Both the position numbers and the translations under genes were made by a program. Below the pieces are notes generated by a model. That model was not told where the DNA came from. It worked only from the letters and a program-made list of their open reading frames with translations, and did not search any database. This document shows, piece by piece, positions 1 through 64,000 of a DNA stretch of 64,000 nucleotides. Source of the DNA: a virus; UHGV virus genome UHGV-1372088; one strand, 5' to 3'. Positions within the stretch are counted from its first letter, which is position 1. The number at the start of each line of letters is the position of its first letter.

Positions 1-42
1 ACCAAAAGGGCGTCATATGGCGCCCATATTCAGGGATAGAAA

Positions 43-474
43 ATGAAAAGTGCAAAAGTGAAGTTGCTGGAATCGACCTTTAAGGGATACACCGGTCTGC
101 TTTGTGGCGTTCAGTTCGAAGATGGTGTTTCTGTCGAAGAGCTACCGTTTGTGGATCAGCAGCGTATCTGCGCGTCGATGCGTGCGGAAACCATCGAAGG
201 GCGCAACGTGAGCGCGTCAGGGCAGTTCTCAGAGCGTCACAACGTCTCGCTTGAAGATGTGCTTGCCAACGAGCCCAAAGCGCCCGACGTCGCTCCTATG
301 CAGCGTGGCGTGGTAGAGCCAGAAGTACCAAAGTTCACCCGCGAAGAGCTGGAGTCGCTGGCGGACGAGCAGGGGATCTCCGGTCTGCGTGTAGTCGGTA
401 ACCGCCTGGGCGTTAAAGCGAAGGGTATCGTTGAGATGATCGACGGCATCATGAAAGCACAAGGCGGCGTCTGA
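43..474 (+). CDS. hypothetical phage protein (morphogenesis region)
   Basis: Intact 143-aa ORF, stop overlaps next start (TGATG); position upstream of connector/tail genes; no recognisable motif. Confidence 0.45.
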   Translation: MKSAKVKLLESTFKGYTGLLCGVQFEDGVSVEELPFVDQQRICASMRAETIEGRNVSASGQFSERHNVSLEDVLANEPKAPDVAPMQRGVVEPEVPKFTREELESLADEQGISGLRVVGNRLGVKAKGIVEMIDGIMKAQGGV

Positions 475-1304
475 TGGCTATGTTAGGGGCGTTCGAAAGC
501 AACCAGACGGTCAATATGACCTTCTCTGTCGATATGCTGACGGTCGATACTCTGACCTACTCAGTGTTTGATAACGCAGGAAACACCTTGTTATCTGAAC
601 AACCCGCCACGCTGGATTCTGATTACTCGGTTCAGGTGGCGATCCCGGCGGAAGTGAATCAAATCGGGGATGCGGACCGGGCATTACGTCGCGTGAAACT
701 GAAGGCCACCACCGGAACCACTACGGTCGAGTTCGAAAATGTTTACGTCCTGTTGAACAACTTTGAACTGGCCGTTTTTGAGCAGTCCTTTGCCACGCTC
801 GATGACGCGGCAATGTACGCTATCGATATGGTTAAAGGTGATGTGATCCTGAATATGAGCCGGGTCCAGCTGCGTCGTTTGCTGATTGAAGCGACCGTCA
901 GGCTGAAGCAGATGCCTTTCTCCATCCGCCGCATCTTTGGCGTCGATTACGACGACTACGACCGACCGATGAACATGCTGAATGTTCATAACGTCTATTG
1001 GGGTCAGGAGGGCCAGTATCGTATGGACCTGATTGACTGGAGCAAAATGTCACCAGAGCTGTATGCAGGATTGCCGGATGATTTCAAGAAGACGTTGCTG
1101 GTGGCTACAGTCAACGAGGTTGCCGAGATTGCTTCAACCACCGATTCACAGTCCGCTCGTGATGAGGGCATCGTATCCGAGTCCATTGGGGAAACGACCA
1201 TTGCTTATCGTCAGGGTAAGGCAGCGAATCTTACCGTCAATCGCACAACGTGGCGGCTGCTGGTGAAGTATCTCAATAACCGAACAGTTGTTCGTCGCTC
1301 GTAA
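474..1304 (+). CDS. hypothetical structural protein (head/neck region)
   Basis: 276-aa ORF immediately upstream of head-tail connector-like genes; function not recognisable from sequence. Confidence 0.45.
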   Translation: MAMLGAFESNQTVNMTFSVDMLTVDTLTYSVFDNAGNTLLSEQPATLDSDYSVQVAIPAEVNQIGDADRALRRVKLKATTGTTTVEFENVYVLLNNFELAVFEQSFATLDDAAMYAIDMVKGDVILNMSRVQLRRLLIEATVRLKQMPFSIRRIFGVDYDDYDRPMNMLNVHNVYWGQEGQYRMDLIDWSKMSPELYAGLPDDFKKTLLVATVNEVAEIASTTDSQSARDEGIVSESIGETTIAYRQGKAANLTVNRTTWRLLVKYLNNRTVVRRS

Positions 1305-1329
1305 TCGCAGGGAGGCGCAGGGAGGCGCA

Positions 1330-1677
1330 ATGAACGTAGCGTGGCAGTTGGAAGGCTCTCTTTACCGAAAGAGCAAAGAGCTGGATGTGTACGGGGAGTC
1401 GCAGTTGAGGTTTGTCGGCCGCATAAAGTTGGGCATGGTTCGTTTCGCCGATTCGGTCGAGAAGTCATCCGTCCGCGCGGATAGTTCGGCCAGCCGTGGA
1501 AAGGCGGAGCAGGAAGAGTTTGATGCGGTAATGGTCACGCCGCTCGAATCGAAGGTTCAGCAGGGCGACATTATGCTGGTGGATGGCGTGAAGCTGCGCG
1601 TCGACATGATCCACAAGCGATTCGGGTTACGAGGGAGGCCGGGTCATCTCGAAGTGGGAGCGTCAATATGGGTTTAG
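1330..1677 (+). CDS. head-tail adaptor-like protein
   Basis: 115-aa ORF from ATG 1330 preceded by tandemly duplicated GGAGG RBS; size and position typical of head-tail joining proteins. Confidence 0.4.
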   Translation: MNVAWQLEGSLYRKSKELDVYGESQLRFVGRIKLGMVRFADSVEKSSVRADSSASRGKAEQEEFDAVMVTPLESKVQQGDIMLVDGVKLRVDMIHKRFGLRGRPGHLEVGASIWV

Positions 1678-2156
1678 AGTACAACGTAGGCAAGCTGGGC
1701 CGTCTGGCCGATCGCCTGACGAACTCCCAGAAAGCCTACAAGCGAAGCCTGATTAACGACATGACCAAGCTGGCCGTAACCGCGCAGAGGCTCGCAAGAG
1801 CCCTGGCGCCATACGAAACCGGATCGCTGGAGAACAGCATTTACGCGCGGGTTAACCGAAGCGACCTTGCCAGTCTGTCAATCGAGTTGGTTGTGATGAA
1901 AGACAGAGATAGGGTGGGTTCTCTAAATGGCGGCCGCCGGTACACTGGTGATGCAAAGGTCGGCGATTACGCAGAGTACATGGAGTCTGGCCGATACAGT
2001 CTGGGGGCTCGTTCCAGGCTTAAACAGGGTGGGAATGCGCTTAGCAGGAAGGTTGGCCGACGTTTCATGGACAGGACTGCCGAGTTTATCCGAAATGAAA
2101 TGAGGCGGATCATCGCCGACAGCGCACAGAAGGCCGGCTTCGGCCGAAGGAGATAA
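1668..2156 (+). CDS. HK97 gp10-like head-tail connector/tail component
   Basis: 162 aa; segment LAVTAQRLARALAPYETGSLENSIY resembles gp10-family motif; overlaps neighbours by a few nt (operon coupling). Confidence 0.45.
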   Translation: MGLEYNVGKLGRLADRLTNSQKAYKRSLINDMTKLAVTAQRLARALAPYETGSLENSIYARVNRSDLASLSIELVVMKDRDRVGSLNGGRRYTGDAKVGDYAEYMESGRYSLGARSRLKQGGNALSRKVGRRFMDRTAEFIRNEMRRIIADSAQKAGFGRRR

Positions 2157-2157
2157 C

Positions 2158-2532
2158 GTGATCATAGAACAGTTCGCGACATTGCTGGAAAAGAAGGGTG
2201 TTGGCAAGGTGGGAAAGACCATCTTCGCTAATGCGATGGGGGCGGAGGTAAAGTCTGGCGTCATGGTGGTGACTACAGGCATTGAGATTGATGGGGATCT
2301 GCACGACTTCTATCAGGACAATATGATTGTGGTAGTCCGGGACGCCAGTATCGGCGCTGCAATGAAGCGAGCTGACCTGATTATGGCCGCTTTGCCGATG
2401 TGGGATGAGGAAGAGGCCGGTGTTCGTTTTCGTTACGTCAGGCCGCTGAATTTGCCGACTTTATTCCCAAGGAACGATGCATCTCTGTTTGAGGTGGGAA
2501 TTTCCGTTGAGTTTGCCGCCCATTTGTTGTAA
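2158..2532 (+). CDS. tail completion/terminator-like protein
   Basis: 124-aa ORF with GTG start overlapping previous stop (TAACGTG); last gene before major tail protein as in lambda Z/U position. Confidence 0.4.
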   Translation: MIIEQFATLLEKKGVGKVGKTIFANAMGAEVKSGVMVVTTGIEIDGDLHDFYQDNMIVVVRDASIGAAMKRADLIMAALPMWDEEEAGVRFRYVRPLNLPTLFPRNDASLFEVGISVEFAAHLL

Positions 2533-2610
2533 TGGTTTTATAAGTATGTGTATACTTACCGTGCTTTAGATTAAGCACCCACAATTAAAGGTAAAAGGAG
2601 TTTACCGACA

Positions 2611-3102
2611 ATGGCTAATACCCATGTAAAGAATATCAAGTTAGGCGCCTGTGCTGTTTCTTTCGGCGGCACCGATCTTGGCTACACCAAAGGCGGTGTT
2701 GAGGTAGAGATTTCCACCGAGACGCTGAAAGTCACCGTCGACCAGCAGGGCCAGACCACTCTGTCCGAGCTGGTTCAGGGTCGTAACGTCAAAGTTACCG
2801 TTCCGCTGGCCGAAAGCGTTCTGGAGAACATCGTCAACCTGATGCCTGGCTCTACCATTAGCACGGATAAGAAATCCATCTCCATCACCACCGCTCAGAG
2901 CGTGAATCTGATCGACGTGGCGCAGCAGCTGGTTCTTACCCCGCAGGATGGCACCGACTTCATTCTGACCCTGCCGAAAGCGGCCACCGCCGGCAACTTC
3001 ACTATGGCGTATAAGTTCGATGACGTCCGCGTGTTCTCTGTCGAGTTCAATGCGTACCCGGATGACGCTGGTGTTTTGGGTAGCCTCACCAGCCCAAAGT
3101 AA
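2611..3102 (+). CDS. major tail protein (short form)
   Basis: 163-aa ORF after promoter-like motif and strong RBS (AAAGGAG); precedes chaperone pair and tape measure; ends TAA directly after slippery heptamer. Confidence 0.7.
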   Translation: MANTHVKNIKLGACAVSFGGTDLGYTKGGVEVEISTETLKVTVDQQGQTTLSELVQGRNVKVTVPLAESVLENIVNLMPGSTISTDKKSISITTAQSVNLIDVAQQLVLTPQDGTDFILTLPKAATAGNFTMAYKFDDVRVFSVEFNAYPDDAGVLGSLTSPK

Positions 3103-3356
3103 GTGTGACGGGTGTGACTGTGGCGCCGGCAACTGCGTCGGTCAGGGTCGGTGCAACGACCACGCTGGCCAAAACAGTTTCCCCGTCTAACGCTGACGAT
3201 CAAACCGGCACCTGGACATCCAGTAACCCTGCCATCGCAACCGTTGATACCAAGGGCGTTGTGAGAGGGGTTGCCGCCGGTAATGCAACGGTGACGTTTG
3301 TTACGAAAGATGGTGGCTTCTCTGCCAAGTCTACCGTGACTGTGACGGCATCTTAA
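3093..3356 (+). CDS. Ig-like (Big_2) domain extension of major tail protein reached by -1 programmed frameshift
   Basis: -1 frame opens at 3084; canonical X_XXY_YYZ heptamer C_CCA_AAG at 3093-3099 in correct register, followed immediately by 0-frame TAA; downstream 83 aa (VTVAPATASVRV...TVTVTAS) is a bacterial Ig-like group 2 fold signature. Confidence 0.6.
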   Translation, partial: PKVSVTGVTVAPATASVRVGATTTLAKTVSPSNADDQTGTWTSSNPAIATVDTKGVVRGVAAGNATVTFVTKDGGFSAKSTVTVTAS

Positions 3357-3364
3357 TCAAATCA

Positions 3365-3388
3365 AGGCCCAGAAATGGGCCTCTTTAA
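3365..3388 (+). terminator. rho-independent terminator after major tail protein gene
   Basis: GC hairpin AGGCCCAGAAATGGGCCT followed by CTTTAA. Confidence 0.6.
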
Positions 3389-3400
3389 CGAGATAAAAGT

Positions 3401-3718
3401 ATGGCTAAGTTACTAAATCTGGACACGCTGGTTCCCGCCGTTAAGCAGGTTCAAATCGGCGGAAAGCAATATCCGATTGTAGAGATGAGTGTAGGTCTGT
3501 TCGCGGAAATTAAGCGCTTCGAAGGTAGCGAAATTGAATCCATGAGCATTGCTGATCAGGTTGCTGCGTATGCGGTTCTGGTTCAGAAGCTGATTCCCTC
3601 TCTGCCGCAGAATGTGTTGGACGATCTCTCCGTTATCAACCTTCAGCAAATTTTCACCTTCGCACTGAACGTTGCGGATGAAACGAACGAAGCCGCCGCT
3701 GGCGACGAAGTAAAGTAG
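3401..3718 (+). CDS. tail assembly chaperone (lambda G-like)
   Basis: 105-aa acidic protein between major tail protein and tape measure; conserved synteny. Confidence 0.6.
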   Translation: MAKLLNLDTLVPAVKQVQIGGKQYPIVEMSVGLFAEIKRFEGSEIESMSIADQVAAYAVLVQKLIPSLPQNVLDDLSVINLQQIFTFALNVADETNEAAAGDEVK

Positions 3719-4068
3719 AAACCCGCGATGAATCCGATGAGGTGGTTTTGTCCATCGACTTCGGGTTCTATTTCAGTCGTGTAGCTGCTTATTACTCCTT
3801 GCCACCGAAACAACTACTGGAAATACCGCTTGAGACATTCTGGATGATGAGTCGAAACATCGAACGAATCCAGTCAGAGCGCGACTTGAGAGATTTTCAG
3901 GTCGCCAGGGTCGCTCAGGCCGGTGTTGAAGATGCTAAGGCGTTCATGGAGGGTTTGCAGCTAAGGATTGGAAGACCTGTCATCACTGATAGGGTGTACA
4001 ACCCAGAACGAGTCAAAGCAGACCCTGACGCCAAAGCGCAATTAATGGCAGTCTTTGGAAAAGGATAG
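3682..4068 (+). CDS. tail assembly chaperone frameshift extension (lambda GT-like)
   Basis: ORF in -1 frame relative to 3401..3718, open from 3682 and overlapping the last 34 nt of the upstream gene; the canonical arrangement upstream of tape measure genes. Confidence 0.5.
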   Translation, partial: NERSRRWRRSKVETRDESDEVVLSIDFGFYFSRVAAYYSLPPKQLLEIPLETFWMMSRNIERIQSERDLRDFQVARVAQAGVEDAKAFMEGLQLRIGRPVITDRVYNPERVKADPDAKAQLMAVFGKG

Positions 4069-4071
4069 GGA

Positions 4072-7000
4072 ATGTCCGACAATATCGTAGATTTTAAGCT
4101 GATCCTCAATGATAAGGAGTTCGAGGTATCAGCTAAAAATGCCGGGAAGTTACTCAAACAGCTGAGTGTGGATGCGGGTTTAGCGTCCAAGAAAATCTCC
4201 AACCTTGATGTTTCTGTCAACTCTCTGACGCGAAACATCAAAATCTTCACCGTAGCAGTGGGTAAAGCGGCCTCGGAACTCCAGGATTTGGGAGTCGGGG
4301 CCGAACTCGCTGGCAATGCGCTTCGTGATATTCGTACTCACATTGCCGCAATCAGTCGCAGCTTAACAGTATTCAACGACCGCGTTGGCAAAACCACAAC
4401 CGCACTGAAAGGTATGGCGAGTGAGCTGCGCAAGGTTCAGTCTGAACTTTCCGACTTCAGTGATTATGCCAACCACGCAGGCAAGTCTACGCGCGACCTG
4501 ACCGCGAACGTAGACGATCTCAATAAGAAAGCCTCCACCACAAATCGTCGCTTAAACAATACGACAAAGGCACTGGCCGGCTGGAAGGACTCTGGTGACA
4601 AGGCGAAGGACGCGCTGAAAGAAATCATCAGCCAGATGGATACGCTCATTGACCGTCAGAAAGAGCTGAAGGGTTTGGGACGTGCTGATGTTGGCGGGCC
4701 AGGTCGCGGCGGTAGTGGCGGTAGTGGCGGTCGTGGCGGTAGTGGCGGCGGTCGCCACCATAGCAGTTCTTTTGGCGGCGTAAGAGGGACCATCTTTGCT
4801 TTAGGCGAAGTGGGTGATGCAGCCCGAAACGTCAGAGATATGCTGTTTGGCTGGCAAGCGCCCATCATCGAGGCAGCAGCTGAAATGCAGAAGATGCAGA
4901 TGCTTCTGCAAGGTATAAACAAGGATGCAGCCGATCCATTTGCCGCAGCGGCGAAGGATATGGACTACATCATCGCCACCGCTAAAAGTGCGCCTTTTGC
5001 GATTGGCGAGTTGACGGGCTCATTCGTCAAATTCAAGTCGGCAGGATTAGATCCGACGAATGGCTCGTGGAAGACGCTGATCGACTCCGTTGCCCGATTC
5101 GGCGGCAGTAGTGAAACGCTTGACCGCGCAGCCGTCGCTATCCAGCAGATGGCAGGTAAAGGCGTCATCTCGATGGAAGAGCTGCGTCAGCAGCTGGGTG
5201 AGGCTGTTCCTACCGCAATGAAGGCGATGGCGGACGGCATGGGCGTTACTGTAGCCGAGCTTACAAAGCAGATCTCTACCGGCACAGTGAATGCTCAGGA
5301 AGGTTTGCGTCTCATGTTCGTTGGTATGGATGCCATGAACCGTGGCGCCGCGAAGAGCATGATGGTCACCTACATTGGCGCCCTGGCTCAGATGAAGACC
5401 GCCTTCATTCAGTTCTCTAAGACGGTTGGCGATTCCGGCTATCTCGAAGCTATGTCAAAGAGTCTCAACGAGATCACCGCGTTGATGAATAGCACAGATG
5501 GCAGGATGTTTGCCGCGTCTCTGGGCCAAAACCTGGCGACCGCGATCACGTCTCTGACGTCTATGGCCAGGTGGCTTGTCCAGAATCGAGAGCTGATTAT
5601 CAATCTCGGCGCAGCTATTGCGGCGTTCGTAGGCTTCAGGTTGCTTCGCTCTGGGATCTTGGAGGTGATTAGCGTCGGCAGCCAGATGGTGTCTGTGCTC
5701 GGTAAAAGCGTAACCGGATTACAGGCTCCATTTAATCTCCTGTCAGCCTCAGTGACCAGATTTAGTCGAGCGTCAAGGCTTGGACTTGGGACTATCCCAG
5801 CTCTCCTGTTCTCGATCAGGGGTGGTCTGACGGCAGTTAAGGTGGCGTTTGCTTCTCTGTCTGCGTTCATCGTCTCCAACCCGATTGGGGCCGCATTGCT
5901 TGCGATATCGACTGCCGTAGGCGTTATCGTTTGGGCGATGGGGAAGCTGAGAGATAAGACCGCGCAGACCGTAGAAGAGCTCAAGAAGATGCCTGAGGCG
6001 ATGACGCAGATCCAGCGCACTCAGATTCTGCTCGATGTCAAGAAGCGAAACGCGGAGATTGAGCGTGACGAGAATCTTCTTCAGTCAATCAAATCAGGCA
6101 AGCTCTCGGCGGACGCTCTGCCGGCAGACATCGCAACGGGCAGACAGCTGACTGTTAAAGATGTCGAAAACAGAGTTAAAACAAACAAGGCGATAAATGG
6201 CGACTACACTGGCCTGGTCACGAAAAGCGACGAGATAAAGGCCAAGGAGACGGCATCAGGCGTAACTAAGGCGGTGTTCGAAGACATTGAGAAGCGGCTC
6301 AATGTCGGTATGGCTAAATTCGCGGCAGGTCAGATGCGAGAGAATGAGGCCAAAAGGATCGCTTTGGACGCCGACAAATCTCTCTCCAAGGAAGAGAAGG
6401 ATAAGCGCCGGGATGAGATAAACCGCTCAGAGGCAAACGCTCAAGCCGACCTCTACAAGAAGGCCGCTGACGAGATGGAAGCGCGGGTTAAAAGTGTCGC
6501 CACACAGGTTAAAAACTTGGATGAGGCGCTGAGTAAACCTGGCCTGAGTGAAGATCAGAGAAAAATCCTGACCGCTCAAAAGTACGGTTACGCGAGCAAC
6601 TATGAAGAGTCGAAGCAGCAGCTCGACGACATGCGCAACAAGGAAAAAGATACCCGAAACAGTCGCCACGGTATCCCTGACGCCAGCGGCGAATATTCCA
6701 GCGCATCCGGGGCTAAAGCCGATCACCAGGTTTACGTAGCCAGAGTTAAGAACGACTTCAAGAACGGCGCAACGAGCATCATCGGCGAAGATGGCCAGAT
6801 CGCCAAGGATGTTTTGGGTAATGACATCGAGGGCATTAACCAGTTCAGAGCCAACGAGACTATCATCTCCAAATACGGCTCAAACGTAACCGGGGAACAG
6901 CGTAAGAAAGCCGAGGAAGCGTTGACGGCTGCCATTTTGCGAGACACCCAGATCCGCACAAAGGCAGCCGAAACGGCAAGCAAGAAAGAAGAAAGTGCTA

Positions 7001-8697
7001 ACAACAAGGCGCAAAAGGCGGCCGAGCGTAAGCAGAGGGAACTTCAGAAAGAGGCTGATGGCTACAACAAGACGCTGAACTCTTCTGAGCAGATGATCTC
7101 CATGATGGAGACGGGCTCTAAGAGAACCGTTTCGTTTGCCCAGAACGTCGAGAAGACGTCCGTGTCGCTTGAGAAGCTGGCTAACTCTTCCCCTACCGAG
7201 CTCATCACGCAGGAGATGATCGACAAGGCGAAAGAGTATCTGGAGACAATGAAGACGCTGTCTCCTGACTATCTGAAGCGACTGGAGAAGAAGGCCGCCA
7301 AGAAAGATTTGGACGATGTCGCGCCAAATGCAGCCGGTATCATTAGTTCCGGGCTTGATGGTTCGCAATCCAGAGACGAGCAGGTTGAGGCGTTCAGGAC
7401 CAAGTATGACGAAAGTCTGAACGCGCTTGAGAGCCGTCGCAAGCAGTACATGAGTCAGTTGAAAGACGACCCAAGTATGCAGGTTTACGTTGAAGAGTCG
7501 ACCAAGCGGATCAATCAGCTGATTAAATCTGGCAACGTCGCGCTCATCAAAGAAACCGGCACCGCCACGCAGAAGCTGGCGCTGGAGTATGGCGATCTGG
7601 CTACGCAGATTGAAAGCGTTTGGGCGGATACCTTCTCTGGTTTGACCGACACGCTGACCGAGTTCTTCTCGACGGGCAAGGCGAGCTTCAGTGACTTCGC
7701 CTCGTCGATTATGAAGGACATCACCAAAATGATCGTGAAGAGCCAGATCACACTGCCTCTCATGAACATGTTGGGGATGGGCTCGGGACAGACGGCCATG
7801 CAGCAGACGGGCCAAGGCAATCTGATGTCGTCCCTTGCTAACCAGGGCGTCTCTCTGTTTTCTGGCGCAGCAACGAATGGCGGCGGCACCAACGTTGTTA
7901 ATGGCGACGGTAACGTGGCCACCAACAGCAAAACGGCCTCGCAGTCCGTTGGTAAGTTAGGCTCGACAACCGCATCGACGACGGAGGGTGTGAGCTCTCT
8001 TGGGACGGCGGTGGTCGGAGTCGGCGGTGCGTTAAGCAATGTGAGCACGGCGGTAGGTTCCCAGACCAAGGCGATCATGTCGAACATCTTCAGCATGAAG
8101 GGGCTACAGACCGCCTCCAATGCGCTGATGTTCACCTTCGCCGCAATGTCAGCCAGTTCCTCGTCCAAAACGAGCAAGTGGTTGGGCTTCGCGGGTACGG
8201 TAGCTTCTGGGGTCGCCTCGATATATGCCGGTGGTGGATTCAGTGGCGGCGGTTCTGGTGAATCTCCTGGCGGCGGAACGGCGATTCAGAATGCCGGGGC
8301 AAACTATAAATTCGCCAAGGGCGGGATTATGGGGCCGGATGGTGCTCTGCCGCTGCACAAGTATGCCAAGGGCGGGATTGCAACGTCGCCTCAGCTGGCG
8401 CTTTTCGGCGAGGGCTCTCATAACGAGGCATATGTCCCGCTGCCGGACGGCCGGTCCATTCCTGTCACGATGTCCGCCGAAAAGACAGCTGGTCTTGGCG
8501 CTGGTGCTGGTGTGGTGGCCCCTGTTTCCATCTCCATCAACGTTCAGGCTGACGGTGTCTCTTCTGCAAGCGGCGCTGACTCGACCCAGGGGTGGAAGGA
8601 TGCAGCTGAGAAGATGAAGGCGATCGCGCTCGACACCATCCGTCAGGAGAAGCGACCTGGCGGATCGCTTAACGCAAACACTACGGGCAACCGTTAA
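4072..8697 (+). CDS. tail tape measure protein
   Basis: 1541 aa; N-terminal coiled-coil, Gly-rich GGS(GGR) repeat, central hydrophobic segments, long Ala/Gly/Ser C-terminus; lies between chaperones and M/L/K/I/J homologues. Confidence 0.85.
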   Translation: MSDNIVDFKLILNDKEFEVSAKNAGKLLKQLSVDAGLASKKISNLDVSVNSLTRNIKIFTVAVGKAASELQDLGVGAELAGNALRDIRTHIAAISRSLTVFNDRVGKTTTALKGMASELRKVQSELSDFSDYANHAGKSTRDLTANVDDLNKKASTTNRRLNNTTKALAGWKDSGDKAKDALKEIISQMDTLIDRQKELKGLGRADVGGPGRGGSGGSGGRGGSGGGRHHSSSFGGVRGTIFALGEVGDAARNVRDMLFGWQAPIIEAAAEMQKMQMLLQGINKDAADPFAAAAKDMDYIIATAKSAPFAIGELTGSFVKFKSAGLDPTNGSWKTLIDSVARFGGSSETLDRAAVAIQQMAGKGVISMEELRQQLGEAVPTAMKAMADGMGVTVAELTKQISTGTVNAQEGLRLMFVGMDAMNRGAAKSMMVTYIGALAQMKTAFIQFSKTVGDSGYLEAMSKSLNEITALMNSTDGRMFAASLGQNLATAITSLTSMARWLVQNRELIINLGAAIAAFVGFRLLRSGILEVISVGSQMVSVLGKSVTGLQAPFNLLSASVTRFSRASRLGLGTIPALLFSIRGGLTAVKVAFASLSAFIVSNPIGAALLAISTAVGVIVWAMGKLRDKTAQTVEELKKMPEAMTQIQRTQILLDVKKRNAEIERDENLLQSIKSGKLSADALPADIATGRQLTVKDVENRVKTNKAINGDYTGLVTKSDEIKAKETASGVTKAVFEDIEKRLNVGMAKFAAGQMRENEAKRIALDADKSLSKEEKDKRRDEINRSEANAQADLYKKAADEMEARVKSVATQVKNLDEALSKPGLSEDQRKILTAQKYGYASNYEESKQQLDDMRNKEKDTRNSRHGIPDASGEYSSASGAKADHQVYVARVKNDFKNGATSIIGEDGQIAKDVLGNDIEGINQFRANETIISKYGSNVTGEQRKKAEEALTAAILRDTQIRTKAAETASKKEESANNKAQKAAERKQRELQKEADGYNKTLNSSEQMISMMETGSKRTVSFAQNVEKTSVSLEKLANSSPTELITQEMIDKAKEYLETMKTLSPDYLKRLEKKAAKKDLDDVAPNAAGIISSGLDGSQSRDEQVEAFRTKYDESLNALESRRKQYMSQLKDDPSMQVYVEESTKRINQLIKSGNVALIKETGTATQKLALEYGDLATQIESVWADTFSGLTDTLTEFFSTGKASFSDFASSIMKDITKMIVKSQITLPLMNMLGMGSGQTAMQQTGQGNLMSSLANQGVSLFSGAATNGGGTNVVNGDGNVATNSKTASQSVGKLGSTTASTTEGVSSLGTAVVGVGGALSNVSTAVGSQTKAIMSNIFSMKGLQTASNALMFTFAAMSASSSSKTSKWLGFAGTVASGVASIYAGGGFSGGGSGESPGGGTAIQNAGANYKFAKGGIMGPDGALPLHKYAKGGIATSPQLALFGEGSHNEAYVPLPDGRSIPVTMSAEKTAGLGAGAGVVAPVSISINVQADGVSSASGADSTQGWKDAAEKMKAIALDTIRQEKRPGGSLNANTTGNR

Positions 8698-8745
8698 CAA
8701 CCAAAGTGCCGCAGAGATGCGGCACACAACTCAAGGATGAGGAAA

Positions 8746-9081
8746 ATGGCCAGAGAAACATTTGGGTGGAACCCTGATTCGCAATCGAAAAAGACCATAA
8801 AGCCGAACGTGACCGTACTGAAGTTCGGTGACGACTATGAGCAACGCCAGACCATTGGTCTCAACCGCGTGAAGGAAGAGTGGAGCCTGACGTTCCAAAG
8901 GCAGCGATCGGAAGTTGAGAAAATGGACGTTTTCCTGACGAAGAGAGCTGGCGTGGAATCGTTCTACTGGAAGACGCCGCGCAACCAGACAATCATTGTG
9001 GTTTGCGACACCCACGATGTTGAGTACGACAGAGGGGCGGCGAAGTTGACCTGCACATTCAGACAGGTTTTTGAGTCTTGA
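8746..9081 (+). CDS. minor tail protein, lambda M-like
   Basis: FGDDYEQRQTIGLN and SFYWKTP motifs parallel lambda M (FGDGYSQR...GLN, SFLWTP); about 110 aa. Confidence 0.6.
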   Translation: MARETFGWNPDSQSKKTIKPNVTVLKFGDDYEQRQTIGLNRVKEEWSLTFQRQRSEVEKMDVFLTKRAGVESFYWKTPRNQTIIVVCDTHDVEYDRGAAKLTCTFRQVFES

Positions 9082-9138
9082 TATGTATGTGCTTACATAT
9101 TAACATGGATCAAATTAAGGCTTAACTCACGGAAGATT

Positions 9139-9840
9139 ATGGGAATCAAAAAGGAAATACAAAGCCTGTCACCTTCGTCGGTGATAGAGCTTTTCATTTT
9201 GGATATGTCCGTTACCACCTCTGGCGGTAAGCGGTATTTCCACGCAGGTACGAACGAGATCCGCGACAGCATCGTCTGGCAGGGCGTGGTTTACGAGCCC
9301 TGGCCACTCAAAGCGACCGGGTTCGATATCTCCGGGCAGGGCACTCTGCCTTCACCGAAAATGTCCATCGCGAACTTTGGCGGAAGCATTTCAGCTGAAG
9401 TCCAGGCTAACGATGATTTGGTCGGCTGTACCGTCATTCGTAAACGCACACTGGCTCGCTTCCTCGATGCGGTCAACTTCTCAAGTGGCGTCAATCCAAC
9501 CGCCGATCCATCTCAGTTCTTCCCGGACGAAAGCTGGTTCGTCGAGCAAAAGACGCTGGAGACTTTCGAGGTCGTCGAGTTCGAGCTGTCCAGCGTATTC
9601 GAACTGATGGGCGTGAAGCTGCCGTATCGCCAGATCATCAAGAACACCTGCCCGTGGAAATATCGCGGCACAGAGTGTGGTTACACGGGTCCGTACTTCG
9701 ACAAAGACGATAAGCAGACCTCCATTTCTGGATCTGACTACTGCACTAAACGTCTCGACTCCTGCCGCGCCCGTAAAAACTACTTTGCGAACGGCATTAT
9801 CCACTTCGGCGGTTTTCCGGGGGCCACTCGTGTCTCTTGA
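9139..9840 (+). CDS. minor tail protein, lambda L-like
   Basis: 233 aa (lambda L 232 aa); C-terminal Cys cluster CPWKYRGTECGY...C...C as in the gpL Fe-S domain. Confidence 0.7.
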   Translation: MGIKKEIQSLSPSSVIELFILDMSVTTSGGKRYFHAGTNEIRDSIVWQGVVYEPWPLKATGFDISGQGTLPSPKMSIANFGGSISAEVQANDDLVGCTVIRKRTLARFLDAVNFSSGVNPTADPSQFFPDESWFVEQKTLETFEVVEFELSSVFELMGVKLPYRQIIKNTCPWKYRGTECGYTGPYFDKDDKQTSISGSDYCTKRLDSCRARKNYFANGIIHFGGFPGATRVS

Positions 9841-10633
9841 TAGCAAGTTCATCATTGGTGAGGCGCTATCTGGCGCCTTTATGTCCTGTGCTGCCAAAAA
9901 CTACCCGAATGAAGCGTGTGGCTTTGTCGTTTCTGGCGCGGGTGGGAAGTATCTCTTCGTTGAAGCCAGAAACACGTCAGAAGACCCACAGGAGCGTTTC
10001 GTTATGCACCCTGACGACGTTATGGCTGCGGAGGATAAAGGGGATGTGGTGGCTGTGTGGCACTCTCACACTGACCAACCCGCGACACCATCAGAAGCGG
10101 ATCTGGCTGGCTGCGAAGCGACGCAGCTGCCCTGGGTTATTACCGCCATTCACAAAAACTACGACGACAGCATTGATGTCGATTTCGTCTTTTCAAGTCC
10201 CGTCGTTTTCCATCCCACAGGATTCGAGATGCCTTACACCGGCCGCATTTATGCGTTCGGCGTTTTCGACTGCTGGACCCTGTGTCGCGACTATCTTGGC
10301 CGCGAATTTGGAATCAGTCTGAACCTCCACGAAAAGTTTCGCATCCCCAACTGGAGCGAAGGCGATGTGGACATTCTCGGCGACAACTTCGCTGGTGAAG
10401 GTCTGGTTCGCCTGGCGAATGGTGAGGAACCTCAGAAGGGCGACATCTTCTTCATGCAGTACGGAAAGATGCCGGATCACTGCGCCGTCTACATCGGTGA
10501 CGACCAAATTCTCCATCACCACAAGGACCGTCTCAGCTGCCGAGCCGTCTTTGGTGGGATGTACAAAAAGCATGTGACGCACCACCTGCGCCACCGGAAT
10601 CTACTTTCAGGGAAAGAGAAATGTCTGAATTAG
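9830..10633 (+). CDS. tail assembly protein, lambda K-like (MPN/JAMM + NlpC/P60)
   Basis: EACGFVV...AVWHSHTDQPATPSEADL aligns with lambda K ESCGFVV...HSHP..SEAD; C-terminal DCWTLCRDY...H (NlpC/P60 Cys-His). Start uncertain: GTG 9830 or ATG 9890. Confidence 0.65.
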   Translation: MSLDSKFIIGEALSGAFMSCAAKNYPNEACGFVVSGAGGKYLFVEARNTSEDPQERFVMHPDDVMAAEDKGDVVAVWHSHTDQPATPSEADLAGCEATQLPWVITAIHKNYDDSIDVDFVFSSPVVFHPTGFEMPYTGRIYAFGVFDCWTLCRDYLGREFGISLNLHEKFRIPNWSEGDVDILGDNFAGEGLVRLANGEEPQKGDIFFMQYGKMPDHCAVYIGDDQILHHHKDRLSCRAVFGGMYKKHVTHHLRHRNLLSGKEKCLN

Positions 10634-11208
10634 TTCACGTTCAATTGGGCGGTGCGCTGGCGACCAACTTCGGTCGCCATTGGCATTTAAACGTCCGAAA
10701 CGCCAAACAAGCCTTTGATTTGATCGACGCCAATAAGCCTGGGTTTAAGGCGTGGATTCGCAAACACGCGAAGTCGATTAGCAAGTACCACATCCAGATT
10801 ACAAACAAGCAGGGCCACAAGTATTCAATGGATGAAACCGAGTTTCAGATGATGGGTGAAAGCGACAACATCGCCAAAATCCGCATCACGCCAGTTCCGC
10901 ATGGTAGTGGCGGGAAGGGCTTTGCGTGGTTTGAAACCGTTGTTGGGGCTGCACTTTTGGTTGCCTCGATTTTCATTCCAGCGCTGGCCCCTTTAGGCAT
11001 AGCTCTCCTGATGGCCGGCGTCCAGGGGCTTCTCTCCCCACAAGCGAAGAAAGCACAGGGGCCGGCTAACAACTCTGATGCGACCTACTTTGACGGCCCA
11101 CAAAACACGACGAATCAGGGCAACCCGGTTCAGCTTAATTACGGTGAAGAAATTCTCGTCGGATCTCAGACCGTGTCCTCATCAATCACCATTGAACAGA
11201 CCGCATAA
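10621..11208 (+). CDS. tail assembly protein, lambda I-like
   Basis: 195 aa; hydrophobic central segment; position between K-like and J-like genes. Confidence 0.55.
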   Translation: MSELVHVQLGGALATNFGRHWHLNVRNAKQAFDLIDANKPGFKAWIRKHAKSISKYHIQITNKQGHKYSMDETEFQMMGESDNIAKIRITPVPHGSGGKGFAWFETVVGAALLVASIFIPALAPLGIALLMAGVQGLLSPQAKKAQGPANNSDATYFDGPQNTTNQGNPVQLNYGEEILVGSQTVSSSITIEQTA

Positions 11209-11216
11209 GGGCGTAC

Positions 11217-14200
11217 ATGGAACAGTTCAAAAAAAGAAAACTGCCTGAAATTATCGCAGGTGCTGGCGGCAAGAAGTCGTCCGGCTCGTCAAGGACACCG
11301 GTAGAGGCGGACGACACCGTTAACTCGAATGTCAAAGTATCCATTCTGGACTTGCTGGGTGAGGGCGTTATTGGCGGTCTGAAGGACGGCGCGAAGTCGA
11401 TCTTCCTTAACGACCTGCCATTGCAGAACTCTGACGACACTTACAACCACTCAGGCGTAACCTGGTGGTTCCGTGATGGCTCTCAGGACCAGAGCATCAT
11501 CGAAGGCTTCGACTACACCGAAACGCCTAAAACCATCGGCTTGCAGGTCAAGAAAACGAGCGCCGTTACGATGGCGGTCGACAGTGACAGCGCTGACCGC
11601 TTCCGCGTCATTCTGAAATTCCCATCGCTGAAATCTGTCGACAAAAAGACGGGTGACACCAGCGGTACTTCTGTCACGTACAAATTCCAGGTGAGCAGTG
11701 CCGGCGGCGCATTTGTTGACGTGGCGCCAGAGGGCGAGTCCTCCGGGACCGTTACGCTGACCGCGAAGAAGGCCGGCGTTTATTATCGAAGCTACATACT
11801 CAACCTGCCGAAGCCGGGCTCTAAGTATCAGGTTCGTGTTGTTCGTGTTACCGACGACAACAAAGACACGACCTACCTTGCCAACGATATCTATGTGGAT
11901 ACCGTCGGGGAGATCATCAACACCAACATGAACTACCCGAACTCTGCGCTGGTCGGCCTTCGCGTCAACTCAGAGCAGTTCGGCTCGTCCATGCCGTCTC
12001 GTTCGTACCTGATTAGCGGTATGAAGATCCGCGTCCCGTCAAACTACGATGAAGTCACCAACGAATACCGAGGGACATGGGACGGTTCGTTCAAACTGAT
12101 GTCGTCCAGTAACCCGGCATGGATTCTGTATGACCTCGTGACCAATAAGCGCTATGGTCTGGGTGAGTTCGTCAGAGAGTCAATGTTTGACCTTGGCCAG
12201 CTTTATCAGATCGGCCGGTACTGCGATGCGCTGGTTGACGACGGCTTTGGTGGCAAAGAGAAACGATTCGCCATCAACACGCAGATCACCACGCTTCAGG
12301 ACGCCTATCGCTGCGTTCAGGATATTGCTGGTGCTTTCCGTGGGATGGTTTATTGGGCCGGCGGCATGGTTCATGTGACGCAGGATAGCCCGTCAGACCC
12401 GATCGCCATCTACTCAAACTCCAACGTAATTGATGGTCGATTCTCCTACAAAGGCTCTGCCCGTAAGGATCGCCCTTCTGTCGCGCTTATCACCTACAAC
12501 AACAAAGAAGACAATTACAAGCAGAATATTGAGTATGTCGAAGACTTAGAAGCCATTGAGCGCTACGGGATACGCAAGACGGAGTCTGTAGCGTTTGGTT
12601 GTACTTCTCGTGGCATGGCTCATCGTGTGGGCTTGTGGACGCTTTATACAGGGCGTATGGAGTCGGACGTTATCACGTTCCAGACAGGGATGGACTCAGC
12701 ATTCCTCGTTCCGGGCGACGTCATCCTGATTCACGACAAGTTCCGCGCCGGCCGTCGTAATTCTGGTCGTGTTGTCGCATCCACCGCAAACAGCATTACA
12801 CTGGACTCTACGGTCGACATGACCAAGGCTGGCACCATCACCTTCATTAACGCTGAAGGCCGGATGATTAGCCGCGACATCCTTGAATCTGGCGTAGTGA
12901 GCAAAGTCACCTTTAAAGATGCAGTGAACGAGGCCGACCGCCCGGTTGCTGATGGCATCTGGGTGATTTCTCAAAGCGATCTGAAACCGCTTCAGGCTCG
13001 CGTAGTTGGTGTTACCCAGGGTGAAGACGGCGTTGGTAGCACGATCACCTGTATCCAGAATAACCCGTCCAAATATGCTGCCATTGATGACGGCGCCGTG
13101 CTCATCCCGCAAAACACGACCGTCCTTGATCCGACATTCTCGAAACCCGAGAACCTGAAGATCACTGAAGGAACATACCTGTCCTCTCCGGGCAACCTAA
13201 ACGTATCGCTGACGGCGACATGGGAAGGTAAATCCGCAGAGTATTGGGTTAGCTGGCGCCGATCCGATGCCGGTAATGTGTCCAACTGGCAGACGGCCAA
13301 AGTTAACGAAGAGCAGTTCGAAGTTAAGCCGGTCGCGGAGAGCGGCAAATACGACTTCCAGGTGTACGGCGTTTCCGTCTCCGGGCGTAAGACCGAAATC
13401 CTCAGCACAACGTATCAGGTTCTGGGAACCATGACGCCTCCGGGCGCTCCATCGTCTCTGACTGCCGTTGGCGACTACCGCCAGATTATCCTTGGCTGGT
13501 CTAACCCGTCGTCCGTCGATTTGGATCACATCCAGATTTACGCCTCGAAGACCAACGACGTCACCAAGGCGACTCTGCTGGCTAAATCCACGACCACCAA
13601 CTTCACCCACAGCGGTCTGGAAGATTCGGTAACGTGGTACTACTGGATTCGCTCGGCCAACAAACGCGGCATGACCAGTGACTGGAGCTCGAAGCTCGGT
13701 ACGTCGGCAATGACGCGCGATGTATTGTCGTTCCTGCAAAACAAGATCACCGAATCCGAGCTCGCCAAAGACCTTCTGGCTGATATCGACAGCAAGGCGG
13801 TTGCTGCTGAGGTTGATGCTTCCATTGAAGACGCGAAGTCCGAAGCTACCGCGCAGGTTGAGGCCGCCAAGAAAGAGGCGTCCAGCGCCTTAAGCGCAGC
13901 CCAGGTCACGCTGAACAACGCCATCAATCAGGAAGCGACTGACCGCAATAATGCTGTTGCTGACGAAGCTAAGCAGCGCTCCCAGGCTATTTCGGCAGAA
14001 GCTGATGCGCGTACCAAGGCTATCTCCGATGAGGCTATCGCTCGCGCTGACGCAATTACAAAAGAGTCCGACACTCGCACGAGGGCAATGGCCGACGAAG
14101 TCACCGCCCGAAACAAGGCTGTCGCTGACGAAGCCGCCGCCCGGACAAAGGCTGTGTCTGACGAGGCTGTCGCTCGCGCCAAGGCTGTGTCTGATGAGGT

Positions 14201-17200
14201 GGCGGCCAGAACCAAAGCTGTCGCAGATGAGGCCACCGCTCGCGCCAAGGCGATATCTGACGAAGCCGCCGCACGCGCTACGGCAATTAGCGATTCGGTG
14301 GCGGTTGAGGCTACCGCTCGCGCGAAGGCTATCGCAGACTCCGCGTCGTCTCTCAGCGACAAAATTGAAAAAGAGGTCACCGATCGCGTCAAGGCTGTTT
14401 CCGATCTGGACACCAAAACCGCAAACGCGATCTCGTCCGAATCATCAAGCCGCATCGCTGCCATTTCTGATGAGGCAAAGACTCGCGCTGACGCTATTCT
14501 TCAGGAGAAGAACAGCCGCCAGGCGGAAATTAAAAATGTGTCCGCTCAAATGCAGACCGCCAACGAGTCTCTGGCGCAGCAGATTTCACAGGTCGCAGCG
14601 GGAACAGGCGAGCAGTTCGACAGTCTCAAGATCTGGTATTTCGATGCACAGACAACTGAAGGGTGGAGCGGCAACAAGAGCGCTATTCTGTCTGCTGACG
14701 GGTGGATTCGCTCAGGCAATGGCGTGGATGCATGGCTGACATCGCCAGCAGGTCTTGCTATCGCCGGCGCATCCTATCGCTTCATGAAGATGCGTATCCG
14801 AAAAGTGGGTAATCCAGTTTGGGAAGGTGCAATTCGCTGGATCACCAAAAGCGGCGATAGCTTCAACAACACCAATTTCATCACGGTAAGCGAACCGGAG
14901 TACAACGCCCAGGGTGTTGCTACGCTGACGGCAAGCGATATCAAGTGGAATAACGATACCGTTCACCAGATTCGTCTTGATCTTTCCATCTCGACCGATG
15001 ATTCAAACTACATCGAAGTCGACTGGATCGCCGTCGGCCGACCAACTCCGGGCGCCGGCATGGCCGCTCTGCAAGATGAGAAGACCGCCCGTACCAACGC
15101 TGATGCAGCAGAAGCAGCCAGCCGCTCAACTCTGGCAACACAGCTGCGTGGCTCTTATGACGGGACTGACATTACAAAGCTGAGCTCTGGCCTCATCTTC
15201 CAGGAGCAGCAAGCGCGTGTAACTGCCGATAAAGTAGAGGCGACCGCACGTCAGTCACTGGAAACCAAAGTGAATGACAGCGTATCGAGTATCAACAAGT
15301 CGCTCGATACGCTGAACACGAAAGACCAGGCGATGGCGTCAGACATCACCGGCCTTAAATCTTCTTTAGACGACAAAGCTGATGCGTCGGCCGTTCAGAC
15401 ACTCAAGGCGACGGTCGAGCAGCAGGGCTCGAATATCTCTACTCAGGGACAGTCGATCACCAAGCTTCAAGGCGATCTGAATACCACCAACACCAATGTT
15501 GGGAAGAAAGCCGACCAGACGGCCATGACCGCGTTACAGGGAACTGTGACCCAGCAGGGCAAGGATATCGCGGCAGCCAACAGCAGCATCTCCACCCTGA
15601 AGTCTTCTCTGGACACTACGAACGATGCGGTGGCCAAGAAAGCTGATGCGACGGCGGTCAGCGATCTGTCTTCTCGCGTAAGCGCGACAGAAGGTAGCGT
15701 GTCCAGTCAGGGCGACAGCATTGTCCAGCTGAATAACTCACTGAGCAACGCTCTGGCGGACTCTGACGCTTCAGCCAAGACTCCGAACAACCTGATCGTC
15801 AACCCATCGTTTGAGCGTGGTATGGACGGTTATATTGGCGCATCCAGTCTCAGTACGGTCGTTACTGTTCAGATACCGCATGTCGGCACAAAAGCACTGA
15901 AAATTGACCCAGGTAGCTCCGTATCTCCGGGCCAGTACATCGATTTTGTCAAAGGCCGTACTTATGAGATCGGCGTCTGGGTTAAACAGGTTTCTGGAAC
16001 AACAGATAATGGGCAGGGCAACAACAAGCTGCGAGTGGGTAATAGTGCTGGAGCGCCAGTGTTTGAGGTCCCGTTCGCAAACCTCACCATTGACTGGACG
16101 AAAGTTAGCAAACGATGGAAGGCTACCGAGACGGGAAGTCTGCCCGTTACGCTGAGCAACTATCTGACCGCCGGCAACCGCTACTTCGATGACTTCTACG
16201 TTATCGACGTAACCGACGCCGTGAACATCGATGCGAGCGCCTCCGCGATTTCTTCGTTGCAGAGTACCGTCACGCAACAAGGTAAAGACATTTCGTCGCA
16301 GTCCACCAGCATCGCTGGCCTGAACAACAGCCTGAACACAACCAACGAAAACGTCGCGAAGAAGGCTGATTCCTCTGCGGTCCAGACGTTGCAAAATACT
16401 GTGACGCAGCAGGGCAAGGATATCTCTGCCGCCAATAGCGACATCACCAATCTGAAAGGCAGTCTGGATGCGACAAACGATAAAGTCGCTACCAAGGCTG
16501 ACGCTTCAGCAATGAGTGATCTGGCGTCTCGCGTATCCCAGAATGAGAAAGGCATTGCCACGCAATCCGACTCTCTGACCAAATTGAGTAACAAGGTGTC
16601 CAGCATTGACGTCGGCGGTGTGAACCTCATCACCAACGGCGATATGAGTGCGGCGCCGGTATCTCTGCTTTCCACTACGACCAGCTTTAAATCGTTCGAT
16701 CGTACCGTGACTGCCGATGTCCGTGGCATGTCAGTGGTGACGCCTCGCTCAATAACGCTGTCCGTATGGTTTAAAGAGCTGTCCTCTGGGTTCGGGACGA
16801 CGAAGCCGTTCACCAGTGTTGTGATTGGTAAAAGCGCTGCCGGCGATAATTGGGGCGTTCGTTTCTATGCCAGCAACGGAAGTGTGTCGCAGAAAGGGGA
16901 TATGTTCGTCTGGACCGGTACGATTAACCTGAAAGCCGGCGACACGCTGTTCAATGACCCGACGACGATCCGCTTCATTCTGGAAGATAAAACCCAGAAG
17001 ACTGGCGCCATCTTCTACCGCGTTAAGTTGGAAAACGGCAACATCGCAACCGACTGGTCCGCAAGCCCGGACGAAGTGAAGTCAGGTCTGGATGCCAATG
17101 CGTCTGCACTGAATGCACTAACGACGCGCGTTGCCTCAACCGAGGGTAATGTTGAATCTCAGGGCAACAGCATCACTTCTCTGAAGAACGACCTGGCGAC

Positions 17201-20200
17201 AACCAACGCCAACGTTTCGAAGAAAGCTGACTCGTCCGCTGTAGCGACAATCCAGAGCACGGTAACGCAGCAGGGCAAGGACATTGCATCCTCCGCGTCC
17301 GACATCTCATCGCTGAAGAATAGTCTCGCCACAACGGACAGCAACGTCGCGAAGAAGGCGGACGCCTCAGCACTGCAAACTCTGCAAAACACGGTAACAC
17401 AGCAGGGTAAAGATCTGACCAGCGTTGGCAATCGTGCAACGGCGCTGGAGAACAGCCTCAAAACGACGAACGACAATGTTGCGACCAAGGCCGATGCCTC
17501 CGCGCTGTCAACGCTTCAGAATACCGTATCACAGCACGGTGATTCCATTGCGTCTCAGAGCGACTCAATAACCAGTCTGAAAAACAGCGTCGGTTCTTTG
17601 GTTAACATGGGCGACAATCTGGTTCAGGACTCCAGCTTTGACAACGGCGGGCAAACGTTCAGGACTCAGCAAAATTCTGGAACATCTGGAAGTATTGTTG
17701 CGTTTGGCGCGTTTGGTGAAAACTCGGCCGGTGTGCGTATGGTTAAAGTCAACGGTACGTCGCCTGGTCTGTTCGCTAACGGCAAACTGCCAGTTCCGGT
17801 AAATGGCGCGAGAAAATACCGTTACATTGTTCGCGCGAAGGGTGTTTCCGGGGCAATGAATATGCTGCTGCGCCGCTGGAATTTTAACGGCAATACGGAA
17901 GGGGCGTATGAAGACAAGAACAATACGCTGACAACCGACTGGCAAACCATCACCTGGGACACATCCTTCTCGCCGAAAGACGGCGTTGACGGTCAGTCCT
18001 TTGGCATCTACTGCCATCCGAACAATGGCGAGATCTGGATTGATTCATTCCAGGTGTTCGACATTACCGATGCGACCAACAATGAGACGACGGCCAGCGC
18101 GTTAAGCAATCTGTCGACGACCGTTTCCAGGCAGGGTGAAACCGTCACCTCTCAGGGTACGGCGATCACCAAGTTGCAGAATGACCTCAGCTCCACCAAG
18201 ACCGATCTGGCTAAGAAAGCGGATGCATCGGCGCTTCAGACACTGCAAAGCACCGTGACCGATCAGGGTAAGACGCTGACCAGCCAGGGTGATGCGATCA
18301 CGGCGCTGAATAACACCGTTAATACGGTGAAAGGTGATGTGGCAAAGAAAGCCGACTCCTCTGCGCTTCAGAATCTTCAGAGCACCGTAACACAGCAGGG
18401 TAAAGACATCTCCACCAATGCCAGCAACATCACGGCGCTGACTGGAAACCTTGCCACCACAAACGCTGCCGTCGCAACGAAAGCTGATGCTTCTGCGTTG
18501 AACAACCTCACAACGAGAGTGACCCAGAACGAGAAGAACATCTCTTCTCAAAGTGACGCCGTAACGAAGCTGTCCAACACGGTAAGCAACATCGCGGTAG
18601 GTAGCGCAAACCTGATTCCGAACTCCGGCACAATGGAGGGATGGTCTGACGTCATTAGCGACACCTATCGTGGCAACAAGGTCTTCTCGTTCACGAGAAA
18701 AGCCAACAGCTCAAGCTACGTTCAGTCGAACGAGATTGTGCTGGCCGGCCCGGTGGACTCCGACAGCTACGTCTACAGCTTCTGGGCGAAAGCCGCGAAG
18801 GATGGCACTGTCATCAACGCCTACTTCTACAACCCAAGCAACACGACCGGTTCTGAAACAAGCCAGGGTGTTAAGGGTAGCAGTTCTGATGGCTCTGCGG
18901 CGATCACACTGACCACCTCATGGGCGCGTTATTGGGTTAAGTGGACTCATTCTCCGACAACCGGAACGAAGCGCTTCATTCCGGCGCGACTGAACAATTC
19001 CTCAACTGCCGACCAGACTGTCTTCATCAGCTCGCCGCAGCTGGAAACCGGCAACGTCGTAACCGACTGGAAAGCGGCAGACAGTGATTTCGCCTCAGCC
19101 TCCGCGCTCAGTACGCTGACCAGCCGTGTAACCTCGGATGAAGGCGTTATTTCATCTCAGGGTTCGGCAATCGCCGATCTGAAAAACAGTCTGGCGACAA
19201 CAAACTCGACCGTTGCAACAAAGGCGGACGCTTCAGCGTTGAGTTCGCTTCAGAACACCGTAACCAAGCAGGGTACGGACCTGAAGTCGGCGTCTGATTC
19301 CATCACGACGCTGAAGAACAGCATCGCGGCGACTGATGCCAATGTTGCCAAGAAAGCGGACGCATCCGCTCTCCAGACGCTCCAGAGCACCGTCTCTACG
19401 CAAGGGGATAAGATTGCCAGTCAGGGTAATTCTATCACCAGCCTGGGCAACTCACTGGACACCGTGAAGGGCGATGTTGCGAAGAAGGCGGACACTACGG
19501 CTTTGAATAACCTTTCTACTCGGGTTAGCAATGCCGAAGATAAGATCAGCAGCAGCAGTGACGCCATCACTTCGCTGAACAGCTCGCTGAATCAGCAGTC
19601 TAAGCGCGGCGCAAACATCCTGCCAGACGGGACGTTCGAGAGCTATTCGAGCGGGTACAATATCACCAATGGTCGCGTCATCGTGACTGCTGACGATTCT
19701 CACGGCGGAAACAAATGCATCCGTGTGACACGTCCGAACGACTACACTAATTATACAGATAACAGTGACAACCACATCTTCAGCGGCTTCCAGGTTCGCG
19801 ACAACGCGGTATTCTATGTTGAGTGCTGGGTTAAGCTGGACGCCAAGAGCACGACGATGGATGGCTCGGTGCAGATTGCGGTCGGCATGTCGTTGCAGTA
19901 TCAGGATAACTCCTGGCAGTGGCCGGCACTCATTAAGTCGGCAAAAGATCTGTCCGCAGACACCTGGACGAAAGTCAGTGGCTATCTGAAGAGCAGCAAG
20001 AGCGGTATCAAACAGGCGATGGTGCGGATCTCCATACCAAACGTATCGACTGTTAAGGCGGGTAACTCCTTCCTCGTCGATGATTTTGTCATTACCGACG
20101 TGACAGACGCCTATAATGCCCAGCAGACGGCTGATGCCACTGCGAGCGCGGTATCAACGCTTCAGACGACTGTGTCCAGGCAGGGCGACAGCATCACCTC

Positions 20201-23200
20201 GCAGGGCGACAGCATCACAACCCTGAATAATGGCCTGGCCACGGCGAACAAAGCCATTGGCACCAAGGCTGATGCCTCCGCGCTGTCATCGCTGCAAAAC
20301 ACCGTTACCCAGCAGGGTGAAGACGTTGCTGCCAACACCAACAATATCACTGCGCTGTCAAATCAGGTTGTCAACGGCAAGCAGGACACTTGGGCTCGCC
20401 GCATCTACAAGTGCCAGCTTGCCAACGCCGGCACCGAACCGACGTTTAGCGACATTCAGGGGCTTTCCCCGGTATTTATGGATGAAGTGGCCGACGCAGC
20501 CAGGATGGACTTCTCTGGCGCCGGATCGTATGTAGTCGCGCATTACAAGGCGATGGTTCGTGTTGCTGCGGATACCACCATCTCTGTGTCGCCTGGCTCT
20601 CGTGTGTTTGATGACTCCGGTGCGGTGTATGTGAATGGTGTTCGTCAGGCTGCTGCGTTGTCTGGAACAGCTGTACTCAATTTCACACTGTCCGCCGGCT
20701 GGAATACTGTAGAGTTTCTGGTTAACCAGTGGACCGGTAATGCCTATGTCAATCTGGGCTTCAAGCTGGGCGACAAGGTTGCCGAGCTGTATTCTGGTCT
20801 GGGCGTCTCTTCACTGTCTTCGGCGCTGAACTCGATCAGCTCCAACGTCAGCAAGGTGGGTGATCAGGTTTCCAGCAACAGCACGGCGATCACCTCTCTG
20901 AAGAACGGCCTGAGCGATACCAACTCTACCGTTGCGAAGAAAGCGGACGCTTCGGCTCTTCAGACGCTGCAAAACACGGTTACTCAGCAAGGTAAGGATA
21001 TTGCAAGCCAAAGCGACAGTGTTACGAATCTCAGCAACGCACTAAGTAACGTTTCTATTGGTGGCGTCAACCTGATCAAAAACTCAGGCGACATGGCCGG
21101 GTGGTCTGGTAAAACCAATGAAATCTTCCGTGGCAATGCGGTGATTAGCGCGACTACTAAAGCGGGCAGTTCCTACCGAGATCTCAAGGAGATTACTCTC
21201 GACGCTCCAGTCGACAATGCAGAGTACGTTTACAGTTTCTTTGCAAAAGGCGGTGAGAACGGCCAGAGCATGACCGCTTACTTCTACAATCCTAACTCGA
21301 CGATATCTAGTGTTAGTAGCCAGGGTGTGTCAGGCGGTGATGTCGATGGTCGTATGTCATTCACTTTGACAACTGAGTGGGTTCGTTATTGGGTTAAGTG
21401 GAAGCAGAAGCCGGGAACTGGATCTAAGAGACTAATCCTTGCTCGCATCCAAGCATCTTCGACGAAAGATCAGACCGTCTCTATCACCAGCCCTAAGCTG
21501 GAAGTTGGCAATATGCCTACAGAGTGGTCTCCGGCGCCGAGCGATATGGCATCGTCTAACGATCTGTCATCGCTGAAGACTACGGTTGACGCGAATAGCG
21601 GCGCTATTCAGTCTGTAACCTCTCGCGTCCAGAAAACTGAAGACAATATCTCCACGCAGAATACCGCGATCACTAAGCTTCAGGGTGATTTGTCGACCAC
21701 CAACAATCTGTTTTCCACGAAGGCTGATTCCACCGCGCTTCAGACGCTGTCAGGTCGCGTCGATAAGACGGAGTCCAGCATCAGCACCCAGAACGATGCA
21801 ATAACCAAGCTGAACAGCAGCCTTGATACCACAAATAAAGCTGTGGCTAAAAAGGCGGAGCAGTCGTCTCTCGATACGCTGAGCGGCCGGGTATCCAGCA
21901 CTGAAAATGGGATCACGGCGGCGAACTCCAGCATCACGTCTCTGAATGCGGCTATTCGCGCAGAGAACGCGAGCAGTGGGGATTTGATTACTAACCCTAC
22001 ATTTGACCCTCAGTACGCTCAGATGGGCTTTACCGTCGTCACAACCGACACAGATGGTGTTCCAGCAAACTGTCCATTCAGATATGCGGCTAAACTTGCG
22101 TCCCGTGACCATCATCCGAACTTCAACGCCATCGTTGCAACATTGGGCGATGTGTTTGAGATTTCGGTGCTGGTGGCGTGCGGCGCTGGGAATGCTGACT
22201 TTAACCTCTATCTTTGCACAGCAAACGGCCCAACTGGTGGGATAGGTGCCCCGCTTTATAATGGCGGAAATACCAAAGCTACAAGCACCTGGACTCGCGT
22301 AACATGGAAGTTCACTGTTAGCCAGGCAATGGTTGACAAAGGCTACATTCGTCCGTTCCTGCAAATCAACCAGTCTTCACCGTTCGGTACGATCTGGTAC
22401 GTCACTGACTGGCATATGCGCAACATCACTGCGGCATCAAAGGCGCAGGATACGGCGAATGCCACCTCTAAGGCGGTCGATTCTCTGACGTCCACGGTGA
22501 ACCAACAGGGCAGCGATATTTCCTCGATCGGCTCTCGTACAACGTCGCTTGAGAATGGTCTTAGCACCACAAACGCCAACGTTTCGAAGAAGGCTGATTC
22601 TTCTGCGCTTCAGACGCTACAGAACTCGGTAACACAGCAAGGCAATGACATTTCTGGCCAAGGTTCTCGCGTAACGTCTCTGGAAAATAACCTGACGGCC
22701 GGAGCAAACCTCATTCCTAACCCAGCGATGCTTAACGGCGCTCAGGGTTGGGGTGGTTCTGAGACAACTGTTGATGGTTACGCGGCGGTCGTCAGCAGCT
22801 CAGGCTGGGGACCATCGTCGTCCTACTTCCAAGTGACGCCAGGCGACATTATCGATTTGAGCCTGATGAGCCAGAGCGCGGGCGCAGCATCCATCTCATG
22901 GGGACTCCGCTTCGACGGCCCTGGACTGAGCAATTTCTGTCTCTACGCCCCTGCGTTGACCTTCGCGGCTGGCGAGAAGAAGAGTGTATCTGCGGCTATT
23001 ACCGTACCTGCTGGCGCAACAAAGGCGATGTTCCAGGCAAGCGCTAGGGCGACTTCCGCACGTACCGTATATAACATCATTGCTACCCGCCGTGATGCTG
23101 GAACCAAAGCCAACAGCTCTGCGATTGATACGTTGAACAGCACCGTCAAAACGCAAGGTGACACGCTTAGCTCGATCGGAAGTCGTACAACTTCGCTGGA

Positions 23201-26200
23201 AAATGGGCTGAGTAGCGCTAACAGCGCTCTCTCACTGAAAGCGGACGCGTCGGCACTGTCATCGCTGACAAATACAGTGACCCAACAAGGCAAGGATCTG
23301 GATGCAGCAGAAGCCAATATAACTGCGGCGAACACCAGCATCACCTCCATGCAGGCGTCTCTGACTCGTCGCACTGTATTTACGGTAACGGCGAAAGGCA
23401 ACGGTAACAGCGCTAATCACGGTTTCTTTGATGAGTCAGGTAAAAATCTGTTTACGCCTGGTCGCAGCTATGCGCTGATCACGTTTAAAGCGAATAGCGA
23501 CGGCTCGACGGTCATTAATACCAGCAAAACCTATGACGTTTTTGGCTCTGCCAACAACGGGAAGGCGATGTCTGACGATATTGCGGCTCTGGCTAATGGC
23601 GTTTACGTTTGCGTGATGACTTATGACGAGCCGTCGGGTCAGCGTAACTCGATTGCATCTGCCTTAGAGTTGCTCGGTGGCACAACTGAAGTTATTAACT
23701 CTCTGCCATATCGCGGCGCGTACATTCTCCTTGGCCGTAAAGGCATGAAGGCCGGCGACGGTCTGGAGTTACGCGCACCTACAGGTGGTGACTCCAGCGC
23801 ATTTATTTCCACGTCCGTTGAGTTTGTGAACGGGGTAATGATGGGGTTGGGCGCCGCCGGCGGTGTGATGATGAAGGCGGATGCGAACGCCAGTGCAATC
23901 ACCACTCTGCAAAACACCGTTAAGCAGCAGGGCGACACTATCGCTTCGAGCAGTAGTGCCATCACCTCTCTGCAAAACGACATGAGGACGGTTAATGACA
24001 ATGTCTCTAAAAAGGCAGATGCATCGGCGCTTCAGACTTTGCAGAACACGGTAACGCAGCAGGGTAAAGATATCTCTACCCAAAGCGCGTCGCTGACGCA
24101 GCTCAATAACAGCCTCAGCGCGACGAATGCCAGCATCGATGCGTCGGGCAAGATCCCTGGGAACCTGATCGTCAACTCGTCATTCGAGCGCGATAAAGAT
24201 GGCTACACCGGCTGGAGCTCTATCGCCTCCGTCATCGCAGCGTCGGTGCCACACTCAGGAAGTAAAATCCTCAAGCTGGCTGCCGGCGGATCTGTGTTAG
24301 TCGGGCAGGACGTTACCTATCTGAAGGGTCGCACCTATAAAATCGGCGCATGGGCTAAGCAGGATTCAGGCACCGTTATTCAGGCTGCGGACAACACGAA
24401 GTTCCGTATCGCGGATAGCACAGGTTTGCTGGCTAGTAGTGTTTACGGTCCTTTCACGTCAAACTGGCAGGAGATTAGCTTCACCTGGAGGCCGGGTAAA
24501 GATGTGACAGCGGCGACACAGATCACCGCCTACCTGTCCGCCGGTGCGATGTATTTCGACGACTTCTACGTTATCGACATCACCGACCGCGTCGATCTGG
24601 ATGCCACGGTGTCTGCGGTTTCCGGTCTGACGACGAGAGTGTCCAATGCTGAAGGGAATATTTCTTCCCAATCCGACAGCATCACCACTCTGAACAACGG
24701 TCTTAGCACTCTGAACAAGACGGTCAGCACCAAGGCCGATGCCACGGCGCTGTCTTCACTTCAGAATACCGTGACGCAGCAGGGCAAGGATATTTCGTCG
24801 GCGAGCGGAAGCATCACCAGCCTTCAGAGCAGCCTGAATACGATCAAGGTTCAGAGCAACCCTTGGATTGACGGTACGTTTGAAACCTATGACAACAATC
24901 AGCAGCTGGGCGGCAGCACTGCGATTGTAACGACGGACTTCAAGAACAGCGGCAACAAATGTCTGAAGGTTACTCGCCCAGCCAATACCAGCGGGAATTC
25001 CGACAAGACGATCGGCTCCTATTCTGCGGTGCGCCAGAGCGCGAAATATCGCGTTGAGTTTTGGGCTATGATGCCGGCAAGTGAAGCCCCGCCGTCTGGC
25101 TGGACTGTGGTCGTTGGTCTGCACTCCATCAACAAAGATGGTGGGAATGACTGGCAGGGCATTGCGTTCGACGAGGCTGGTCTTGGCGGTCGCGACCAGT
25201 GGGTTAAGTTTACTGGTGTAGTGAAAGTGAGTCCGAGCGTTACCCGTAGCCATGTATGGATTTCTACTCGTGGTCAGAGTGGCTCCAACACACCTGGATA
25301 CGCGGTGTACATTGATGATTTCGTCATTACCGATATCACTGATGCTGCGGATGCACAGGCTACGGCGGATGCGAACGCAACAGCAATCTCATCGTTGCAG
25401 ACGAAGGTCAGCGATATCGATGGGAAAGTGACTGCCCAAACGTCGCAACTGTCTTCCATGCAGTCGAAGGTAGATGCGTCTTCTTCGAAAGTGGATCAGC
25501 TGTCTAAGACCATTTCGGACAGTCAGAGCACTCAGGCATCGTTGAACACCAGTCTTCAGTCTCAGATTGATGCCCAGGCTTCGGCCAACATCAAAAACCA
25601 GGCTGATCTGAACTCGGCGGCCACGAGCATTGCGACCATTAAGTCTACGCAGTCCACACAGGCTACGCAGCTTAGCGCAATTGCCAAGCAGCAAACCGAT
25701 ATGACGGCATCGCTGGACAATCAGTCGGCATCTATTCAGACGCTTCAGGAGTCTGTCGCGAACAACGATTCTCTGAAGAGCACCTGGATGGTGAAGATGG
25801 AGACGAACAGCGCCGGCCAGAAATATGCAGCGGGTATCGCGCTGGGTGTGGATGGGAAGAGCCAGCAAAGCCAGTTCTTGGTTCAGGCAGATCGCTTCGC
25901 GCTGATTAATACCAGCAACGGCAATACGACGACACCGTTTGTGATCGATAACGGTGTGACGTACATGAATGCCGCTTACATCAAAGATGGGGCGATCACG
26001 AACGCGAAAATTGGTGGTGAGATTAGGTCTGACAACTTCGTAGACGGATCTCAGGGCTGGCGTGTCGGAAAGGATGGTTCTTCTCAGTTCCACAACGTCG
26101 TTGTCCGAGGACATGTTGAGGCCAACAGTGGATCGTTCAGAGGCGCTGTTTATGCTACTGACGGTTGGTTCCAGGGCACCGTATACGCGAACCGTATTGA

Positions 26201-26729
26201 GGGCGACATTGGTTCCTTCGCCATCAACATCGCACAGCACCGCACGCGTAAAGTGCCGAAGGCGACATGGCAATGGTTCGAGCTGGCCAGATTCCGTCGC
26301 CAGAGCTTCGACCAGGTGATCAACATTCGCGGCGGTCTATTGCAGACCGACAGCATCACCATCGACGGCGGCGCGAAACTCCGGGCGGGTATGTCGTATT
26401 CTTCCGGCGCAGATGGAGGCCTTAATCCAGGATTCCTGTCACACGCCATGTTGTTGCGTGCCACTGGCGCAACTTCTGGCGGCGGCAGCATGGAGATCGG
26501 CATTGAGCTTATGTACGAAACAGGTGGGTGGGACCGCCTGCTGACGGCACAAGGGGAGATGAACGTCGACAATATGTCGTTTGTTGTTCCAGCTGGCAGT
26601 GGGGATGCAGTTCTTCGTTATGGTTGTTATCTTGACCGTAACGGGCAAATGGTATTAACCATCCTTTCACGATTCGACGCTTTTTCGGCGCGGAATAACA
26701 ATGTAATTCGTGGATCGTCCACACCGTAA
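11217..26729 (+). CDS. giant central tail fibre / host specificity protein (lambda J-like N- and C-termini with about 10 inserted beta-sandwich + repeat-stalk modules)
   Basis: Uninterrupted 15.5-kb ORF (5170 aa); N-terminus resembles lambda gpJ; dozens of about 35-aa repeats (ADASALQTLQNTVTQQGKDI...SLNNSL.TTN.NVAKK); about 10 beta-rich domains each ending ..DDF.ViTDvTDA; C-terminus ADRFALINTS... J-like. Confidence 0.85.
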   Translation: MEQFKKRKLPEIIAGAGGKKSSGSSRTPVEADDTVNSNVKVSILDLLGEGVIGGLKDGAKSIFLNDLPLQNSDDTYNHSGVTWWFRDGSQDQSIIEGFDYTETPKTIGLQVKKTSAVTMAVDSDSADRFRVILKFPSLKSVDKKTGDTSGTSVTYKFQVSSAGGAFVDVAPEGESSGTVTLTAKKAGVYYRSYILNLPKPGSKYQVRVVRVTDDNKDTTYLANDIYVDTVGEIINTNMNYPNSALVGLRVNSEQFGSSMPSRSYLISGMKIRVPSNYDEVTNEYRGTWDGSFKLMSSSNPAWILYDLVTNKRYGLGEFVRESMFDLGQLYQIGRYCDALVDDGFGGKEKRFAINTQITTLQDAYRCVQDIAGAFRGMVYWAGGMVHVTQDSPSDPIAIYSNSNVIDGRFSYKGSARKDRPSVALITYNNKEDNYKQNIEYVEDLEAIERYGIRKTESVAFGCTSRGMAHRVGLWTLYTGRMESDVITFQTGMDSAFLVPGDVILIHDKFRAGRRNSGRVVASTANSITLDSTVDMTKAGTITFINAEGRMISRDILESGVVSKVTFKDAVNEADRPVADGIWVISQSDLKPLQARVVGVTQGEDGVGSTITCIQNNPSKYAAIDDGAVLIPQNTTVLDPTFSKPENLKITEGTYLSSPGNLNVSLTATWEGKSAEYWVSWRRSDAGNVSNWQTAKVNEEQFEVKPVAESGKYDFQVYGVSVSGRKTEILSTTYQVLGTMTPPGAPSSLTAVGDYRQIILGWSNPSSVDLDHIQIYASKTNDVTKATLLAKSTTTNFTHSGLEDSVTWYYWIRSANKRGMTSDWSSKLGTSAMTRDVLSFLQNKITESELAKDLLADIDSKAVAAEVDASIEDAKSEATAQVEAAKKEASSALSAAQVTLNNAINQEATDRNNAVADEAKQRSQAISAEADARTKAISDEAIARADAITKESDTRTRAMADEVTARNKAVADEAAARTKAVSDEAVARAKAVSDEVAARTKAVADEATARAKAISDEAAARATAISDSVAVEATARAKAIADSASSLSDKIEKEVTDRVKAVSDLDTKTANAISSESSSRIAAISDEAKTRADAILQEKNSRQAEIKNVSAQMQTANESLAQQISQVAAGTGEQFDSLKIWYFDAQTTEGWSGNKSAILSADGWIRSGNGVDAWLTSPAGLAIAGASYRFMKMRIRKVGNPVWEGAIRWITKSGDSFNNTNFITVSEPEYNAQGVATLTASDIKWNNDTVHQIRLDLSISTDDSNYIEVDWIAVGRPTPGAGMAALQDEKTARTNADAAEAASRSTLATQLRGSYDGTDITKLSSGLIFQEQQARVTADKVEATARQSLETKVNDSVSSINKSLDTLNTKDQAMASDITGLKSSLDDKADASAVQTLKATVEQQGSNISTQGQSITKLQGDLNTTNTNVGKKADQTAMTALQGTVTQQGKDIAAANSSISTLKSSLDTTNDAVAKKADATAVSDLSSRVSATEGSVSSQGDSIVQLNNSLSNALADSDASAKTPNNLIVNPSFERGMDGYIGASSLSTVVTVQIPHVGTKALKIDPGSSVSPGQYIDFVKGRTYEIGVWVKQVSGTTDNGQGNNKLRVGNSAGAPVFEVPFANLTIDWTKVSKRWKATETGSLPVTLSNYLTAGNRYFDDFYVIDVTDAVNIDASASAISSLQSTVTQQGKDISSQSTSIAGLNNSLNTTNENVAKKADSSAVQTLQNTVTQQGKDISAANSDITNLKGSLDATNDKVATKADASAMSDLASRVSQNEKGIATQSDSLTKLSNKVSSIDVGGVNLITNGDMSAAPVSLLSTTTSFKSFDRTVTADVRGMSVVTPRSITLSVWFKELSSGFGTTKPFTSVVIGKSAAGDNWGVRFYASNGSVSQKGDMFVWTGTINLKAGDTLFNDPTTIRFILEDKTQKTGAIFYRVKLENGNIATDWSASPDEVKSGLDANASALNALTTRVASTEGNVESQGNSITSLKNDLATTNANVSKKADSSAVATIQSTVTQQGKDIASSASDISSLKNSLATTDSNVAKKADASALQTLQNTVTQQGKDLTSVGNRATALENSLKTTNDNVATKADASALSTLQNTVSQHGDSIASQSDSITSLKNSVGSLVNMGDNLVQDSSFDNGGQTFRTQQNSGTSGSIVAFGAFGENSAGVRMVKVNGTSPGLFANGKLPVPVNGARKYRYIVRAKGVSGAMNMLLRRWNFNGNTEGAYEDKNNTLTTDWQTITWDTSFSPKDGVDGQSFGIYCHPNNGEIWIDSFQVFDITDATNNETTASALSNLSTTVSRQGETVTSQGTAITKLQNDLSSTKTDLAKKADASALQTLQSTVTDQGKTLTSQGDAITALNNTVNTVKGDVAKKADSSALQNLQSTVTQQGKDISTNASNITALTGNLATTNAAVATKADASALNNLTTRVTQNEKNISSQSDAVTKLSNTVSNIAVGSANLIPNSGTMEGWSDVISDTYRGNKVFSFTRKANSSSYVQSNEIVLAGPVDSDSYVYSFWAKAAKDGTVINAYFYNPSNTTGSETSQGVKGSSSDGSAAITLTTSWARYWVKWTHSPTTGTKRFIPARLNNSSTADQTVFISSPQLETGNVVTDWKAADSDFASASALSTLTSRVTSDEGVISSQGSAIADLKNSLATTNSTVATKADASALSSLQNTVTKQGTDLKSASDSITTLKNSIAATDANVAKKADASALQTLQSTVSTQGDKIASQGNSITSLGNSLDTVKGDVAKKADTTALNNLSTRVSNAEDKISSSSDAITSLNSSLNQQSKRGANILPDGTFESYSSGYNITNGRVIVTADDSHGGNKCIRVTRPNDYTNYTDNSDNHIFSGFQVRDNAVFYVECWVKLDAKSTTMDGSVQIAVGMSLQYQDNSWQWPALIKSAKDLSADTWTKVSGYLKSSKSGIKQAMVRISIPNVSTVKAGNSFLVDDFVITDVTDAYNAQQTADATASAVSTLQTTVSRQGDSITSQGDSITTLNNGLATANKAIGTKADASALSSLQNTVTQQGEDVAANTNNITALSNQVVNGKQDTWARRIYKCQLANAGTEPTFSDIQGLSPVFMDEVADAARMDFSGAGSYVVAHYKAMVRVAADTTISVSPGSRVFDDSGAVYVNGVRQAAALSGTAVLNFTLSAGWNTVEFLVNQWTGNAYVNLGFKLGDKVAELYSGLGVSSLSSALNSISSNVSKVGDQVSSNSTAITSLKNGLSDTNSTVAKKADASALQTLQNTVTQQGKDIASQSDSVTNLSNALSNVSIGGVNLIKNSGDMAGWSGKTNEIFRGNAVISATTKAGSSYRDLKEITLDAPVDNAEYVYSFFAKGGENGQSMTAYFYNPNSTISSVSSQGVSGGDVDGRMSFTLTTEWVRYWVKWKQKPGTGSKRLILARIQASSTKDQTVSITSPKLEVGNMPTEWSPAPSDMASSNDLSSLKTTVDANSGAIQSVTSRVQKTEDNISTQNTAITKLQGDLSTTNNLFSTKADSTALQTLSGRVDKTESSISTQNDAITKLNSSLDTTNKAVAKKAEQSSLDTLSGRVSSTENGITAANSSITSLNAAIRAENASSGDLITNPTFDPQYAQMGFTVVTTDTDGVPANCPFRYAAKLASRDHHPNFNAIVATLGDVFEISVLVACGAGNADFNLYLCTANGPTGGIGAPLYNGGNTKATSTWTRVTWKFTVSQAMVDKGYIRPFLQINQSSPFGTIWYVTDWHMRNITAASKAQDTANATSKAVDSLTSTVNQQGSDISSIGSRTTSLENGLSTTNANVSKKADSSALQTLQNSVTQQGNDISGQGSRVTSLENNLTAGANLIPNPAMLNGAQGWGGSETTVDGYAAVVSSSGWGPSSSYFQVTPGDIIDLSLMSQSAGAASISWGLRFDGPGLSNFCLYAPALTFAAGEKKSVSAAITVPAGATKAMFQASARATSARTVYNIIATRRDAGTKANSSAIDTLNSTVKTQGDTLSSIGSRTTSLENGLSSANSALSLKADASALSSLTNTVTQQGKDLDAAEANITAANTSITSMQASLTRRTVFTVTAKGNGNSANHGFFDESGKNLFTPGRSYALITFKANSDGSTVINTSKTYDVFGSANNGKAMSDDIAALANGVYVCVMTYDEPSGQRNSIASALELLGGTTEVINSLPYRGAYILLGRKGMKAGDGLELRAPTGGDSSAFISTSVEFVNGVMMGLGAAGGVMMKADANASAITTLQNTVKQQGDTIASSSSAITSLQNDMRTVNDNVSKKADASALQTLQNTVTQQGKDISTQSASLTQLNNSLSATNASIDASGKIPGNLIVNSSFERDKDGYTGWSSIASVIAASVPHSGSKILKLAAGGSVLVGQDVTYLKGRTYKIGAWAKQDSGTVIQAADNTKFRIADSTGLLASSVYGPFTSNWQEISFTWRPGKDVTAATQITAYLSAGAMYFDDFYVIDITDRVDLDATVSAVSGLTTRVSNAEGNISSQSDSITTLNNGLSTLNKTVSTKADATALSSLQNTVTQQGKDISSASGSITSLQSSLNTIKVQSNPWIDGTFETYDNNQQLGGSTAIVTTDFKNSGNKCLKVTRPANTSGNSDKTIGSYSAVRQSAKYRVEFWAMMPASEAPPSGWTVVVGLHSINKDGGNDWQGIAFDEAGLGGRDQWVKFTGVVKVSPSVTRSHVWISTRGQSGSNTPGYAVYIDDFVITDITDAADAQATADANATAISSLQTKVSDIDGKVTAQTSQLSSMQSKVDASSSKVDQLSKTISDSQSTQASLNTSLQSQIDAQASANIKNQADLNSAATSIATIKSTQSTQATQLSAIAKQQTDMTASLDNQSASIQTLQESVANNDSLKSTWMVKMETNSAGQKYAAGIALGVDGKSQQSQFLVQADRFALINTSNGNTTTPFVIDNGVTYMNAAYIKDGAITNAKIGGEIRSDNFVDGSQGWRVGKDGSSQFHNVVVRGHVEANSGSFRGAVYATDGWFQGTVYANRIEGDIGSFAINIAQHRTRKVPKATWQWFELARFRRQSFDQVINIRGGLLQTDSITIDGGAKLRAGMSYSSGADGGLNPGFLSHAMLLRATGATSGGGSMEIGIELMYETGGWDRLLTAQGEMNVDNMSFVVPAGSGDAVLRYGCYLDRNGQMVLTILSRFDAFSARNNNVIRGSSTP

Positions 26730-26732
26730 CAT

Positions 26733-26757
26733 GGCGCCCCGGAAGGGCGCCCTTTAT
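26733..26757 (+). terminator. hairpin terminator after J-like gene
   Basis: GGCGCCCCGGAAGGGCGCC hairpin then CTTTAT. Confidence 0.45.
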
Positions 26758-26782
26758 ACCGAATTAACTAAAGGAAGAGATA

Positions 26783-28288
26783 ATGAGTATGTACGAAGTT
26801 GGCACCGTAGCGGGTGCCGCAAATCAGGCGAAAGTGACTGGTACGACGACGAAATGGTCCAATGCCGCGCTGGGTGTCCAGCAAGGTTCTATTCTGGTTG
26901 TTTACAGGAGCGGCAATGCAGATCTGTATGCGATCAAGTCTGTCGATAGCGACACACAGTTAACGCTGTCCAGAAATATCACTGTCGCTTTCTCTGGCGC
27001 GTCGTATGGCATTATTACGTCAGAGACAGCCAGCACGTCAGCTTTTGCCAATCAGCTCGCCAGCGCGTTCTCCCTTTGGCGTAGCGTCGTCGAAGGATGG
27101 TCTGCTGCGCTGACGTCGACGGGCAACATTACGATGACAGATCCCATCACAGGAGTGTCAGTTACGGTCCCTGCCATTAATGGCATGGCCAGGATTGCCG
27201 GCGGCAACAACTTAACCGGAACGCAGAGCCTCGACAGCGACGACTCCGGTTTTATCCTCGGAAAAAATGGCGACATAGGTCTTATCAAGAAAAGCGGAAC
27301 CTATGGGAAGGTTATGGTGGGAAAATCGTCTCGATTCTCAGTCGTTCGAAGCGACAAAGACCGGATATCGGCAACTGACGAACAGACTGAAATTTTTGGC
27401 GTTGAAGCTAACGGTGACGTCAAAGTCGCGAACTCACTTTATGCTAAAGGTGTTCTACAAAGTGATTATCAGGTTAAAGCGCAAAGTATCGAGCTTTCCT
27501 ATACAACACCGTATATCGACTTCCATTATGGGAATAGCACGGCAGACTATACTCACCGAATTATTGCGGATGACCCGGTCGCATTAGGGTTCGAGTGCAG
27601 TCTTCGAGTTGCCAAAAATATTCGCGCGCAGGAGGGTATCAAAGCCGATTTATATGTGCGTGCCGCCAGTCGTGCCGGCATCATAGCGCAATATGACAGT
27701 GACCCCGGCGGAAATATCGGTGATCTTCGAGTTGCCCCAATCGTATGCAGTCAATTCGCAACTGTAGGCGCTGATGGAAACGGGAACGCTGGCGCGAATT
27801 TTTGGTTTGAGGAACACATAGGTTACAACCACCGTCTGGTAACTCAGGTCAAGGGATATGGTGCGGCGGTTCAGTATTGGCATCATCGCAGCGATGGGAT
27901 GATTTGGAATAGTCAACGTGGGGATGTGGCATGGGCTGCAACCTCTGATAAAAATCTCAAGCATGATATTAAGCCCACAGACGGTCGACAGTCTCTGGAT
28001 AACATCAACGCTATGGACCTCGTTACGTTTGTTTATAACGATGACGAAAAAGGCAGAACGAGACGTGGCGTGATAGCGCAGCAACTTCAGGAGATTGACC
28101 CATGCTATGTGAAGGTTAGTCGTGGCGAAATACTCAAAGATGAAACTGAAGACGGCACGGGGACTCCGGTTGTTGTTGAGAAGCTCGTTCTGGACACCAA
28201 CCCTCTCTTGATGGATGCACTGAGTGCCATTCAGGTTTTGTCGAGAGAGATTGAATCCCTAAAAGCTGAGTTAGCCTTGCGCTCTTAG
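26783..28288 (+). CDS. side tail fibre with C-terminal intramolecular chaperone (peptidase S74) domain
   Basis: 501 aa; C-terminal SDKNLKHDIKP...GVIAQQLQEIDP...LSREIESLKAELAL matches the autoproteolytic chaperone domain of T5 pb1 / endosialidase-type fibres. Confidence 0.65.
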   Translation: MSMYEVGTVAGAANQAKVTGTTTKWSNAALGVQQGSILVVYRSGNADLYAIKSVDSDTQLTLSRNITVAFSGASYGIITSETASTSAFANQLASAFSLWRSVVEGWSAALTSTGNITMTDPITGVSVTVPAINGMARIAGGNNLTGTQSLDSDDSGFILGKNGDIGLIKKSGTYGKVMVGKSSRFSVVRSDKDRISATDEQTEIFGVEANGDVKVANSLYAKGVLQSDYQVKAQSIELSYTTPYIDFHYGNSTADYTHRIIADDPVALGFECSLRVAKNIRAQEGIKADLYVRAASRAGIIAQYDSDPGGNIGDLRVAPIVCSQFATVGADGNGNAGANFWFEEHIGYNHRLVTQVKGYGAAVQYWHHRSDGMIWNSQRGDVAWAATSDKNLKHDIKPTDGRQSLDNINAMDLVTFVYNDDEKGRTRRGVIAQQLQEIDPCYVKVSRGEILKDETEDGTGTPVVVEKLVLDTNPLLMDALSAIQVLSREIESLKAELALRS

Positions 28289-28375
28289 GTTGCGATGATA
28301 TGTAAGTGTATACATACTAGCCTAGTGCGGCTATCATACAGGCTGGAATCGGTTTGACAGACATGGAGGACGAAA

Positions 28376-28690
28376 ATGTCAAACGAAATGCACGGTGTGA
28401 GCCGCACGGAAGTGGAGCGCATTGCGCAAATTGTCGCACGAGAGGTCTTGCAGGGCTTGCGCGACGAGGTTGGGGAAGAGGTCGATAAGCGTCTTAAGGC
28501 TTATCTCGGAGACATGACGTCGACGCAGCACAGCATTCAACACGCGAATCTGGACAAGCTGCTCAACCGAATGGACGCCATCTCAAGCGGATTTTTCGGT
28601 GGGGTCGTTTCGAAGGTGACGTCTTTCCTGATCACAGCATTGCTGCTGGGGCTTGCAGCATACGGCGTTAAAAGTGGAATTGGACAGTAA
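28376..28690 (+). CDS. membrane protein, possible holin/antiholin
   Basis: 104 aa with a single C-terminal TM helix (VTSFLITALLLGLAAYGV); first gene of putative lysis cassette. Confidence 0.35.
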   Translation: MSNEMHGVSRTEVERIAQIVAREVLQGLRDEVGEEVDKRLKAYLGDMTSTQHSIQHANLDKLLNRMDAISSGFFGGVVSKVTSFLITALLLGLAAYGVKSGIGQ

Positions 28691-28700
28691 GGGGAAAAGG

Positions 28701-29390
28701 ATGACTCCAAGAGGTATTCGTAACAACAACCCAGGCAATCTGGATAACACGAACCCGTGGCAAGGTCTTGTGGCCAACAAGAACGAATCGCGGTTCGCAA
28801 CATTCAAGGATGCGACATGGGGGATTCGTGCATTGGCGGTCACGCTGATCACTTATCACGACAAGCGCAAAGCGAAAGACGGCTCTCGAATCGACACGAT
28901 CCGCGAAGTTGTCGAGCGCTGGGCGCCACCGTCCGAAAACGACACCACGGCCTACGTTAAGGCGGTGTCCAAGGCGGTTGGCGTGTCGCCAGATATGGAA
29001 ATCGATTTGCACCAGTACCAGATTCTGAAGCCTACCGTCGAGGCGATTATTCGTCACGAGAACGGGCAGGGTCCGCTGAAGACGGCAAATACGTGGTATT
29101 CCGACGACGTCATCGACGAAGGTTTACGCCGTGCCGGTGTTGTGAAGCCGACCAAGGCAGTGAAGTCCATCCCTGTTACCAAGGAGACGGCCGGCGCTTC
29201 ATTGACCGCCTCTCTCGGTATTGCGCAGCTGGCGCAGATTGCACCGCAGATCAACGATGCAATGAACAAGGCGCAGGACAACATTTCCAGCGGTGATTGG
29301 GTGCGCATTGGGTTTGGTGTCGCGACGATCGTGATTGCCGGCTTCATTGCCTGGTCGCAGGTTCGCAAGTATCAGAAAGGGACAATCTGA
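28701..29390 (+). CDS. putative muralytic/endolysin-like protein with C-terminal membrane anchor
   Basis: 229 aa; N-terminal GIRNNNPGNL motif; C-terminal TM helix WVRIGFGVATIVIAGFIAW; lies between membrane protein and spanins. Confidence 0.35.
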   Translation: MTPRGIRNNNPGNLDNTNPWQGLVANKNESRFATFKDATWGIRALAVTLITYHDKRKAKDGSRIDTIREVVERWAPPSENDTTAYVKAVSKAVGVSPDMEIDLHQYQILKPTVEAIIRHENGQGPLKTANTWYSDDVIDEGLRRAGVVKPTKAVKSIPVTKETAGASLTASLGIAQLAQIAPQINDAMNKAQDNISSGDWVRIGFGVATIVIAGFIAWSQVRKYQKGTI

Positions 29391-29647
29391 TGGGTGTAGT
29401 AGTCGCTTTGATTAGTAAGTTCAAAGTGGCGCTGGCGACGGCTTCGGCCGTCGTTTTAGTGCTTTTCGGCGCTTACATGTTAGGTGGTCGCTATGCTCGG
29501 CGAGCGGTCGAAATTAAAGAGATCCGCGAAGAAGGTCTTCGCAATAAGAAAATCGTAGAGGCAAAGGTTGAAACATCAAAGCAAGTTGCAAGTCGGTCTG
29601 ATGATGCCGTGCATTCTGAGCTTCAGTCTGATTGGATGCGCGATTAA
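29390..29647 (+). CDS. i-spanin (Rz-like)
   Basis: N-terminal TM helix then charged coiled-coil region; start overlaps previous stop (TGATG). Confidence 0.5.
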   Translation: MGVVVALISKFKVALATASAVVLVLFGAYMLGGRYARRAVEIKEIREEGLRNKKIVEAKVETSKQVASRSDDAVHSELQSDWMRD

Positions 29648-29801
29648 AAAGCCGGTCACAATAGGCTTTTGTGACGTGTCGGCACCAATATACGCAAGTC
29701 GATCCGATCTCATGACGCCGGAAACGGAGCGTCAGATCCTCGAACATAATTTACTAGGTAAGAGACTGTGTGCTTGGGGAAAAAAGAAATCCGTTGATTG
29801 A
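29568..29801 (+). CDS. o-spanin (Rz1-like) lipoprotein in +1 frame overlapping i-spanin
   Basis: Signal peptide with lipobox SLIGC; gene begins inside i-spanin gene in a different frame (Rz/Rz1 architecture). Confidence 0.5.
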   Translation: MKHQSKLQVGLMMPCILSFSLIGCAIKKPVTIGFCDVSAPIYASRSDLMTPETERQILEHNLLGKRLCAWGKKKSVD

Positions 29802-29806
29802 TGGCT

Positions 29807-29839
29807 GAGCGCCCGCATTTAGAGGCGCTCGTTTTTTTT
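29807..29839 (+). terminator. rho-independent terminator after lysis cassette
   Basis: GAGCGCCCGCATTTAGAGGCGCTC hairpin followed by T9. Confidence 0.7.
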
Positions 29840-30070
29840 GTTAGTTGCAGCCTGATTAATGTCTGCACATCGTCGCAACGTAACGCATTTTGAGACGTTC
29901 TAATCGTTACTGGTACGTTTGCTTATCGACCCTCTCTCCATGCCACCAGCACCCCAATCCCTTCGTTTAAAACGACACCCAAGCCAAGCTATTGCATTTT
30001 ACAGCGAATCGAAAAGCGGCTAGTATTCCCTAAACAAGAAAACAACATGTTTACTAACGAGGCAGTGTAT

Positions 30071-30736
30071 ATGCAAACTACCGTTATAGTTGTTGGTGGA
30101 ACAAAAGGCGGACCGGGCAAATCAACAATCGCCCAGCAAATAGCCGCCTATCTCATCCTGAAAAAGAAAAAAACCGTGTTCATTCTCGACATCGACCCCC
30201 AGATGACGACCGCTCGCTGGTGCGAAGACCGCTCTGAGAATGAAGATTTGACCATCATCCCATTCGCCGCCAAACAGCACGATATCGATCAGACTATCGC
30301 CAGCTTGCGAGGAAGATATGACTTTGTGGTTATCGATGCAGGGGGCTTTGACTCCGACATTCAGCGACATGCTCTGAGACACTCTGACGTCGTTCTTCTG
30401 CCGCTAAGACCGAAACGTCGCGATCTGCGTTCACTTGGCGATGTGGATACCGTTGTCGCGGCAGCCAGAGCGTCTAATCCAGATCTGAAAGCCTACGTCG
30501 TCATGAATCAGTGTCCGTCATTGCCGTCTCAGGCGAAGCGCATTCTGGTGGCGAAGGATGTATGTGAGACGTTTGGTCTGGAAACCACACCGGTCAATCT
30601 TTACAACCGCAACGTGTACGACGATGCAGAGTGGGCGGGGCGTTCCATCTTTGAAGTGACTGGCTCTGAACGTGATCCGAAAGCGGAAGCGGAAATTCAA
30701 GAAGTCACCAATTTTATTCTTTCTGGAGGTAATTAA
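30071..30736 (+). CDS. parA: ParA/Soj-family partition ATPase
   Basis: Deviant Walker A VVGGTKGGPGKST at N-terminus, ParA-like length; followed by small DNA-binding partner gene. ATG 30071 preferred over 30047 (RBS GAGG). Confidence 0.75.
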   Translation: MQTTVIVVGGTKGGPGKSTIAQQIAAYLILKKKKTVFILDIDPQMTTARWCEDRSENEDLTIIPFAAKQHDIDQTIASLRGRYDFVVIDAGGFDSDIQRHALRHSDVVLLPLRPKRRDLRSLGDVDTVVAAARASNPDLKAYVVMNQCPSLPSQAKRILVAKDVCETFGLETTPVNLYNRNVYDDAEWAGRSIFEVTGSERDPKAEAEIQEVTNFILSGGN

Positions 30737-30738
30737 GC

Positions 30739-31179
30739 ATGGCGGACGATTTGAAGAAGGCTGGTGGGTTTGGTGACTTGACAAGCGGTGCTCGTCAATC
30801 GAAGCGCATCGAAGAAGCCGACAAACCGGCTCGCGTATCAAACAAGACCCAAGGCGCTCCACTGAAAGGTAAGACGGCAATCAGAAGTCGCACCATCAGC
30901 CTGGAAGAAGAGTACGTTGAGTTCATGGAAATTCTGGTTAAGCGCCTTCCTGACCTAAGTCTGTCACGATCAGATATCGTCCGTGTTGCACTGGTCGCTC
31001 TCAGCAAGATGAAAGCCGAGAAGCTGAAGTCTGTCATCGAACAGAACCGTTTGACCACCAGCAATGAAGTCGGTCTTCGCATTACCGAACTGGAACGAGA
31101 GTTCGACAAAGCCGAACGAGAAGAGCTGTTGAAGACTATCACGCCGGAAGAGTTGGAAAGGCTAATTGACCGCAGCTGA
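30739..31179 (+). CDS. ParB-like centromere-binding partner
   Basis: 146 aa, Lys/Arg-rich N-terminus, helical C-terminus; immediately downstream of parA and upstream of repeat region. Confidence 0.45.
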   Translation: MADDLKKAGGFGDLTSGARQSKRIEEADKPARVSNKTQGAPLKGKTAIRSRTISLEEEYVEFMEILVKRLPDLSLSRSDIVRVALVALSKMKAEKLKSVIEQNRLTTSNEVGLRITELEREFDKAEREELLKTITPEELERLIDRS

Positions 31180-31196
31180 TTTTGGAAAGCTGGCCT

Positions 31197-31503
31197 ACCC
31201 CTATATGTTTTAAGATCTTTTAAAAGAAAGTTATTAAATATATACAGAGCTAGGCTTTTTAACGCATTCAAAAGGCTTGAAAAGACAACACCCAGATACC
31301 TTTCAGGTACTGGCTGTTAACGTCAAAACCCAGAGTCAAAACCACGGAGTAAGGCATCTGAAAGATGCCTGGCTCCGTTCAGTTAAAGACGGTTCTGGGG
31401 TACTTGTTTTAAGTCAAAGCCCAGCCTTTTCTTCCTTCAAAAAGACCTAGCTCTGTATATCTTTTAATACTTTCTTTTAAAGTCTTTAAAAACATATAGG
31501 GGT
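31197..31503. repeat. about 55-bp imperfect inverted repeats flanking a 190-bp core with GTCAAAACC iterons and a GGCATCTGAAAGATGCC hairpin (candidate parS and/or ori)
   Basis: Left arm CCCCTATATGTTTTAAGATCTTTTAAAAGAAAG...CAGAGCTAGG and its reverse complement at 31447-31503; direct repeats AGTCAAAACC x2 plus a variant; non-coding. Confidence 0.6.
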
Positions 31504-31634
31504 ATTCGACGTTCACCCCAGACCTCAAAAAGAAGCCGCCAAAGAACCTACATTTCCCACTTTTAAAAATCACGCAGCCACATTACACTTGGCACAATTG
31601 TAAGTATGTAAGTGTATACATAGGCATCATAAAA

Positions 31635-32357
31635 ATGATAAAGCTGCACATGGCGCTGGATTTCGAAAAGTACGACATTCTGGAGACGATGGATACCGCG
31701 ACAATGGACTTGTGGGTATCCCAGCACGTCGGTCTTTCCCGATGCAAGGCTGAATCGTCGCTGTACACCAGTAAGTGGTTCGACTACCGCACCATGCACC
31801 CTCTTGTGGCCACCTGTCTTTTTACCGAAGTGTATAAGCTCAAACACTCCCAGATTACCCGTACCCACGGAAGAGAGGATCTGGTGAAAGCCTACTTTAC
31901 CACAGGTTTGAAGAGAGTTTCATACCTTGACATGTCGAAGGCGAACATCACGTCTCTTTGGAAAGCGAGACAGGTGGCGGACAGGTACTGCGTCCCATAC
32001 GACTACTTTGTCGAGACCATCCTCAGCATCGCAGCATCGAGACTATGGGATAAGCTGCCGCGACCGCAGCATATGTGGCAGGAAGATCTCATTGAGATTT
32101 TTGAAGAGAAGATGAAGACGCGCATGAAGACCACCTTCGACGATTCCGATTTCAGCTTCCAGAACGCATCCCAGATTGTCAACCGTGAAATTCAGATGGC
32201 TTATTGCCAGTGGATCATCAACCGCGTGAAGGATATGCCGTCCAGCAAGCGTGTTTACGCTATCGCTAATGTCGCCGTCCTGAATCGCCTCGTGCCGATG
32301 TCCGTCATGCAGAAGTGCTTTCCGGCCGAGTCGGAGAGAGCTCAGGTCTTCTGTTGA
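31635..32357 (+). CDS. hypothetical protein (possible replication initiator by position)
   Basis: 240-aa ORF between repeat region and helicase gene, preceded by promoter-like motif; no recognisable motifs. Confidence 0.45.
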   Translation: MIKLHMALDFEKYDILETMDTATMDLWVSQHVGLSRCKAESSLYTSKWFDYRTMHPLVATCLFTEVYKLKHSQITRTHGREDLVKAYFTTGLKRVSYLDMSKANITSLWKARQVADRYCVPYDYFVETILSIAASRLWDKLPRPQHMWQEDLIEIFEEKMKTRMKTTFDDSDFSFQNASQIVNREIQMAYCQWIINRVKDMPSSKRVYAIANVAVLNRLVPMSVMQKCFPAESERAQVFC

Positions 32358-32422
32358 TGCCCTTGTGTAGTTTGAAATAATTAACCCATGAAACAAGTTG
32401 TTTAGGAAATAAGAGAAAGGAC

Positions 32423-33772
32423 ATGTCAGAAGATACCAGCGTATTGCACACCGGTAAGCCACTGTCTGAAGAGTTTAACGACGACTTTCAGAACCGCCTG
32501 GCCGCCTATTTTTGTCGCGACTTCCAGTTCACCAGCCGCGCCGGTGATTTGGTTGAGCCCGATCAGTTTTCAAGTGCAGCCAACGGCTTTCTGGTAGACC
32601 TGGTCGGTTCGTACTTCAAGATGTACCGCAGCATTCCTTCGACGAAGGTGCTGGTCGAGCTTGTTCTTCAGGCCAACAAAAAGGGTCGCATCCGCGCCGA
32701 GCTCATGCCAGATATTAAGGCGGCGATTGCCCGCTGCATCAAAGAGCCGCTGACGGACACGAATTACATGGTCGATAAGGTGGCCACGTTCGCTCGTTCC
32801 TGTGCTTTCGATGACGCGCTGATCAAAGCCGCCACGCTGAAGGAGAAGGGCGAGTTCGAGAAAGCGATGGTCGTCATGAACAAGGTCAACATGGTTGGCG
32901 CTTCAGGCGCAGACGATGTTTACGATTATCTGGCCCGTGAAGAGGAACGTCTGGCCGCGCGTGACTTTGAAGCGTCGGATGATTACGTGCCAAACTCCAT
33001 CCCGACCGGCGTCCGCATTCTGGATAAGACGCTTTATCAGAAGGGCTGGGGCCGCCGTGAGATGGTTCTGATTATGGGCTTCGCTAAAGCAGGTAAGTCG
33101 ACTGCGATGGGCGAGTTCGCAGTAAACGCAATTCTGGCGGGTTATAACGCGCTCTACGTCTCTCTGGAAGTGCACACATCCATTTTGTCAGACAGGTTCG
33201 ATGCGCGTCTCTCTGAGCTTCCTATGGAGAAATTGACGGAACGACGCGATGAGGTGCATCGGAAGCTACGCGATATCGGCGCGGATGGGAAACTCGGTTC
33301 GCTATGGATTGTCGAGCGTCCGTCTGGTTCCTTCTCTCCGGCAGACCTGGACCGTCTTATCGATAGCATGGGAGCATCCGGGAAGAAGGTCGATATGGTT
33401 GTTGTCGACTATGCCGATCTGATGAGAGCGACGAACCCATCCAAAGACGACCGCGTTGATGTGAAGAACATTTACACCGATCTTCGTGCCGTGTTCGATA
33501 AACATAACGTTGCAGGTATGACTGCTTCGCAGACAAACCGTGACGGTGGAAGTGCAGAAACAGCGACCATGATGCACGCCGCAGACAACATCGAGAAGGT
33601 CCGTATCGCCGACCTGATTATCTCAATCAACAAAACGGAAGAGGAAGCGGAGAAAGGCGAAGCGCGTTTGTTCTTTGCGGGCTCTCGTAACCAGAAAGGC
33701 GGGTTTGCTCTGCGTGTCCAGCAAGATCTGGAGCAAATGCGATTCATTAAGAGCGTGTTAGGCGTCATCTAA
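32423..33772 (+). CDS. DnaB-like replicative DNA helicase
   Basis: 449 aa; C-terminal RecA-fold with Walker A GFAKAGKST and DnaB-like motifs. Confidence 0.7.
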   Translation: MSEDTSVLHTGKPLSEEFNDDFQNRLAAYFCRDFQFTSRAGDLVEPDQFSSAANGFLVDLVGSYFKMYRSIPSTKVLVELVLQANKKGRIRAELMPDIKAAIARCIKEPLTDTNYMVDKVATFARSCAFDDALIKAATLKEKGEFEKAMVVMNKVNMVGASGADDVYDYLAREEERLAARDFEASDDYVPNSIPTGVRILDKTLYQKGWGRREMVLIMGFAKAGKSTAMGEFAVNAILAGYNALYVSLEVHTSILSDRFDARLSELPMEKLTERRDEVHRKLRDIGADGKLGSLWIVERPSGSFSPADLDRLIDSMGASGKKVDMVVVDYADLMRATNPSKDDRVDVKNIYTDLRAVFDKHNVAGMTASQTNRDGGSAETATMMHAADNIEKVRIADLIISINKTEEEAEKGEARLFFAGSRNQKGGFALRVQQDLEQMRFIKSVLGVI

Positions 33773-33808
33773 AAAAAAGGTGCGGGCTGAGGCTACGCAC
33801 CTTATTTC
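33771..33808. terminator. bidirectional-type terminator (A8-hairpin-T-rich)
   Basis: AAAAAAAAGGTGCGGGCTGAGGCTACGCACCTTATTTC. Confidence 0.55.
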
Positions 33809-33903
33809 AGTATCGAAATCAAACTTAACCGGTTTTTTGGAACCGAGAAAATACACATGAGATTAAATCTTACCAAAAGCGCCATTTCTGGCAAGAGGTA
33901 GAT

Positions 33904-35022
33904 ATGTCAGAGCTTCAGGAATTATCGGAAGAGCTGGACTTCGAGCAGTGGCTTGACTCCGAGGGCGTAACGTATCGTCGCGGTTCTGTTTCGTCTCGCG
34001 GTCGAGAGCTGAATATCAAAGAGTGTCCGCACTGCGGCAGCGCCGGCTGGAAACTTTATTTCAACGTAACGACCGGCCTGGGTAAGTGCTTCGCGGGCGA
34101 TCACCCGGAAGACGTTCAGTTTAACAAGCTGACATTCATGAAAAGCCATTTAGGTTGCAACTGGACGCAGCTTAAACAGACGATCAAAGACGAGCTCCGT
34201 CAGCAGGGCTGGAAGCCAAAGACAACCGAAGAAGAGACGCTGGAAAGCAAGCGGGAGCTGGTCAGCGATCTGACGTTGCCATTTCACTACATGCTTCCCA
34301 TCGAGGGCCAGCTGCCAACGTATCTGGTGGGGCGAAACGTGGGCGTCGACCTGACCACGTATTTCGATTTGCGCTACTGCGTGAACGGCCAGCACGTCTA
34401 TCTCGACTATGTGACGAAGAAGCCGAAGATGCAGTGTTTCGATATGCGCATCCTGATCCCCGTCTACAGTCTCGATGGTGAGATGAAGACGTTCCAGGGG
34501 CGTGACGTCACCGGCGTAGCGGAGAAGCGCTATCTCTTCCCCAACGGACTGCCGGCGTCGGGGAAATTTCTCTACAACGGCCACAATGCGATTGGCAAAA
34601 AGACGGTCGTCGTTTGTGAAGGTGTTTTCGATGTCATAGGGGCCAAGCGAGCGCTGGCGACGGAAATATCCATCAGAGAGCTTGTGGAGCCAGTGGGGAC
34701 GTTCGGTATGCACTTGAGTGGAAACGTCCGTGGTGAGGATGAAGACCAGCTGGGGGCGTTTCTGGAGCTCAAAAAGCAGGGGCTGGAAACCGTCGTCATG
34801 ATGTGGGATAGCGAGAAGCAAGCGATACACAACACGTTTGGCGCGGCCAGACGTCTTATTTCGATTGGGTTGAAAGTCAGGATCGCCTGTTTGGGCGAGG
34901 AAGGACTCGACCCAGGCTCAGCAACTAACGAGCAAATCATCCGGGCCTTCTATCGTGCCAAGCAGTACACCAAGGCACTGGAAATGATGGCAATGTTAAA
35001 AGGAATCGAGGCGTTAAAATGA
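33904..35022 (+). CDS. DNA primase (zinc-binding + TOPRIM)
   Basis: CPHCGS...C...H zinc motif near N-terminus; TOPRIM-like VVVCEGVFDV and DxD region; preceded by a 14-codon leader ORF sharing the GAGAAAATACACATG start context. Confidence 0.65.
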   Translation: MSELQELSEELDFEQWLDSEGVTYRRGSVSSRGRELNIKECPHCGSAGWKLYFNVTTGLGKCFAGDHPEDVQFNKLTFMKSHLGCNWTQLKQTIKDELRQQGWKPKTTEEETLESKRELVSDLTLPFHYMLPIEGQLPTYLVGRNVGVDLTTYFDLRYCVNGQHVYLDYVTKKPKMQCFDMRILIPVYSLDGEMKTFQGRDVTGVAEKRYLFPNGLPASGKFLYNGHNAIGKKTVVVCEGVFDVIGAKRALATEISIRELVEPVGTFGMHLSGNVRGEDEDQLGAFLELKKQGLETVVMMWDSEKQAIHNTFGAARRLISIGLKVRIACLGEEGLDPGSATNEQIIRAFYRAKQYTKALEMMAMLKGIEALK

Positions 35023-35834
35023 AAGAGATCAGAGCGTTTGTCGAAAGAGAGGCGAAGTTCGTATTCGCGCACTTGCTTGAAAATAAGGGGATCACCGCGA
35101 AAAGACGACAGACCATCGAAGAGCGAAGCATTGATTACGCGGTCAACTTGCTACCTCGCAAAGAAATTTTTGATGACGTGATAATGATGACGCAACCCGG
35201 ATGCATCGCAGCAGTGAGCATGGCGCGGTTTGGGCCTCACTACCTTGTTGCGCTCTCCGACGACTTCCCTATGACGGCCGAGGCGTCCAAATGTTCATTC
35301 CTGATTGTGTTGATGGAAAGACGAAACAGAGGTCAGTATTTGCCAAAATCAAATACGTCGCTGGTCTTTACTCGTGACGAGTATTCCGACACCGCCTCCA
35401 TGTTTAACGAGTCGATTGATCATTTCAGACCGATCGATGAAAAATTGAGAGGCTTAACTGTAGACAGTGAGATGCCTAGCGTCATCATCGAAAGACCCAA
35501 AGATTTACTGTCTCGTATTGGGACGGAGGATAAGGGGGCGATCGCGGCGAGCATCAATCAGCACATTCACACCGCACTGGATAACGCCTTCTCTGACTTT
35601 GAGCCGGACGCAATGAATATCATCTCTTCAGCCAGTCGATTTGTTGGTGGCATGTTGGGCGAGTATGGCCGGGAGTTCGTTCGCAAGGCAACACATATAG
35701 AAACTCTTCTCGTGCAGACGCGATCCAATCTCGCTGGCCGCGTCGAAGAGCTTATTGCCTCAACCGCATTAGATGAATCAAGGCTGTCGTCCGACAAGCC
35801 ACAAGGCTTTAGCCACCTCTGGGGCATGTTCTAA
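35019..35834 (+). CDS. hypothetical protein
   Basis: 271-aa ORF, start overlaps primase stop (ATGA). Confidence 0.45.
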   Translation: MKEIRAFVEREAKFVFAHLLENKGITAKRRQTIEERSIDYAVNLLPRKEIFDDVIMMTQPGCIAAVSMARFGPHYLVALSDDFPMTAEASKCSFLIVLMERRNRGQYLPKSNTSLVFTRDEYSDTASMFNESIDHFRPIDEKLRGLTVDSEMPSVIIERPKDLLSRIGTEDKGAIAASINQHIHTALDNAFSDFEPDAMNIISSASRFVGGMLGEYGREFVRKATHIETLLVQTRSNLAGRVEELIASTALDESRLSSDKPQGFSHLWGMF

Positions 35835-35913
35835 CCTCAACAATTCACTGCCATGCCGTTGCACTTCGTTTATGATATATGTATAAGTAAGTGCATACAT
35901 AGGTGCAACGAGC

Positions 35914-36357
35914 ATGAGCAAGATAAATATCAGCAAACTTCCTTCAATTTCCAACAACAGCTATTACCTGAAGTGCTCTGCGCCGTCTGCGAACGGCAAA
36001 GATATGGGGTGTAGCTACACGGTATGTCAACACACTGTCATTACGTTTCAGGCCGGAAAACTTAAGGGATTTGATGGTTGTCGCAAGGCGATCGCTGAGC
36101 GCAAATGCAAAGCCGTTGGAATGATGGTCGAGGAAATTAAGTCGGGGGTTCCGATTTACTTCGTCGATAGCGCTGAAGAAATCCGTCTCGTTGAAGAGGA
36201 ACGAGCCAGGTCAAGCATCTTCGCCGCGCGGAAAAAATCGTCTCCGACGTTCGCATCTCGTATCGCCAAAACCGAATCAGTGCCGGCCGCTAAGCCAGCG
36301 GCTCCAATCGTAGATATTTACGCGGAGCTCGTCGCGGCCGAATTGTCCAGTAAATAA
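35914..36357 (+). CDS. hypothetical protein
   Basis: 147-aa ORF after promoter-like TAAGTGCATACATAGG motif. Confidence 0.45.
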   Translation: MSKINISKLPSISNNSYYLKCSAPSANGKDMGCSYTVCQHTVITFQAGKLKGFDGCRKAIAERKCKAVGMMVEEIKSGVPIYFVDSAEEIRLVEEERARSSIFAARKKSSPTFASRIAKTESVPAAKPAAPIVDIYAELVAAELSSK

Positions 36358-36385
36358 GCTGTTTACATAATAAGAGAGAGTACAC

Positions 36386-36877
36386 ATGAAACTGTCATAT
36401 ACGCCAGTTGTAGGCGAGCTATGCCAAATATCCGCGCAGTATCTTGGTGCCGGGTGGTTTGACTGCCAGGTGCTGGCGATGTCGGAGTTCGGTATTTGTG
36501 TGAATGTTACGAAGGAAGACGGGAAGAACTTCTTCTGGATTGACTCGACCGACGAGAGCGTGGCGGCCGACTTCCGTCGCAGCCTGTCTTTCCATCTCCA
36601 CTGGGCCAACAAAGAGACTAACGACCGTGTCGAGATGATATGTGTCGCCGACGACGCAACGACGCCTGAGAGCCGCACAAACAAGATTGTCGCATATATC
36701 GATCGTACTTCCGGCGTTGTGTCTTGCCTCCAGTCTAATGACTTCCTCGACAGATTCGAACGTGTGGAGGGTTTAGACGACTTCCCATCCGCTCCGCAGC
36801 CTCAAGACGGTTGCGACATTCTGGAATCTCAAGACGACCCGATCATCACATCAGCCACACTGGAGGCCACTGCCTAA
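36386..36877 (+). CDS. hypothetical protein
   Basis: 163-aa ORF; start context GAGAGAGTACACATG. Confidence 0.45.
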   Translation: MKLSYTPVVGELCQISAQYLGAGWFDCQVLAMSEFGICVNVTKEDGKNFFWIDSTDESVAADFRRSLSFHLHWANKETNDRVEMICVADDATTPESRTNKIVAYIDRTSGVVSCLQSNDFLDRFERVEGLDDFPSAPQPQDGCDILESQDDPIITSATLEATA

Positions 36878-38205
36878 TGGAAAAGCTGATCGCATTACGT
36901 GACAAACTGGACGCCATTAAAGCGATGGGGACCAATGCCAAAAAAGTCGCCCTGGCTGAGCTGAACGAGTTTGAGCAAAGCATGGTGTCAATGATGCTCA
37001 ACCCGTTCATCCGATTCGGGGTGAAGAAATACAGCGTCGCGGAGCCAGCGCTGGAGAATAAAATCCCTGATGAAGACGCTATCGATATTCTCAACTCCCT
37101 GGCCAGCCGTAAGCTCACTGGTAACAGCGCTATTGCGATGGTGGAGCAAGCTATTTCAGACATGACAGAGGAAGGGCAAGACGTGTTCCGCCGCTTCCTG
37201 ATTAAAGATCCGAAGGCCGGCATCGGCATTAGCCTGTGCAATAAAATCTTCGACAACCCGATTCCGGTGTTCGAGGTTCAGCTGGCCACGTCGTACAAAG
37301 AAAAAGGCGACAAGTATCCGTTTAAGGAAAACCCGAAAGCCAAATTCCCGATGATTGCCAGCCTCAAGCTGGACGGGATGCGCGTCATTGCCGAAGTCAT
37401 CGTTGACGAGGAAGAGGTTAACTTCCTGTCCCGCACCGGCAACCCGGTAACGTCTCTCGACCATCTGAAGCCAGCAGTATTAGATTTGGCGCGTATGACG
37501 CCGCATAAGCACATCTTCTTTGATGGTGAAGCGACGGCCGGTTCGTTCAACGATTCCATCTCAGCGCTGCGTAAAAAAGGCGTATCAGCTATTGGAGCGG
37601 TGTTCCACGTCTTCGATTACTTCTTGCCTGAATGGAAAGCCATTGCCAAAACGAAGGAGTACAAAAAGACCGGCCGCGTCCTGAAAGATCGCCATATCGA
37701 TTTGTGCAGCTGGACTAACTGGAAACGTCGACCGGACAACCAATACAAAGGCGACGTGCGACTACATCCCTTCCAGCTGGTGCATAGCCATAAAGAGTTT
37801 ATCGATCTGTTTATGGCGGCGCTGGACGCCAACGAAGAGGGGTACATGGCGAAAGACCCGTTCTCCGTTTATGAATTTAAGCGCACCAAAAGCTGGTGGA
37901 AGATGAAGGATGAGATTGAGGCCGATGGTGAAATTGTCGGGTTCAAGCCAGGTAAAGAGGATTCGGCATTCGCCCACACTCTCGGCTCGGTAACTATTCG
38001 CCTGGAGAACGGCGTGGAAGTTGAAGCATCCGGCATCAAGCATATGTACCTGGATGAGATCTGGAACAATCAGGAAAAGTATATGGGGCGTATCGTGAAG
38101 GTTAATGCCCACGAAGAGACGCCAGACGGCAGTTTACGCCATCCGCGCCTTAAATGGCCATCCTGTCTGCGCGACACCGAAGATCGTATTGGTGACAAAG
38201 AATGA
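36877..38205 (+). CDS. ATP-dependent DNA ligase
   Basis: Motif I KLDGMR (adenylation lysine), downstream EEGYMAKDP motif; about 440 aa; start ATG overlaps upstream stop (TAATG). Confidence 0.8.
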   Translation: MEKLIALRDKLDAIKAMGTNAKKVALAELNEFEQSMVSMMLNPFIRFGVKKYSVAEPALENKIPDEDAIDILNSLASRKLTGNSAIAMVEQAISDMTEEGQDVFRRFLIKDPKAGIGISLCNKIFDNPIPVFEVQLATSYKEKGDKYPFKENPKAKFPMIASLKLDGMRVIAEVIVDEEEVNFLSRTGNPVTSLDHLKPAVLDLARMTPHKHIFFDGEATAGSFNDSISALRKKGVSAIGAVFHVFDYFLPEWKAIAKTKEYKKTGRVLKDRHIDLCSWTNWKRRPDNQYKGDVRLHPFQLVHSHKEFIDLFMAALDANEEGYMAKDPFSVYEFKRTKSWWKMKDEIEADGEIVGFKPGKEDSAFAHTLGSVTIRLENGVEVEASGIKHMYLDEIWNNQEKYMGRIVKVNAHEETPDGSLRHPRLKWPSCLRDTEDRIGDKE

Positions 38206-38380
38206 TGGACGGTTTGGCTGGAGTTGGCTTGTTGGCCTTTCTTCTGGGTTTCTTTCTGGGCAGCATGATGCTCATATCGATAAAGAAAGACAACGTTGAG
38301 GCCGGGTTCATGGGGTTCAGGGGCCGGATTTATCGGATCGTGGATGTGACACATGTTGTAAAAGCCCAGAGCGGGGAGTA

Positions 38381-38593
38381 GTGATTCAGCTAACGAAGCG
38401 GGAGCTGGCCACACTGTTCGAAATTGATAAGTGTGGTTACTTCCTGGAAAACTGGCGACCAAAGACAAGGGCGCGTTTAGAGCGCGTCCGTTTGGTTGAT
38501 ATGAAGGAGTCGAACGGAGAGATACGCTACAAGCTGTCCGACGTCGGCAGAGAACTGATTTTGGCTTTAATGGAATCAAAAGGGAGTGTTTGA
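38381..38593 (+). CDS. small hypothetical protein
   Basis: 70-aa ORF. Confidence 0.3.
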   Translation: MIQLTKRELATLFEIDKCGYFLENWRPKTRARLERVRLVDMKESNGEIRYKLSDVGRELILALMESKGSV

Positions 38594-38831
38594 AATGATG
38601 GATATTGTTTTGTATGCGGCGGTAGTCGTCAGCTTGTTTTACACGTCGGCCAGTCTCGTTGGGTGGCTGTTCAATCTGTTCTCTGCAAAGTGCCTGGCAG
38701 ATAAGAAAACCGTTCAGAATGGTGCATCCAAGCTTATTAGCCTGGTGATTCTGCGCTGGGGCGAGCTCAGGAAAGAGACCGCTTATGAGATCGTCACAGG
38801 CGGCTATGTCGTGACAATCAAAAAAAAATAG
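38586..38831 (+). CDS. small hypothetical membrane protein
   Basis: 81 aa with N-terminal hydrophobic helix. Confidence 0.3.
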   Translation: MFEMMDIVLYAAVVVSLFYTSASLVGWLFNLFSAKCLADKKTVQNGASKLISLVILRWGELRKETAYEIVTGGYVVTIKKK

Positions 38832-39263
38832 CGGTTTAGATATATAAGTGTTTACATACATGCTCGTAATGTATAAGATTGTTTTGTTTTCGGAGTGATG
38901 CGATTTTTGCGGAGTTTTAGAAACTGACCACAAAGATAAATGCAAACGATGATGTAGTTCTGATGGCGGCTTAATAGCCTATAAGTCAGTGAGGTCTTCC
39001 GATTCCTCATTAACAAATTCGGCGCACTGATCCGGTGTGATTAATAATGGATAGCGGAGACTTGCTGGTGAATAGGCGATACTGACCCACGTACCCTTAA
39101 CCACGCGATAGAGTCAGACGGCGAGTCTCTGCGAACATGGGTGATGGCCTTTTAGTTTGTCGATTAGCTGTGCATAGCGTCGGCGAGCGAAGTCTGGTGA
39201 CTTAAAGGTTTATTCCGATGCCTGATGTGTGAAATGCAAATAGCATATTTGAGGCTGAGGATT

Positions 39264-39291
39264 GCGGGTTCGATTCCCGCGTCACTCTCCC
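39264..39291 (+). other. isolated tRNA T-arm-like element (GCGGGTTCGATTCCCGC + acceptor-like tail), no matching 5' acceptor found
   Basis: Perfect GGTTCGATTCC T-loop consensus; followed by 15-bp inverted repeat CAGCTGTTTGGGTGG / CCGCCCAAACAGCTG at 39297-39375. Confidence 0.3.
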
Positions 39292-39703
39292 ACGTTTCAG
39301 CTGTTTGGGTGGTTAGGAGCATTTCCAATAACCATATCCCGGTTTCAGCCCGCAACTGACCGCCCAAACAGCTGCGTCGTGTGTGATTACTTAATGTCTC
39401 ATTTCATCTTGGGTTAATTTGAAATTGCGACGTAGCGCCTTTCTCAAAACATGAAGAGGGTTTTGAGAAAGTGCGTGCTTACGATCGGGCTTTCTTTTGC
39501 CATTGACAGTCTTCTTCAACGACTTGATATGTTGATCATAAGCCCAGCCGGGGGTGGCGTGATAACACCGGCTGATTGAGATGTTTGTCTAAGGAAGGAG
39601 ACTTTGGTATTGGTCTCCGATCTCACCTCCAGGCCATCGAATATGCCTCCGCTGTTTGGTGACAGGCTCAGTCCGTTCCCTCTTAACGATAAAAGAGGTG
39701 CAA

Positions 39704-39786
39704 GCAAACAAAGCAGTCTGGTTGACTGCGGCCGAGGAAGACGTCTTATCCGGCAGAGAGTGGTTAGATTCCGCTTGTTTGCGCCA
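39704..39786 (+). tRNA. tRNA-like gene (7-bp acceptor, D-arm, T-arm GGTTAGATTCC, encoded CCA; anticodon arm non-canonical)
   Basis: GCAAACA pairs TGTTTGC 7/7, D-stem GCAG/CTGC with GG in loop, T-stem AGTGG/CCGCT, discriminator G then CCA; anticodon region cannot be folded into a 5-bp/7-nt arm by hand. Confidence 0.35.
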
Positions 39787-39822
39787 ACCTAAAGGGCTTT
39801 TTCGAGAGTCCTTCAGATTGGA

Positions 39823-39899
39823 TACCCAATGCGACAAAACGGTAAGTCGAGAGGATGCTGAGTCCGATGATGCAGGTTCGAGTCCTGCTTGGGTGACTT
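39823..39899 (+). tRNA. tRNA-like element (acceptor, U8, D-arm, T-arm GGTTCGAGTCC; anticodon arm defective)
   Basis: TACCCAA/TTGGGTG acceptor pairing, D-stem CGAC/GTCG with GG in loop, T-stem GCAGG/CCTGC; no CCA; possible pseudo-tRNA. Confidence 0.3.
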
Positions 39900-40104
39900 A
39901 TCTAAGATGATGTGATTCCATACATCACTTAGTGTCGAGGTCTAAATGGTGCGGCCATCAACCGCGTAAACAGCCATTAGATCCGAGCCACAAGCCTCGT
40001 CTGGCACTAACGTAAAGTGCAAGTGACGTGAAATTCAGGCTGTACGGCCAGAAGAGTAGCGTCGCGAACCATAGATCAACTTCATAATTTAAAAGAGAAT
40101 ACAC

Positions 40105-40716
40105 ATGTCTGAAGTCAAGAAGGTCATTACCGTAGCTGAACGCTCCACCAAAACTCTGGTTAAAATCGTTGCTGATGGCCAGAAGGTGCTTGCTGAACTG
40201 GCCTCTATGGCTGATTCAAACGTTATTCTGGCCGAAGAGATTGAGTTTAAACAAGGTCAGCTGGCTGATATCGAAAACCAGATCGCCTCTACCGAGCGTG
40301 AAGCTAAAGCCCAGCTGCGTCTGCGTGTAATCGAAAACGAAGACAAAGTTCTGGCCGATCTGATGAAAGCGCGTGGCTATGCCGTCATCACCTTCTCTGA
40401 TCTGGATTCTCTGAACTCTGAACTGGTCGCGGCCAAAACCGATAACGAGTACGCAGTATCCGAAGCGCGTGAAGCTGGTTATCAGGCAGCAGCTGCTAAA
40501 TTTGGCGCAGAGAACCGTGAACTGGCATCCCAGCACAAAGTTGAACTGGCAGAGTTTAAGGCTCAGGCGGTTGCTAAAAACCAACGCATCTCTGACCTGG
40601 AAGCGCAGGTTTCCGAACTGCGTGGTCAGATCACCGCAGAGCGTGAAACTCGTCTGGAGATCGCTAAAGCTGATGCTGGTCGTGCAGGTGTGGTTGTGAA
40701 CGCCGGCAAGAACTAA
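40105..40716 (+). CDS. coiled-coil protein, Ala/Glu/Lys-rich
   Basis: 203-aa ORF with start context AAGAGAATACACATG, followed by two strong hairpins. Confidence 0.5.
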   Translation: MSEVKKVITVAERSTKTLVKIVADGQKVLAELASMADSNVILAEEIEFKQGQLADIENQIASTEREAKAQLRLRVIENEDKVLADLMKARGYAVITFSDLDSLNSELVAAKTDNEYAVSEAREAGYQAAAAKFGAENRELASQHKVELAEFKAQAVAKNQRISDLEAQVSELRGQITAERETRLEIAKADAGRAGVVVNAGKN

Positions 40717-40849
40717 TGTCGACTTGGCCTCTTCGGAGGCCATAGCCGAAAGACTGATTGCGATTGTTCTTTCGGCTGTGACTCGACCCATAGCAACTCC
40801 ATTGTATCGAGATAGACACGATAGAAACTTTTGTTCGCGCAAAAACCAA

Positions 40850-40873
40850 AGGAGCCGAAAGGCTCCTTTTTTG
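40850..40873 (+). terminator. rho-independent terminator
   Basis: AGGAGCCGAAAGGCTCCT hairpin + T6. Confidence 0.65.
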
Positions 40874-40887
40874 TATCAGGAGAAAGG

Positions 40888-41709
40888 ATGACCAGCAAAA
40901 CTATCAACCCACCGCTGAAGTGGCCAGGCGGGAAGCGAACCGTGATGGGGTTCATCAACCAACACTTCCCAGAGGGCCGGCGACTCATCGAGCCATTCGT
41001 CGGTGGCGGTTCCGTTTTCCTGAATGCCGGGTTTGACCGCAATCTACTGAATGACGTCAACCCGGATCTGATTAACTTTTACCGCCAGCTGGTGGCCGGT
41101 GGCGCCGGTTTCGTTGAAATGGCGAGAGAGCTGTTTTCCAAAAACAGTGAAGGCGAGTATTACGACATCCGTGAGAAATTTAGAGCGCGAGATTCTGCGC
41201 CGGATATTCAAGCAGCCTACTTCCTGTATCTCAACCGGCACTGTTTCAACGGGCTGGTCCGCTACAACCAGGCTGGTGCGTTTAATGTCGGGTATGGGAA
41301 ATACAAAGCGCCCCATTTCCCAGAGGCAGAGATGCTTGCGTTGATCCAGATGGCTGGCTTGCGAGAACTGGCGTTTGTTTGTGGCGACTTCGACAGTGTC
41401 ATAGAGGAAGCGGGGGATGGTGACGTTGTATTCTGCGATCCGCCATACGAACCCATGCCAGATAAAAATGGCTTCACAGCGTACTCAGGGGCGACCTTCA
41501 GCTTCGCGGACCAAGAGCGTCTGACTCGTCTGCTGATCGCGGCCACGGAGCGTGGGGCGCGTGTGATGATAACCAATAGCGGAGCGCCAAAGATTCTGGA
41601 GCTGTACCACAACAACGGATTCACGCAGCGCCGGTTATCCGCTCGTCGCTCCATCTCATGCTCAGATTCCGGGCGTGAGACGGTAAGTGACGTGTTGGCC
41701 ATTATTTGA
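40888..41709 (+). CDS. dam: DNA adenine methyltransferase (Dam/D12-class N6-MTase)
   Basis: N-terminal KWPGGK...EPFVGGGSVF (AdoMet-binding motif I) and catalytic DPPY motif; ATG 40888 with RBS AGGAGAAAGG. Confidence 0.8.
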   Translation: MTSKTINPPLKWPGGKRTVMGFINQHFPEGRRLIEPFVGGGSVFLNAGFDRNLLNDVNPDLINFYRQLVAGGAGFVEMARELFSKNSEGEYYDIREKFRARDSAPDIQAAYFLYLNRHCFNGLVRYNQAGAFNVGYGKYKAPHFPEAEMLALIQMAGLRELAFVCGDFDSVIEEAGDGDVVFCDPPYEPMPDKNGFTAYSGATFSFADQERLTRLLIAATERGARVMITNSGAPKILELYHNNGFTQRRLSARRSISCSDSGRETVSDVLAII

Positions 41710-41788
41710 AACACGAATATATGTAATGACATACATATGTGATAGCGGTATATTCCAGATGTCACTCATCAATTAAAGGGATTTTAAA

Positions 41789-42544
41789 ATGGGTTTACCA
41801 CGTAAGAAGGCTCGCAAAGCAGGGAAAGGGGATCACGCATTACGCGGTCGTCGCGCTGATTACATCATTGTCGATGATCTGGCAGACGTCCAGACCCCGC
41901 GCTCCAAGCGGGACAATACACCCATTGAAGCACGTAATGAGGCTCAGGGTCATTACCTGGCCAACATTCAAGCCAAGTCGCTAATCATCGCCACCGGCGA
42001 AGCCGGCTGCGGCAAAACGTTCCTGGCCACCGCGTATGCTGCGGACCGTCTGCTTGCGAAAGACGTCCAGCGCATTATTGTTACCCGCCCCGTACTGCAA
42101 GCTGAAGAAGATTTGGGCTTTCTTCCGGGTGATGTGGGTGAGAAGTTTGCCCCCTACTTCCGACCCGTCTATGACGTTCTCCAGAAGCGTCTGGGCGCGT
42201 CCTTCCTCGAATACTGTCTCAAGCCAGAAGTCGCCAAAGTAGAGATCGCCCCGTTCGCTTATATGCGTGGCCGGACGTTTGAGGACGCTGTGGTCATTCT
42301 GGATGAAGCGCAAAACGTTACACCGTCACAGATGAAAATGTTCCTGACCCGCATGGGCGAGAATGTCACCGTCATTGTGAACGGCGATGTGACACAGTGC
42401 GACCTTCCGTTGGAGATTGAGTCCGGTCTGGACGATGCTCTTCGCCGCTTCAAACCCAGCCGTGATGTGGGGATGGTCGAGTTCTCGTTAGAAGATTGCG
42501 TCCGCTCTGACCTCTGTAAAGTTGCACTAGATGCCTACCAGTAA
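41789..42544 (+). CDS. phoH: PhoH-like ATPase
   Basis: P-loop GEAGCGKTFLATAYA; PhoH-family length and downstream motifs. Confidence 0.75.
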   Translation: MGLPRKKARKAGKGDHALRGRRADYIIVDDLADVQTPRSKRDNTPIEARNEAQGHYLANIQAKSLIIATGEAGCGKTFLATAYAADRLLAKDVQRIIVTRPVLQAEEDLGFLPGDVGEKFAPYFRPVYDVLQKRLGASFLEYCLKPEVAKVEIAPFAYMRGRTFEDAVVILDEAQNVTPSQMKMFLTRMGENVTVIVNGDVTQCDLPLEIESGLDDALRRFKPSRDVGMVEFSLEDCVRSDLCKVALDAYQ

Positions 42545-42554
42545 GGAAACACAA

Positions 42555-43100
42555 ATGTCCAGAGTGGTATTGCCGAAATATCAAAGCATTAAAGTTGTGG
42601 AGGCGGCCAAGATTGCGAGAATCCACGGTCAGGTAATGCTGTTATCCTTCTGCAATCATGTAACACGCTCTGAATTGGGCCACGTTACCAAAGTTGAAGT
42701 AGAACAGAATTACATCGACAAACATCAGCCGCAAGTTGGCGGATATTACGTTCGTTACGAAGATGGATATGAGTCCTACTCACCACAAGACCCATTTGAA
42801 TCAGGTTATTTGCCGCTCGAAACCGCTATCCATGCCGCCAAAGTCGGTGCATCTTTTGGTATTGCGATCGAGATGCTGAAAGACGGCCATCGCGTCGCTC
42901 GCAAAGGCTGGAACGGCAAAGGTATGTTCTTGCGCATGGTGTCAGGCAAACAGTACGACGTCGCTTGCGGCATTGCTCGTGATCTGGAGCTGGCGCCCTG
43001 GATTGGGATGAAAACAGCGGACGATAAGTTTGTTCCCTGGCTGGCCAGCCAGAGCGATATGCTGGCTGAGGATTGGGTGATTGTGGAGGTCGCTAAATGA
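42555..43100 (+). CDS. hypothetical protein (KGWNGKG motif, DUF2829-like)
   Basis: 181-aa ORF; RKGWNGKGMFL motif recalled from a phage-associated domain of unknown function. Confidence 0.4.
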   Translation: MSRVVLPKYQSIKVVEAAKIARIHGQVMLLSFCNHVTRSELGHVTKVEVEQNYIDKHQPQVGGYYVRYEDGYESYSPQDPFESGYLPLETAIHAAKVGASFGIAIEMLKDGHRVARKGWNGKGMFLRMVSGKQYDVACGIARDLELAPWIGMKTADDKFVPWLASQSDMLAEDWVIVEVAK

Positions 43101-43342
43101 AAGACCAGCACACCAAAATCAAAGGCTATCGTGATCTGTCGGCTGAGGAAATCGCGCTGATGAACGAAGGCAAAGAGCTGGCCCAGAAAGTCGGCGAGTT
43201 CGTTGAGAAGCTGGAGCGTGCTGAGTTTGCCAAAACTGGCGATGAAGTACCGGACAAACGCTGGCTTGCCATCGGTAAAACCGACCTGCAAAAAGGCTTT
43301 ATGTCTGTGATCCGCAGCATCGCAAAACCAACAACTTTCTGA
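43097..43342 (+). CDS. small hypothetical protein
   Basis: 81 aa, start overlaps previous stop. Confidence 0.35.
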   Translation: MKDQHTKIKGYRDLSAEEIALMNEGKELAQKVGEFVEKLERAEFAKTGDEVPDKRWLAIGKTDLQKGFMSVIRSIAKPTTF

Positions 43343-43349
43343 GGCTGAG

Positions 43350-43568
43350 ATGACTCCAGAACAATTTGCATATTGGTTACAAGGGTTCGTCGAGCTCAAT
43401 GGCCAGCAACCGACTGACGCGCAGTGGGACAGCATTAAAGAGCACCTGCAAACCGTGTTTAAAAAGGTGACGTCGTCCGTGCCGCCTACAGGTCCAGTCC
43501 CTCGTGGTGGCCTGGAGCAGCTTCGTGGCTCGGCACTTGATCAAACTCTCTTATCATTATCTTGCTAG
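43350..43568 (+). CDS. small hypothetical protein
   Basis: 72-aa ORF. Confidence 0.35.
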   Translation: MTPEQFAYWLQGFVELNGQQPTDAQWDSIKEHLQTVFKKVTSSVPPTGPVPRGGLEQLRGSALDQTLLSLSC

Positions 43569-43576
43569 GAAAACGC

Positions 43577-43825
43577 ATGAAAATTACCATCTACGGTAAA
43601 GAAGACTGTTCATACTGCAAACGTGCGGTTGAGCTCTCCAAACAGCTTATCGAACGTGGTTGCGCGGATTCGTACACCTACTTCAACATCGTCGAAGAGG
43701 GGTTCGACGCGGCGACACTCAGTATTATTTTGGGCCGACCGGTCCGAACCGTTCCGCAGATCCTTGTCGATGGGGTCGCCATCGGCGGGTATACGGAACT
43801 GGCCACACTCGCTACAACGCTTTAA
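43577..43825 (+). CDS. glutaredoxin/NrdH-like redoxin
   Basis: MKITIYGKEDCSYCKRA: CxxC active site in the classic glutaredoxin N-terminal context; 82 aa. Confidence 0.7.
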   Translation: MKITIYGKEDCSYCKRAVELSKQLIERGCADSYTYFNIVEEGFDAATLSIILGRPVRTVPQILVDGVAIGGYTELATLATTL

Positions 43826-43831
43826 GTCACA

Positions 43832-43860
43832 AAGGCCCGGTCTAACCGGGCCTTCTTCTC
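43832..43860 (+). terminator. rho-independent terminator
   Basis: AAGGCCCGGTCTAACCGGGCCTT hairpin then CTTCTCC. Confidence 0.6.
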
Positions 43861-43943
43861 CCCGCACCGCCTTCCTCAATTTGTAGACACGAACGCAAAA
43901 AGAGATTAAATTAGCTCTAAATTTAGAGTTAATCGGAGGTTTT

Positions 43944-44195
43944 ATGTTCACTGAAACGGTACTGGCCAAACGCACATCGTCTATTAGCGAGTTCAAGAAG
44001 AACCCGTCCGCCGCAATGAGTGAGTCGCATGGCGAGCCTGTCGCTGTCCTGAGCCACAACAAGCCGGCCTTTTACTGCGTCCCACCTGCTCTGTTTGCCC
44101 TCATGATGGACCAGATTGGCGACCAGCTCCTTCTGGATAAGGCTATGTCTCGACTGGATGATGATGAGGTGGAAGTCACCCTGGATCAGCTTTAA
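43944..44195 (+). CDS. Phd/YefM-family antitoxin
   Basis: 83 aa; ...SISEFKKNPSAAM...EPVAVLSHNKPAFYCVP matches the Phd/YefM antitoxin fold signature; acidic C-terminus; immediately upstream of toxin with TAATG overlap. Confidence 0.6.
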   Translation: MFTETVLAKRTSSISEFKKNPSAAMSESHGEPVAVLSHNKPAFYCVPPALFALMMDQIGDQLLLDKAMSRLDDDEVEVTLDQL

Positions 44196-44518
44196 TGGGC
44201 GACAATTTTACAACAAAGCTGACGTTCAAAAGGCTTGCTCTGGCCGAGTGGGAGTCGCTATCCACACCCATAAGGGATAAGTTCAAGAAGGTTTTGGCTA
44301 AGCGTCTGGAGTCACTGGATTCGCTGACGATGCCGAAAAATAGGCTCTCTCTTCAGCATAATTGCTACAAGATTAAGCTGAAGAACGACGGCTATCGTTT
44401 GGCCTATACGGTAAAAAATGACGAGTCCGGCACCGTCACCGTCGTAGTAACTGTCGTTGCGGTGGACCGCCGTGATGAAATTTACAATGAGTTGAAAAAG
44501 AGACTTAATGACGAATAG
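44195..44518 (+). CDS. RelE/ParE-family toxin
   Basis: 107 aa; C-terminal ...CYKIKLKNDGYRLAYTVKND...VTVVVTVVAVDRRDEIY matches the RelE/ParE pattern (yRirvGdyRviY...ilrighRkdvY). Confidence 0.6.
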   Translation: MGDNFTTKLTFKRLALAEWESLSTPIRDKFKKVLAKRLESLDSLTMPKNRLSLQHNCYKIKLKNDGYRLAYTVKNDESGTVTVVVTVVAVDRRDEIYNELKKRLNDE

Positions 44519-44558
44519 AGAACGGGAAAATAAACCCGCTCTGGGCATAAGGCAGAAC

Positions 44559-44867
44559 ATGACCACCGAAGAAATGCGCGACTTCCTTTTGCAAAACAAC
44601 TTTATGCGCGTCAGACAGCTGGAGGATGGAAGTTGGATCGGCACGATGAAGTTGATGTTCACCACGTCAGTTTGCATGGACATCGATGAGCTTTCCCCCT
44701 TCCGCTATCGCTGGTGCTTCGCGGACCCGGAGGAAGCGAATCACTTCTTTGATACGGCAGTCGACTTTGACGAAGTTCCGACTCGTCGAACGTCACTGAA
44801 AGGACACCGGTATCGGGGAGAGCCTTTGCTGCGCGAAAAAGACGAATTTGGATTTGATAAATGGTAG
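44559..44867 (+). CDS. hypothetical protein
   Basis: 102-aa ORF from ATG 44559. Confidence 0.35.
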   Translation: MTTEEMRDFLLQNNFMRVRQLEDGSWIGTMKLMFTTSVCMDIDELSPFRYRWCFADPEEANHFFDTAVDFDEVPTRRTSLKGHRYRGEPLLREKDEFGFDKW

Positions 44868-44903
44868 GCGCAAGCCTGCCAGAATCCACCATAACCCACC
44901 TTC

Positions 44904-44934
44904 TTGATTCCATACTTATATAGTATGGAATCAA
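44904..44934. promoter_or_regulatory. perfect 31-bp palindrome (13-bp arms TTGATTCCATACT, 5-bp AT spacer) 60 bp upstream of recombinase gene; candidate recombination site or operator
   Basis: TTGATTCCATACTTATATAGTATGGAATCAA read directly; arms are exact reverse complements. Confidence 0.55.
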
Positions 44935-44993
44935 AGGTAAAATGAAGCTATATTTGGCATCATCCTGCCACCCATTTCCTATCAGGGAGCGTT

Positions 44994-46016
44994 ATGAGCC
45001 TCGACCTCGATCACCAAAAAGCCATCGAAAACAGTTCAGTTGAGACAGTCGCCTATCTGGAACAGTGTCGGGCGATGTCCGGCAAGCAGCTGCTGGACGC
45101 CCCGGACGAAATGACATTTGAGATGGGCTTCCGCATTTTCACCAGGCTTTCACTTCTCGTCACCCGGCGCCGGCCGGAGATAGCGGTCCACTGTGTCCTG
45201 ATTCACATCATGCCGATGTTGCAATCAAAACAAATTGCCGCCATAAAGCGATCCGACATTAACAAAATCATAAATGGCCTGGTGCTGGACGGCAAGATTG
45301 TCCAGAGCCGACGAGTCTTTTCTGTTATGAAACAGTTCCTTAGCTGGTGCGAGTTCCAGGGCCACATCGAGACGTCGCCCCTGGCGTCCATCTCGCTAAA
45401 TAAGGTTGCCGGCGGCGTTCGCATGAAGCCGAGAGAGCGGATCTTGAGCGACGAAGAGATAAACCTGTTCTGGACGATGTGGGATTTGGCCGACGTTGAC
45501 GACTGCACCAAGTGGGCCGCCCGCCTCATTCTCTGTTCAGCCAGAAGACCGGATGAGGTGCTAAGGGCCAGGCGCAGTGAGTTCGATCTTGATAGAGATG
45601 TATGGAATCAGGGTACGCGCAACAAGTCCGCAAGACGACACACACTCCCCATAAGTCCAATTATGAGGGAGTGTATTGAGTCATTGTTTTTGGCCGGAGG
45701 TAACAGCGAGTGGCTGGTTCCGTCAAAAAGAAGGGAGGGCAATCCGGTATCCAAAGTGCTGATTTCTCAGGCATCACGTCGGATACAGGGATTGTCCTAC
45801 AGTGGATTTAATGAACCTTTTGAGATTCGAGACTTAAGGCGCACAGCCAGAAGTGCGTTTTCGCGCCTTAAGATCTCTCAAGAGGTAGCACGACAAATTA
45901 TGAATCACTCGCCAGAAGGTCTGGATAACGTATACAACAAGCACGACTACTTGGATGAAATGGCCGAAGCTATGTTGAAATATTCAACCTTTTTAAGAAG
46001 TTGCATTAAAGGGTAG
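44994..46016 (+). CDS. int: tyrosine site-specific recombinase/integrase
   Basis: 340 aa; C-terminal catalytic region ...RDLRRTARSAFS...IMNHSPEGLDNVYNKHDYLDE (R..HxxR...Y pattern of tyrosine recombinases). Confidence 0.75.
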   Translation: MSLDLDHQKAIENSSVETVAYLEQCRAMSGKQLLDAPDEMTFEMGFRIFTRLSLLVTRRRPEIAVHCVLIHIMPMLQSKQIAAIKRSDINKIINGLVLDGKIVQSRRVFSVMKQFLSWCEFQGHIETSPLASISLNKVAGGVRMKPRERILSDEEINLFWTMWDLADVDDCTKWAARLILCSARRPDEVLRARRSEFDLDRDVWNQGTRNKSARRHTLPISPIMRECIESLFLAGGNSEWLVPSKRREGNPVSKVLISQASRRIQGLSYSGFNEPFEIRDLRRTARSAFSRLKISQEVARQIMNHSPEGLDNVYNKHDYLDEMAEAMLKYSTFLRSCIKG

Positions 46017-46386
46017 ACTTCAGACGCTCTATCTCCGCCGTCAACTCTTCTTTGGATTTCTTCAGTAGTTCGTTTTCTTTACGGAGTGCGTCGAGGTCTG
46101 CCTCGAACTTCTTCACCATCTTCTCTTCACGGGTGGCGAAGTGGTTGAAAATGGCAGGCTCGCGTTCTTCCAGAACCATCATCATAAATTTGTGGCCGTT
46201 GATTCCAGTTGCATAGGCAAATGGAAGGACGCGGTCGAATGATAGATGTGTTTTCCCGGCCTTGATAATTGAGAGAGTGTTTACGTTGGGGAACCCCACT
46301 TCAGTCGCTATTTGACCTTGTGTTTTTCCAGAGTCGATTATAGCCGCATCCATGAGGGGGCGGTATTTGCCGATATCTACTGTCAT
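46006..46386 (-). CDS. HTH (XRE-type) transcriptional regulator with C-terminal coiled coil
   Basis: 126-aa minus-strand ORF; TQGQIATEVGFPNVNTLSII helix-turn-helix; leucine-heptad C-terminus; convergent on recombinase, facing an AT-rich 340-bp non-coding region. Confidence 0.55.
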   Translation of the reverse strand: MTVDIGKYRPLMDAAIIDSGKTQGQIATEVGFPNVNTLSIIKAGKTHLSFDRVLPFAYATGINGHKFMMMVLEEREPAIFNHFATREEKMVKKFEADLDALRKENELLKKSKEELTAEIERLKSTL

Positions 46387-46724
46387 TTAATTCACCTTTT
46401 CGATGATATTTGAAGTTTGCTGCTTGTTTGTTGTTCTATGAGAATATCTTAACTAAGTAAGTACATACAATATAGCACAGATAAATATACAGATACACAG
46501 CATAAAAACAAGTTAAGGTCATCGCCTCAATAACTACTTGTTTAGGTAGGTTTTTTTAACTTGACAACCATCAAGGCCAGTAACAATCTTTTACAAAATG
46601 GCAGAATTATGTCAAAAATGTGAATTTATTAACTTAAGAATATTCCTTTTATTGTAATTGCAGAGTATATTCACGCTTATATTTTTGATAGATGTGAGAC
46701 TTACAGGGATAAGGTTTTTGAAAT

Positions 46725-46946
46725 ATGCAAGATACAATCAATTCGCTGGAAAATTTGAAGGTTATGACCTCCCTTATCCTTTCGCGGGAGGTGGCGGCAA
46801 CACTAAGTGTTGATTATCAATTCACCCCTATCAACGAGCAATGTCAGGATCTTCTGGCCTCTGTTCTGACGTCCGGCGACAAGAAGTTCGCGGTCATGCA
46901 GCACCCCATCAACAGCACCCTGGCCATCATCTACCGCTTCGTTTAG
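46725..46946 (+). CDS. small hypothetical protein
   Basis: 73-aa ORF in otherwise non-coding AT-rich region. Confidence 0.25.
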   Translation: MQDTINSLENLKVMTSLILSREVAATLSVDYQFTPINEQCQDLLASVLTSGDKKFAVMQHPINSTLAIIYRFV

Positions 46947-47030
46947 TACGCCCCCTTACTTTGATCGTTGAGTGCCGCTGTAAGATGTTTATACTTAGTT
47001 TATAAGTAAACACTTACAGAGGCATTAGAT

Positions 47031-49097
47031 ATGGCAACCGCGCAGCAAGTATCCATTTTCCGTGACGCAATTAAGAAAGTAACAACCATCCTTGCTGGTA
47101 AAGACTTGCCTGTCATTGAGCGTGGGCGAAAAGCCTATGTTCGATATCACAACGACGAGCCCGTCGAAATCTGCATCCCATCCATACCGGATGACGCAAG
47201 CGAGAAGTTCATGGAGGCGATTCGTGGATTTGTCGATCATGAAGTCGCGCACATACTTTTCACCGACAACAAGGCCATCACGGCAGCCACTGGCGGGAAG
47301 AAGATTAAGGCGTTTTTCATCCTGAATGCGGTAGAGGACGTCTTCATTGAAAAGAAGATGTCGAAGCTGTTTGCCGGTTCCAACGCCAACCTCATCGCCA
47401 CCCGTCGTCACGTCATTGAGGACGTTTTCACGCCTCGCTTACGCGATGCTCTGGCCCAGAGTGCAGATGAGGTCCAGCTGTTCCGTAACTTCTTCCTTGT
47501 GCCAGCGCTACGTTCGTGGGGCGGCCAGTTGGACTTCATCTCCTTCATGGAGGAGCACGGAAAGCATGTAGGCGAAGTCTGCGCTTTCCTTGAAGGCAAA
47601 GGTATTCGCGCTGATATTGAGAACCTGGATAAGAGTCTCGATTCGCTGGCGCTCGCCGGAAAAATCACCAAGTGGCTCAATGAGTTTTCGGATCTGAAAG
47701 AGAAAGACGAACCAGAAAAAGAGAAGTCCGAGGCGAAAGAAAAGCCTGAAGAATCGGAGGAAGAAGCCGAGGAAGATCAGCCAGACGAAGAAGTTGAAGA
47801 TGCTGATGAGGGCGACGAAGAGGTTGGCGAAGACGAAGACGAAGATGAATCCGAAGCCGAAGATGCTGACGAAGACGCTGACGAAGCCGAAGACGCTGAC
47901 GAAGCCGAAGAGGGTGACGAAGCCGAAGAGAGTGACGAAGCCGAAGAGAGTGACGAAGCCGAAGAGAGTGACGAAGCCGAAGACGCTGACGAAGCCGAAG
48001 AGGATGATCTGCCTTCTCTCATCGACGCTCTTATGAAAGCTGAAAGCAGCGATGGTGATGATCTGTCTATCGAAAAGGCGCTGAATGAAATCATGGGCAT
48101 TGAGGAAGTGATGTCCACTGAAGACAAAAGCTACCGCCCTTTTGAGCGCACTAGCGACTATATGGGGCCTCTGGAAGACGCAGACGCCTTTATGCGAAAA
48201 GTATTTGGAGACCCAGAGAACAGCCGTCTGTACGTGGCTCCATATGGCGTTGAAGGCTATAAAATTGAGGACGACGAGAGATGTCTTCGTACCTTTTCTC
48301 GGATCGGCAAAAAAATGGACGCAGGTGATGATACCGCAGCGGCGATAGCCAAAGACCTGGAACGCGCCATCGCATCCAAAAACAGGACCATGTTTATCCC
48401 CGGCCAAAAGAAAGGGAAGGTTCATGGGCCGAGTCTGTATCGCCTCAACATGAATGATGACCGCGTGTTCCGCCAGAAGGACGAGAAGCGAGCGGTTAAT
48501 GCGTGTGTGCAGCTGGCGATCGATATGTCGGGCTCAATGTCGGGCGAGCGCATCCATATGGCGGCAATGGCAGCATATACGATGGCAAAGGCGCTGGATG
48601 CCATCAAGGTTCCTTGCATCGTTACTGGCTTCACCACTGGCACAATGCCAAGAGGGAGTTGGCATAACGAGTCCACCAGCAGACCCTTCACACGATTTGA
48701 ATCGCTTTTCCTTCCTATCCTGAAAGGATGGAATCGCAAGGCAGACTCTCTGGAAACTCGTCGTAATTTGGGCCACGTTATGAAAGGCGTACCACTGCTC
48801 AACAATGTCGACGGTGAAAGCATTCGCTCTCTTTCGCGTCACTTCAATGATCGCAAAGAGGACCGCAAGATAATGATTGTGCTCAGCGACGGTGAACCAC
48901 ATGCAGTTGGTCGCGGATTCGCCAACGACTTGAGGAAAGCGGTTGGCGACATTGAGCAAACTGGCATCGACCTGTATGGCGTGGGCATCCAGACCACTGC
49001 ACCAAAAAGGTTCTACACAAAGTCGGTCGTTATCCACAATCTGCCAGACCTTGGCAAAGAATTAATCAGACTGATTGCGGGATCTCTGATCGAGTAA
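47031..49097 (+). CDS. CobT-like protein: N-terminal domain, 110-aa poly-acidic tract, C-terminal vWA domain
   Basis: 688 aa; aa 215-330 almost entirely D/E/A/S with tandem DEAEES repeats; C-terminal MIDAS motif DMSGSMSGER; paired with downstream AAA+ gene. Confidence 0.65.
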   Translation: MATAQQVSIFRDAIKKVTTILAGKDLPVIERGRKAYVRYHNDEPVEICIPSIPDDASEKFMEAIRGFVDHEVAHILFTDNKAITAATGGKKIKAFFILNAVEDVFIEKKMSKLFAGSNANLIATRRHVIEDVFTPRLRDALAQSADEVQLFRNFFLVPALRSWGGQLDFISFMEEHGKHVGEVCAFLEGKGIRADIENLDKSLDSLALAGKITKWLNEFSDLKEKDEPEKEKSEAKEKPEESEEEAEEDQPDEEVEDADEGDEEVGEDEDEDESEAEDADEDADEAEDADEAEEGDEAEESDEAEESDEAEESDEAEDADEAEEDDLPSLIDALMKAESSDGDDLSIEKALNEIMGIEEVMSTEDKSYRPFERTSDYMGPLEDADAFMRKVFGDPENSRLYVAPYGVEGYKIEDDERCLRTFSRIGKKMDAGDDTAAAIAKDLERAIASKNRTMFIPGQKKGKVHGPSLYRLNMNDDRVFRQKDEKRAVNACVQLAIDMSGSMSGERIHMAAMAAYTMAKALDAIKVPCIVTGFTTGTMPRGSWHNESTSRPFTRFESLFLPILKGWNRKADSLETRRNLGHVMKGVPLLNNVDGESIRSLSRHFNDRKEDRKIMIVLSDGEPHAVGRGFANDLRKAVGDIEQTGIDLYGVGIQTTAPKRFYTKSVVIHNLPDLGKELIRLIAGSLIE

Positions 49098-49207
49098 CGT
49101 TCTTTTTTCCAACCTAAAAATATGTATGTACTTACTTGCTTACCTATATCGAGTAAGTACAATTCATATAACTAAACGACATTACTCAAATAACGACGGA
49201 GATACGC

Positions 49208-50437
49208 ATGGATCAGGTTAAAGAAGTTGCTGCGGAAAACGAAGGTTCTGAGTGCATTCAGTGCTCGTGGTGTGGCGAGTATAGCCACCACATAGGCCAG
49301 CATCTTCTTAAAGGTCGCTGCAACAACATTCCTGCGGAGCTCGTTGGTCTGGAGCCAGCCGAACTGTTCAAAAAGTACAAGGCGATGCATCCAGACGCCC
49401 CAACCATGAGCCAGCTGGCGGCGGCGAAGATCCGCGAAGCATACAAGAAGGCAGATGGGAAAGTGTCGGCGAAGGATGAGGTTGTCAGCTACGCCATTGC
49501 CGAATTTAAAACAGAGCTAGTGCCAGCTCACGGGGTGTTTGGGTTAAAGCTGTCGGCACTCTCTCGCAGCAATGGCGAGCCGCTGATGGTCAACGTAAAC
49601 GTCAATACGCCGTTCCCAGAACTGGTCCCGGAGATCCGCGAGGACTATGTCTTCGGTGATGTCGAGTTGCTGAAAGATGTCCTGATGATGCTGGAAACCG
49701 GTATCCCAGGCTACATCTTCGGCCACGCTGGTACTGGCAAAAGCACAATTATTTCGCAGGTTTGCGCTCGCCTTAATCGTCCGATGATCCGCGCCCAACA
49801 TACAGCGTCGACTGAAGAGTCGCAAATCGTCGGCCAGATTCTGGCGAAAAACGGCAGCACTTACTTCGAGCCTGGTCTTCTGTCTCTGGCTATGCGCTTA
49901 GGTTGGGTTTATCTGGCGGATGAGTACGACTTTGCCTACCCACAAATCCTCGGAATCTATCAGCCGGTTCTTGAAGGCGAGGCGCTGACGTTGAAAGAGG
50001 CCACTCCAGAGTGGAGAACCGTTAAACCACACGCCAAGTTCGCTTTCATCGGTACTGGTAACACCAACGGATCAGGCGATGAAACCGGTCTGTATCAAGG
50101 TACGAACATTCAGAACGCCGCCAACTTCTCACGCTTTGGCATCGTGGCTGAATCCCAATACATGAAGGCGGCGCAGGAAATCGACATGCTGGTCAATATC
50201 GGCGTCGACTTCGATTCGGCTAAGAATCTGGTGAAGTTCGCGACGGAAGTTCGCTCCGCTTACATCTCAGGAAAGGTGTCGCAGCCAATCGGTCCGCGTG
50301 AGCTGAAGCTGGCAGCCATCGTCGGTCTGGCACGAGGCAATCTCTCTCTTGGCATCAACAAGGCATACGCCAACAAGATGCCGTCCGTCAGCGCCCAGGT
50401 CGTCCGTGAAATAGCCCAGCGCATCTTCGGTGTCTAA
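49208..50437 (+). CDS. CobS/MoxR-like AAA+ ATPase with N-terminal Cys4 zinc-ribbon
   Basis: 409 aa; Walker A GHAGTGKST, Walker B/sensor region LADEYDF; N-terminal CIQCSWCGEY...C. Confidence 0.7.
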   Translation: MDQVKEVAAENEGSECIQCSWCGEYSHHIGQHLLKGRCNNIPAELVGLEPAELFKKYKAMHPDAPTMSQLAAAKIREAYKKADGKVSAKDEVVSYAIAEFKTELVPAHGVFGLKLSALSRSNGEPLMVNVNVNTPFPELVPEIREDYVFGDVELLKDVLMMLETGIPGYIFGHAGTGKSTIISQVCARLNRPMIRAQHTASTEESQIVGQILAKNGSTYFEPGLLSLAMRLGWVYLADEYDFAYPQILGIYQPVLEGEALTLKEATPEWRTVKPHAKFAFIGTGNTNGSGDETGLYQGTNIQNAANFSRFGIVAESQYMKAAQEIDMLVNIGVDFDSAKNLVKFATEVRSAYISGKVSQPIGPRELKLAAIVGLARGNLSLGINKAYANKMPSVSAQVVREIAQRIFGV

Positions 50438-50440
50438 TCC

Positions 50441-50632
50441 ATGAATAAAGGCTGCTTCGGATCATACGTCGTGGCGTCTGAAGTGAATGAGGTTTGTCTG
50501 GCTTGCCCAGACAAGCCTCTTTGCCACGAAAAGGTAAAAGAGACGCTGAAAGAACATTTCGGGGATGTTGAAGGCTTCCCCATCGACAACATAGGAAAGC
50601 GCAGAAAAAGCGCTAAGGCTAAAAACACATGA
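50441..50632 (+). CDS. small Cys-rich protein
   Basis: 63 aa with C..C..C..C spacing (CLACPDKPLC). Confidence 0.3.
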   Translation: MNKGCFGSYVVASEVNEVCLACPDKPLCHEKVKETLKEHFGDVEGFPIDNIGKRRKSAKAKNT

Positions 50633-52998
50633 AAACTTTACTCATTCGCACCGACTTTTCTTTGGGCGAATCGTCTCTTAAGGCGAACAGAGCGCCCATC
50701 GTTGCAGCGGAGAAAGGTTACACCTCGATCATTGTCGCAGATACCAACAATATCGCAGCCATTATCCCGGCCCAGCAGAATGCGCCTGAAGGATTCGATG
50801 TGATCGCCGGCGTTCGGGTGCTACTCGTTGACGACGTGGAGTATGAGCATCGCTTACGTGAAGAAGGGATCGCCAAGAAGGATGCGCCAGCGCCAGTGAG
50901 AAAGCGGATGTATAGCTTTACCATTCTCGTGAAGAACGACGCAGGGTATGGCGATGTGTGCGAGCTACTGACTATCGCCAATATGCGCGAAAACTTTTAT
51001 ATGGTTCCTCGACTGTCTATCGACCATTTGGCCGCCATCTATGCTCGCGGCAATGTGATCATCATGAACAGCGATCGCGACAGTGTTTTCCACCGCGACG
51101 ACTTCGTTAAAATCATTTCTGCGTTGGTCCGTTCCGGCGGCGCAGAGAACTTCTACAGCGTCGTTTACCCGATCTCCACTCCATTGTATGACCAACTCAA
51201 TTCACGCGCTCTGAAGGTCGCACAAGCGCTTAAATTGAATCCTGTGGCCATGTACCCCGCTTACTACGAAAGTGAGGAAGATGCTGACCTGAAAGACGTC
51301 GCGCACCTCGTCATCAACAACATCAAACTCGATCAGGATTATCGCTTCCGCTTCCCGTATCAGCGCGACAACGGCATTCAGGATCGCAAGCATTTACTGA
51401 CCCGGCTGAAAGAGTTTTCTATCCGCATGGGCGTACCGGTTCATCCTGATATGGTCACGGTCAATCAGGACAAAATGACGGAAGCATGTGCGTGGCGGTG
51501 GAAGCCAATGCCAGTCACGCTGCCAAAGCTGGCAGACAACGAGGCGAAAGCGCTGACGGAGCTGGCCATCGCCGGCTTGCGTAAGCGTTTAACGACAATC
51601 CAGTTTGGCTACAAGCCGAATACAAAAGACTTCGGCATATACACCGCTCGCCTGAAGTACGAACTGGAAACGCTTATCAAGTTGGGTTTCTGCGGTTACT
51701 TCCTGATGGTGGAGAATCTGATCAGCTGGGCGCGGAGTAACGACATTCCGACCGGCCCAGGTCGTGGTTCTGCGGCGGGTTCGTTGGTGGCGTGGGCCAT
51801 TGGTATTACTAACATCGATCCGATTCGCCACGGCTTGCTGTTTGAGCGATTCATCAACCCAGAGCGTCTCGACTTACCGGACGTCGATGCCGACTTCAGT
51901 CAGGTCCATCGCCCACGAGTTCTGGAGTATCTGGAATCCCATTACGGCGAAGAGTATGTGGCCGGCATCCCCAACTTCACCTATCTGGGGATGGCGTCGG
52001 CATTGCGCGATACAGGTCGTATCTTTGGCGTCAGCGCGGATGATTTGGCGGTATCGAAGCAACTCAAGCCGTTTGACGACGAAGGTCTGTCTCTGGAAGA
52101 AGCCAGGGAAGAGTTGTCGGCGCTCGACAAGTATGCAAAAGCGAATCCGAAGGCGTTCGAGTCCGCGACCAAAATTCAGTCATTGATGCGTGGGTTTGGT
52201 AAACACGCAGCGGGTGTGATCGTGTCTGGCGTTCCACTGACAGAAAGGACTCCCGTCGAAAGACGTGGTGATTCGCGCTGTATCGCGTTTGACAAGCGTT
52301 ACTGCGAGGCAATGGGTCTTATCAAGCTGGACGTGTTGGGACTGGCTACGCTCGATTTGCTGGCTTTATCACGCCAGTACGTCAAAGAGCAGACAGGTCT
52401 GGAAGTGGACCTCGATGCAATCCCACTGGACGACAAGAAGGTGCTTGGGGAGATGGCGGAAGGTCACACCATTGGAATCTTCCAGTTGGACGGCGGAACC
52501 ATGCGCAAATTGCTGAAGAGCATTGGCGGCGGCATCGAACCATTAACCTTCGAATCTACCGTCGCAGTAACCGCACTCCATCGACCTGGCCCAATGCAAT
52601 CTGGCATGGAAGACACTTACGTCAAGGTGGCGATCGGTTATCAAAACCCAGAGTCGATTCACCCCATGATTGACCACGTTACGGAAAGCACAAACGGCGT
52701 ACTGGTTTACCAGGAGCAGATCATGAAGTCCGCGCAGATTCTGGCCGGATTCACGTTCGCGGAGGCGGACAACATCAGGAAAGCGATTGGCAAAAAGGAC
52801 GTCGAGAAGATGCACAAAATCGGTGGCGAGTTCGTGCAACGCGCGACTGAAGGGTGGATTGAGGTCGAGATGGACGACGGATCGGTTGTCCAGGTTCAGA
52901 AGACGTCGATGCATATGTGTTCCGACGGCAAGCGTCGGACCATTTACCAGGCCATTGACGAAGATGCCGATATTATGATGTTGGACGCCGCGCATTAA
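50629..52998 (+). CDS. dnaE: DNA polymerase III alpha (DnaE-type), N-terminal fragment (PHP + palm/fingers)
   Basis: 789 aa; N-terminal PHP-like start; GYFLMVENLISWARSNDIPTGPGRGSAAGSLVAWAIGITNIDP...FERFINPERLDLPDVDADF aligns with E. coli DnaE catalytic core; ends with 47-aa insertion relative to DnaE. Confidence 0.8.
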   Translation: MKTLLIRTDFSLGESSLKANRAPIVAAEKGYTSIIVADTNNIAAIIPAQQNAPEGFDVIAGVRVLLVDDVEYEHRLREEGIAKKDAPAPVRKRMYSFTILVKNDAGYGDVCELLTIANMRENFYMVPRLSIDHLAAIYARGNVIIMNSDRDSVFHRDDFVKIISALVRSGGAENFYSVVYPISTPLYDQLNSRALKVAQALKLNPVAMYPAYYESEEDADLKDVAHLVINNIKLDQDYRFRFPYQRDNGIQDRKHLLTRLKEFSIRMGVPVHPDMVTVNQDKMTEACAWRWKPMPVTLPKLADNEAKALTELAIAGLRKRLTTIQFGYKPNTKDFGIYTARLKYELETLIKLGFCGYFLMVENLISWARSNDIPTGPGRGSAAGSLVAWAIGITNIDPIRHGLLFERFINPERLDLPDVDADFSQVHRPRVLEYLESHYGEEYVAGIPNFTYLGMASALRDTGRIFGVSADDLAVSKQLKPFDDEGLSLEEAREELSALDKYAKANPKAFESATKIQSLMRGFGKHAAGVIVSGVPLTERTPVERRGDSRCIAFDKRYCEAMGLIKLDVLGLATLDLLALSRQYVKEQTGLEVDLDAIPLDDKKVLGEMAEGHTIGIFQLDGGTMRKLLKSIGGGIEPLTFESTVAVTALHRPGPMQSGMEDTYVKVAIGYQNPESIHPMIDHVTESTNGVLVYQEQIMKSAQILAGFTFAEADNIRKAIGKKDVEKMHKIGGEFVQRATEGWIEVEMDDGSVVQVQKTSMHMCSDGKRRTIYQAIDEDADIMMLDAAH

Positions 52999-53082
52999 AC
53001 AATACAATAAGTAAAGCTGTAAACAATGTAATTAGTAGCGCAGTAAACAAGGTGTTTGCTGCGTCACATGGAGAAAATACAC

Positions 53083-54252
53083 ATGAAAGTCGCAAAAATA
53101 GTGTCCGAAAGACCGGGCTTGTCAGAAGAGAAGGCCAAAGAGATCTGGGACGCATTCGAGAAGTTCGGCGGCTATGGGTTTAACAAATCTCACTCCGCCG
53201 CCTATGCCACCATCTCCTACCAAAGCATGTACATGAAGGTACACCATCCGGCAGAGTTCTTTGCGGCCGCGCTATCCATTCTCGGCGAAGACAAACACCA
53301 GGCGATAGTGAAGGACGCGGCAACTTATGGCGTTCGCGTCATGCCGCCGGACGTCAACATTTCAAGCGGACGCATCGAAATCGGAAAGCTGCCTTCTGGC
53401 CAGATAGCGTTATTCGCCCCCTTCTCTTCCGTTAAAGGTTGCTCGGACAACGGATGCGCTGCCATCGTGAATGCGCGGCAGAAGGTCGGTGGGAAGTTCG
53501 AAACCTATGAGCAGTTTGAGATGGCCGTGGAGAAACGAGCCTGTAATGCTCGCATACGTGAAGGACTGATGCGCGTCGGGGCGTTCGCTTCCATTCAGCC
53601 AGGCACATTGCCGGCAGACGCTGAAGACCGCAAGAAGGATCAGGCGGAGTTGATGGGTAGTCTCTTTACCGGCACCGTGAAGATCGGTCGCGTGTTCGAG
53701 TCGACGCCACGGAAGACGGCGGAGCTGTCCGTTCTGATGGAAGAGATGCGCAGCAAGCTGGGCCTGGGCGAGAGTATGGTGACGCCATACATCGGCCTGA
53801 AGCCAAAGGTCATGATCATCCTGAACAACGCCAATGGCAGTGATGCCAAGAGCGGCATATTCATGAATAAGGGGTATGAGGACTTCAAGGGGCGCATTGC
53901 CAACACTCTGGGTCTCCGTATGGGCGATCTTTACGTCACTGGCGTCATGAAGCGAGCAAAGGGGAAGGATGAGCAGTACACCAAGGATGAAGAGGAAGTG
54001 TTTATCGAAGGTATGCGTCGTGAAATCGAGATCATGAACCCAACATACATCCTTGCGTGTGGAGCTTACGCTTCAAGGCTGTTTAACGAGAAGGACAAGA
54101 TGGGTGATTTGACTGGTCGCAAAGAGTATTTCGCGGACAAAGACTTCACCGTCTTCCATGCTTTCACACCGGGCGTCCTTCACTTCCGCCCGGAGGAAGG
54201 TGAAAAGCTGGATGAAATTTTGAAAGATCTCTGCGACGCGATTGAAGGCTAA
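53083..54252 (+). CDS. dnaE: DNA polymerase III alpha (DnaE-type), C-terminal fragment
   Basis: FEKFGGYGFNKSHSAAYATISYQSMYMKVHHPAEFFAAA matches DnaE ...EKFAGYGFNKSHSAAYA...HYPAEF; separated from N-fragment by TAA + 84 nt containing a promoter-like motif. Confidence 0.75.
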   Translation: MKVAKIVSERPGLSEEKAKEIWDAFEKFGGYGFNKSHSAAYATISYQSMYMKVHHPAEFFAAALSILGEDKHQAIVKDAATYGVRVMPPDVNISSGRIEIGKLPSGQIALFAPFSSVKGCSDNGCAAIVNARQKVGGKFETYEQFEMAVEKRACNARIREGLMRVGAFASIQPGTLPADAEDRKKDQAELMGSLFTGTVKIGRVFESTPRKTAELSVLMEEMRSKLGLGESMVTPYIGLKPKVMIILNNANGSDAKSGIFMNKGYEDFKGRIANTLGLRMGDLYVTGVMKRAKGKDEQYTKDEEEVFIEGMRREIEIMNPTYILACGAYASRLFNEKDKMGDLTGRKEYFADKDFTVFHAFTPGVLHFRPEEGEKLDEILKDLCDAIEG

Positions 54253-54364
54253 CGCAACTACCAAAATCCGCCTTAATTCAGCGCTTTACCCCCTTCCCCA
54301 CTGAGATAAAATCTACCAAACAACGAAACTACTTGTTTGGTAGATAACTCGTAAGGCAGTCAAA

Positions 54365-54670
54365 ATGAAAAAAACTCTGGTCGGTTTATTGCTTCTGGTT
54401 CCAGCGGCCGCGTTCGCTGAATGCACCACCGTGGGTGAATACACATCTTGCATGTACATCGACGGCAACCATGTTCGCCAGGTGACAACCGGACCTGGCG
54501 GCCAGCGTATCGAGCAAAATACGCGACTCAATTCTGACGGCAGCATCGACGGCTACACGACGGGCGACTTGGGTGATCACACCACCTCTATCCGCCGGCT
54601 TCCTGATGGCAACACCATGATCAAGACTGACGGCAAAACGCAGATCTGCAACGAGCTTAAATGCTACTGA
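54365..54670 (+). CDS. secreted small Cys-containing protein (moron candidate)
   Basis: Signal peptide MKKTLVGLLLLVPAAAFA; 4 Cys in mature part; own terminator (54677-54698). Confidence 0.55.
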   Translation: MKKTLVGLLLLVPAAAFAECTTVGEYTSCMYIDGNHVRQVTTGPGGQRIEQNTRLNSDGSIDGYTTGDLGDHTTSIRRLPDGNTMIKTDGKTQICNELKCY

Positions 54671-54676
54671 CCACAA

Positions 54677-54698
54677 GGGGTGAAAGCCCCTTTTTTTT
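54677..54698 (+). terminator. rho-independent terminator
   Basis: GGGGTGAAAGCCCC + T8. Confidence 0.7.
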
Positions 54699-54739
54699 GC
54701 GATAACATATATGTACACACTTACATATACAGACAGCAC

Positions 54740-55174
54740 ATGAACAAATCTCTCATTGAACAAATCCTGGAAGACCTCAACTTCGACAAAAACAATCTCG
54801 ATGAGGTTTGGCGCGAACAACCACGCCTTCTGATGCAGTACGGATACAAGCTGGCCGAAGCAGAGCGATCGATGGCCGACGCCAAGCGAAAGCTGGACGT
54901 CACGGAGGCGAGAATCTATCGAGAAGCCCGTTCAAAGCTGGGTTTTGACGGCGTCAGGATCAGCGAAAGCACACTGGACTCTCGCGTAAAAAGCGACCCC
55001 TCCTACGTCACCGCTCGCGCTCTCTATGACGACAGCAAGTATCAGGTGGATGTTTATAAGCAGGCTGTATCAGCGTTTTCTCACCGCAGAGACATGATCG
55101 TCCAGGCGTCAAAGGCATTCATCATCGAGATGGAAAGGTTGGGCGATGGGCGTTTTTCTGGCCCCCGCAGTTAA
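54740..55174 (+). CDS. hypothetical protein
   Basis: 144-aa ORF after promoter-like motif. Confidence 0.45.
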   Translation: MNKSLIEQILEDLNFDKNNLDEVWREQPRLLMQYGYKLAEAERSMADAKRKLDVTEARIYREARSKLGFDGVRISESTLDSRVKSDPSYVTARALYDDSKYQVDVYKQAVSAFSHRRDMIVQASKAFIIEMERLGDGRFSGPRS

Positions 55175-55307
55175 TCCTTCTTCCCGCATTTTGTATCTTG
55201 CTTATATGCAAATACATAACTAATATAGCTGTGTCGAATACGACCAGAACGCCACTAACGCTAATGCGCAGCCGGCCATATAAAAAAAGAAAATCGAGGA
55301 TTTACAC

Positions 55308-56270
55308 ATGTCAGTTCAAGCACTGTTACGCCGCAGTAAGAAGGCTCTCGAAGAGGCACGTCCTAGTCGTGGGCAGGATTTGGAGAAGCTGAAAGCAGGT
55401 GAAAACTATCTGCGAATCTTCCCGAACAAAGCGGACCCGGAGAACGGCGACTTCTTCCACCCATACGGTTTGCACTATGCCAAGCAAACTGGACCGGATG
55501 GCAAAATTCAATATTCGGCGGTCCTGTGTCAGCACCATACCCACAACAAACATTGCGCCATCTGCGACATGGTTGAAGAGGCAAAAATCTACCATCGCGG
55601 CAACGAAGCGATGAAAGATATGATCAACGATGTGCGAGCCGGTTTGCGCTATGTCGTTATGGGTATGCTGTCGAACAATGAAAACTTCTCTGGCTGCGAA
55701 GGTCCGAAACTTATCGACCTGCCTCAGACGGTATTGGATGACATCATTGCTCTGATGGAACAGGACTACGAAGACGAAGTCGGTGAGCCACTGAGTCGTG
55801 AGCGTGGTTTTGCATATCTGATCAAGCGTACCGGCACCGGTCGCGACACCAAGTATGAAATTACGCCTAAACGTAAACTGAAGTCTCCGATCACCCAGGC
55901 TCAGCTTGACGCACAGCCTAACTATCTGGATTTCGTGAACCAGAACGATTCAGCGAAAATTCCGCTGACTACCCGCATGGTATCCGCAACTCTGGGTATC
56001 GCTCCACCAGCAGGTTTAGCGGACAGTGCCGGCGCTCTGCCAGGTATGTCCGTTGGCGCACTGCCGGGCATGTCCGAAGGCTCAACCTATCTTCCGAAAG
56101 AAGAGCCGGTTGGCAAAGGCATTGATAACGAAATCCTGAACGAAGAGCTGGAACGCGCTGAAGAGGCGGTCTATGAAGAAGTGAAGGAGTCGAAGGCAGC
56201 TGAAGCAGCTCCGGCGCAGGAAGACAGTTTCGAAGATGAGTTAGCGGCACTCGCTGCGCTCGGAATGTAA
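55308..56270 (+). CDS. T4 gp32-like single-stranded DNA-binding protein
   Basis: KLKAGENYLRIFPNKADPENGDFF vs gp32 [26 protein letters not shown]; His/Cys cluster HHTHNKHCAICD at the position of the gp32 zinc site; acidic C-terminal tail. Confidence 0.55.
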   Translation: MSVQALLRRSKKALEEARPSRGQDLEKLKAGENYLRIFPNKADPENGDFFHPYGLHYAKQTGPDGKIQYSAVLCQHHTHNKHCAICDMVEEAKIYHRGNEAMKDMINDVRAGLRYVVMGMLSNNENFSGCEGPKLIDLPQTVLDDIIALMEQDYEDEVGEPLSRERGFAYLIKRTGTGRDTKYEITPKRKLKSPITQAQLDAQPNYLDFVNQNDSAKIPLTTRMVSATLGIAPPAGLADSAGALPGMSVGALPGMSEGSTYLPKEEPVGKGIDNEILNEELERAEEAVYEEVKESKAAEAAPAQEDSFEDELAALAALGM

Positions 56271-56331
56271 CCCACCATTCCTGCAACTAACGGGCGTCTA
56301 CGGACGCTCGTTTCATTTGGAGAGCAAGCCT

Positions 56332-57288
56332 ATGAATTATCTCTTCGTCGACGGCAATGGGTTGGGTTACTACCACCATGAGTCTGACAAGCTGAGTAAC
56401 GGTGACATGGAAGTTCAGGCCATCTTTGGCTTCCTGAAAAACGTTCGTCGCTATGCGTCCATCCTGAGAGCGCGACCGGTCATCCTGTGGGATGGTTTCT
56501 CAGATAAGCGCCGCGAATTTTACCCGGAGTACAAATCCAATCGCGATGAAGACGCGAAAATGAAGGCGATGAAGGAAGGCTTCGCCAAGCAGAAGCCTTT
56601 CATTAAAGACATTATGCGTGTGGCCGGCGTCAACCAAATTACCGCCGTGGATGGCGAGGCAGACGACCTGGCTGGCATGTTGGTGGCCAAATACCGCCAC
56701 GACGACAACGTCGAAAACGTCTATCTGCTTACCGGCGACTCTGACTGGAAGCAGCTGGTTAACGAGAAGACGACGTGGGTCGCCTTACGTGAAGATGCCA
56801 AGCATAAGCGCATCAACATGGAAATGTTCGCAGAGCTGACCGGCTACCCAACGCCAAAAGCGTTTCTTGAAGGTAAAGCGCTGCAAGGTGATAAGTCGGA
56901 CAACATTCAGCAGGTGGGCGGCATTGGCGAGAAAGGTGCGCAGGATCTGCTTCACGAGTATGGCTCAATCGTCTCTCTGGTTCGCGGCATCAACGATGGC
57001 TCAATCGTCATTGACTCCGGGCGTAATAAAACAGCCGTCAACAAGTTGGCTCGCAACGAGTTCAATGAGAAGACAGGCTGCAAGATGCTGGATGCTTTTC
57101 TGCGAAACATCAAACTGATGAACCTCATCCAGACGCAATTTGCCCCAACCAAGCTGGATATCGTTCGCGGCGAGCAGGACTTTAAGGGGCTGGAAGAGTT
57201 GTGTAATCGGCTGAATTTCCGGTCCATCGTAGAGGACTTTGAGGTGTTTGTGGTGCCATTTGGTCGCTACTGCGGGGCTTCCTCATGA
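56332..57288 (+). CDS. 5'-3' exonuclease / flap endonuclease (FEN, RNase H-like)
   Basis: N-terminal LFVDGNGLGY, GEADD motif, LLTGDSDWKQL; H3TH region; 319 aa. Confidence 0.65.
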   Translation: MNYLFVDGNGLGYYHHESDKLSNGDMEVQAIFGFLKNVRRYASILRARPVILWDGFSDKRREFYPEYKSNRDEDAKMKAMKEGFAKQKPFIKDIMRVAGVNQITAVDGEADDLAGMLVAKYRHDDNVENVYLLTGDSDWKQLVNEKTTWVALREDAKHKRINMEMFAELTGYPTPKAFLEGKALQGDKSDNIQQVGGIGEKGAQDLLHEYGSIVSLVRGINDGSIVIDSGRNKTAVNKLARNEFNEKTGCKMLDAFLRNIKLMNLIQTQFAPTKLDIVRGEQDFKGLEELCNRLNFRSIVEDFEVFVVPFGRYCGASS

Positions 57289-57572
57289 TTACGTCCATTG
57301 TACGTTTGGGAGAGACAACCACGGCGAACAAGCTGGCTATGGAAATGGCGCACCAGTTTGGCACGTACTCGATCAACGGGTTCAAAAGCATTCTCGAAAC
57401 CAACGGGTTGAAGCTGACTTACCGCGAAAAATTGATGGTTGTCGATCATTTGATGACCGCATTAACCCGAATCACAAAACTATTTTCATCTGGCGGTCTG
57501 TCATTCGACGCAGAGAAGGCGAAGACATACATCGTCCATCAATTAAACACAGGGGTAGAACAAAATGGCTAA
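57285..57572 (+). CDS. hypothetical protein
   Basis: 95-aa ORF overlapping neighbours by 4-8 nt. Confidence 0.35.
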   Translation: MITSIVRLGETTTANKLAMEMAHQFGTYSINGFKSILETNGLKLTYREKLMVVDHLMTALTRITKLFSSGGLSFDAEKAKTYIVHQLNTGVEQNG

Positions 57573-58632
57573 AAGTCCATTGGCGTTGGCGTTAGGCAAG
57601 AAGCTGGGTAAAAACGACGAAATCCAGAAGGTTGAGCAGTGGATTGATACCGGATACCCGCCGCTGAATGAAGTGGTATCAGGGGATCTGGAAGGCGGTT
57701 TCCCATGCGGGCGCATCGTTGAGGTGTTCGGTCCTCCGTCGGCTGGTAAGACGTTCCTTGCCACCAAAGCGATGATTGCCGCTCAGAAAGCGGGTGGCGT
57801 CTCAATGTTCCTCGACCACGAGAACAGCTTCGATGTTGGTATGGCTGTCGGTATGGGTCTGAATGCGGATGAAGACGAAGGTCAGTGGATCTACAAACAG
57901 CCAGACACTTTTGAAGACGCGATCGACTTAACAGGCCAGCTCCTTTCAGCGATCCGTAAAGGAGAGTTGATCCCAGCTGACGCGCCAATCGTCATCGTTT
58001 ACGACTCGCTTGCCTCGATGGTTCCGCGCCAGAAGTTCGAGAAGTTCGAGAAGATGGCGGACGGCACGGCCAAAGAGAAAGACGAGCTGAATATGAACGA
58101 CAACACGGCGCTGGCGCGAGCGACCTCAGCTAACCTGCCGACGCTGGCTAAGTGGGCGCAGAAATATAACGCCTGTCTCATCTTCCTGAACCAAGTTCGT
58201 ACCAAAATGGGCGTAATGTTCGGCGATCCGACCACGTCACCGGGTGGCGACTCTCCGAAGTTCTACGCTTCCGTCCGAATCAAGTTGGGCGGTGGCCAGC
58301 TGAAAGACGGTGGTGATCGCGTTGGTCAGCGTGTTACCGCCGAAGCCGTGAAGAACAAGGTCGCGCCGCCATTCGGCAAATGTGAGTGGAACTTCTACTT
58401 CGATCCGTCCCGCAGCCTGGACGTTATGGAGTCGATGGTGGAATACATGCTGGAGAATGGCTATCTGCCTAAGAGCGCGACCGGGCGCATCGAGATCGAC
58501 GGCAAGAAGTACACCAAGTCCCAGATTGTCGATTTGTACCGTAAGCAGGATTTGTCGACCGTCGTGAAAGCGATCAAGCGTATTCAGGCGAGTCGAGTGA
58601 AGGAAGAAGTCGAAGAGGCTGAGGAAGCGTAG
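57565..58632 (+). CDS. RecA/UvsX-family recombinase
   Basis: GRIVEVFGPPSAGKTFLATKA Walker A in RecA context; acidic C-terminus; 355 aa. Confidence 0.75.
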   Translation: MAKSPLALALGKKLGKNDEIQKVEQWIDTGYPPLNEVVSGDLEGGFPCGRIVEVFGPPSAGKTFLATKAMIAAQKAGGVSMFLDHENSFDVGMAVGMGLNADEDEGQWIYKQPDTFEDAIDLTGQLLSAIRKGELIPADAPIVIVYDSLASMVPRQKFEKFEKMADGTAKEKDELNMNDNTALARATSANLPTLAKWAQKYNACLIFLNQVRTKMGVMFGDPTTSPGGDSPKFYASVRIKLGGGQLKDGGDRVGQRVTAEAVKNKVAPPFGKCEWNFYFDPSRSLDVMESMVEYMLENGYLPKSATGRIEIDGKKYTKSQIVDLYRKQDLSTVVKAIKRIQASRVKEEVEEAEEA

Positions 58633-58650
58633 TCGACCGACAAAACAATC

Positions 58651-58678
58651 AGGCGCCCAATGGGCGCCTTTTTTTTTG
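58651..58678 (+). terminator. rho-independent terminator
   Basis: AGGCGCCCAATGGGCGCCT + T9. Confidence 0.75.
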
Positions 58679-58734
58679 CTTGTTTGTATGTATTCATTTA
58701 CATACTATATGTGTAAGAAAGCAACGAGGAGCTT

Positions 58735-58926
58735 ATGAAAACGAATACTTATCTACGCCTATGCGTCTTCGCCATTGTTGGGTCGATGATGGTCGGAGTC
58801 CTAATCCCCTGGCTGGTGTCGCAAAAGGACGATTTTGCTGTAGCAGCCGGCGTCTGTTTATTGCTCACCGTTCCGTGGGCCTCATACAAATTTTTCAAAG
58901 CGTTATTCAAAGAGGGTGAAGAGTGA
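58735..58926 (+). CDS. small membrane protein
   Basis: 63 aa, two hydrophobic segments. Confidence 0.35.
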   Translation: MKTNTYLRLCVFAIVGSMMVGVLIPWLVSQKDDFAVAAGVCLLLTVPWASYKFFKALFKEGEE

Positions 58927-59750
58927 AAAAGAAAATTATCGCACTGGCTGTCGTTCTGTCGGCATTTGTAATGACCGGTTGTGACAACGTAGCGCCAGGT
59001 GAGCGCGGCATTTTGGTCAACAAGCTGGGGTCTGATAAAGGTGTAGGGGAAGTGGTTGGCGTAGGTCGCTACTGGACCGGCATGAACACCACGCTCTACA
59101 CGTTCCCAACGTTCAAGCAGATGAAGACTTATGACGAGCCTTTCCTGTTCCAGATGAGCGACGGTACGACGATCGGCTACCACATCGGCATGAGCTATCT
59201 GGTTGAGCCGGATAAAGTCGCCACTATTTTCCAGACGTATCGCAAGGGCGTTGACGACATTACCGACACTGATATGCGTCAGAAGATCGCAGACTCGCTT
59301 AACCGTCTGGCATCTCGCATGACCACGGATAAGTTCATCGACGGCGGCAAGTCTGAAATGCTCGATGAAGCGCTTTCCGACATTAAAGAGCAGATGGCCC
59401 CCGTCGGTATTCAGGTTCTCAGTCTCTCCTATCAGGGTCGCCCAGAGTACCCGGCCAACGTCATTGCCAGCATTAACGCCAAAGTGACTGCCAACCAGAC
59501 CACCCTTCAGCGTGAGCAGGAAGTTAAGCAGCGCGAAGCAGAAGCAAACATGGCTCGCGCACAAGCTGCGGGTGAAGCAGACGCCAAGCTGACGCTGGCG
59601 AAAGCTGAAGCGGACTCTATCACTATTCGTGGTAAGGCGCTGCGCGAAAACCCGGAGATCATGAATCTCGAAGCCATCAACAAATGGAACGGAACCCTGC
59701 CTCAGTACATGACGTCGGGCACTCAGACGCCGTTCATTGCCGTCAAGTAA
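58923..59750 (+). CDS. SPFH/band-7 (prohibitin/HflKC-like) lipoprotein
   Basis: Lipoprotein signal ...VMTGC; SPFH-like beta/alpha core and Ala/Glu-rich coiled-coil (QREQEVKQREAEANMARAQAAGEADAKLTLAKAEA) typical of band-7 proteins. Confidence 0.6.
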   Translation: MKKKIIALAVVLSAFVMTGCDNVAPGERGILVNKLGSDKGVGEVVGVGRYWTGMNTTLYTFPTFKQMKTYDEPFLFQMSDGTTIGYHIGMSYLVEPDKVATIFQTYRKGVDDITDTDMRQKIADSLNRLASRMTTDKFIDGGKSEMLDEALSDIKEQMAPVGIQVLSLSYQGRPEYPANVIASINAKVTANQTTLQREQEVKQREAEANMARAQAAGEADAKLTLAKAEADSITIRGKALRENPEIMNLEAINKWNGTLPQYMTSGTQTPFIAVK

Positions 59751-59763
59751 CTCACTTCAAATC

Positions 59764-59786
59764 AGGCGTCCATTGGACGCCTTTTC
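59764..59786 (+). terminator. rho-independent terminator
   Basis: AGGCGTCCATTGGACGCCT + TTTCC. Confidence 0.55.
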
Positions 59787-60072
59787 CAACTCCGTACAAT
59801 AACAAATAAGCAAACAACTTGTTTAGAAAACAGGATTTACGAGTGGTACGCCTTTTAAAAATAAAATCAGCAAAAGAATCGTTTCTAGTGGACGCCAGAA
59901 TGCGTGGTCGACTGGTGTATGTGCCTGGCGGCAATCTGAATGACAAAAGGTTTGTCAGCACACTGAGAAAGCAAAAGTCGTCACACGGGCCTCTTAACTT
60001 GATGAAAACGGGCCAGCTTTACTACAACGCTGGCGACAGGAAACCAGAGAACGGGCAAATGCTGGTGGACGT

Positions 60073-60228
60073 ATGATTGATTGCAAAAACTGCGGTGAAC
60101 AAATGGATGGCGACGGCTACAGTCGCGTCATTCATTGCCCAAACGCCAATGTTGAAAAATATGATTACCACGAACCGGACGCGGAGCCGGTTTTTTGTGA
60201 CGAAGAGGTAGATGATGGCCAGAAATAA
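60073..60228 (+). CDS. small Cys4 zinc-ribbon protein (51 aa)
   Basis: CKNC...C...C spacing; not in ORF track because <60 aa; read directly. Confidence 0.3.
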   Translation: MIDCKNCGEQMDGDGYSRVIHCPNANVEKYDYHEPDAEPVFCDEEVDDGQK

Positions 60229-61129
60229 ACAGAAGCCAAAAGTAGAAAAAGGTAAAAGCATATTCGGCAAGGACGTCGAGACTCATCCAGCATATGGATT
60301 GGTCCGTGTCGGTCGTGTCAGTACGTCAGGCGCTAACCTGTTCGATTCCGACATCGACCACCGAGAGTTCATTGAGTTAACGTTCCACTCAGCCGTCATC
60401 GAGCGCGACGGATACAGCAATCACATTTCCAGAGGCGAAGACCGCAAGCCTCTTCTGACAGTCCAATTAAGCGCCGCGCAATGGGCAGCGATGGTTTCCA
60501 GCTTCGGCATTGGCGACGGCGTTCCGTGTACGCTATCGACGATCCGCGACGGCAAGGTCGTTGCCCTGCCTGAAATTGATAAATCGGAAACCATGCACGA
60601 GCGCTTCAGTAATCAAATCGAGATGCGGGTTCGCAAGGACGTCGAGAAGATTTCGGCAATTGTCGATCAACTCGGTTCACTAATTGCCAGCGGAAAAATT
60701 GGCAAGCGTGATTTGCGCGACCTTTACGATTCACTCTCCAGTGCGGTCAACAACCTGCCAGGCAACATGGCATTCGGCACAGAGCTAACCCAAGAAGCGG
60801 TCGACAAAATCGTGGCGTCCGGGAAAGCGGAAGTCGAGGCGTACATTGCCGGCGCCGCGATGCGTCTGGGTCTTGAGCAAATGACCACATCCGGCCAAGA
60901 AATAGGGATCAACGAAAAGATTTTGCAGATGCTGGAGAGCAATGATGGCGAAAGCCGCTCACGCGAAGACGGTCATGTTTTGTATGAAACCGGTGACGCT
61001 GATGCGCCCGACTGCATAAAGGATCGCAATGGCGAGGTGGTATTGAGTCAGTGTCGTCTTTGTGGGAAAGGTGAAGTCCAGATTGACGGCAGCAAGTGTC
61101 AAGGCGCAAGGAGTAAGCCAAATGCGTAA
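60212..61129 (+). CDS. hypothetical protein
   Basis: 305-aa ORF. Confidence 0.45.
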   Translation: MMARNKQKPKVEKGKSIFGKDVETHPAYGLVRVGRVSTSGANLFDSDIDHREFIELTFHSAVIERDGYSNHISRGEDRKPLLTVQLSAAQWAAMVSSFGIGDGVPCTLSTIRDGKVVALPEIDKSETMHERFSNQIEMRVRKDVEKISAIVDQLGSLIASGKIGKRDLRDLYDSLSSAVNNLPGNMAFGTELTQEAVDKIVASGKAEVEAYIAGAAMRLGLEQMTTSGQEIGINEKILQMLESNDGESRSREDGHVLYETGDADAPDCIKDRNGEVVLSQCRLCGKGEVQIDGSKCQGARSKPNA

Positions 61130-61316
61130 CAAGCACCCAGGCTGCTGCTACTGCTGCAAAAAGTGGGTAGCCCGTGGCGAAGGCCGCGTTGAGACATTTT
61201 GCGGCCGGAGTCGCGTTATCCACATCGAGTGTTCTCAGAATAAAAGTCAGGAAAGAGGCAGCGTTACGATTGCGCTAAAGCCATTTTTAAAGAGTGTATC
61301 GGTAGGGAATGTATGA
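61125..61316 (+). CDS. small Cys-rich protein
   Basis: GCCYCCKKW...C...C; ATG 61125 overlaps upstream stop. Confidence 0.3.
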   Translation, partial: RNKHPGCCYCCKKWVARGEGRVETFCGRSRVIHIECSQNKSQERGSVTIALKPFLKSVSVGNV

Positions 61317-61603
61317 CTAAGCCTTTGCATGTTTTGTTTTGTGAGATGTACGAGCAAGAGATCGAGGCGACCAAGTTGCCTGAGCAGGTCTTGCTGCTTA
61401 AATATCTGAAGGAAGCCAAAGACGATCTGCCGGTTGAGACGGATGCTGATTGGTTCTTTTCCGCCTGGCGAAAAGTCGACGTCATTTACTCAAGATGTTT
61501 AGGCAGCAAGGACATGATTGTCTGGAACCTCTGTCACTTTGATGATGCCATTCATCGCGTGGCTGAAAAATTCCCTTGGCCGAAATCGGATGAGAAGCAA
61601 TGA
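61313..61603 (+). CDS. hypothetical protein
   Basis: 96-aa ORF, ATGA overlaps on both sides. Confidence 0.4.
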   Translation: MTKPLHVLFCEMYEQEIEATKLPEQVLLLKYLKEAKDDLPVETDADWFFSAWRKVDVIYSRCLGSKDMIVWNLCHFDDAIHRVAEKFPWPKSDEKQ

Positions 61604-62286
61604 ACAGCAGTAAGCACTTTGACAGCCAGATTCACGAACTCGGTCACTTTGCGAATGATTGCAGCAATGACGATATCAAAAACGAGCCTATGTTCTTCAA
61701 CTGCGACCTTGATTTCGCATGGGATAACGGCGGCAACATAACACGCAGCTTCATTAGCAATCTGCCTTATGACTGGCAAGACGAAGGCATCGTATTTGAT
61801 TCTCGCGTTCACATGCTTATGCCAGGCTGGTATCCCGCTATACCAGGCTTCCACCATGACGACGTGCCGCGCCCGGACATTCCGGTGGGTCAGCACTTCA
61901 TCACCGCTGGTCAACCGGACTACGACAATCCGCGCTACCTTTCCGAGCACATCCTCGGTTTGGTTAACGCAGACATCTGCCCTACCAACTTCGCCATTGG
62001 AAAGTGCGAGATGCCGCAGATCCCAGACGGCGAGTTAATTTACCGGCGCTGGCATAGTGAAGTGGAGCGACTGATAGAGAGTGGCGAAATGGAGCGTGTG
62101 GCCATCAGGGACAGGACTTTGACTGCATTCGACTGGCAGACTTTCCATTCAGGAGAAAAAGCCATACAGCATGGCTGGCGCTGGTTTGGGCGTGTGTCCC
62201 GCAATACGGACAGAGTGAAGAAGATAACCAACGAGATCCGCGTCAATGCGCAGGTCTATCTTGAGTTCCCCATGCAGGGTTGGTGA
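61600..62286 (+). CDS. hypothetical protein (His-rich, possible metal-dependent enzyme)
   Basis: 228-aa ORF; HELGHF and FHHDD motifs. Confidence 0.4.
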   Translation: MNSSKHFDSQIHELGHFANDCSNDDIKNEPMFFNCDLDFAWDNGGNITRSFISNLPYDWQDEGIVFDSRVHMLMPGWYPAIPGFHHDDVPRPDIPVGQHFITAGQPDYDNPRYLSEHILGLVNADICPTNFAIGKCEMPQIPDGELIYRRWHSEVERLIESGEMERVAIRDRTLTAFDWQTFHSGEKAIQHGWRWFGRVSRNTDRVKKITNEIRVNAQVYLEFPMQGW

Positions 62287-62289
62287 CAG

Positions 62290-62514
62290 ATGAAAAAAGT
62301 TAAAATTTCAAAAGTATGCCCGTGTGGACGTGGCCTTAGAAGTCATGTTGACCTGCTATGCGCTCACTGTCGCGGAAAGGATGGAAAGCGCAAGAAGGAG
62401 GAATATTACAAGCGACTTGATGCCTTCCGGGCCCAACTACAGATGGATATGTTCGGCTTTATTGTTGACGATTTGAGCGAGCATCGAACGTTTTTCGTCA
62501 ATGTTAGAAAATAA
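62290..62514 (+). CDS. small Cys4 zinc-ribbon protein
   Basis: CPCGRG...CAHCRG. Confidence 0.35.
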   Translation: MKKVKISKVCPCGRGLRSHVDLLCAHCRGKDGKRKKEEYYKRLDAFRAQLQMDMFGFIVDDLSEHRTFFVNVRK

Positions 62515-62559
62515 GGCAACAGCTTTACGCCTGATGATTGGCAATACCCAGCAAATAAA

Positions 62560-62588
62560 GAGCCGCACATGTTGCGGCTTTTTGTCTT
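62560..62588 (+). terminator. rho-independent terminator
   Basis: AGCCGCACATGTTGCGGCT + TTTTGTCTTTG. Confidence 0.65.
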
Positions 62589-62721
62589 TGTTACTTGATG
62601 ATATGTATTCACATAGATAACATATAAGAATAGAGCCTTTCCATATTTGCGGCGCAGCTTAGACGCCGTGGCCAAAACCATATAATTAGCAAACAAGTTG
62701 TTTACTACGTTAGAGAAAATC

Positions 62722-63123
62722 ATGAAAGACGTAATCCCCGAAGAGTTCCTTGAGAAGGCAGTTGGTGCAGTGGAGAAGTCCAGATATTGGGAGCTCCTCG
62801 ACTGCCCTATCGTATTAAGTCTGGCAGAGACGCAAGCCAGACTCGCGGGAGAGCGCATCCCTCACGCCATCAGGACTTCAGCCAGACGTATGCTTACGCG
62901 CGTTAAGGAAGCGGAGGCAAGACGTCTCCTGATGGGTGTAGCCAATGCGATGGACCCAGCTGAGAAAATGAAGGAGTTCGAAAATTACCGCGCGAGAATG
63001 GTCTGGCTGGTGGCCTCGGAACTTCTCGAAGCGGCCCGTATTGGTAGCGTTGCGCAGTACCGGAAGCAACGACAGGAGATAGCGACCCGCTCTAAAGCCG
63101 TCGCCAGCGCCTTGGCCATTTAA
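62722..63123 (+). CDS. hypothetical protein
   Basis: 133 aa from ATG 62722 (RBS GAGAAAATC), 19 nt downstream of AAACAAGTTGTTT palindrome. Confidence 0.45.
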   Translation: MKDVIPEEFLEKAVGAVEKSRYWELLDCPIVLSLAETQARLAGERIPHAIRTSARRMLTRVKEAEARRLLMGVANAMDPAEKMKEFENYRARMVWLVASELLEAARIGSVAQYRKQRQEIATRSKAVASALAI

Positions 63124-63155
63124 GCGCGAATTATGCCGAAACAAGTTGGGACTGA

Positions 63156-63341
63156 ATGAAAACAATATTAGTGACCGTCGAAATCGACGTACCGGACCAC
63201 GCCTCACGCAAAGATATTGCCGACTTCGTTGATGTCGAATACGGCCAAGTTGGCGGCATGAAGCTTGATAATCCGTGCCGTGGCGATGCGACAGAGATCG
63301 TGAGTGCAACGTGGGAACCGGCCGAGAAAGAGAGAGGTTGA
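63156..63341 (+). CDS. small hypothetical protein
   Basis: 61-aa acidic ORF. Confidence 0.3.
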   Translation: MKTILVTVEIDVPDHASRKDIADFVDVEYGQVGGMKLDNPCRGDATEIVSATWEPAEKERG

Positions 63342-63344
63342 AAA

Positions 63345-64000
63345 TGGGTAAAGAAGACGAGTCATTCCGTGCGGCCTTTGATGTCTGGCAGGATAAAACG
63401 GATTGGGTGCAGAAAGATCGGCGCTTTGACGTGCTAAATCCCTGGGGTATGCATCGCGCCGACGTGCTGAAGGCATTTATCGAGCATTTGGAAGGTCGCA
63501 TTACGGAGCTGGAGCTTGATTGTGCCGAGTATCTCAAGTTTAAAGAAGTGATGGAAATGGCCTCACAGCATCTTGCGAACGACGAGCCGTTAGACCTTGA
63601 ATCTTTGTTCAGGGGCGAATTGGCGTCGGCCATGTTCTCGATGATGTTTGCCGGCGAGTTTAAGCGCAGCGGCGCGACCAATTACCTTGAACTTAGTTAT
63701 GACGTTCCTGAGTTTGGTGGCGTGATTGTCACCATCCAGAAGCAGGACGGCAAGACGCCAGGCCAGCGAATTGGGGAGCTGGAAGAAAGAATCGCCGAGC
63801 TGGAGTCCCGCACCGTCACCGTGAAGATGCCAAAGCCACACGCCCACTTAATCTGGATTCAGGCAGGTCATGCGCCAGATGATTACTGGGATGATGTAGC
63901 GGTATCTCATAGCGAGAAAGACCGTTGCTGTGATGGCTCAGAGCGCTATCCGGTTTATGCACGCTGGGAAATTGAAGAGATGCTTACCGCCGCTGGCATC
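63345..64000 (+). CDS. hypothetical protein (5' partial in window, continues past end)
   Basis: Open frame from ATG 63345 to window end. Confidence 0.4.

Follow-up and report, generated by a model that had tools for sequence, protein, structure and literature searches.

A giant J-type tail fibre protein with predicted carbohydrate-binding-type domains on a coiled-coil-like stalk in a Klebsiella SSU5-type phage-plasmid

Klebsiella phage host range is usually set by capsule-specific depolymerases, a dependence that limits phage therapy. Giant J proteins are already on record in Klebsiella phages, with genes in three unrelated phage backbones, and related ones fall in PHROG families 2589, 5911, and 21973. 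phiKO2 Gp21 (3433 aa, annotated 'similar to lambda J protein') combines a J hub with a J tip in the arrangement described below, and Casjens et al. reportedly called this central tip tail fibre protein exceptionally long as early as 2004. Gp21, the KpLi5 J protein (3792 aa), and the EKq1/VLCpiS8-type 'tail protein' (3381 aa) share 44-aa stalks and CBM cassettes. In the S8 phages, which are virulent and have 48-kb genomes, the first receptor-binding proteins (RBPs) are 2,309 and 3,201 aa long, with CBMs and without a depolymerase fold; a second RBP, which has an endosialidase-chaperone domain, comes after them (Beamud et al. 2023, Cell Rep, PMC9989827). These phages have a broad host range with weak dependence on capsule type, form no haloes, and show little depolymerase activity; on some hosts their spots were clearer on acapsular mutants, and the authors suggested a CBM-aided, noncatalytic passage through the capsule (PMC9989827). 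VLCpiS8c shares >98% identity with EKq1, a phage that has modules in common with the giant J protein analyzed here. We found no domain-by-domain account of the giant Klebsiella J proteins in the literature searched.

The gene studied here is a very large further example. It lies in a 64,000-nt window (the whole stretch of DNA analyzed) of virus genome UHGV-1372088, and its carrier is a Klebsiella SSU5-type ("pKpn group") phage-plasmid with a circular, temperate backbone of ~104 to 113 kb, in which the giant J is the gpJ homologue. Compared with the J proteins of phiKO2, KpLi5, and EKq1, it is ~1,400 to 1,800 aa longer, has 13 inserts, and sits on a different backbone; the S8 phages are virulent, whereas this element is temperate. 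As a sequence-only reading of this DNA had stated, the gene is a single unbroken 15.5-kb open reading frame that follows lambda-type M, L, K, and I genes. It encodes 5170 aa (546 kDa) from an ATG start, and no in-frame stops or ambiguous bases occur within 11217..26729. The tail genes of the region are as follows:

4072-8697: tape measure gene, 1541 aa, upstream of M
8737-9081, +: M (Pfam Phage_min_tail)
9139-9840, +: L (Pfam Phage_tail_L)
9677-10633, +: ORF of K (Pfam Prok-JAB and NLPC_P60)
10621-11208, +: I (phrog_32 tail assembly protein)
11217..26729, +: giant gpJ-type tail tip/central fibre protein (ORF translation, intact orthologues)
26783..28288, +: companion fibre gene, 501 aa (C-terminal Peptidase_S74, 55.8 bits; phrog_1980 tail fiber protein)

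The Peptidase_S74 domain at the C-terminus of the companion protein is an intramolecular chaperone domain. The companion gene follows the giant J in most relatives checked, EKq1 and KpLi5 among them, phiKO2 being the exception; a pairing of a CBM-bearing RBP with an S74-chaperone RBP was likewise described for the S8 phages (PMC9989827). An assembly artefact or a decaying pseudogene in a defective element might be suspected, given that draft assemblies often break within the gene, many database entries are 'partial', and in one record the annotation covers just the distal 11.7 kb, but we assign this reading almost no probability. Four independent complete assemblies have intact frames of 5123 to 5171 aa; among them, three other Klebsiella plasmids (CP110757, CP056499, and CP037443) encode orthologues with lengths of 5171, 5171, and 5123 aa, respectively. 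Measured against three relatives, dN/dS was 0.146 to 0.159 over the whole gene and ~0.15 in every region, and isolated, plaque-forming phages have homologues of 3381 to 3792 aa. Taken together, the intact relatives, the dN/dS values, and the homologues in plaque-forming phages effectively refute an artefact or pseudogene.

Both ends of the protein proved to be lambda-J-like, as first proposed. The parts that frame the inserted region are the following:

11217..13796, +: aa 1-860, J N-terminal tail-tip hub with FN3 domains (Pfam, phmmer)
13797..14606, +: aa 861-1130, proximal coiled coil (33-nt repeats; aligns with the SSU5-type J coiled coil)
25371..25772, +: aa 4719-4852, distal coiled coil with degenerate repeats (repeat HMM; aligns with the SSU5-type J distal coiled coil)
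25773..26729, +: aa 4853-5170 and stop, J tail tip fibre region and C-terminal receptor-binding domain (Pfam)

In the N-terminal hub part, Pfam matched FNIII-A_GpJ (aa 101 to 235; 97.3 bits against a cutoff of 27), Phage-tail_3 (aa 361 to 521; 100.9 bits against 23), and fn3. Residues 20 to 859 aligned with residues 3 to 837 of solved lambda J (8iyk_J; E = 1.5e-111, phmmer), and the N-terminal part also matched the F2 pyocin fibre (E = 2.6e-124, phmmer). In the proximal coiled coil, a DEA.AR.KAVS-type repeat of 11 aa (33 nt) occurs eight times (TRF, period 33). At the other end, Phage_Tail_Tip (DUF1983) matched aa 4841 to 4973 (138.6 bits against 22), aa 4766 to 4975 were matched by solved J-like proteins, and the C-terminal region matched lambda J residues 840 to 1001. 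The C-terminal 409 aa are 67 to 74% identical to the J C-termini of 48- to 55-kb Klebsiella siphophages, and the last 168 aa are common to other Klebsiella phage J proteins. Because Pfam and solved-structure matches occur at both ends and the gene order is TMP-M-L-K-I-J, the analysis supports assignment as a J-type central tail fibre protein, with the hub at the N-terminus and the tip at the C-terminus.

Lambda gpJ (1132 aa; 8iyk, 8xcj) is homologous over its N-terminal 840 aa and tip residues 840 to 1001, and the gene order is shared, but it lacks CBM, PA14, or ILEI inserts; here, the points that match its residues 837 and 840 are ~3,975 aa apart. A size far above that of typical J proteins had been claimed, and the protein is indeed ~4.6 times the length of lambda J. 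The closest N-terminal relatives are SSU5/pHCM2-type J proteins of Salmonella, Citrobacter, and E. coli (~1425 to 1462 aa; 68 to 69% identity over 865 aa), which have the backbone family and the proximal and distal coiled coils in common with the giant J but lack inserts D0 to D12 and all 44-aa stalks (a ~3,600-aa difference). A 1460-aa SSU5-type J aligned only with aa 1 to 1132 and 4740 to 5013. In the giant J, ~3,600 aa are inserted between the hub/FN3 part and the tip/receptor-binding part, giving a length 3.5 times that of the closest non-Klebsiella relatives (~1460 aa). The inserted region consists of these features, with stalks delimited by the repeat HMM:

14607..15059, +: D0, aa 1131-1281, megatron-type carbohydrate-binding domain (phmmer to 8gtc_M)
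15060..15377, +: aa 1282-1387, non-repeat coiled-coil linker (sequence reading, weak repeat-HMM matches)
15378..15761, +: stalk 1, aa 1388-1515, 3 x 44-aa repeat
15762..16232, +: D1, aa 1516-1672, CBM_4_9 jelly roll (Pfam PF02018, 42.7 bits against gathering 25.9)
16233-16610, +: 44-aa stalk x3
16611..17093, +: D2, aa 1799-1959, jelly roll, D4/D7 subfamily (hhalign D2-D4 99.9%, D2-D1 95.7%)
17094-17600, +: 44-aa stalk x4
17601..18089, +: D3, aa 2129-2291, CBM_4_9-like (hhalign to D1 99.9%; CBM_4_9 16.5 bits, below cutoff)
18090-18596, +: 44-aa stalk x4
18597..19091, +: D4, aa 2461-2625, jelly roll, D7 paralogue with 54% identity (BLASTP; hhalign to D1 97.5%)
19092-19604, +: 44-aa stalk x4
19605..20135, +: D5, aa 2797-2973, CBM_4_9-like, D12 paralogue with 37% identity (hhalign to D1 100%)
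20136-20381, +: 44-aa stalk x2
20382..20816, +: D6, aa 3056-3200, PA14-like lectin fold
20817-21056, +: 44-aa stalk x2
21057..21590, +: D7, aa 3281-3458, jelly-roll CBM-like
21591-21974, +: 44-aa stalk x3
21975..22460, +: D8, aa 3587-3748, CBM_4_9-like (hhalign to D1 100%; 91% with shallow alignments)
22461-22709, +: 44-aa stalk x2
22710..23108, +: D9, aa 3832-3964, small jelly-roll-family domain (deep-alignment hhalign: D1 96.8%, D8 96.9%)
23109-23360, +: 44-aa stalk x2
23361..23882, +: D10, aa 4049-4222, ILEI/FAM3-type (GG) domain (Pfam ILEI, PF15711, 41 bits against gathering 27)
23883-24134, +: 44-aa stalk x2
24135..24602, +: D11, aa 4307-4462, CBM_4_9/CBM16-like, D1 paralogue with 46% identity (phmmer, BLASTP)
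24603-24851, +: 44-aa stalk x2
24852..25370, +: D12, aa 4546-4718, CBM_4_9-like (CBM_4_9 22.5 bits, just below cutoff; hhalign)

The sequence-only reading had described about 10 domain-plus-stalk modules, each with four to eight copies of a ~35-aa repeat. The repeating domain-plus-stalk plan stands, but the numbers do not: there are 13 globular inserts of 133 to 178 aa, 12 (D1 to D12) between 44-aa stalks and D0 upstream, and the repeat unit is 44 aa (132-nt spacing; repeat HMM and repeat search), with two to four copies per stalk. Ten inserts (D1 to D5, D7 to D9, D11, and D12) form one CBM_4_9-like superfamily with a beta-jelly-roll fold, in which hhalign comparison with D1 gave 95.7 to 100% for D2 to D5, D7 to D9, and D12. 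Single-domain Pfam scans of D2, D4, D5, D8, and D9 gave no CBM_4_9 match, and D9 alone had no Pfam or PDB match; D11 matched the CBM16 structures 2zew/2zex/3oea (E ~3e-6, phmmer). The suggested carbohydrate-binding or jelly-roll resemblance is supported for most inserts by Pfam (D1), CBM16 (D11), profile-profile comparison, and fold. The same description had made all modules uniform beta domains with common start and end motifs, whereas only D1 and D11 have the two motifs together and the folds of D6 and D10 are different; D(D/S)F.V.D(I/V)TDA is the common ending of D3, D5, and D12, and D2, D4, and D7 end differently.

The three inserts outside the superfamily (D0, a megatron-type CBM; D6, a PA14-like lectin fold; and D10, an ILEI/GG domain) had matches to phrog_2589. 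D0 matched residues 493 to 618 of the roseophage R4C megatron (8gtc_M; E = 2.1e-4, phmmer), of which residues 482 to 629 were described as a 'carbohydrate-binding', CtCBM11-like domain (PMC10276861). It was present in all pKpn-type J proteins examined, is missing from SSU5-type J, and has no relation to D1 to D12. In D10, the ILEI match covers aa ~4099 to 4176, with a weak match to FAM3C (5lc2; E = 0.018, phmmer). D6 has a predicted PA14 beta-sandwich fold; Pfam gave it no PA14 or GLEYA match, only a weak Cadherin-like one at E <= 1. The motif F-D-D-(S/T)-G is invariant in all D6 homologues aligned and, as a lead only, appears compatible with the Ca-binding DD (DcisD) of PA14 lectins. The inserts may serve as the 'independent glycan-binding heads' that had been envisaged. 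Their ligand, if any, could be O-antigen, LPS core, or nonbacterial, as a CBM fold alone is no proof of sugar binding.

Some 35 strong repeat copies are spread over the 12 interdomain stalks and the distal coiled coil, and the repeat HMM gives single repeats E values of 1e-12 to 1e-19. The proposed coiled nature of the stalk was upheld: the hydrophobic period is 3.66 residues (11/3; 44 = 4 x 11), and 1521 stalk residues include no Pro and 0.07% aromatics. In AF2 monomer models of medium confidence from shallow alignments (pLDDT 61 and 70), the two repeats flanking D6 formed continuous helices (residues 2 to 35 and 180 to 225 of the construct), and a solved-structure search found weak similarity to the trimeric coiled coil of the P22 tail needle. 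These results support sequence properties of an alpha-helical coiled coil in the 44-aa repeats. Between the J ends, the proline-free stalk totals ~1,900 residues, interrupted 13 times by globular domains. Gram-positive siphophage 'evolved' Dit/Tal proteins, the CBM-cenC of Staphylococcus phage 812, and the R4C megatron have one to a few CBMs in a compact baseplate, whereas the giant J has a dozen CBM-type domains along a ~1,900-residue coiled coil. The logic of heads on stalks resembles that of trimeric autotransporter adhesins and the RTX adhesin MpIBP (PA14 domain) as an analogy only. Hendecad-type periodicity is also typical of fibrous-adhesin stalks, and sequence homology of the stalk to bacterial fibrous adhesins was not detected.

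Cleavage of the giant product into several separate RBPs was suggested in passing for the S8 phages, in which two to three CBMs were detected (PMC9989827), and a self-cleaving S74 chaperone is encoded in the neighboring gene. For the present protein, with its 13 inserts and J homology, we regard such a polyprotein as highly improbable. Pfam found no protease, intein, or S74 domain inside J; the hub and tip occupy the two termini of a single frame, as they do in all J proteins; and the stalks run as a continuous heptad/hendecad pattern in which no linker or cleavage-like motifs were recognized.

DNA-level repetitiveness and a recombination hotspot had also been suggested. Within the gene this was not the case: stalk repeats average 41% amino acid and 49% nucleotide identity, and exact internal repeats reach 23 nt at most. 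Amino acids shared between repeats use the same codon in 37.5% of cases, compared to 35.9% expected from the codon usage of the gene; since synonymous sites between repeats are randomized, the gene is too nonrepetitive for a slippage hotspot. Variation at the population level does exist. Relatives carry 7 to 12 modules per gene in varying order, ~10 domain families recur across all relatives examined, and exactly one 44-aa unit is missing from a close relative (an in-register indel). Cassettes 93 to 99% identical between elements adjoin positions with 44 to 69% alleles, and dS climbs from 0.01 at the N-terminus to 0.3 to 0.86 at the C-terminus. Adaptation to hosts would rest on related phages trading, gaining, and losing entire domain-plus-stalk cassettes rather than on in-gene slippage.

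It is possible that each head recognizes a different K or O type, so that the fibre would address a series of alternative primary receptors and widen host range instead of binding one polysaccharide multivalently. The inserts are diverse enough for this (paralogue pairs 37 to 54% identical, four fold families, positions swapped for 44 to 69% alleles between elements), and a broad host range is on record for the S8 phages, which carry homologous proteins (PMC9989827). We nevertheless consider this unlikely, as the ~10 recurring domain families fall far below the >80 known Klebsiella K types, many cassettes are 93 to 99% conserved across elements from different species, and dN/dS is low in the inserts (0.16 to 0.18, compared to 0.11 to 0.12 in stalks; three relatives), with diversifying selection not seen. 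The gene ranges from 3480 to 5171 aa among relatives, with stalk lengths quantized in whole 44-aa units and globular domains breaking the stalk every 82 to 171 residues. Such regularity would also suit a spacer in which length (reach or capture radius) matters and the globular domains are register clamps or folding nuclei instead of glycan binders. That four lectin-type folds (CBM_4_9, megatron CBM, PA14, and ILEI/GG) were recruited, and not one clamp fold, makes a mere spacer quite unlikely in our view; the FDD(S/T)G motif of D6 points the same way, again as a lead only.

No beta-helix, pectate-lyase, or other catalytic domain was found in the giant J, and Pfam recognized no capsule depolymerase in it or in the 501-aa fibre, only the domains listed above and Peptidase_S74. 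As in lambda, three J chains would form the fibre, with a trimeric coiled-coil stalk of ~285 nm in a fibre of ~300 nm if the trimeric state and extended geometry are taken from lambda J and general coiled-coil knowledge. The 1541-aa tape measure implies a tail of ~230 nm, which such a stalk would exceed in length, and the stalk would bear its lectin-like domains in 13 rings of three (39 domains), 12 to 25 nm apart. Through many weak and reversible contacts with polysaccharide of the capsule or elsewhere on the surface, these domains might hold the virion while the fibre threads through the thick capsule of Klebsiella; an outer-membrane receptor could then be engaged by the distal J-type receptor-binding domain, leading to lambda-like DNA delivery. 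We lean slightly toward the J fibre of this SSU5-type phage-plasmid being a depolymerase-free multivalent glycan binder that reaches through the capsule. That the tail tip would still have to travel to the outer membrane once the far end of a ~300-nm fibre has bound is a point against capsule threading, as are the clearer S8 spots on acapsular mutants of some hosts.

A bolder proposal, which we hold only tentatively and find somewhat doubtful, is a capsule-spanning 'lectin rope', its length matched to capsule thickness through 44-aa units and cassettes, whose 39 weak domains ratchet a depolymerase-less siphophage through the intact capsule of Klebsiella (or Acinetobacter) to its outer-membrane receptor. 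If true, this would be a distinct, nonenzymatic capsule traversal that explains a host range independent of capsule type, and the fibre would be open to re-engineering, one cassette at a time. Where a giant CBM-studded J protein is present, phages and phage-plasmids seem to pass the capsule without an enzyme, and a domain map of the largest example (13 lectin-type domains, quantized 44-aa units, and exchangeable cassettes) makes that question testable, as a basis for designing constructs, cassette swaps, and fibre dimensions. In clinical Klebsiella, phage-plasmids of the SSU5 type also carry resistance genes, so their adsorption organelle bears on the spread of such elements.

The distribution of the stalk-plus-CBM module is consistent with a multivalent binder of bacterial surface glycans. 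With one query module, and subject to database composition, it was found in 81 of 50,697 phage records (54 Klebsiella, 24 Acinetobacter, 2 K. aerogenes phages, and 1 Brenneria) and in no Escherichia phage, though 727 Escherichia records have a J-type C-terminus. Lectin-like domains could also retain virions in mucus by binding host-animal glycans (mucins), as has been proposed for Ig-like capsid decorations: Klebsiella inhabits mucosal surfaces, and PA14 and ILEI/GG occur in eukaryote-facing adhesins and glycan-related proteins. This is very unlikely, since gut phages of Escherichia and Salmonella, though far more common, lack the module and phages of Klebsiella, Acinetobacter, and Brenneria have it, a host pattern that points to a bacterial-surface property, and the domains sit on the receptor-binding organelle. 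By tblastn, the module at aa 1388 to 1800 (413 aa) occurs in phages at 49 to 65% identity and at several places per genome; its identity is 49% with phiKO2 Gp21 and 51% with KpLi5 J, and each gene has four to six copies. The giant J is longer than all 147 family representatives returned, the largest of which is 4797 aa.

The gpJ-type gene, J, begins with ATG and occupies 11217-26729 (+) as a single uninterrupted frame of 5170 codons, with no stops and no ambiguous bases, just as the sequence-only reading had it. The product is rich in Ser, Ala, and Thr, with a mass of 546 kDa and a pI of 5.5. Lambda-type tail genes precede it, and a fibre gene and a phage-plasmid backbone follow it:

4072-8697, +, tape measure gene, 1541 aa, upstream of J
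Upstream of J, M, Phage_min_tail
Upstream of J, L, Phage_tail_L
Upstream of J, K, JAB plus NlpC/P60
Upstream of J, I, tail assembly protein (phrog_32)
26783-28288, +, companion fibre gene, 501 aa, 3' of J, with a C-terminal Peptidase_S74 intramolecular chaperone at aa 388-443
30047-58632, +, SSU5-type phage-plasmid backbone by gene content, comprising the features below
30047-30736, +, ParA
32423-33772, +, DnaB-like helicase
36811-38205, +, ATP-dependent DNA ligase
44994-46016, +, tyrosine recombinase
47031-50437, +, CobT/VWA and AAA_5 pair (CobT/CobS-like)
50629-52998 and 53056-54252, +, DNA Pol III alpha, split into two ORFs
57565-58632, +, RecA homologue

J matched 370 plasmid-collection records, 363 of them from Klebsiella and nearly all non-mobilizable; the J-matching plasmids examined in detail were 104 to 113 kb. 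Judged by these matches and the backbone genes, the element is an SSU5-type phage-plasmid of the "pKpn" group, as defined in PMC7969092. A J gene paired with an S74 fibre gene was seen in most relatives checked and in published S8 phages, while phiKO2 lacks the pairing.

The J frame is intact in three other complete plasmids with 96.7 to 98% DNA identity, namely, CP110757 and CP056499 (5171 aa each) and CP037443 (5123 aa). Against these three, overall dN/dS was 0.146 to 0.159 (Nei-Gojobori), with 0.11 to 0.12 in the coiled-coil stalks and 0.16 to 0.18 in the globular inserts. Since values were low in both stalks and inserts, purifying selection acts throughout the 15.5-kb frame. We therefore rejected an assembly artefact or a pseudogene as the source of so long a frame; on this comparative evidence, J is a real and functional gene. 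In the CP056499 locus (3001-18516), the gene table starts J at locus position 6844 and lists just its distal 11.7 kb, although the 5171-aa frame is intact. Database entries for the giant-J family are often labelled "partial," and the genes are routinely annotated incompletely or interrupted in draft assemblies.

Both ends of the protein are those of a J protein, and the earlier description of a J-type central fibre was right in outline. Pfam placed FNIII-A_GpJ, Phage-tail_3, and fn3 domains within aa 101-826 and a Phage_Tail_Tip domain near the C-terminus, at aa 4841-4973. In searches of solved structures, lambda J residues 3-837 aligned to aa 20-859 (E = 1.5e-111), the alignment to the F2 pyocin fibre reached aa 1068, and aa 4766-4975 matched solved J-like tips, among them lambda J residues 840-1001. 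The nearest N-terminal relatives are the ~1425- to 1462-aa J proteins of SSU5/pHCM2 elements from Salmonella, Citrobacter, and E. coli. One such protein aligned to aa 1-1132 and aa 4740-5013 with no match between, which places the ~3,600 extra residues of the Klebsiella protein within the J coiled-coil region. A homologue search with the J N-terminus returned only J proteins of ~1,460 aa; the family maximum in that database was ~2,043 aa, with giants present as fragments, and giant-J lengths were thus read from plasmid and phage records rather than from the protein homologue database. The C-terminal 409 aa are 67 to 74% identical to J tips of ordinary Klebsiella siphophages, so the distal receptor-binding domain is conventional and shared.

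Between these ends, globular inserts alternate with stalks. An HMM built from the stalk repeat found ~35 strong copies (E = 1e-12 to 1e-19) with a period of 44 aa and a DNA spacing of 132 nt, in place of the ~35-aa unit first proposed. The copies form 12 stalks of 2, 3, or 4 repeats plus a degenerate distal coiled coil, and there are 13 inserts; the initial count of about 10 modules with 4 to 8 copies each was wrong. The consensus is ADASALsTLQsTVTQQGKDISSQgsSITsLnNSLsTTNanVAkK, with a hydrophobic core at positions 1, 5/6, 9, 13, 20, 27, 30, 34, and 41. The Fourier hydrophobicity peak over all stalks is 3.66 residues, equal to 11/3, and the 44 aa therefore correspond to four hendecads. Proline is absent from the 1521 stalk residues, of which 0.07% are aromatic; the inserts, by comparison, have 3.6% Pro, 10% aromatic residues, and a beta-type period of 2.19. 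A further coiled coil at aa 861-1130, upstream of the 44-aa stalks, includes eight 11-aa repeats. Structure prediction of an insert with its flanking repeats, as the sequence-only reading had proposed, was run for the sixth stalk-flanked insert, D6, and AlphaFold2 modelled both repeats as uninterrupted helices (pLDDT 56 to 81). A helix-turn-helix hairpin folding at the conserved Gly17 is disfavoured by this continuous helix, by the presence of Glu at that position in one-third of repeats, and by a 3.66-residue period that crosses position 17.

Twelve inserts (D1 to D12 in N- to C-terminal order, 133 to 178 aa each) lie between 44-aa stalks, and one (D0) lies upstream. Assignments were as follows:

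D0, aa 1131-1281, megatron-type carbohydrate-binding module (CBM), matching the megatron protein of roseophage R4C in its carbohydrate-binding domain at E = 2e-4
D1, CBM_4_9, 42.7 bits against a gathering score of 25.9
D11, CBM16-like, E about 3e-6 to solved CBM16 modules
D1, D3, D5, D8, D11, and D12, one superfamily, hhalign 99.9 to 100%
D2, D4, and D7, a subfamily joined to the D1 superfamily, hhalign 99.9% within and 95.7 to 98% to the superfamily
D9, same D1 superfamily, hhalign 96 to 97%
D10, ILEI/GG, 41 bits against a gathering score of 27

The superfamily links used family alignments built from ~280 related proteins; shallow alignments had left D2, D4/D7, and D9 unlinked, and the deeper ones joined them. 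When profiles of D4/D7, D6, and D9 were compared with PDB sequences, all matches were non-significant, and structure prediction and hhalign were applied instead; a homologue search with D9 returned four fragments only. The tally is 10 CBM_4_9-like jelly rolls, one other CBM, one PA14-like domain (D6), and one ILEI/GG domain, and all 13 are of types associated with glycan recognition. None of the 13 has a depolymerase fold, and no depolymerase domain was found in J or the companion fibre. In D6 (20382-20816), the motif F-D-D-(S/T)-G is invariant in all homologues aligned and might be equivalent to the Asp-Asp sugar site at which PA14 lectins bind calcium.

A recombination hotspot had been proposed from repetitiveness at the DNA level. 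Large variation between elements does exist, by cassette exchange, but the repetitiveness does not: repeats average 49% nucleotide and 41% amino acid identity, paralogous domain pairs share 50 to 59% of their DNA, and the longest exact repeat within J is 23 nt. Residues identical between two repeats are encoded by the same codon in 37.5% of cases, against 35.9% expected from codon usage. With synonymous sites random and only short exact repeats, the duplications must be old and the gene a poor substrate for slippage, and we rejected slippage driven by intragenic DNA repeats on the same grounds. J lengths in ten sampled relatives were 3480, 4045, 4244, 4296/4297, 4494, 5123, and 5171 aa, with 7 to 12 inserts per protein in differing order, drawn from ~10 domain families. 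Cassettes 93 to 99% identical between elements adjoin positions with 44 to 69% alleles. The CP037443 J, otherwise 97% identical, exactly lacks one 44-aa repeat (132 nt, 17364-17495); this natural repeat-number variant has only ~5 nt of exact homology at its junction. Compared with three close-relative plasmid loci (L002, L003, and L004), dS was ~0.01 in the hub, 0.09 to 0.14 in the inserts, and 0.3 to 0.86 in the last 318 aa, indicating that recombination replaces the distal end much more frequently than the proximal one. Cassette sharing, the repeat indel, and this climb in dS thus make the distal fibre a hotspot of cassette-by-cassette exchange between phages.

Giant J proteins as a kind are already known, and the J described here is an extreme new member of a poorly characterised family. 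Examples include N15-like phiKO2 Gp21 (3433 aa, annotated "similar to lambda J protein"), N15-like KpLi5 J (3792 aa), and J of the virulent 48-kb phage EKq1 (3381 aa, 21% of the genome). As these records show, Klebsiella siphophages with several different backbones carry a giant J. The central tip fibre protein of phiKO2 was reportedly described as exceptionally long in 2004. PHROGs "tail protein" profiles of 3,000 to 3,700 positions match J insert domains, and an exhaustive HMMER search with one J module matched 399 clusters at 50% identity; among the 147 of these listed, at least 92 exceed 2,000 aa, at least 51 of which have a J N-terminus, and the longest family representative among the matches listed is 4797 aa. 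Together with its close 5171-aa orthologues, J appears to be the largest of the relatives compared, and its domain map seems more complete than any in the literature found. S8 phages, one of which (VLCpiS8c) is >98% identical to EKq1, have a first receptor-binding protein (RBP) homologous to J; it is 2,309 to 3,201 aa long, contains two to three CBMs, lacks any depolymerase fold, and precedes a second RBP with an S74 chaperone (Beamud et al. 2023, PMC9989827). The host range of S8 phages is broad and depends only weakly on capsule type, no haloes are formed, and the authors proposed that the CBMs aid non-catalytic capsule passage (PMC9989827).

The J-type ends, hendecad stalks, 13 lectin-type inserts, purifying selection, cassette exchange, and lack of a depolymerase domain in J and the companion fibre are directly supported; a mechanism built on them would run as follows. 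If three chains are present per virion, as in lambda J, they would form a trimeric coiled coil bearing 39 domains. At 0.148 nm per residue, ~1,918 stalk residues would give a fibre of ~285 nm, with domains and tip extra. Tails usually measure 0.15 nm per tape measure residue. The 1541-aa tape measure would then specify a tail of ~230 nm, shorter than the central fibre predicted here. Capsules are on the order of 100 to 200 nm thick or more. Given this fibre model and the phenotype of S8 phages, weak, multivalent contacts with surface polysaccharide may let the fibre thread the capsule, whereupon the distal domain would reach its outer-membrane receptor. S8 phages do better on acapsular cells for some hosts (PMC9989827), so by analogy the lectin-type domains may have a ligand other than capsule. 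The main interest of J is that, with its domains well mapped, it can serve to test whether phages cross capsules without a depolymerase.

A tblastn search of 50,697 phage genomes with one J module (aa 1388-1800) matched 81 records, from phages of Klebsiella (54), Acinetobacter (24), and Brenneria (1) and from "Enterobacter" phages of K. aerogenes (2), with no matches in Escherichia or Salmonella phages. A J-type C-terminus occurs in 727 Escherichia phage records, none with the stalk-plus-CBM module. In the genomes searched, the module is restricted to phages of heavily capsulated hosts. Myophages and siphophages of Acinetobacter have the 44-aa repeat, sometimes with the CBM module, in their tail or fibre proteins (H81, H105, and H110-H124 among the tblastn matches), and the cassette system is therefore common to phages of another heavily capsulated genus. 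A scan of genome contigs with D1/D11 alignments found four loci, a number limited by the exact peptide patterns used and hence no taxonomic census. In an assembly labelled non-enterobacterial (Limoniibacter endophyticus KCTC 42097), the 52-kb contig NZ_BMZO01000013.1 has a stalk-plus-CBM module at 6947-7789 that shares 56% identity with that of J; it could be a contaminating contig from a Klebsiella-type phage or phage-plasmid or could reflect a genuinely wider distribution.

Follow-up and report, generated by a model that had tools for sequence, protein, structure and literature searches.

A dispersed palindrome at the sigma-70 promoters of an SSU5-type phage-plasmid is a candidate operator for a phage-encoded repressor

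Introduction

What is the short sequence that stands in front of the lysis genes of this virus and recurs before so many of its other operons, and which protein might read it? The stretch of DNA analyzed here, 64,000 nt of the virus genome UHGV-1372088, is referred to throughout as the window. A sequence-only reading of it had noticed some 14 copies of an intergenic motif, one of them at the lysis cassette, and had offered two explanations: a phage-specific promoter that does not follow sigma-70 spacing, or a repressor operator coordinating structural, lysis, and replication operons. We examined the form of the motif, its position relative to promoters, its conservation among relatives, and the regulators that might bind it.

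Results

The window and its relatives

In a megablast search, 24 kb of the window matched plasmid pINF102.5 of K. pneumoniae (CP110757.1, 103.8 kb) over its full length at 99.1% identity. Weaker matches came from 584 plasmids of Klebsiella, Enterobacter, Salmonella, Escherichia, and Yersinia, and the sole matching phage was Salmonella phage SSU5. By protein comparison, the window is colinear with SSU5 through the head, tail, lysis, ParA, helicase-primase, ligase, CobT/CobS, polymerase, and recombination modules, and the modules common to the two lie nearly all on the + strand. Given this colinearity and the plasmid match, we assign the window to an SSU5-type Klebsiella phage-plasmid of ~104 kb, of which it represents 64 kb. 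The other 40 kb were viewed through the reverse complement of CP110757.1, rotated to begin where the window does. Non-coding sequence makes up 8.7% of the window, and its tail region includes a single ORF for a 5170-aa tail protein (11217-26729), the first ~1130 residues of which resemble the 1385-aa tail protein J of SSU5. Lineages of relatives are labeled by the identity of their DEAD helicase to that of SSU5 (c71, ~71%; c83, ~83%). Single-protein queries with the DEAD helicase and the FljA-like protein returned no relatives, whereas an alignment query did.

Form and enrichment of the motif

The motif had been described as the asymmetric sequence TAAGTGTATACATA. Allowing up to three mismatches, this form has 16 matches in the window against 1.66 expected, and a degenerate form, AAGTRNNTACATA, has 8 against 0.01 expected. 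An unbiased k-mer count returned TAAGTA, GTAAGTA, ATACATA, and GTATACA as the words most enriched in intergenic sequence. Aligned by their centers, the window sites form a near-palindrome, with GTAWGTRT and AYACWTAC meeting at the dyad and flanks of 4-bp periodicity, and the logo of 92-106 non-redundant sites from relatives is symmetric out to ±12, giving the 24-bp element ATARR-TAWGTA-NN-TACWTA-YYTAT. This two-fold symmetric form, and not TAAGTGTATACATA, describes the motif. The core had been called palindromic; its conserved symmetry is not that of TGTATACA, whose two central bases vary, but that of TAWGTA-NN-TACWTA. The motif recalls two kinds of host transcription factor site, the inverted NarL heptamers and the RcsAB box.

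A 24-bp matrix was trained on IMG/VR relatives only, with the window left out, and applied at a threshold of at least 12 bits. It located 13 loci in the window, all of them intergenic, against 0.22 in shuffles of the whole window and 0.07 in shuffles of its intergenic sequence. Chance and AT-rich sequence as the source of the motif are excluded by the shuffles and by the use of a matrix trained on other genomes, and the recurrence first seen by eye is a real enrichment.

Twelve of the 15 positions listed in the sequence-only reading proved sound; 38862 should read 38845, 55205 is a weak match, and there is no site at 53010. The last is a spacer, rich in stop codons, that splits a polymerase gene: a DNA polymerase III alpha homolog, a single 1172-aa gene in SSU5, is here divided into two in-frame ORFs (50629-52998 and 53056-54252) separated by 57 nt in which stop codons occur five times and GTAAACAA three times. 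The extended palindrome noted at 46979-47020 does exist as an imperfect 52-nt palindrome, but it is composed of two adjacent sites. A distance of 20-90 nt to a downstream + strand gene start had also been claimed, and in 11 of the 13 sites the dyad center does lie 22-90 nt from the next + strand ATG. The exceptions are 38840, which is followed by an ORF-free tRNA region, and 46449, which lies upstream of a - strand regulator gene.

Overlap with sigma-70 promoters

A consensus scan found 20 sigma-70-like -35/-10 pairs on the + strand of the whole window, and 7 of the 13 palindromes touch one of them (P = 0.002 against random intergenic placement). Among 249 non-redundant sites in relatives, TAnnnT has a directional peak on the right of the dyad at +23 nt (45 sites vs. 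4 on the mirror side), with smaller directional peaks at +14, +28, and +31. The peaks at +6 and +10 have counterparts on the opposite arm and are therefore a product of the palindrome itself, so that a -10 element inside the motif was rejected. Phylogenetic footprints show separately conserved -10 elements (TATGAT/TATCAT, TGnTATAAA, and TGTAAGAAT) at varying distances on either side of the palindrome; in the SSU5_042 group, for example, TGTAAGAAT stands at +20. Overall, the palindromes are placed from ~-44 to +18 relative to the start, in every case within the footprint of RNA polymerase (~-55 to +20).

Placement over the -35 element is the commonest, with the center at ~-34.5 and the -10 following at 17 nt. 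The site before the holin/lysis cassette (28298-28321, score 18.1; ATG 28376) is of this type: its right half provides TATACA as the -35 of TATACA-17-TATCAT (28309-28337), found by the promoter scan. Its orthologous group of 63 loci has the order terminator, palindrome, 10-20 variable bases, TGnTATAAA, and conserved leader, and the distance from palindrome to -10 is 22, 27-29, or 33 nt depending on lineage. Within the leader itself, at ~28338-28375 and at the holin loci L006-L085, a block that reads GCCATCCCGATTTGAC...GGAGGA has been kept from lineage to lineage between the -10 and the start codon, which suggests a second, post-initiation control on the lysis genes. The palindrome at 41715-41738 (score 20.7) covers the -35 of ATGACA-17-TATATT (41726-41754; 10 of 12 consensus matches in the scan) before phoH (ATG 41789). 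That at 38840-38863 (score 18.1) covers the -35 of TTTACA-17-TAAGAT (38851-38879, promoter scan) and has orthologous groups in relatives, and this promoter drives an ORF-free region with a tRNA-Gln gene. The region 3' of this operator-promoter (38864-40104) runs for 1.25 kb without ORFs and has its tRNA-Gln at 39823-39897; relatives share a conserved leader, TTGTTTTCGTTGAGACGCGACTGTTTGA, and have one tRNA gene in SSU5 and three in Cyrano.

In a second subset the palindrome occupies the spacer, with its center at ~-21. The site before the minor tail protein L gene (9081-9104, score 19.8; ATG 9139) lies in this way within TTGATA-17-TAACAT (9078-9106, promoter scan), and its SSU5 ortholog is at 15601. 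The site at 62597-62620 (score 12.2), 3' of a terminator (62555-62585) and before the gene at 62698, falls in the spacer of TTGATG-17-TAACAT, a pair read by eye that has 8 of 12 matches and is under the scan threshold. Before the major tail gene (ATG 2611), the palindrome at 2540-2563 (score 17.7), with ATAAGTATGTGT and ATACTTACCGTG as its left and right halves, covers both the spacer and the -10 of TTGTAA-18-TATACT (2527-2556, promoter scan); its SSU5 ortholog has TTGAAT-18-TATACT in identical register.

Other palindromes are found 8-18 nt past the start, with those at 35879 and in the helicase-operon group at ~+12 to +18. The site at 35879-35902 (score 15.7), before a 147-aa gene and the ligase operon (ATG 35914), is 3' of CTGCCA-17-TATGAT (35848-35876, promoter scan), with its center at ~+12. 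The helicase-operon group (79 loci) is represented in the window by 31600-31623 (score 14.9), just 5' of the first helicase-primase operon gene (ATG 31635). Its members conserve TTCCAA-17-TATGAT or TATCAT upstream, and the palindrome follows between the start site and the Shine-Dalgarno sequence or ATG. The site at 46998-47021 (score 14.5), before the CobT-like gene (ATG 47031), spans ~+1 to +20 of TTGAGT-16-TATACT, and the -10 of this promoter (TATACT) is held by a weak site at 46983-46998, the left arm of the extended palindrome.

The strongest palindrome in the window (49116-49139, score 25.7) precedes the CobS-like gene (ATG 49208). A candidate promoter, TTGCTT-16-TACAAT, was read by eye just 3' of it, which would put the center at ~-43, and the SSU5 ortholog has TAAGAT at an equal offset. 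Two sites directly follow terminators: 54705-54728 (score 18.7; terminator 54675-54692) before a UvsY-like gene (phrog_2058/231), and 58682-58705 (score 14.4; terminator 58651-58669) before a small membrane protein gene (ATG 58735). The SSU5 ortholog of the latter, at 55707, comes with TTGAAA-17-TATCAT. Finally, the palindrome at 46449-46472 (score 20.6) lies 75 nt upstream of the start of the regulator gene discussed below and is probably an autoregulatory or divergent-promoter site.

The palindrome thus overlaps ordinary sigma-70 promoters and does not replace them. A promoter of another class should show a fixed distance and orientation and no host -10/-35, but the element is symmetric and its placement variable. 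We saw no phage-encoded RNA polymerase or sigma factor among the annotations of pINF102.5, SSU5, and Cyrano or among 20 proteins scanned. The proposal of a phage-specific, non-sigma-70 promoter is therefore not upheld, in view of the 7 of 13 overlaps, the +23 peak, and the conserved -10 elements. Variable placement on both sides of the start, without a fixed helical phase, is the behavior of repressor operators, unlike that of activator or alternative-sigma sites, and it is the operator proposal that the evidence favors.

The same host promoters could also be served by an activator: a phage protein, such as an 88-aa winged-helix protein, would stand in for the -35 element and recruit host RNA polymerase, in the manner of P1 Lpa, T4 MotA, and class II activators. 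This would suit the commonest palindrome position, which is the -35 place with the -10 17 nt on. A second class of sites is centered ~10 nt further upstream (~-44), one helical turn away and on the same helical face, and -35 matches are poor at many palindrome promoters; both features are compatible with an activator, and we count them against a repressor. The winged-helix protein is ~70% conserved, like the motif, and SSU5 retains both this protein and the sites without the XRE-type regulator described below. An activator could not, however, use the palindromes that lie downstream of both -10 and start (the 79 helicase-operon loci, 35879, and 46998), and at 2540 the -10 itself is covered. The holin promoters, with 22, 27-29, and 33 nt to the -10, break helical phase, several promoters can dispense with a -35 by virtue of TGn extended -10 elements, and sites in ~30-nt gaps between head genes have no room for a promoter. 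The winged-helix ortholog is absent from the genes listed as expressed in the Cyrano lysogen, which tells neither for nor against this role. Weighing these points, we consider activation unlikely.

Conservation and distribution

SSU5 and more than 200 IMG/VR relatives have the palindrome in orthologous intergenic gaps. SSU5, in which the element takes the form AAATAAGTAnnTACTTACTT, has 28 loci, and its orthologous sites include those before the major tail, minor tail, tail fiber, CobS-like, nrdA, and thymidylate synthase genes. In 80 IMG/VR relatives (1.42 Mb) that were fetched around the DnaB-like helicase (66-68% identical), the core TAWGTANNTACWTA with at most one mismatch occurs 344 times, against ~11 expected. 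Position ±5 varies by lineage and does so alike on both arms: half-sites are TAAGTA in SSU5-like and c71 genomes and TAGGTA in c83, and the window has TATGTA mixed with TAAGTA. The most distant relative examined, L175, has no clear motif.

From 13 in the window, the sites rise to ~23 in the whole 104-kb plasmid, where they stand before almost all + strand operons, those for structure as well as those for replication; the functions served are head, tail, lysis, DNA replication, nucleotide metabolism, and the tRNA region. Sites also occur in ~30-nt gaps between head genes that are too short for a promoter, such as the terL-portal gap. On the - strand, only two loci are preceded by sites, the XRE-type regulator gene and the operon of the DEAD helicase, RHH-like, and FljA-like genes; both hold regulator candidates with lysogen-expressed orthologs in Cyrano.

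Duplex DNA or RNA

Watson-Crick pairs between the arms are below the expectation under independence at ±1, 5, 8, 10, and 11 and near expectation at ±9 and 12, and ±5 carries A/A or T/T at most window sites. What the arms conserve between them is base identity and not pairing. Several sites begin within 10-20 nt of a terminator, which leaves no transcription from upstream, and many are upstream of a -10; copies that follow a terminator and precede a -10 are untranscribed. Symmetric identity without Watson-Crick covariation points to a dimer on duplex DNA and not to an RNA stem, and we read the element as duplex DNA.

An mRNA hairpin acting as an RNase III site, as a stabilizer, or as a translational operator for a FljA-family protein would place the element in the 5' UTR, and at 35879 and in the helicase-operon group it does adjoin the start codon there. 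A member of PF03614, the FljA family, is among the proteins of the plasmid, and FljA reportedly acts on fliC mRNA. The absence of covariation at the variable positions and the many untranscribed copies led us to reject the hairpin. The FljA-like protein is, moreover, just ~25% identical between lineages that share the motif, and no Rfam family matches the element. We therefore hold an RNA-level function of any kind to be exceedingly improbable.

Candidate binders

The leading candidate binder is the 126-aa product of the - strand gene at 46006-46386, a predicted XRE-type helix-turn-helix (HTH) regulator with a C-terminal coiled coil. It matched phrog_8 (transcriptional regulator, E = 1.5e-7), and no Pfam HTH family passed. 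Its AF2 model (pLDDT 86.9) has helices at residues 9-19, 23-30, 37-42, 50-60, and 64-75, followed by a 49-residue helix, and the top Foldseek matches were C.AhdI, C.BclI, Stl, DdrO, and HigA (target TM 0.7-0.79, with E only ~0.02). On this model, the product is an XRE-type protein with the five-helix Cro/CI fold. Homologs are present in 829 plasmids, and the recognition helix has the conserved sequence NxNNLSLIKSGK. Immediately next to the gene, and converging on it, are a Phd/RelE toxin-antitoxin pair and a tyrosine integrase (43944-46016); the 3' ends of the integrase and XRE-HTH ORFs share 11 nt.

The protein is 46% identical to CYRAN_45 of Cyrano, which occupies the same position, between the integrase and a CobT-like gene. 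The LF82 study gives CYRAN_45 as a putative repressor whose expression in the lysogen exceeds the prophage background 10-fold (PMC9928086).

Within the XRE-locus set (80 loci, without the TAGGTA lineage c83), orthologs have one or two palindromes 40-100 nt upstream in every lineage examined, and an operator upstream of its own gene suggests autoregulation. The SSU5 and Cyrano lineages carry a compressed variant, GGTAAGTACTTACC, before the gene in place of the canonical palindrome, a point that we count against the repressor reading. This variant is a perfect palindrome, GGTAAGT(A/G)CTTACC, 4 bp shorter than the canonical form, and is found at 42590-42605 of L166 and upstream of 7001 in L230, L250, and L252; it may be an autoregulatory site of lower affinity or one that is read differently.

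SSU5, which forms plaques, is without the XRE-HTH gene, whereas the 94-97% identical prophage-plasmid L047 carries it on an extra 5.8 kb. The extra DNA lies between the tRNA gene and cobT (42642-42673 in SSU5, L001, vs. 14363-20141 in L047). SSU5 may be a repressor-less derivative. Absence of the gene from a plaque-forming phage suggests that the XRE-HTH protein, if it is the binder, would be dispensable for lytic growth, as would befit a repressor; this, like the lysogen expression of CYRAN_45, is indirect evidence from relatives. A point against it as binder is that its HTH domain is only 35-51% identical across lineages with a common operator core; the 88-aa winged-helix protein (~70%) and two ParB-like proteins (~63%) are better conserved. 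PDB sequence searches with three candidates returned nothing significant.

The other candidate genes all lie outside the window. In rotated CP110757.1, a - strand cluster at 90.2-94.0 kb encodes the DEAD-box helicase, the 93-aa RHH-like protein, the PF03614 protein (FljA, "repressor of phase-1 flagellin"), and two unknown proteins. It is divergent from a five-gene ParB-like/ATPase operon whose last gene, just before terS, encodes the winged-helix protein. The FljA-like protein was set aside as an unlikely binder, given its ~25% identity between motif-sharing lineages.

Should another repressor expressed in the lysogen be the binder, notably the RHH-like protein encoded after the DEAD-box helicase, the XRE-HTH protein would have some other employment. 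In the Cyrano lysogen, the ortholog of the RHH-like protein, CYRAN_117, exceeds background expression 12-fold, and the winged-helix and ParB-like orthologs are absent from the listed lysogen-expressed genes (PMC9928086). The operon of the RHH-like gene has a palindrome over its predicted -35 in all lineages, and a dimer of dimers would fit both the 4-bp periodicity of GTAA/TTAC and a site of 24 bp. Against this, the protein is only 31-39% identical across lineages, its family assignment is to phrog_1466 only, with the RHH fold read from sequence, and it is kept in plaque-forming SSU5. We regard this arrangement, with the XRE-HTH protein otherwise employed, as quite unlikely.

Either of two conserved ParB/Srx-domain proteins might instead bind the palindromes, the way KorB binds on IncP plasmids and SopB at its scattered sites on N15. 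The palindromes would then be dispersed centromeres or KorB-like silencing sites, coupling partition with silencing of lytic promoters. ParB-family proteins usually recognize palindromes of 13-16 bp. The promoter of the ParB-like operon carries a palindrome in every lineage, which would fit autoregulation, and the conservation of its two ParB-like genes is in keeping with the idea. The plasmid has, however, a separate ParA/small-protein partition module with its own 65-nt repeats, the ParB-like genes are missing from the Cyrano list, and the close overlap with core promoter elements is more operator-like than centromere-like. Such a role is, in our estimate, very unlikely. The 65-nt repeats form an inverted pair (31196-31260 and 31440-31504), 83% complementary and with 179 nt between them, in the 455-nt gap that follows the ParA/small-protein operon. 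Outside the window, the complete plasmid has a third copy immediately 5' of terS; the repeats could be a partition or packaging site.

Among these proteins, then, we tentatively name the XRE-HTH regulator as the most likely binder, at slightly less than an even chance. The RHH-like protein comes next as a minor possibility, and the remaining candidates rank below it.

Discussion

A dispersed operator set

The motif, its symmetry, its enrichment and conservation, and its overlap with conserved promoter elements are direct observations. We infer from them that the palindromes are probably dispersed operators at which a dimeric phage repressor acts on sigma-70 promoters. During plasmid maintenance, such a phage-encoded repressor would occupy all palindromes and would exclude RNA polymerase from the -35, spacer, or -10 or block it just past the start; its loss or inactivation would release all lytic operons together. 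The XRE-HTH/coiled-coil protein (46006-46386, - strand), if it is the binder, would be autoregulated through the copy upstream of its own gene. One feature that we count against repression is that the parB operon begins with a site, though activity might be expected of it in the plasmid state.

A further suggestion, which we consider doubtful, is that the lytic program is flat: one palindrome and one repressor would gate ~25-30 early and late promoters in a single tier, with no cascade of late activators or antiterminators. If so, timing would be set by operator position and affinity only. As the operator core is common to plasmids of Klebsiella, Escherichia, Salmonella, Enterobacter, and Yersinia, hundreds of clinical phage-plasmids would then be cross-immune and open to control by one protein.

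SSU5-type phage-plasmids are common in clinical Enterobacteriaceae and can carry resistance genes, and 584-829 PLSDB plasmids match parts of the window. Our literature search found no paper describing regulation in SSU5-type elements. The present analysis provides an operator consensus, a map that pairs ~13 operators with promoters, and a small set of proteins that may be the repressor, and the palindrome can serve as a signature for annotating transcription units.

Comparison with known systems

The nearest functional parallel is the C1 repressor of P1, which has 22 dispersed operators, asymmetric 17-mers of sequence ATTGCTCTAATAAATTT (PMC8546580). Both elements are phage-plasmids with many operators spread over ~100 kb at separate lytic promoters, ~23 of them here. 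The present site is, however, a symmetric 24-bp palindrome of unrelated sequence, and we saw no C1 homolog, so the resemblance is one of function only. The late (structural and lysis) operons of P1, moreover, are governed indirectly, via Lpa, whereas here the head, tail, lysis, and replication operons share the palindrome. P1 late promoters consist of a -10 and a 9-bp inverted repeat for Lpa (PMC10695390). Like them, the promoters described here have an inverted repeat near the -10, and many have no good -35, but the repeat is longer and its placement ranges over ~-44 to +18; among the subset of plasmid proteins scanned, we identified no Lpa homolog.

IncP plasmids, too, have repeated palindromic operators, for KorA and KorB, at many operons of a large plasmid, coordinating replication, maintenance, and spread. 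The operator sequences differ from ours, the targets here are phage lytic operons, and kinship of the proteins is only putative.

The stoperators bound by gp71 of mycobacteriophage L5 are asymmetric 13-mers that act in one orientation and lie in short early and late intergenic gaps. The palindromes resemble them in their many copies in short gaps, including promoter-less ones such as terL-portal, but they are symmetric and mostly lie over recognizable promoters.

The fold of the leading candidate is that of XRE/Cro-CI dimers such as the 434 repressor, the controllers of restriction-modification systems, and SaPI Stl, which would suit a 14-bp core with half-sites ~9 bp apart. The candidate differs in being without an S24 peptidase domain, and on its model would dimerize through the 49-residue C-terminal helix. 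Judged against these systems, the operator set of SSU5-type phage-plasmids appears to be previously undescribed but of a familiar kind, with a proposed mechanism that is well supported by the anatomy of its sites.

What the first reader, a model, noticed from the sequence alone, without database searches (positions are those of the whole stretch)
30071..31503. ParA/ParB-like partition operon plus centromere-like repeat region: evidence for a plasmid-prophage lifestyle
A ParA ATPase with a deviant Walker A (KGGPGKST) and a small partner protein are followed by a structured non-coding region (see next finding). Active partition genes are a hallmark of phage-plasmids (P1, N15, SSU5-type) and are not expected in strictly lytic or integrating siphoviruses. 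Together with the toxin-antitoxin pair (43944-44518) and the recombinase (44994-46016), this suggests the element is maintained as a low-copy extrachromosomal replicon.
Basis: partly seen in the sequence, partly recalled or inferred. Interest (0 to 1): 0.7.

Follow-up and report, generated by a model that had tools for sequence, protein, structure and literature searches.

The report
Partition genes of an SSU5-like phage-plasmid
The window comes from a known kind of virus that lives in Klebsiella as a low-copy circular plasmid; the ParA partition gene and its small partner are real, but the folded DNA next to them is built from repeats found elsewhere in the genome and is not shown to be the centromere.

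Summary
30071-30736 encodes a 221-aa ParA with the deviant Walker A GGTKGGPGKST. 30739-31179 encodes a 146-aa partner that starts 3 nt after the parA stop. A strongly structured non-coding stretch follows (65-nt inverted arms, fold z = -9.2).

The plasmid-prophage reading is supported, but it is not new. The window is 98.8-99.6% identical to Klebsiella plasmid records of 104-113 kb; the one fetched is circular. It has the gene order of the SSU5 phage-plasmid supergroup. ParA is a small type Ib ATPase nearest to ParF of TP228. The partner is not a ParB/Spo0J protein. It belongs to a tiny family confined to SSU5-like elements and may be ribbon-helix-helix, which I could not confirm.

The "centromere-like" label is not supported as stated. 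Each arm is a ~70-bp unit, and a third copy lies in front of the small-terminase gene. In relatives the homologous element stays with the replication genes, not with parAB. The centre holds GTCAAAACC repeats that also form a tandem array elsewhere in the plasmid. The parA promoter carries a palindrome present about 19 times per plasmid. No element is private to parAB, so the centromere remains unidentified. This is an ordinary, divergent member of a known kind.

The parts
29807..29839 (+). Terminator-like hairpin (GAGCGCC..GGCGCTC) followed by a T8 run. It closes the upstream lysis genes and sets the left boundary of the parA control region.
   Evidence: Read directly from the sequence. The automatic scan did not list it because the loop is 10 nt.
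29998..30026 (+). Sigma-70-like promoter of the parA operon (TTTACA, 17 nt spacer, TAGTAT).
   Evidence: It is the only promoter-like site found in 29600-31700. A -35/-10 pair lies at the same relative position in SSU5, p09EL50, pKpn-type and pCAV1335-118.
30040..30052 (.). Palindrome AAACAACATGTTT between the -10 and the Shine-Dalgarno of parA. It is one copy of a dispersed operator-like motif.
   Evidence: Five copies in the window against 0.37 expected, with 0 of 100 shuffles reaching 5. Each lies just downstream of a -10-like hexamer. The rest of pINF102.5 holds 14 more, and SSU5 holds 11 with perfect 6-nt arms. pMT1, which lacks the partner gene, has 4-5, and Moellerella, which has the partner gene, has none.
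30071..30736 (+). parA: a 221-aa type Ib deviant-Walker-A partition ATPase with no N-terminal DNA-binding domain.
   Evidence: The best solved relative is ParF of TP228 (E 2e-13, aligned over residues 10-211). Walker A GGxKGGPGKST, DIDxQ and (I/V)DAGGFDS are invariant in six lineages.
30739..31179 (+). The ParA partner (146 aa), presumed centromere-binding adaptor. It has a disordered basic N-terminus, a conserved core I(K/R)SRTxSxE(D/E)E(Y/F)...(T/S)RSD(V/I)xRxA, and C-terminal helices.
   Evidence: No Pfam or NCBIfam match; PHROG 5111, unknown function. It is 34% identical to SSU5_034. An exhaustive search of 1.84 billion representatives gave only 9 hits. Pfam RHH_1 matches 3 of 12 family members weakly, best E 0.005. 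The AlphaFold2 model has pLDDT 73, with helices at 55-69 and 77-89 after an extended stretch at 48-54. Fold searches gave no informative match.
31190..31262 (+). Left copy of a ~70-bp dispersed unit: a degenerate box (GCCTACCCCTATATG), an AT-rich tract, then the box TATATACAGAGCTAGGC and a T-run.
   Evidence: The unit is homologous to the SSU5-type palindrome ACCTGCTTCTGTATATA..AT..TATACGGAAGCAGGT.
31263..31437 (.). Centre of the inverted repeat. It holds GTCAAAACC twice, 13 bp apart (31322, 31335), degenerate copies near 31284 and 31411, and a hairpin at 31344-31378.
   Evidence: The same 9-mer forms a perfect 13-bp tandem array of four copies, plus one more, in a 1-kb non-coding stretch of pINF102.5 outside the window. 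No Rfam match.
31438..31510 (-). Right copy of the dispersed unit, inverted.
   Evidence: The mean column identity among the three copies is 86%. The third copy lies immediately upstream of terS in pINF102.5.
31635..35022 (+). Replication genes that the inverted repeat accompanies in relatives: the phrog_2500 gene (31635-32357), a palindrome (32391-32403), a DnaB-like helicase (32423-33772) and a primase (33904-35022).
   Evidence: Synteny is seen in SSU5, Cyrano, PhiR41_1, pCAV1335-118, Moellerella and ten genome contigs.
43944..44518 (+). Type II toxin-antitoxin pair: Phd/YefM antitoxin (43944-44195) and ParE toxin (44195-44518).
   Evidence: Pfam gives 31.0 bits against a cutoff of 29.8, and 31.4 against 23. 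The plasmid record annotates them the same way.
44994..46016 (+). Tyrosine recombinase. Whether it resolves plasmid dimers or integrates the element was not decided here. Its end overlaps a 126-aa gene on the minus strand (46006-46386), whose positional counterpart in Moellerella is annotated as a helix-turn-helix regulator.
   Evidence: Pfam Phage_integrase, 30.7 bits against a cutoff of 27.1. Three CTTGTTT/AAACAAG half-sites lie in front of the 126-aa gene.

Best explanation
The window is part of a phage-plasmid of the SSU5 supergroup, from a rare Klebsiella lineage. Genes 30071-31179 are its plasmid-partition operon. It consists of a small type Ib ParA ATPase (ParF-like, no DNA-binding N-terminus) and a translationally coupled 146-aa adaptor protein. 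By analogy with type Ib systems, the adaptor dimer would bind centromere DNA through its conserved core, which may be ribbon-helix-helix. Its flexible basic N-terminus (conserved GDL-x-K/R motif) would stimulate the ATPase of nucleoid-bound ParA, so that plasmid copies are moved apart before division. Shown here: the identity and class of ParA, the operon structure, the restriction of the partner family to SSU5-like elements, and the plasmid state of near-identical DNA. Inferred: DNA binding by the partner, its fold, and ATPase stimulation. Plasmid replication in the near-identical plasmid uses a RepFIB-type RepA with 21-bp iterons, which lie just beyond the window end. A Phd/ParE addiction pair and a tyrosine recombinase add to stable maintenance. 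The structured DNA after the partner gene is not a private centromere. It is two inverted copies of a ~70-bp dispersed unit flanking GTCAAAACC repeats and a hairpin. Both repeat families recur elsewhere in the replicon, at the heads of the replication and packaging operons and in a large non-coding array. One of these families is the best candidate for the partner's binding site, and I put that at about 0.4 overall. It is equally possible that they serve other regulators.
For: ParA class. Operon structure. Partner family: homolog of SSU5_034, found in 778 plasmid records, nearly all about 100-115 kb and non-mobilizable, and only 9 hits among 1.84 billion representative proteins. Weak RHH_1 matches and compatible secondary structure. 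Plasmid state: 99.6% identity to circular pINF102.5 and two further full-length Klebsiella plasmid matches. No phage record matches at nucleotide level. SSU5 synteny. RepA and iterons in pINF102.5. Toxin-antitoxin pair and recombinase. In the SSU5-like phage-plasmid Cyrano, the ortholog of the partner gene (CYRAN_29) appears in the paper's table of prophage genes expressed above local background (value 9), and Cyrano is kept at about 5.5 copies per bacterium (PMC9928086). Dispersed nature of the repeats.
Confidence: 0.8

Rival explanations
1. One reading: the inverted-repeat region 31190-31510 is the dedicated centromere (parS) of this operon, bound by the partner protein.
For: It starts about 11-17 nt after the partner's stop codon. 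It is strongly structured. It contains short direct repeats in its centre. No other repeat-rich DNA flanks parAB. pCAV1335-118 has the same layout directly after its partner gene.
Against: The arms are copies of a unit also found before terS. In SSU5, pKpn-type, p09EL50, Moellerella, Kluyvera, Buttiauxella and Xenorhabdus elements, the homologous repeat lies 100-150 nt upstream of the phrog_2500 gene, with one to three cargo genes between it and parB. SSU5 and Moellerella carry further copies at other loci. pMT1 has no partner gene yet keeps a perfect copy before terS, although that region is almost identical to SSU5, so this point is weak.
Confidence: 0.15
2. The box units are dispersed centromeres or partition-linked regulatory sites, as in phage-plasmid N15, whose centromere sites are scattered and include sites near late genes. 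The partner would bind the box wherever it occurs (3 units in this lineage, 3 palindromes in SSU5, 9 boxes in Moellerella).
For: The box core (GAGCTAGG / GGAAGCAGG / GAGCACGG) is kept in every lineage that carries the partner, including Morganellaceae. The partner's putative DNA-reading stretch (I-K/R-S-R-T-x-S) is equally invariant. Single boxes occur in both orientations, which fits a protein-binding site better than a promoter. The N15 precedent is cited in PMC11652158 (Ravin, Rech and Lane 2008).
Against: Co-conservation is only correlative. The element is tightly tied to the phrog_2500 gene and to terS, which equally fits a transcription regulator. No covariation test was possible because neither side varies.
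Confidence: 0.25
3. The structured region has nothing to do with partition. It is a control region at the head of the replication operon: operators for a phage regulator, a bidirectional terminator or insulator between parAB and the replication genes, and/or a lytic origin with GTCAAAACC iterons for the phrog_2500 protein.
For: The repeat is constantly adjacent to the phrog_2500 gene in all lineages, and Acinetobacter AB-group elements without the partner also have an inverted repeat there. The same unit precedes terS, the start of the late operon. A central hairpin lies between the units in both the window and pCAV1335-118. GTCAAAACC arrays lie in a large non-coding stretch typical of an origin or regulatory region.
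Against: The plasmid origin is elsewhere (RepA with iterons). The phrog_2500 protein has no recognisable DNA-binding domain. The units lack a good TAnnnT -10 and a conserved -35. The Acinetobacter repeat does not recur at terS.
Confidence: 0.4
4. The ParA-like gene and its partner are not a partition system. They could be a toxin-antitoxin-like or regulatory pair; the Cyrano record labels the partner 'RelE/ParE putative toxin'.
For: The Cyrano annotation. The partner has no recognised domain. ParA/MinD-type ATPases have many cellular roles.
Against: The partner has no similarity to RelE/ParE in Pfam or NCBIfam, and a true ParE toxin is encoded elsewhere in the window. ParA aligns over its full length with the plasmid-partition ATPase ParF and with the NCBIfam ParA_partition model. 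The gene pair occurs in hundreds of large low-copy plasmid records.
Confidence: 0.05

Closest known systems
ParF-ParG-parH of plasmid TP228 (type Ib partition)
   Same: A small ParA of about 200-220 aa with a deviant Walker A and no N-terminal DNA-binding domain; ParF is the best solved relative. A small partner gene follows directly. The partner has a disordered basic N-terminal tail and a core whose pattern and weak Pfam RHH_1 matches (3 of 12 family members) fit ribbon-helix-helix.
   Different: The partner shows no detectable sequence similarity to ParG. It is twice as long, with extra C-terminal helices. No array of short repeats lies upstream of parA. From my own knowledge, parH is such an array.
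delta-omega of pSM19035 and IncC-KorB of RK2 (a partition adaptor that is also a global regulator with dispersed sites)
   Same: Repeat families around parAB recur at the heads of other operons across the replicon.
   Different: There is no evidence that the partner binds them. The AAACAA..TTGTTT palindrome is absent from Moellerella, which has the partner, and present in pMT1, which lacks it. That argues against the partner being its binder.
SopAB and the dispersed centromere sites of linear phage-plasmid N15
   Same: A phage-plasmid with several copies of a palindromic element scattered over the genome, including near late genes (N15 literature cited in PMC11652158).
   Different: N15 uses a type Ia SopA and an HTH SopB (my own knowledge). 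Here ParA is type Ib and the partner is unrelated. The centromere function of the box is untested.
SSU5 gp33/gp34 and the SSU5 phage-plasmid supergroup (PMC7969092)
   Same: Orthologous operon at the same place: lysis genes, then parA and partner, then phrog_2500, DnaB and primase. Circular plasmid of about 104-113 kb with a RepFIB-type RepA.
   Different: The proteins are divergent: ParA is 62% and the partner 34% identical to SSU5. The partner is 146 aa against 96-120 aa. Two inverted box units with a 179-bp centre replace a single palindrome. There are GTCAAAACC repeats specific to this lineage, and a 5170-aa tail protein.

Membership tests
Type Ib ParA partition ATPase (ParF / delta / pB171 ParA class) | Deviant Walker A motif xKGGxxK[ST] with the signature lysine | tested here: met
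   GGTKGGPGKST at residues 9-19, invariant in six lineages.
Type Ib ParA partition ATPase (ParF / delta / pB171 ParA class) | Small size (about 200-230 aa) with no N-terminal HTH/regulatory domain | tested here: met
   The protein is 221 aa, and the Walker A starts at residue 9. It aligns with ParF (206 aa) over residues 10-211.
Type Ib ParA partition ATPase (ParF / delta / pB171 ParA class) | Sequence membership in a curated ParA partition model | tested here: inconclusive
   NCBIfam NF041546 ParA_partition: E 8e-38 and 130 bits over the full model length, but below the curated cutoff of 180. PHROG 164 'ParA-like partition protein': E 2e-46.
Type Ib ParA partition ATPase (ParF / delta / pB171 ParA class) | A cognate centromere of repeated short sites next to the operon | tested here: inconclusive
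   No tandem array was found in 29650-31700. The candidates (palindrome at 30040, box units, GTCAAAACC pair) are all dispersed elements.
Type Ib ParA partition ATPase (ParF / delta / pB171 ParA class) | Confers plasmid stabilisation and ATP-dependent positioning | not testable with these tools
   This needs a stabilisation assay or microscopy.
Ribbon-helix-helix centromere-binding proteins (ParG / omega / CopG-like) | N-terminal beta-strand followed by two helices, with a G/x-x-S/T/N turn before helix 2 | tested here: inconclusive
Ribbon-helix-helix centromere-binding proteins (ParG / omega / CopG-like) | Dimerises to form the two-stranded sheet and binds repeated DNA sites | not testable with these tools
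   No multimer or DNA-complex prediction was available.
ParB/Spo0J/KorB family (HTH plus ParB N-terminal domain) | ParB N-terminal (ParBc/Srx-like) domain and HTH | tested here: not met
   Pfam and NCBIfam give no match for the 146-aa partner. Two genuine ParB/Srx-domain genes exist elsewhere in the replicon, near terS and outside the window.
SSU5 supergroup phage-plasmids | Shared gene order and orthologous phage backbone, occurring as an extrachromosomal plasmid | tested here: met
   Near-identity to a circular Klebsiella plasmid. Synteny with SSU5. Tail, lysis, DnaB, primase, ligase, SSB and recombination genes are present.
SSU5 supergroup phage-plasmids | Forms infective virions | not testable with these tools
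   No phage isolate of this lineage is in the phage collection at nucleotide level.
Type II toxin-antitoxin Phd/YefM-ParE | Adjacent small antitoxin and toxin genes matching both families | tested here: met
   PF02604, 31.0 bits against 29.8; PF05016, 31.4 bits against 23. The two genes overlap by one base.

The most novel reading that the evidence does not exclude
The small partner protein founds an undescribed class of centromere-binding adaptor specific to SSU5-type phage-plasmids. It would bind the dispersed ~70-bp box units (and/or the GTCAAAACC repeats). Partition complexes would then assemble at the heads of the replication and packaging operons and couple plasmid segregation to control of phage replication and late genes. 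This would be a type Ib counterpart of what N15 does with SopB.
Probability: 0.25. Interest if true: 0.6.

Novelty: new member of a known kind. Interest (0 to 1): 0.3.

Why it matters
SSU5-type phage-plasmids are among the commonest large plasmids of Klebsiella, E. coli, Salmonella and Enterobacter. The partner gene alone is found in 778 plasmid records, and such elements carry resistance genes (PMC9600943). Their partition system is known only from annotation. The partner protein is labelled hypothetical, and in one curated record it is labelled a toxin. In the literature I could search, no centromere has been mapped. This analysis narrows the search to three defined repeat families. It also shows that the obvious hairpin region next to the genes should not be annotated as parS without a test. 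For this window itself the result is ordinary: a divergent member of a described family.

Tried and rejected
1. Structured region as a known RNA: no Rfam match in 29600-31800 or in the GTCAAAACC array region.

2. Structured region as the plasmid origin: rejected. The near-identical plasmid has a RepFIB-type RepA (370 aa, missing from the PLSDB gene table) flanked by 21-bp iterons at another locus, homologous to the SSU5 and pMT1 RepA.

3. The partner as binder of the AAACAA..TTGTTT palindrome (a KorB- or omega-like global regulator): made unlikely. pMT1 has the palindromes but no partner gene. Moellerella has the partner, with the same conserved core, but no palindromes. Half-sites cluster in front of the 126-aa gene beside the recombinase.

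4. Box unit as a promoter: no TAnnnT -10, no conserved -35, and single copies point in both directions.

6. Word-indexed homolog search for the partner: it found only its own cluster.

7. Looking for the parAB module on an unrelated backbone to see which cis-element travels with it: all 10 genome loci were SSU5-like, or had cargo directly after parB.

8. Acinetobacter AB-group elements as a control lacking the partner: they have their own inverted repeat before the phrog_2500 homolog, but it does not recur at terS, so the result is inconclusive.

9. The Gilcrease and Casjens 2018 paper on plasmid prophages and one 2026 preprint could not be read.
Full report
**What is there.** Region 30071-31179 holds two co-oriented genes, each with a good ribosome-binding site. 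The second starts 3 nt after the stop codon of the first. The first gene (221 aa) begins MQTTVIVVGGTKGGPGKST, which is a deviant Walker A motif with the signature lysine. It matches Pfam MipZ, AAA_31, CbiA and ParA. It matches PHROG 164 'ParA-like partition protein' at E 2e-46. It also matches NCBIfam NF041546 'ParA family partition ATPase' over the full model length, but below the curated cutoff (130 against 180 bits). Its nearest solved relative is ParF of plasmid TP228 (E 2e-13, aligned over residues 10-211). The protein is short and the Walker A starts at residue 9, so it is a type Ib ParA with no DNA-binding N-terminus. The Walker A, DIDxQ and (I/V)DAGGFDS motifs are invariant in six divergent lineages.

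**Where the window comes from.** Window 28000-36000 is 99.6% identical over its whole length to plasmid pINF102.5 of Klebsiella pneumoniae (103,831 bp, circular, non-mobilizable). It is 98.8-99.4% identical over its whole length to two further Klebsiella plasmids of about 110-113 kb. A fourth record, from K. oxytoca, matches 58% of the stretch at 98.8%. No record in the phage collection matches at nucleotide level, either here or in the structural genes. At protein level, ParA is 62-64% identical to that of Salmonella phage SSU5 and of SSU5-like phage-plasmids of Klebsiella and E. coli. The gene order is that of SSU5: tail genes, lysis genes, parA, partner, phrog_2500 gene, DnaB-like helicase, primase, ligase, and so on. 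SSU5-type elements are a described supergroup of phage-plasmids (PMC7969092). The SSU5-like element Cyrano is kept at about 5.5 copies per bacterium, and the ortholog of the partner gene is listed among its prophage genes expressed above local background (PMC9928086). The plasmid-prophage interpretation is thus directly supported by database records, and it is not new.

**Other maintenance functions.** Genes 43944-44195 and 44195-44518 are a Phd/YefM antitoxin and a ParE toxin. Gene 44994-46016 is a tyrosine recombinase. All three pass Pfam gathering scores. The plasmid replicon is not in the window. In pINF102.5, a 370-aa RepA is flanked by 21-bp iterons (TATGCTGCCAGCGGT) at record positions about 44.4-45.8 kb, just beyond the window end. 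This RepA is homologous to those of SSU5 and pMT1 and is missing from the PLSDB gene table. That rules out the structured region near parAB as the plasmid origin.

**The structured region.** The non-coding stretch 31180-31634 contains inverted arms of 65 nt (83% complementary, 179 nt apart) and folds far better than shuffled sequence (z = -9.2). Three findings change how it should be read.

1. The arms are copies of a dispersed unit. Each arm is a ~70-bp unit, and a third, equally good copy lies immediately upstream of the small-terminase gene of pINF102.5. The mean column identity among the three copies is 86%. Each unit is itself a degenerate version of a palindrome found in SSU5: ACCTGCTTCTGTATATA, an AT-rich tract, then TATACGGAAGCAGGT.

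2. The element follows the replication genes, not parAB. In SSU5, pKpn-type, p09EL50, Moellerella, Kluyvera, Buttiauxella and Xenorhabdus elements, the homologous inverted repeat always lies 100-150 nt upstream of the phrog_2500 gene. This holds even when one to three cargo genes, often on the other strand, lie between it and the partner gene.

3. The element recurs at other loci. SSU5 has three such palindromes: before terS, before the phrog_2500 gene, and after a methyltransferase gene. In the Moellerella plasmid the box is the most abundant dispersed 12-mer. It has nine copies, including the same three locations, and the single copies point in both orientations.

The element is therefore a dispersed protein-binding site or structural signal at the heads of operons. 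It is not a feature private to parAB.

**Two further repeat families touch the operon.** The first is the palindrome AAACAACATGTTT at 30040-30052, between the -10 and the ribosome-binding site of parA. It is one of 5 copies in the window (0.37 expected; 0 of 100 shuffles reach 5). Each copy lies just downstream of a -10-like hexamer and 15-30 nt before a start codon. The whole plasmid has about 19 copies, and SSU5 has 11 with perfect 6-nt arms. pMT1, which uses a P1-type ParAB and has no homolog of the partner, still has 4-5 copies. Moellerella, which has the partner with the same conserved core, has none. So this palindrome is probably the operator of a different regulator. Half-sites cluster in front of the 126-aa gene that overlaps the recombinase gene. 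The positional counterpart of that gene in Moellerella is annotated as a helix-turn-helix regulator.

The second family lies in the 179-bp centre of the inverted repeat. GTCAAAACC occurs there twice, 13 bp apart, with two degenerate copies and a hairpin. In pINF102.5 the same 9-mer forms a perfect 13-bp tandem array of four copies, plus one more, in a 1-kb non-coding stretch about 48 kb away (6 copies against 0.49 expected). SSU5 and pCAV1335-118 lack this motif, so it is specific to this lineage.

**What this means for the centromere.** A type Ib ParA needs a cis-acting site, and none of the usual kind (a tandem array of short repeats next to the operon) is present. The candidates are the box units and the GTCAAAACC repeats. 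In favour of the box units, their core is conserved in every lineage that has the partner, in parallel with the invariant core of the partner. Dispersed centromeres also have a precedent in N15 (cited in PMC11652158). In favour of the GTCAAAACC repeats, they are lineage-specific, like the divergent 146-aa partner. Against both, they are equally well explained as regulatory sites, a terminator or insulator, or a lytic origin belonging to the replication and packaging operons.

**Verdict.** The lifestyle inference is right, but it is already established for this family and directly visible in plasmid databases. The centromere assignment is unproven and, as a private parS, unlikely. The window is a divergent member of a known kind. 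What is worth keeping is the definition of three repeat families that make the SSU5-type centromere experimentally testable, and the caution that the partner gene is unannotated, or misannotated as a toxin, in public records.

Noticed in passing
window 30040, 32391, 53045, 59812, 62691 (13 bp each): The palindrome AAACA-N3-TGTTT occurs 5 times against 0.37 expected. Each copy lies just after a -10-like hexamer and 15-30 nt before a start codon. There are about 19 copies per plasmid and 11 in SSU5 with perfect 6-nt arms. It is probably the operator of a global regulator of the SSU5 backbone. The motif is absent from the Moellerella relative.
   Followed up: partly
L007 9808-9884 (pINF102.5 record coordinates, minus strand; outside the window): A third full copy of the ~70-bp unit that forms the inverted arms lies directly upstream of the small-terminase gene. 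It is followed by a copy of the AAACA..TGTTT palindrome.
   Followed up: yes
L007 27982-29044 (pINF102.5; outside the window): A 1-kb non-coding stretch holds several perfect tandem arrays: AAAGTCAAAACCC x4, GAAACGT x4 and AAACCTTA x4. It also holds two ~110-nt repeats, each with a GC-rich UUCG-type hairpin. This could be a lytic origin, a centromere or small-RNA genes. No Rfam match.
   Followed up: partly
window 11217-26729: A single 5170-aa open reading frame, annotated 'phage tail protein' in the plasmid record, occupies the position of the J-like tail tip protein. The corresponding SSU5 gene (17749-21906) encodes about 1385 aa. The window gene is exceptionally long.
   Followed up: no
window 58720-62542: This segment has no counterpart in the otherwise 97.6-99.6% identical plasmid pINF102.5. 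It looks like a replaced cargo segment, and it contains two of the palindrome-headed genes.
   Followed up: no
window 46006-46386 (minus strand) and 46400-46560: A 126-aa gene overlaps the end of the recombinase gene. Its positional counterpart in Moellerella is annotated as a helix-turn-helix regulator. Three AAACAAG/CTTGTTT half-sites lie in its upstream region. It is a candidate prophage repressor and binder of the dispersed palindrome.
   Followed up: partly
L009 9624-9983 (Escherichia phage Cyrano, CYRAN_29): The ortholog of the ParA partner is annotated 'RelE/ParE putative toxin' in a curated record. No RelE/ParE similarity was found for this family, so this is probably a misannotation.
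   Followed up: partly
L007 44404-45760 (pINF102.5; outside the window): A 370-aa RepFIB-type RepA gene is flanked by 21-bp iterons (TATGCTGCCAGCGGT). It is not listed in the PLSDB gene table. It is the likely plasmid origin of this lineage.
   Followed up: yes
window 31590-31625, 46450-46470, 49125-49165: A GTAAGTA/TAAGTAAGT motif recurs in front of many genes, here and in SSU5 (ATAAGTAAGTAC x4). It may be a promoter element specific to the backbone.
   Followed up: no
window 47816-48007: An 18-nt tandem repeat (10.7 copies) lies inside the VWA-domain gene 47031-49097. It encodes an acidic D/E-rich repeat.
   Followed up: no

Follow-up and report, generated by a model that had tools for sequence, protein, structure and literature searches.

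The C1 repressor of P1 acts, as a monomer, at many operators spread over a phage-plasmid of about 100 kb, and these operators are asymmetric 17-mers. Control of gene expression can also be exerted on the messenger, and the precedents for the blocking of translation are FljA, acting on fliC mRNA, and RegA, acting on the early mRNAs of phage T4. In this study, we have analyzed a stretch of viral DNA of 64,000 nucleotides (hereafter, the window), in which the 13-bp palindrome AAACAA-N-TTGTTT recurs ahead of selected genes. This palindrome represents a real and conserved family of putative operators which is apparently undescribed: a full-text literature search with the four exact 13-mers returned no match, and no mention of the motif was found there.

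Judged by its identity to known elements, the window is part of a Klebsiella phage-plasmid of the SSU5/pHCM2 type. Positions 30000-36000 are 99.5% identical to the K. pneumoniae plasmids LR890700.1 (110 kb) and CP110757.1 (pINF102.5, 104 kb), the primase gene shares about 73-76% identity with those of Salmonella phage SSU5 and other SSU5-like phage-plasmids, and the helicase-primase DNA, among the best-conserved stretches, is likewise about 73-76% identical across these elements. The annotated genes, nearly all on the + strand, encode phage tail and lysis proteins, ParA, a DnaB-like helicase, primase, ligase, an integrase module, and DNA polymerase. About 800 plasmid records, those of S. Typhi pHCM2-type and Y. 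pestis pMT1 plasmids among them, contain homologues of the backbone proteins. Joining the window to the remaining part of LR890700.1 gave a near-complete genome model of 108,996 bp. Two features of the window lie apart from the motif. A single ORF of 5170 aa (11217-26729), annotated as a phage tail protein, is several-fold longer than its SSU5 counterpart, the alignment of both being limited to the first ~1190 residues. A tRNA gene (39823-39896; Rfam RF00005, 31 bits) lies in otherwise gene-poor surroundings (38.8-40.1 kb), and tRNA genes are found at the equivalent position in SSU5 and in the E. coli element Cyrano.

Searched as AAACAANTTGTTT, the palindrome has three exact matches in the window, against 0.00 expected from 100 dinucleotide-preserving shuffles; allowing up to two mismatches raises the count to 10, where 2.58 would be expected, and no shuffle gave as many as 10. 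The sites discussed here and one associated promoter are the following.

30040-30052: one-mismatch site AAACAACATGTTT in the parA leader, with a direct half-site AAACAAGA ahead of it and 18 nt to the parA ATG (30071)
32354-32381, + strand: predicted helicase-operon promoter from a consensus scan (TTGATG, 16-nt spacer, AATAAT, TG extension)
32391-32403: exact site AAACAAGTTGTTT, 19 nt 5' of the ATG (32423) of the DnaB-like helicase and 9 nt 3' of the sigma70-like promoter (AATAAT)
36352-36364: weak two-mismatch site AAATAAGCTGTTT in the spacer of a predicted promoter (36343-36371), 21 nt 5' of an ATG (36386)
53045-53057: one-mismatch site AAACAAGGTGTTT within a 25-nt palindrome (53039-63)
54314-54344: extended palindrome CTACCAAACAA-N9-TTGTTTGGTAG, containing the one-mismatch site AAACTACTTGTTT (54326-54338)
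59812-59824: exact site AAACAACTTGTTT after a terminator-like hairpin, 11 nt 3' of TACAAT and 18 nt 5' of a small ORF (59843-60076)
62691-62703: exact site AAACAAGTTGTTT, 4 nt 3' of a perfect TATAAT and 18 nt 5' of the ATG of a DUF7740 gene (62722-63123)

The three exact copies lie where a first-pass annotation of this DNA had placed them, its spacings of 20 and 19 nt to the start codon being one base too high for both the helicase site (19 nt) and the 62691 site (18 nt). The variants that it had listed ahead of parA and at 54314-54344 are real, the former with one mismatch and the latter as described, with a one-mismatch canonical site inside. The two sites that it had proposed at 46504-46543 are weak, one having two mismatches and the other more, and they show no conservation in the corresponding region of five further lineages; site 53045 was absent from its list. 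The motif is clearly not as frequent in coding sequence as outside it, the sites being almost all intergenic. The six window sites that have no more than one mismatch (30040, 32391, 53045, 54326, 59812, and 62691) are all intergenic and lie 18-26 nt 5' of start codons on the + strand; with a non-coding share of 6.9% in our own ORF model, this has P ~1e-7. The genome model holds 19 such sites, at least 16 of which are wholly intergenic (non-coding share 9.3%, P ~2e-14), and the one true coding match falls in the final 30 nt of the DHFR gene, 16 nt ahead of the next gene.

Several of these sites have a predicted promoter and an ortholog elsewhere. The helicase site is conserved in the alignment with SSU5, Cyrano, and Buttiauxella, and the -35 and -10 columns of its promoter are conserved in four lineages, the transcription start itself being deduced. 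The site ahead of parA (ParA/MipZ domains), whose predicted promoter (TTTACA-17-TAGTAT, 29998-30026) places TAGTAT 13 nt 5' of it, is exact in three other lineages, again SSU5, Cyrano, and Buttiauxella, by alignment. The SSU5 ortholog of site 59812 lies at 56848, 3' of the homologous lipoprotein gene and its terminator. The extended palindrome 54314-54344 is directly 3' of a predicted promoter (54285-54312) and 20 nt from the ATG of a secreted 101-aa protein; a TAAAAT hexamer lies 13 nt 5' of the site inside it (54326), and the same variant, AAACTACTTGTTT, is present in SSU5 at 81745. Site 53045 sits between two ORFs that jointly match the single DNA polymerase gene of SSU5. As its 25-nt palindrome folds strongly as RNA (-16 kcal/mol, z = -3.9), this site could also act as a hairpin. 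Whether 36352-36364 is a member of the family is uncertain.

Two of these neighborhoods are also of interest in themselves. The DNA polymerase encoded by one gene in SSU5 (SSU5_052) corresponds in this lineage to ORFs 50629-52998 and 53083-54252, separated by an 84-nt gap, of which the second has an HHH_6 match and weak UDG matches; the PLSDB entry of pINF102.5 has no CDS annotated in the stretch 50629-54252. Between ~54.4 and 62.7 kb, the window carries ~3.4 kb more than CP110757.1 (pINF102.5), with exact site 59812 within this surplus DNA, and LR890700.1 covers all of this region and has ~1.3 kb of its own in addition. These gains and losses of length point to indel differences among three near-identical plasmids.

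Relative to -10 boxes, the motif is found in two placements, namely over the transcription start or early leader, and centered near -38 (transcription starts and promoters being predicted, not mapped; promoter-like matches overall show no enrichment over shuffles). The window copies lie 4-13 nt 3' of predicted sigma70-like promoters and directly 5' of the ribosome-binding site. Of the 19 genome-model sites, 8 are followed at exactly 19 nt by a -10-like hexamer, mostly TGnGATAAT (background 1%), and in a block of small genes outside the window seven copies share the form gccgtAAACAASTTGTTTcctgcct-N12-TGnGATAAT. The palindrome center of this class is near -38 of an extended -10 promoter, genuine start codons with a strong Shine-Dalgarno sequence lie 53-68 nt beyond, and several copies follow terminator-like hairpins, thus standing between terminator and -10. 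In SSU5, a -10-like hexamer is found 0-16 nt upstream at 13 of 19 sites (background 17%), at seven of them exactly 13 nt away, and the typical order is GATAAT, 13 nt (aaCaCCAAcAAGA), palindrome, Shine-Dalgarno sequence, and ATG. Three SSU5 promoters carry an extra copy at -38, and in two of these the copies are 51 bp apart and flank GATAAT. The genes for DUF4942, for the MCRKC zinc-finger protein, and for MYKHLNISITL have their site 3' of the -10 in SSU5 and at -38 in this lineage, a change of position between orthologs that fits a steric repressor and does not fit an activator. The fixed spacings could in part derive from the duplication of whole promoter-leader modules, rather than from selection on geometry.

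Direct half-sites with a period of 8 nt often precede the palindrome, as in AAACAAGG AAACAAGG AAACAAGA TGTTT, the corresponding repeat of parA being AAACAAGA AAACAACA TGTTT. Arrays of the motif lie outside the window at 76390-76450 and 82310-82365 of the genome model (L005 ~12926-12986 and ~18846-18901): three sites 24 nt apart precede nrdB, and upstream of a gene for a 265-aa protein there are three direct AAACAAGR half-sites with the 8-nt period, the third being the left arm of one palindrome, with another palindrome at a distance of 24 nt. These arrays suggest that several dimers may bind cooperatively.

The motif is shared well beyond the Klebsiella element. In a blind tally of all 6+6 palindromes, AAACAA-N1-TTGTTT ranks first both in the genome model and in SSU5, where 11 exact and eight one-mismatch sites are present. 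Both elements carry sites at the orthologous genes for parA, the helicase, nrdB, the DUF4942 methyltransferase, terS, and the zinc-finger protein, as well as at the MYKHLNISITL gene, a 160-aa gene, and the gene after the lipoprotein terminator. Cyrano has a site 5' of parA, the helicase gene, the VWA gene, and terS, those of parA and the helicase being exact, and the Buttiauxella plasmid has exact sites 5' of parA and of the helicase gene. An exact copy lies 5' of the VWA gene in Y. pestis pMT1, E. hormaechei, E. fergusonii, and the main-group K. pneumoniae plasmid. In the alignments, the -35, the -10, and the palindrome are conserved, the central base varies freely, and the flanks have diverged. 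The plasmid of Moellerella wisconsensis, the most divergent relative checked, has no exact site, and its three one-mismatch matches are all in coding sequence. The reading of the palindrome as an operator, as put forward in the first-pass annotation, is thus well supported by its intergenic location, its fixed position relative to -10 hexamers, and its conservation at orthologous promoters.

We consider it fairly probable that the motif is the dispersed DNA operator of a single regulator, sequence-specific and probably dimeric, whose gene belongs to the conserved backbone of the SSU5/pHCM2/pMT1-type phage-plasmids; protein binding, repression at the DNA level, and the identity of the protein are what we infer. 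About 20 copies per genome would each serve an individual promoter. Those of the start-overlapping class, to which all window copies belong, would cover the transcription start or the first ~20 transcribed bases, and those of the -38 class, in the small-gene region outside the window, would lie directly 5' of extended -10 promoters. Because a protein bound in either placement would impede RNA polymerase, the motif is best read as a set of repressor operators, through which the regulator would jointly restrain partition, replication, nucleotide metabolism, small early genes, and the terminase operon. In the Cyrano lysogen, the genes just 3' of parA are reported to be expressed (PMC9928086); as the parA operon has a site, any repression would not be absolute.

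The candidates for the regulator differ in where they are encoded and in what accompanies them, and the following features are needed to compare them.

46006-46386, - strand: 126-aa XRE-type helix-turn-helix (HTH) protein with a C-terminal coiled coil, proposed as the binder in the first-pass annotation
46450-46470: element of a second palindrome family, directly after a -10-like TATATT; TAACTAAGTAAGTACATA on the + strand, TATGTACTTACTTA on the strand of the XRE gene
L005:33383-33886, - strand: FljA-like (PF03614) protein, encoded next to the DEAD-box helicase, outside the window; SSU5 homologue at 96900-97424

That 46006-46386 encodes an HTH protein resembling repressors is borne out (PHROG phrog_8, E = 1.5e-7), the Cyrano homologue (CYRAN_45) being annotated as a putative repressor and that of Buttiauxella as XRE family. 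It appears quite unlikely, nevertheless, that this protein binds the AAACAA palindromes as a master lysogeny repressor. Its homologues are spread over 833 plasmid records, which matches the breadth of the phage-plasmid family itself, degenerate half-sites occur upstream of its gene, and the Cyrano homologue is expressed in lysogens (PMC9928086), all of which would suit such a role. Yet the interval from the XRE gene to its divergent partner has no canonical AAACAA site in six lineages, and the XRE promoter has another palindrome instead: in Cyrano, the main-group Klebsiella plasmid, pMT1, E. hormaechei, and E. fergusonii this promoter reads TTTACA-17-TAATAT followed by GGTAAG(C/T)ACTTACC, and in the window TATATT-g-TATGTACTTACTTA, which is related to it. 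The HTH of the window lineage is only 38-46% identical to the others, whereas the 13-mer is identical, and the Moellerella element keeps the protein (40% identity) without any of the sites. The presence in SSU5 of 19 sites (11 exact and eight with one mismatch) and no XRE homologue also speaks against this binder, but weakly, as SSU5 may derive from an element with the module and have lost it, and as 833 plasmids carry the protein; the case is now mainly the different palindrome at its own promoter. On these sequence comparisons, the XRE protein is probably not the binder of the AAACAA motif, and the element at its own promoter, together with the 38-46% identity of the HTH, makes the second palindrome family its likelier target. 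A DNA-binding protein of the enterobacterial host would account for the invariance of the motif across hosts and lineages, the 13-mer being identical in elements of Klebsiella, Salmonella, Escherichia, Yersinia, Enterobacter, and Buttiauxella and absent from that of a Morganellaceae host. We regard this as very unlikely; we know of no enterobacterial regulator with this consensus, those of KdgR, IHF, PhoP, MntR, FNR, and others differing in spacing or sequence. Least probable of all, in our estimation, is that the motif is an activator site or promoter element, or else that it is bound by no protein and was passively carried along as promoter modules were duplicated. The -38 class does resemble class II activator positions, and many small-gene promoters look paralogous; against this, sites 3' of the -10 cannot activate, orthologs move the site across the -10, and the site is conserved while its flanks have diverged.

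A more serious question is whether the site is read on DNA or on RNA. The FljA-like protein might read the 5' leader through its tandem Hfq/Sm-fold domains and block many early mRNAs at the ribosome-binding site, in the manner of the precedents named at the outset, and FljA action is said to be post-transcriptional in the title of a 2006 article by Yamamoto and Kutsukake. We find such a translational operator rather unlikely, the evidence being divided. The copies of the window and of SSU5 adjoin the Shine-Dalgarno region, 12-26 nt ahead of the ATG (16-26 nt for all window copies, a placement that suits a translational operator equally well), a PF03614 protein is encoded in every SSU5-like element, and the model of the FljA-like protein (pLDDT 84, pTM 0.84) shows two tandem domains of one helix plus five strands of the Sm/Hfq type, the best PDB matches all being Hfq. 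We know of no published fold for FljA. The fold in our model is that of an RNA chaperone (Hfq-like), not a classical DNA-binding fold, and this counts against reading the motif as a DNA operator. The Salmonella fliC leader, moreover, contains the palindrome core CAAGTTGT, an 8-nt identity within an aligned 13-mer that ends 16 nt before the ATG, and this core falls within a 10-nt fliC segment missing from the fljB primer sequence (both from primer sequences; PMC3410353, PMC5056187); this is, however, a single 8-mer match with a chance probability of ~0.01 by our own estimate. In this lineage, 8 of 19 sites are at -38 and, being upstream of the -10 and in some cases after terminators, are outside the leader of the regulated gene. 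An exact two-fold symmetry around a free central base is what characterizes sites recognized as double-stranded DNA, and the RNA hairpin of the canonical site is negligible: the 13-mer folds at -2 to -2.6 kcal/mol, with no advantage over shuffles, and strong hairpins are limited to the two extended variants, 53039-63 and 54311-45. An Rfam scan of the window matched only the tRNA, elsewhere, and no family at the motif, so that a structured RNA of a known family was set aside. The weak hairpin, the lack of an Rfam family, the exact reverse-complement halves, and the copies upstream of the -10 together favor a symmetric protein that recognizes double-stranded DNA and would repress by occlusion.

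The FljA-family protein is at present the leading candidate for the binder of the AAACAA palindrome, on circumstantial grounds and unproven. It is a core gene, found in phage-plasmid-sized contigs of Klebsiella, Salmonella, Escherichia, Enterobacter, Citrobacter, and Cronobacter. Its divergence parallels the presence or absence of the motif, since the Moellerella element, which lacks the motif, has only a 17%-identical FljA relative (hhalign probability 96.7%). The protein of the window lineage is 27% identical to the SSU5 copy, though the motif is unchanged. A search of viral contigs with a single-sequence pattern found no FljA-like relatives. We put forward only tentatively, as a possibility, that the FljA family comprises tandem Hfq/Sm-fold regulators that ancestrally exerted global phage-plasmid control via ~20 sites on DNA, mRNA leaders, or both. 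If so, Salmonella FljA and the fliC leader site (CAAGTTGT) would be a domesticated single-target offshoot, and the plasmid copies of FljA might also touch host fliC. Next to the gene for the FljA-like protein, between it and a 223-aa gene and outside the window, a non-coding gap of 365 nt (genome model 96482-96846) contains conserved direct repeats (CGGAATATATTAA twice, GGGAATTTATT, and AAATATATAAGGGT) which are shared with SSU5 (96575-96896); an origin, an iteron region, or a promoter region may lie here.

Other proteins were considered as binders, and several of them were set aside. The 88-aa protein encoded just 5' of terS resembles the PadR/MarR winged helices (pLDDT 92), has 67-77% identity between lineages, and possesses an invariant recognition helix; its status as a prime candidate was dropped, as the Moellerella element has the identical helix and no sites. 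In the ribbon-helix-helix-like 93-aa protein encoded next to the DEAD-box helicase, whose Cyrano homologue (CYRAN_117) is expressed in lysogens, the predicted DNA-facing strand varies (IACQVKL, IHCQVQL, TYCQVAL) in three lineages that share the identical motif. The ribbon-helix-helix-like partner of ParA (146 aa) has an identity of only 34% with its SSU5 counterpart, and the Moellerella element has retained it. The 320-aa 'regulator' (55308-56270) is a gp32-like protein that binds single-stranded DNA, rather than a regulator acting at specific sites. Two ParB_N proteins are further candidates; their ParB, Noc, and KorB matches are confined to the N-terminal CTPase domain, and both proteins persist in the motif-free Moellerella element at 47-65% identity. 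Pfam searches with ten further small conserved proteins were uninformative.

The second palindrome family is itself dispersed and intergenic. It consists of TATGTA-N6-TACATA and TATGTA-N2-TACATA, with a consensus of about TAtGTAAGTGyaTACATA, and its window copies (~14-18 nt each) lie at 2541, 9082, 28299, 31605, 35884, 38841, and 41720, as well as at 46450, 47003, 49121, 54710, 55205, 58687, and 62602. They are often found after terminators, overlapping a -10-like TACATA, and also ahead of structural and lysis genes. The half-sites are lineage-specific, being TAAGTA/TAGGTA (GGTAAGYACTTACC) in SSU5, Cyrano, and Moellerella, and a copy stands at the XRE-gene promoter in every lineage checked; a similar sequence occurs in the divergent DEAD-helicase/ParB promoter. 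This family is probably the operator of another regulator, which is possibly the XRE protein. The module 44994-46946, made up of the integrase (+), the XRE repressor (-), and a small divergent ORF (+), lies directly 5' of the VWA gene, a position conserved in Cyrano, pMT1, Enterobacter, E. fergusonii, Buttiauxella, and Moellerella; it is found in 833 plasmid records and is absent from SSU5.

SSU5-like phage-plasmids are common in clinical Enterobacterales, and their lysis-lysogeny and copy-number control is essentially uncharacterized. The AAACAA motif would define a testable regulon that includes partition, the replicative helicase, nucleotide metabolism, the terminase operon, and small early genes, and it narrows the search for a master regulator to a few backbone proteins. 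Binding by the FljA-like protein would provide a function for a family known only from flagellar phase variation. The existence of two operator families suggests that two separate regulatory circuits operate in these elements.

Several known systems may be compared with the one proposed here. The integrase, XRE repressor, and small divergent gene of the 44994-46946 module recall the CI/Cro arrangement of lambda, but the AAACAA palindromes are not concentrated there, and the conserved palindromes of this module belong to the other family. The FljA/fliC pair shares with our system a homologous protein, here a core gene, and a fliC target located between promoter and ribosome-binding site, as are the window copies. 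Only one FljA target is known, however, and the protein is said to act on mRNA, whereas ~20 sites are present here, many of them outside leaders. With P1 C1, the likeness would lie in a single repressor, as proposed here, with dispersed operators that overlap promoters at varying positions and with targets that include a DnaB-type helicase, a methylase, replication genes, and late-regulator genes; unlike the C1 operators, the site is a symmetric 13-mer, C1 has a different fold, and no C1 homologue was seen. KorB of RK2/IncP differs in the sequence of its motif and in its distal long-range class, which is not evident here. Its OB site, TTTAGCSGCTAAA, is likewise a 13-bp palindrome with a free or S center in at least 12 copies per replicon, one class being centered at about -39/-40 by the promoter, and it serves the global coordination of partition and replication genes. 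In kind, the AAACAA motif would thus be a dispersed repressor operator, as are the operators of P1 C1 or the OB sites of RK2 KorB.
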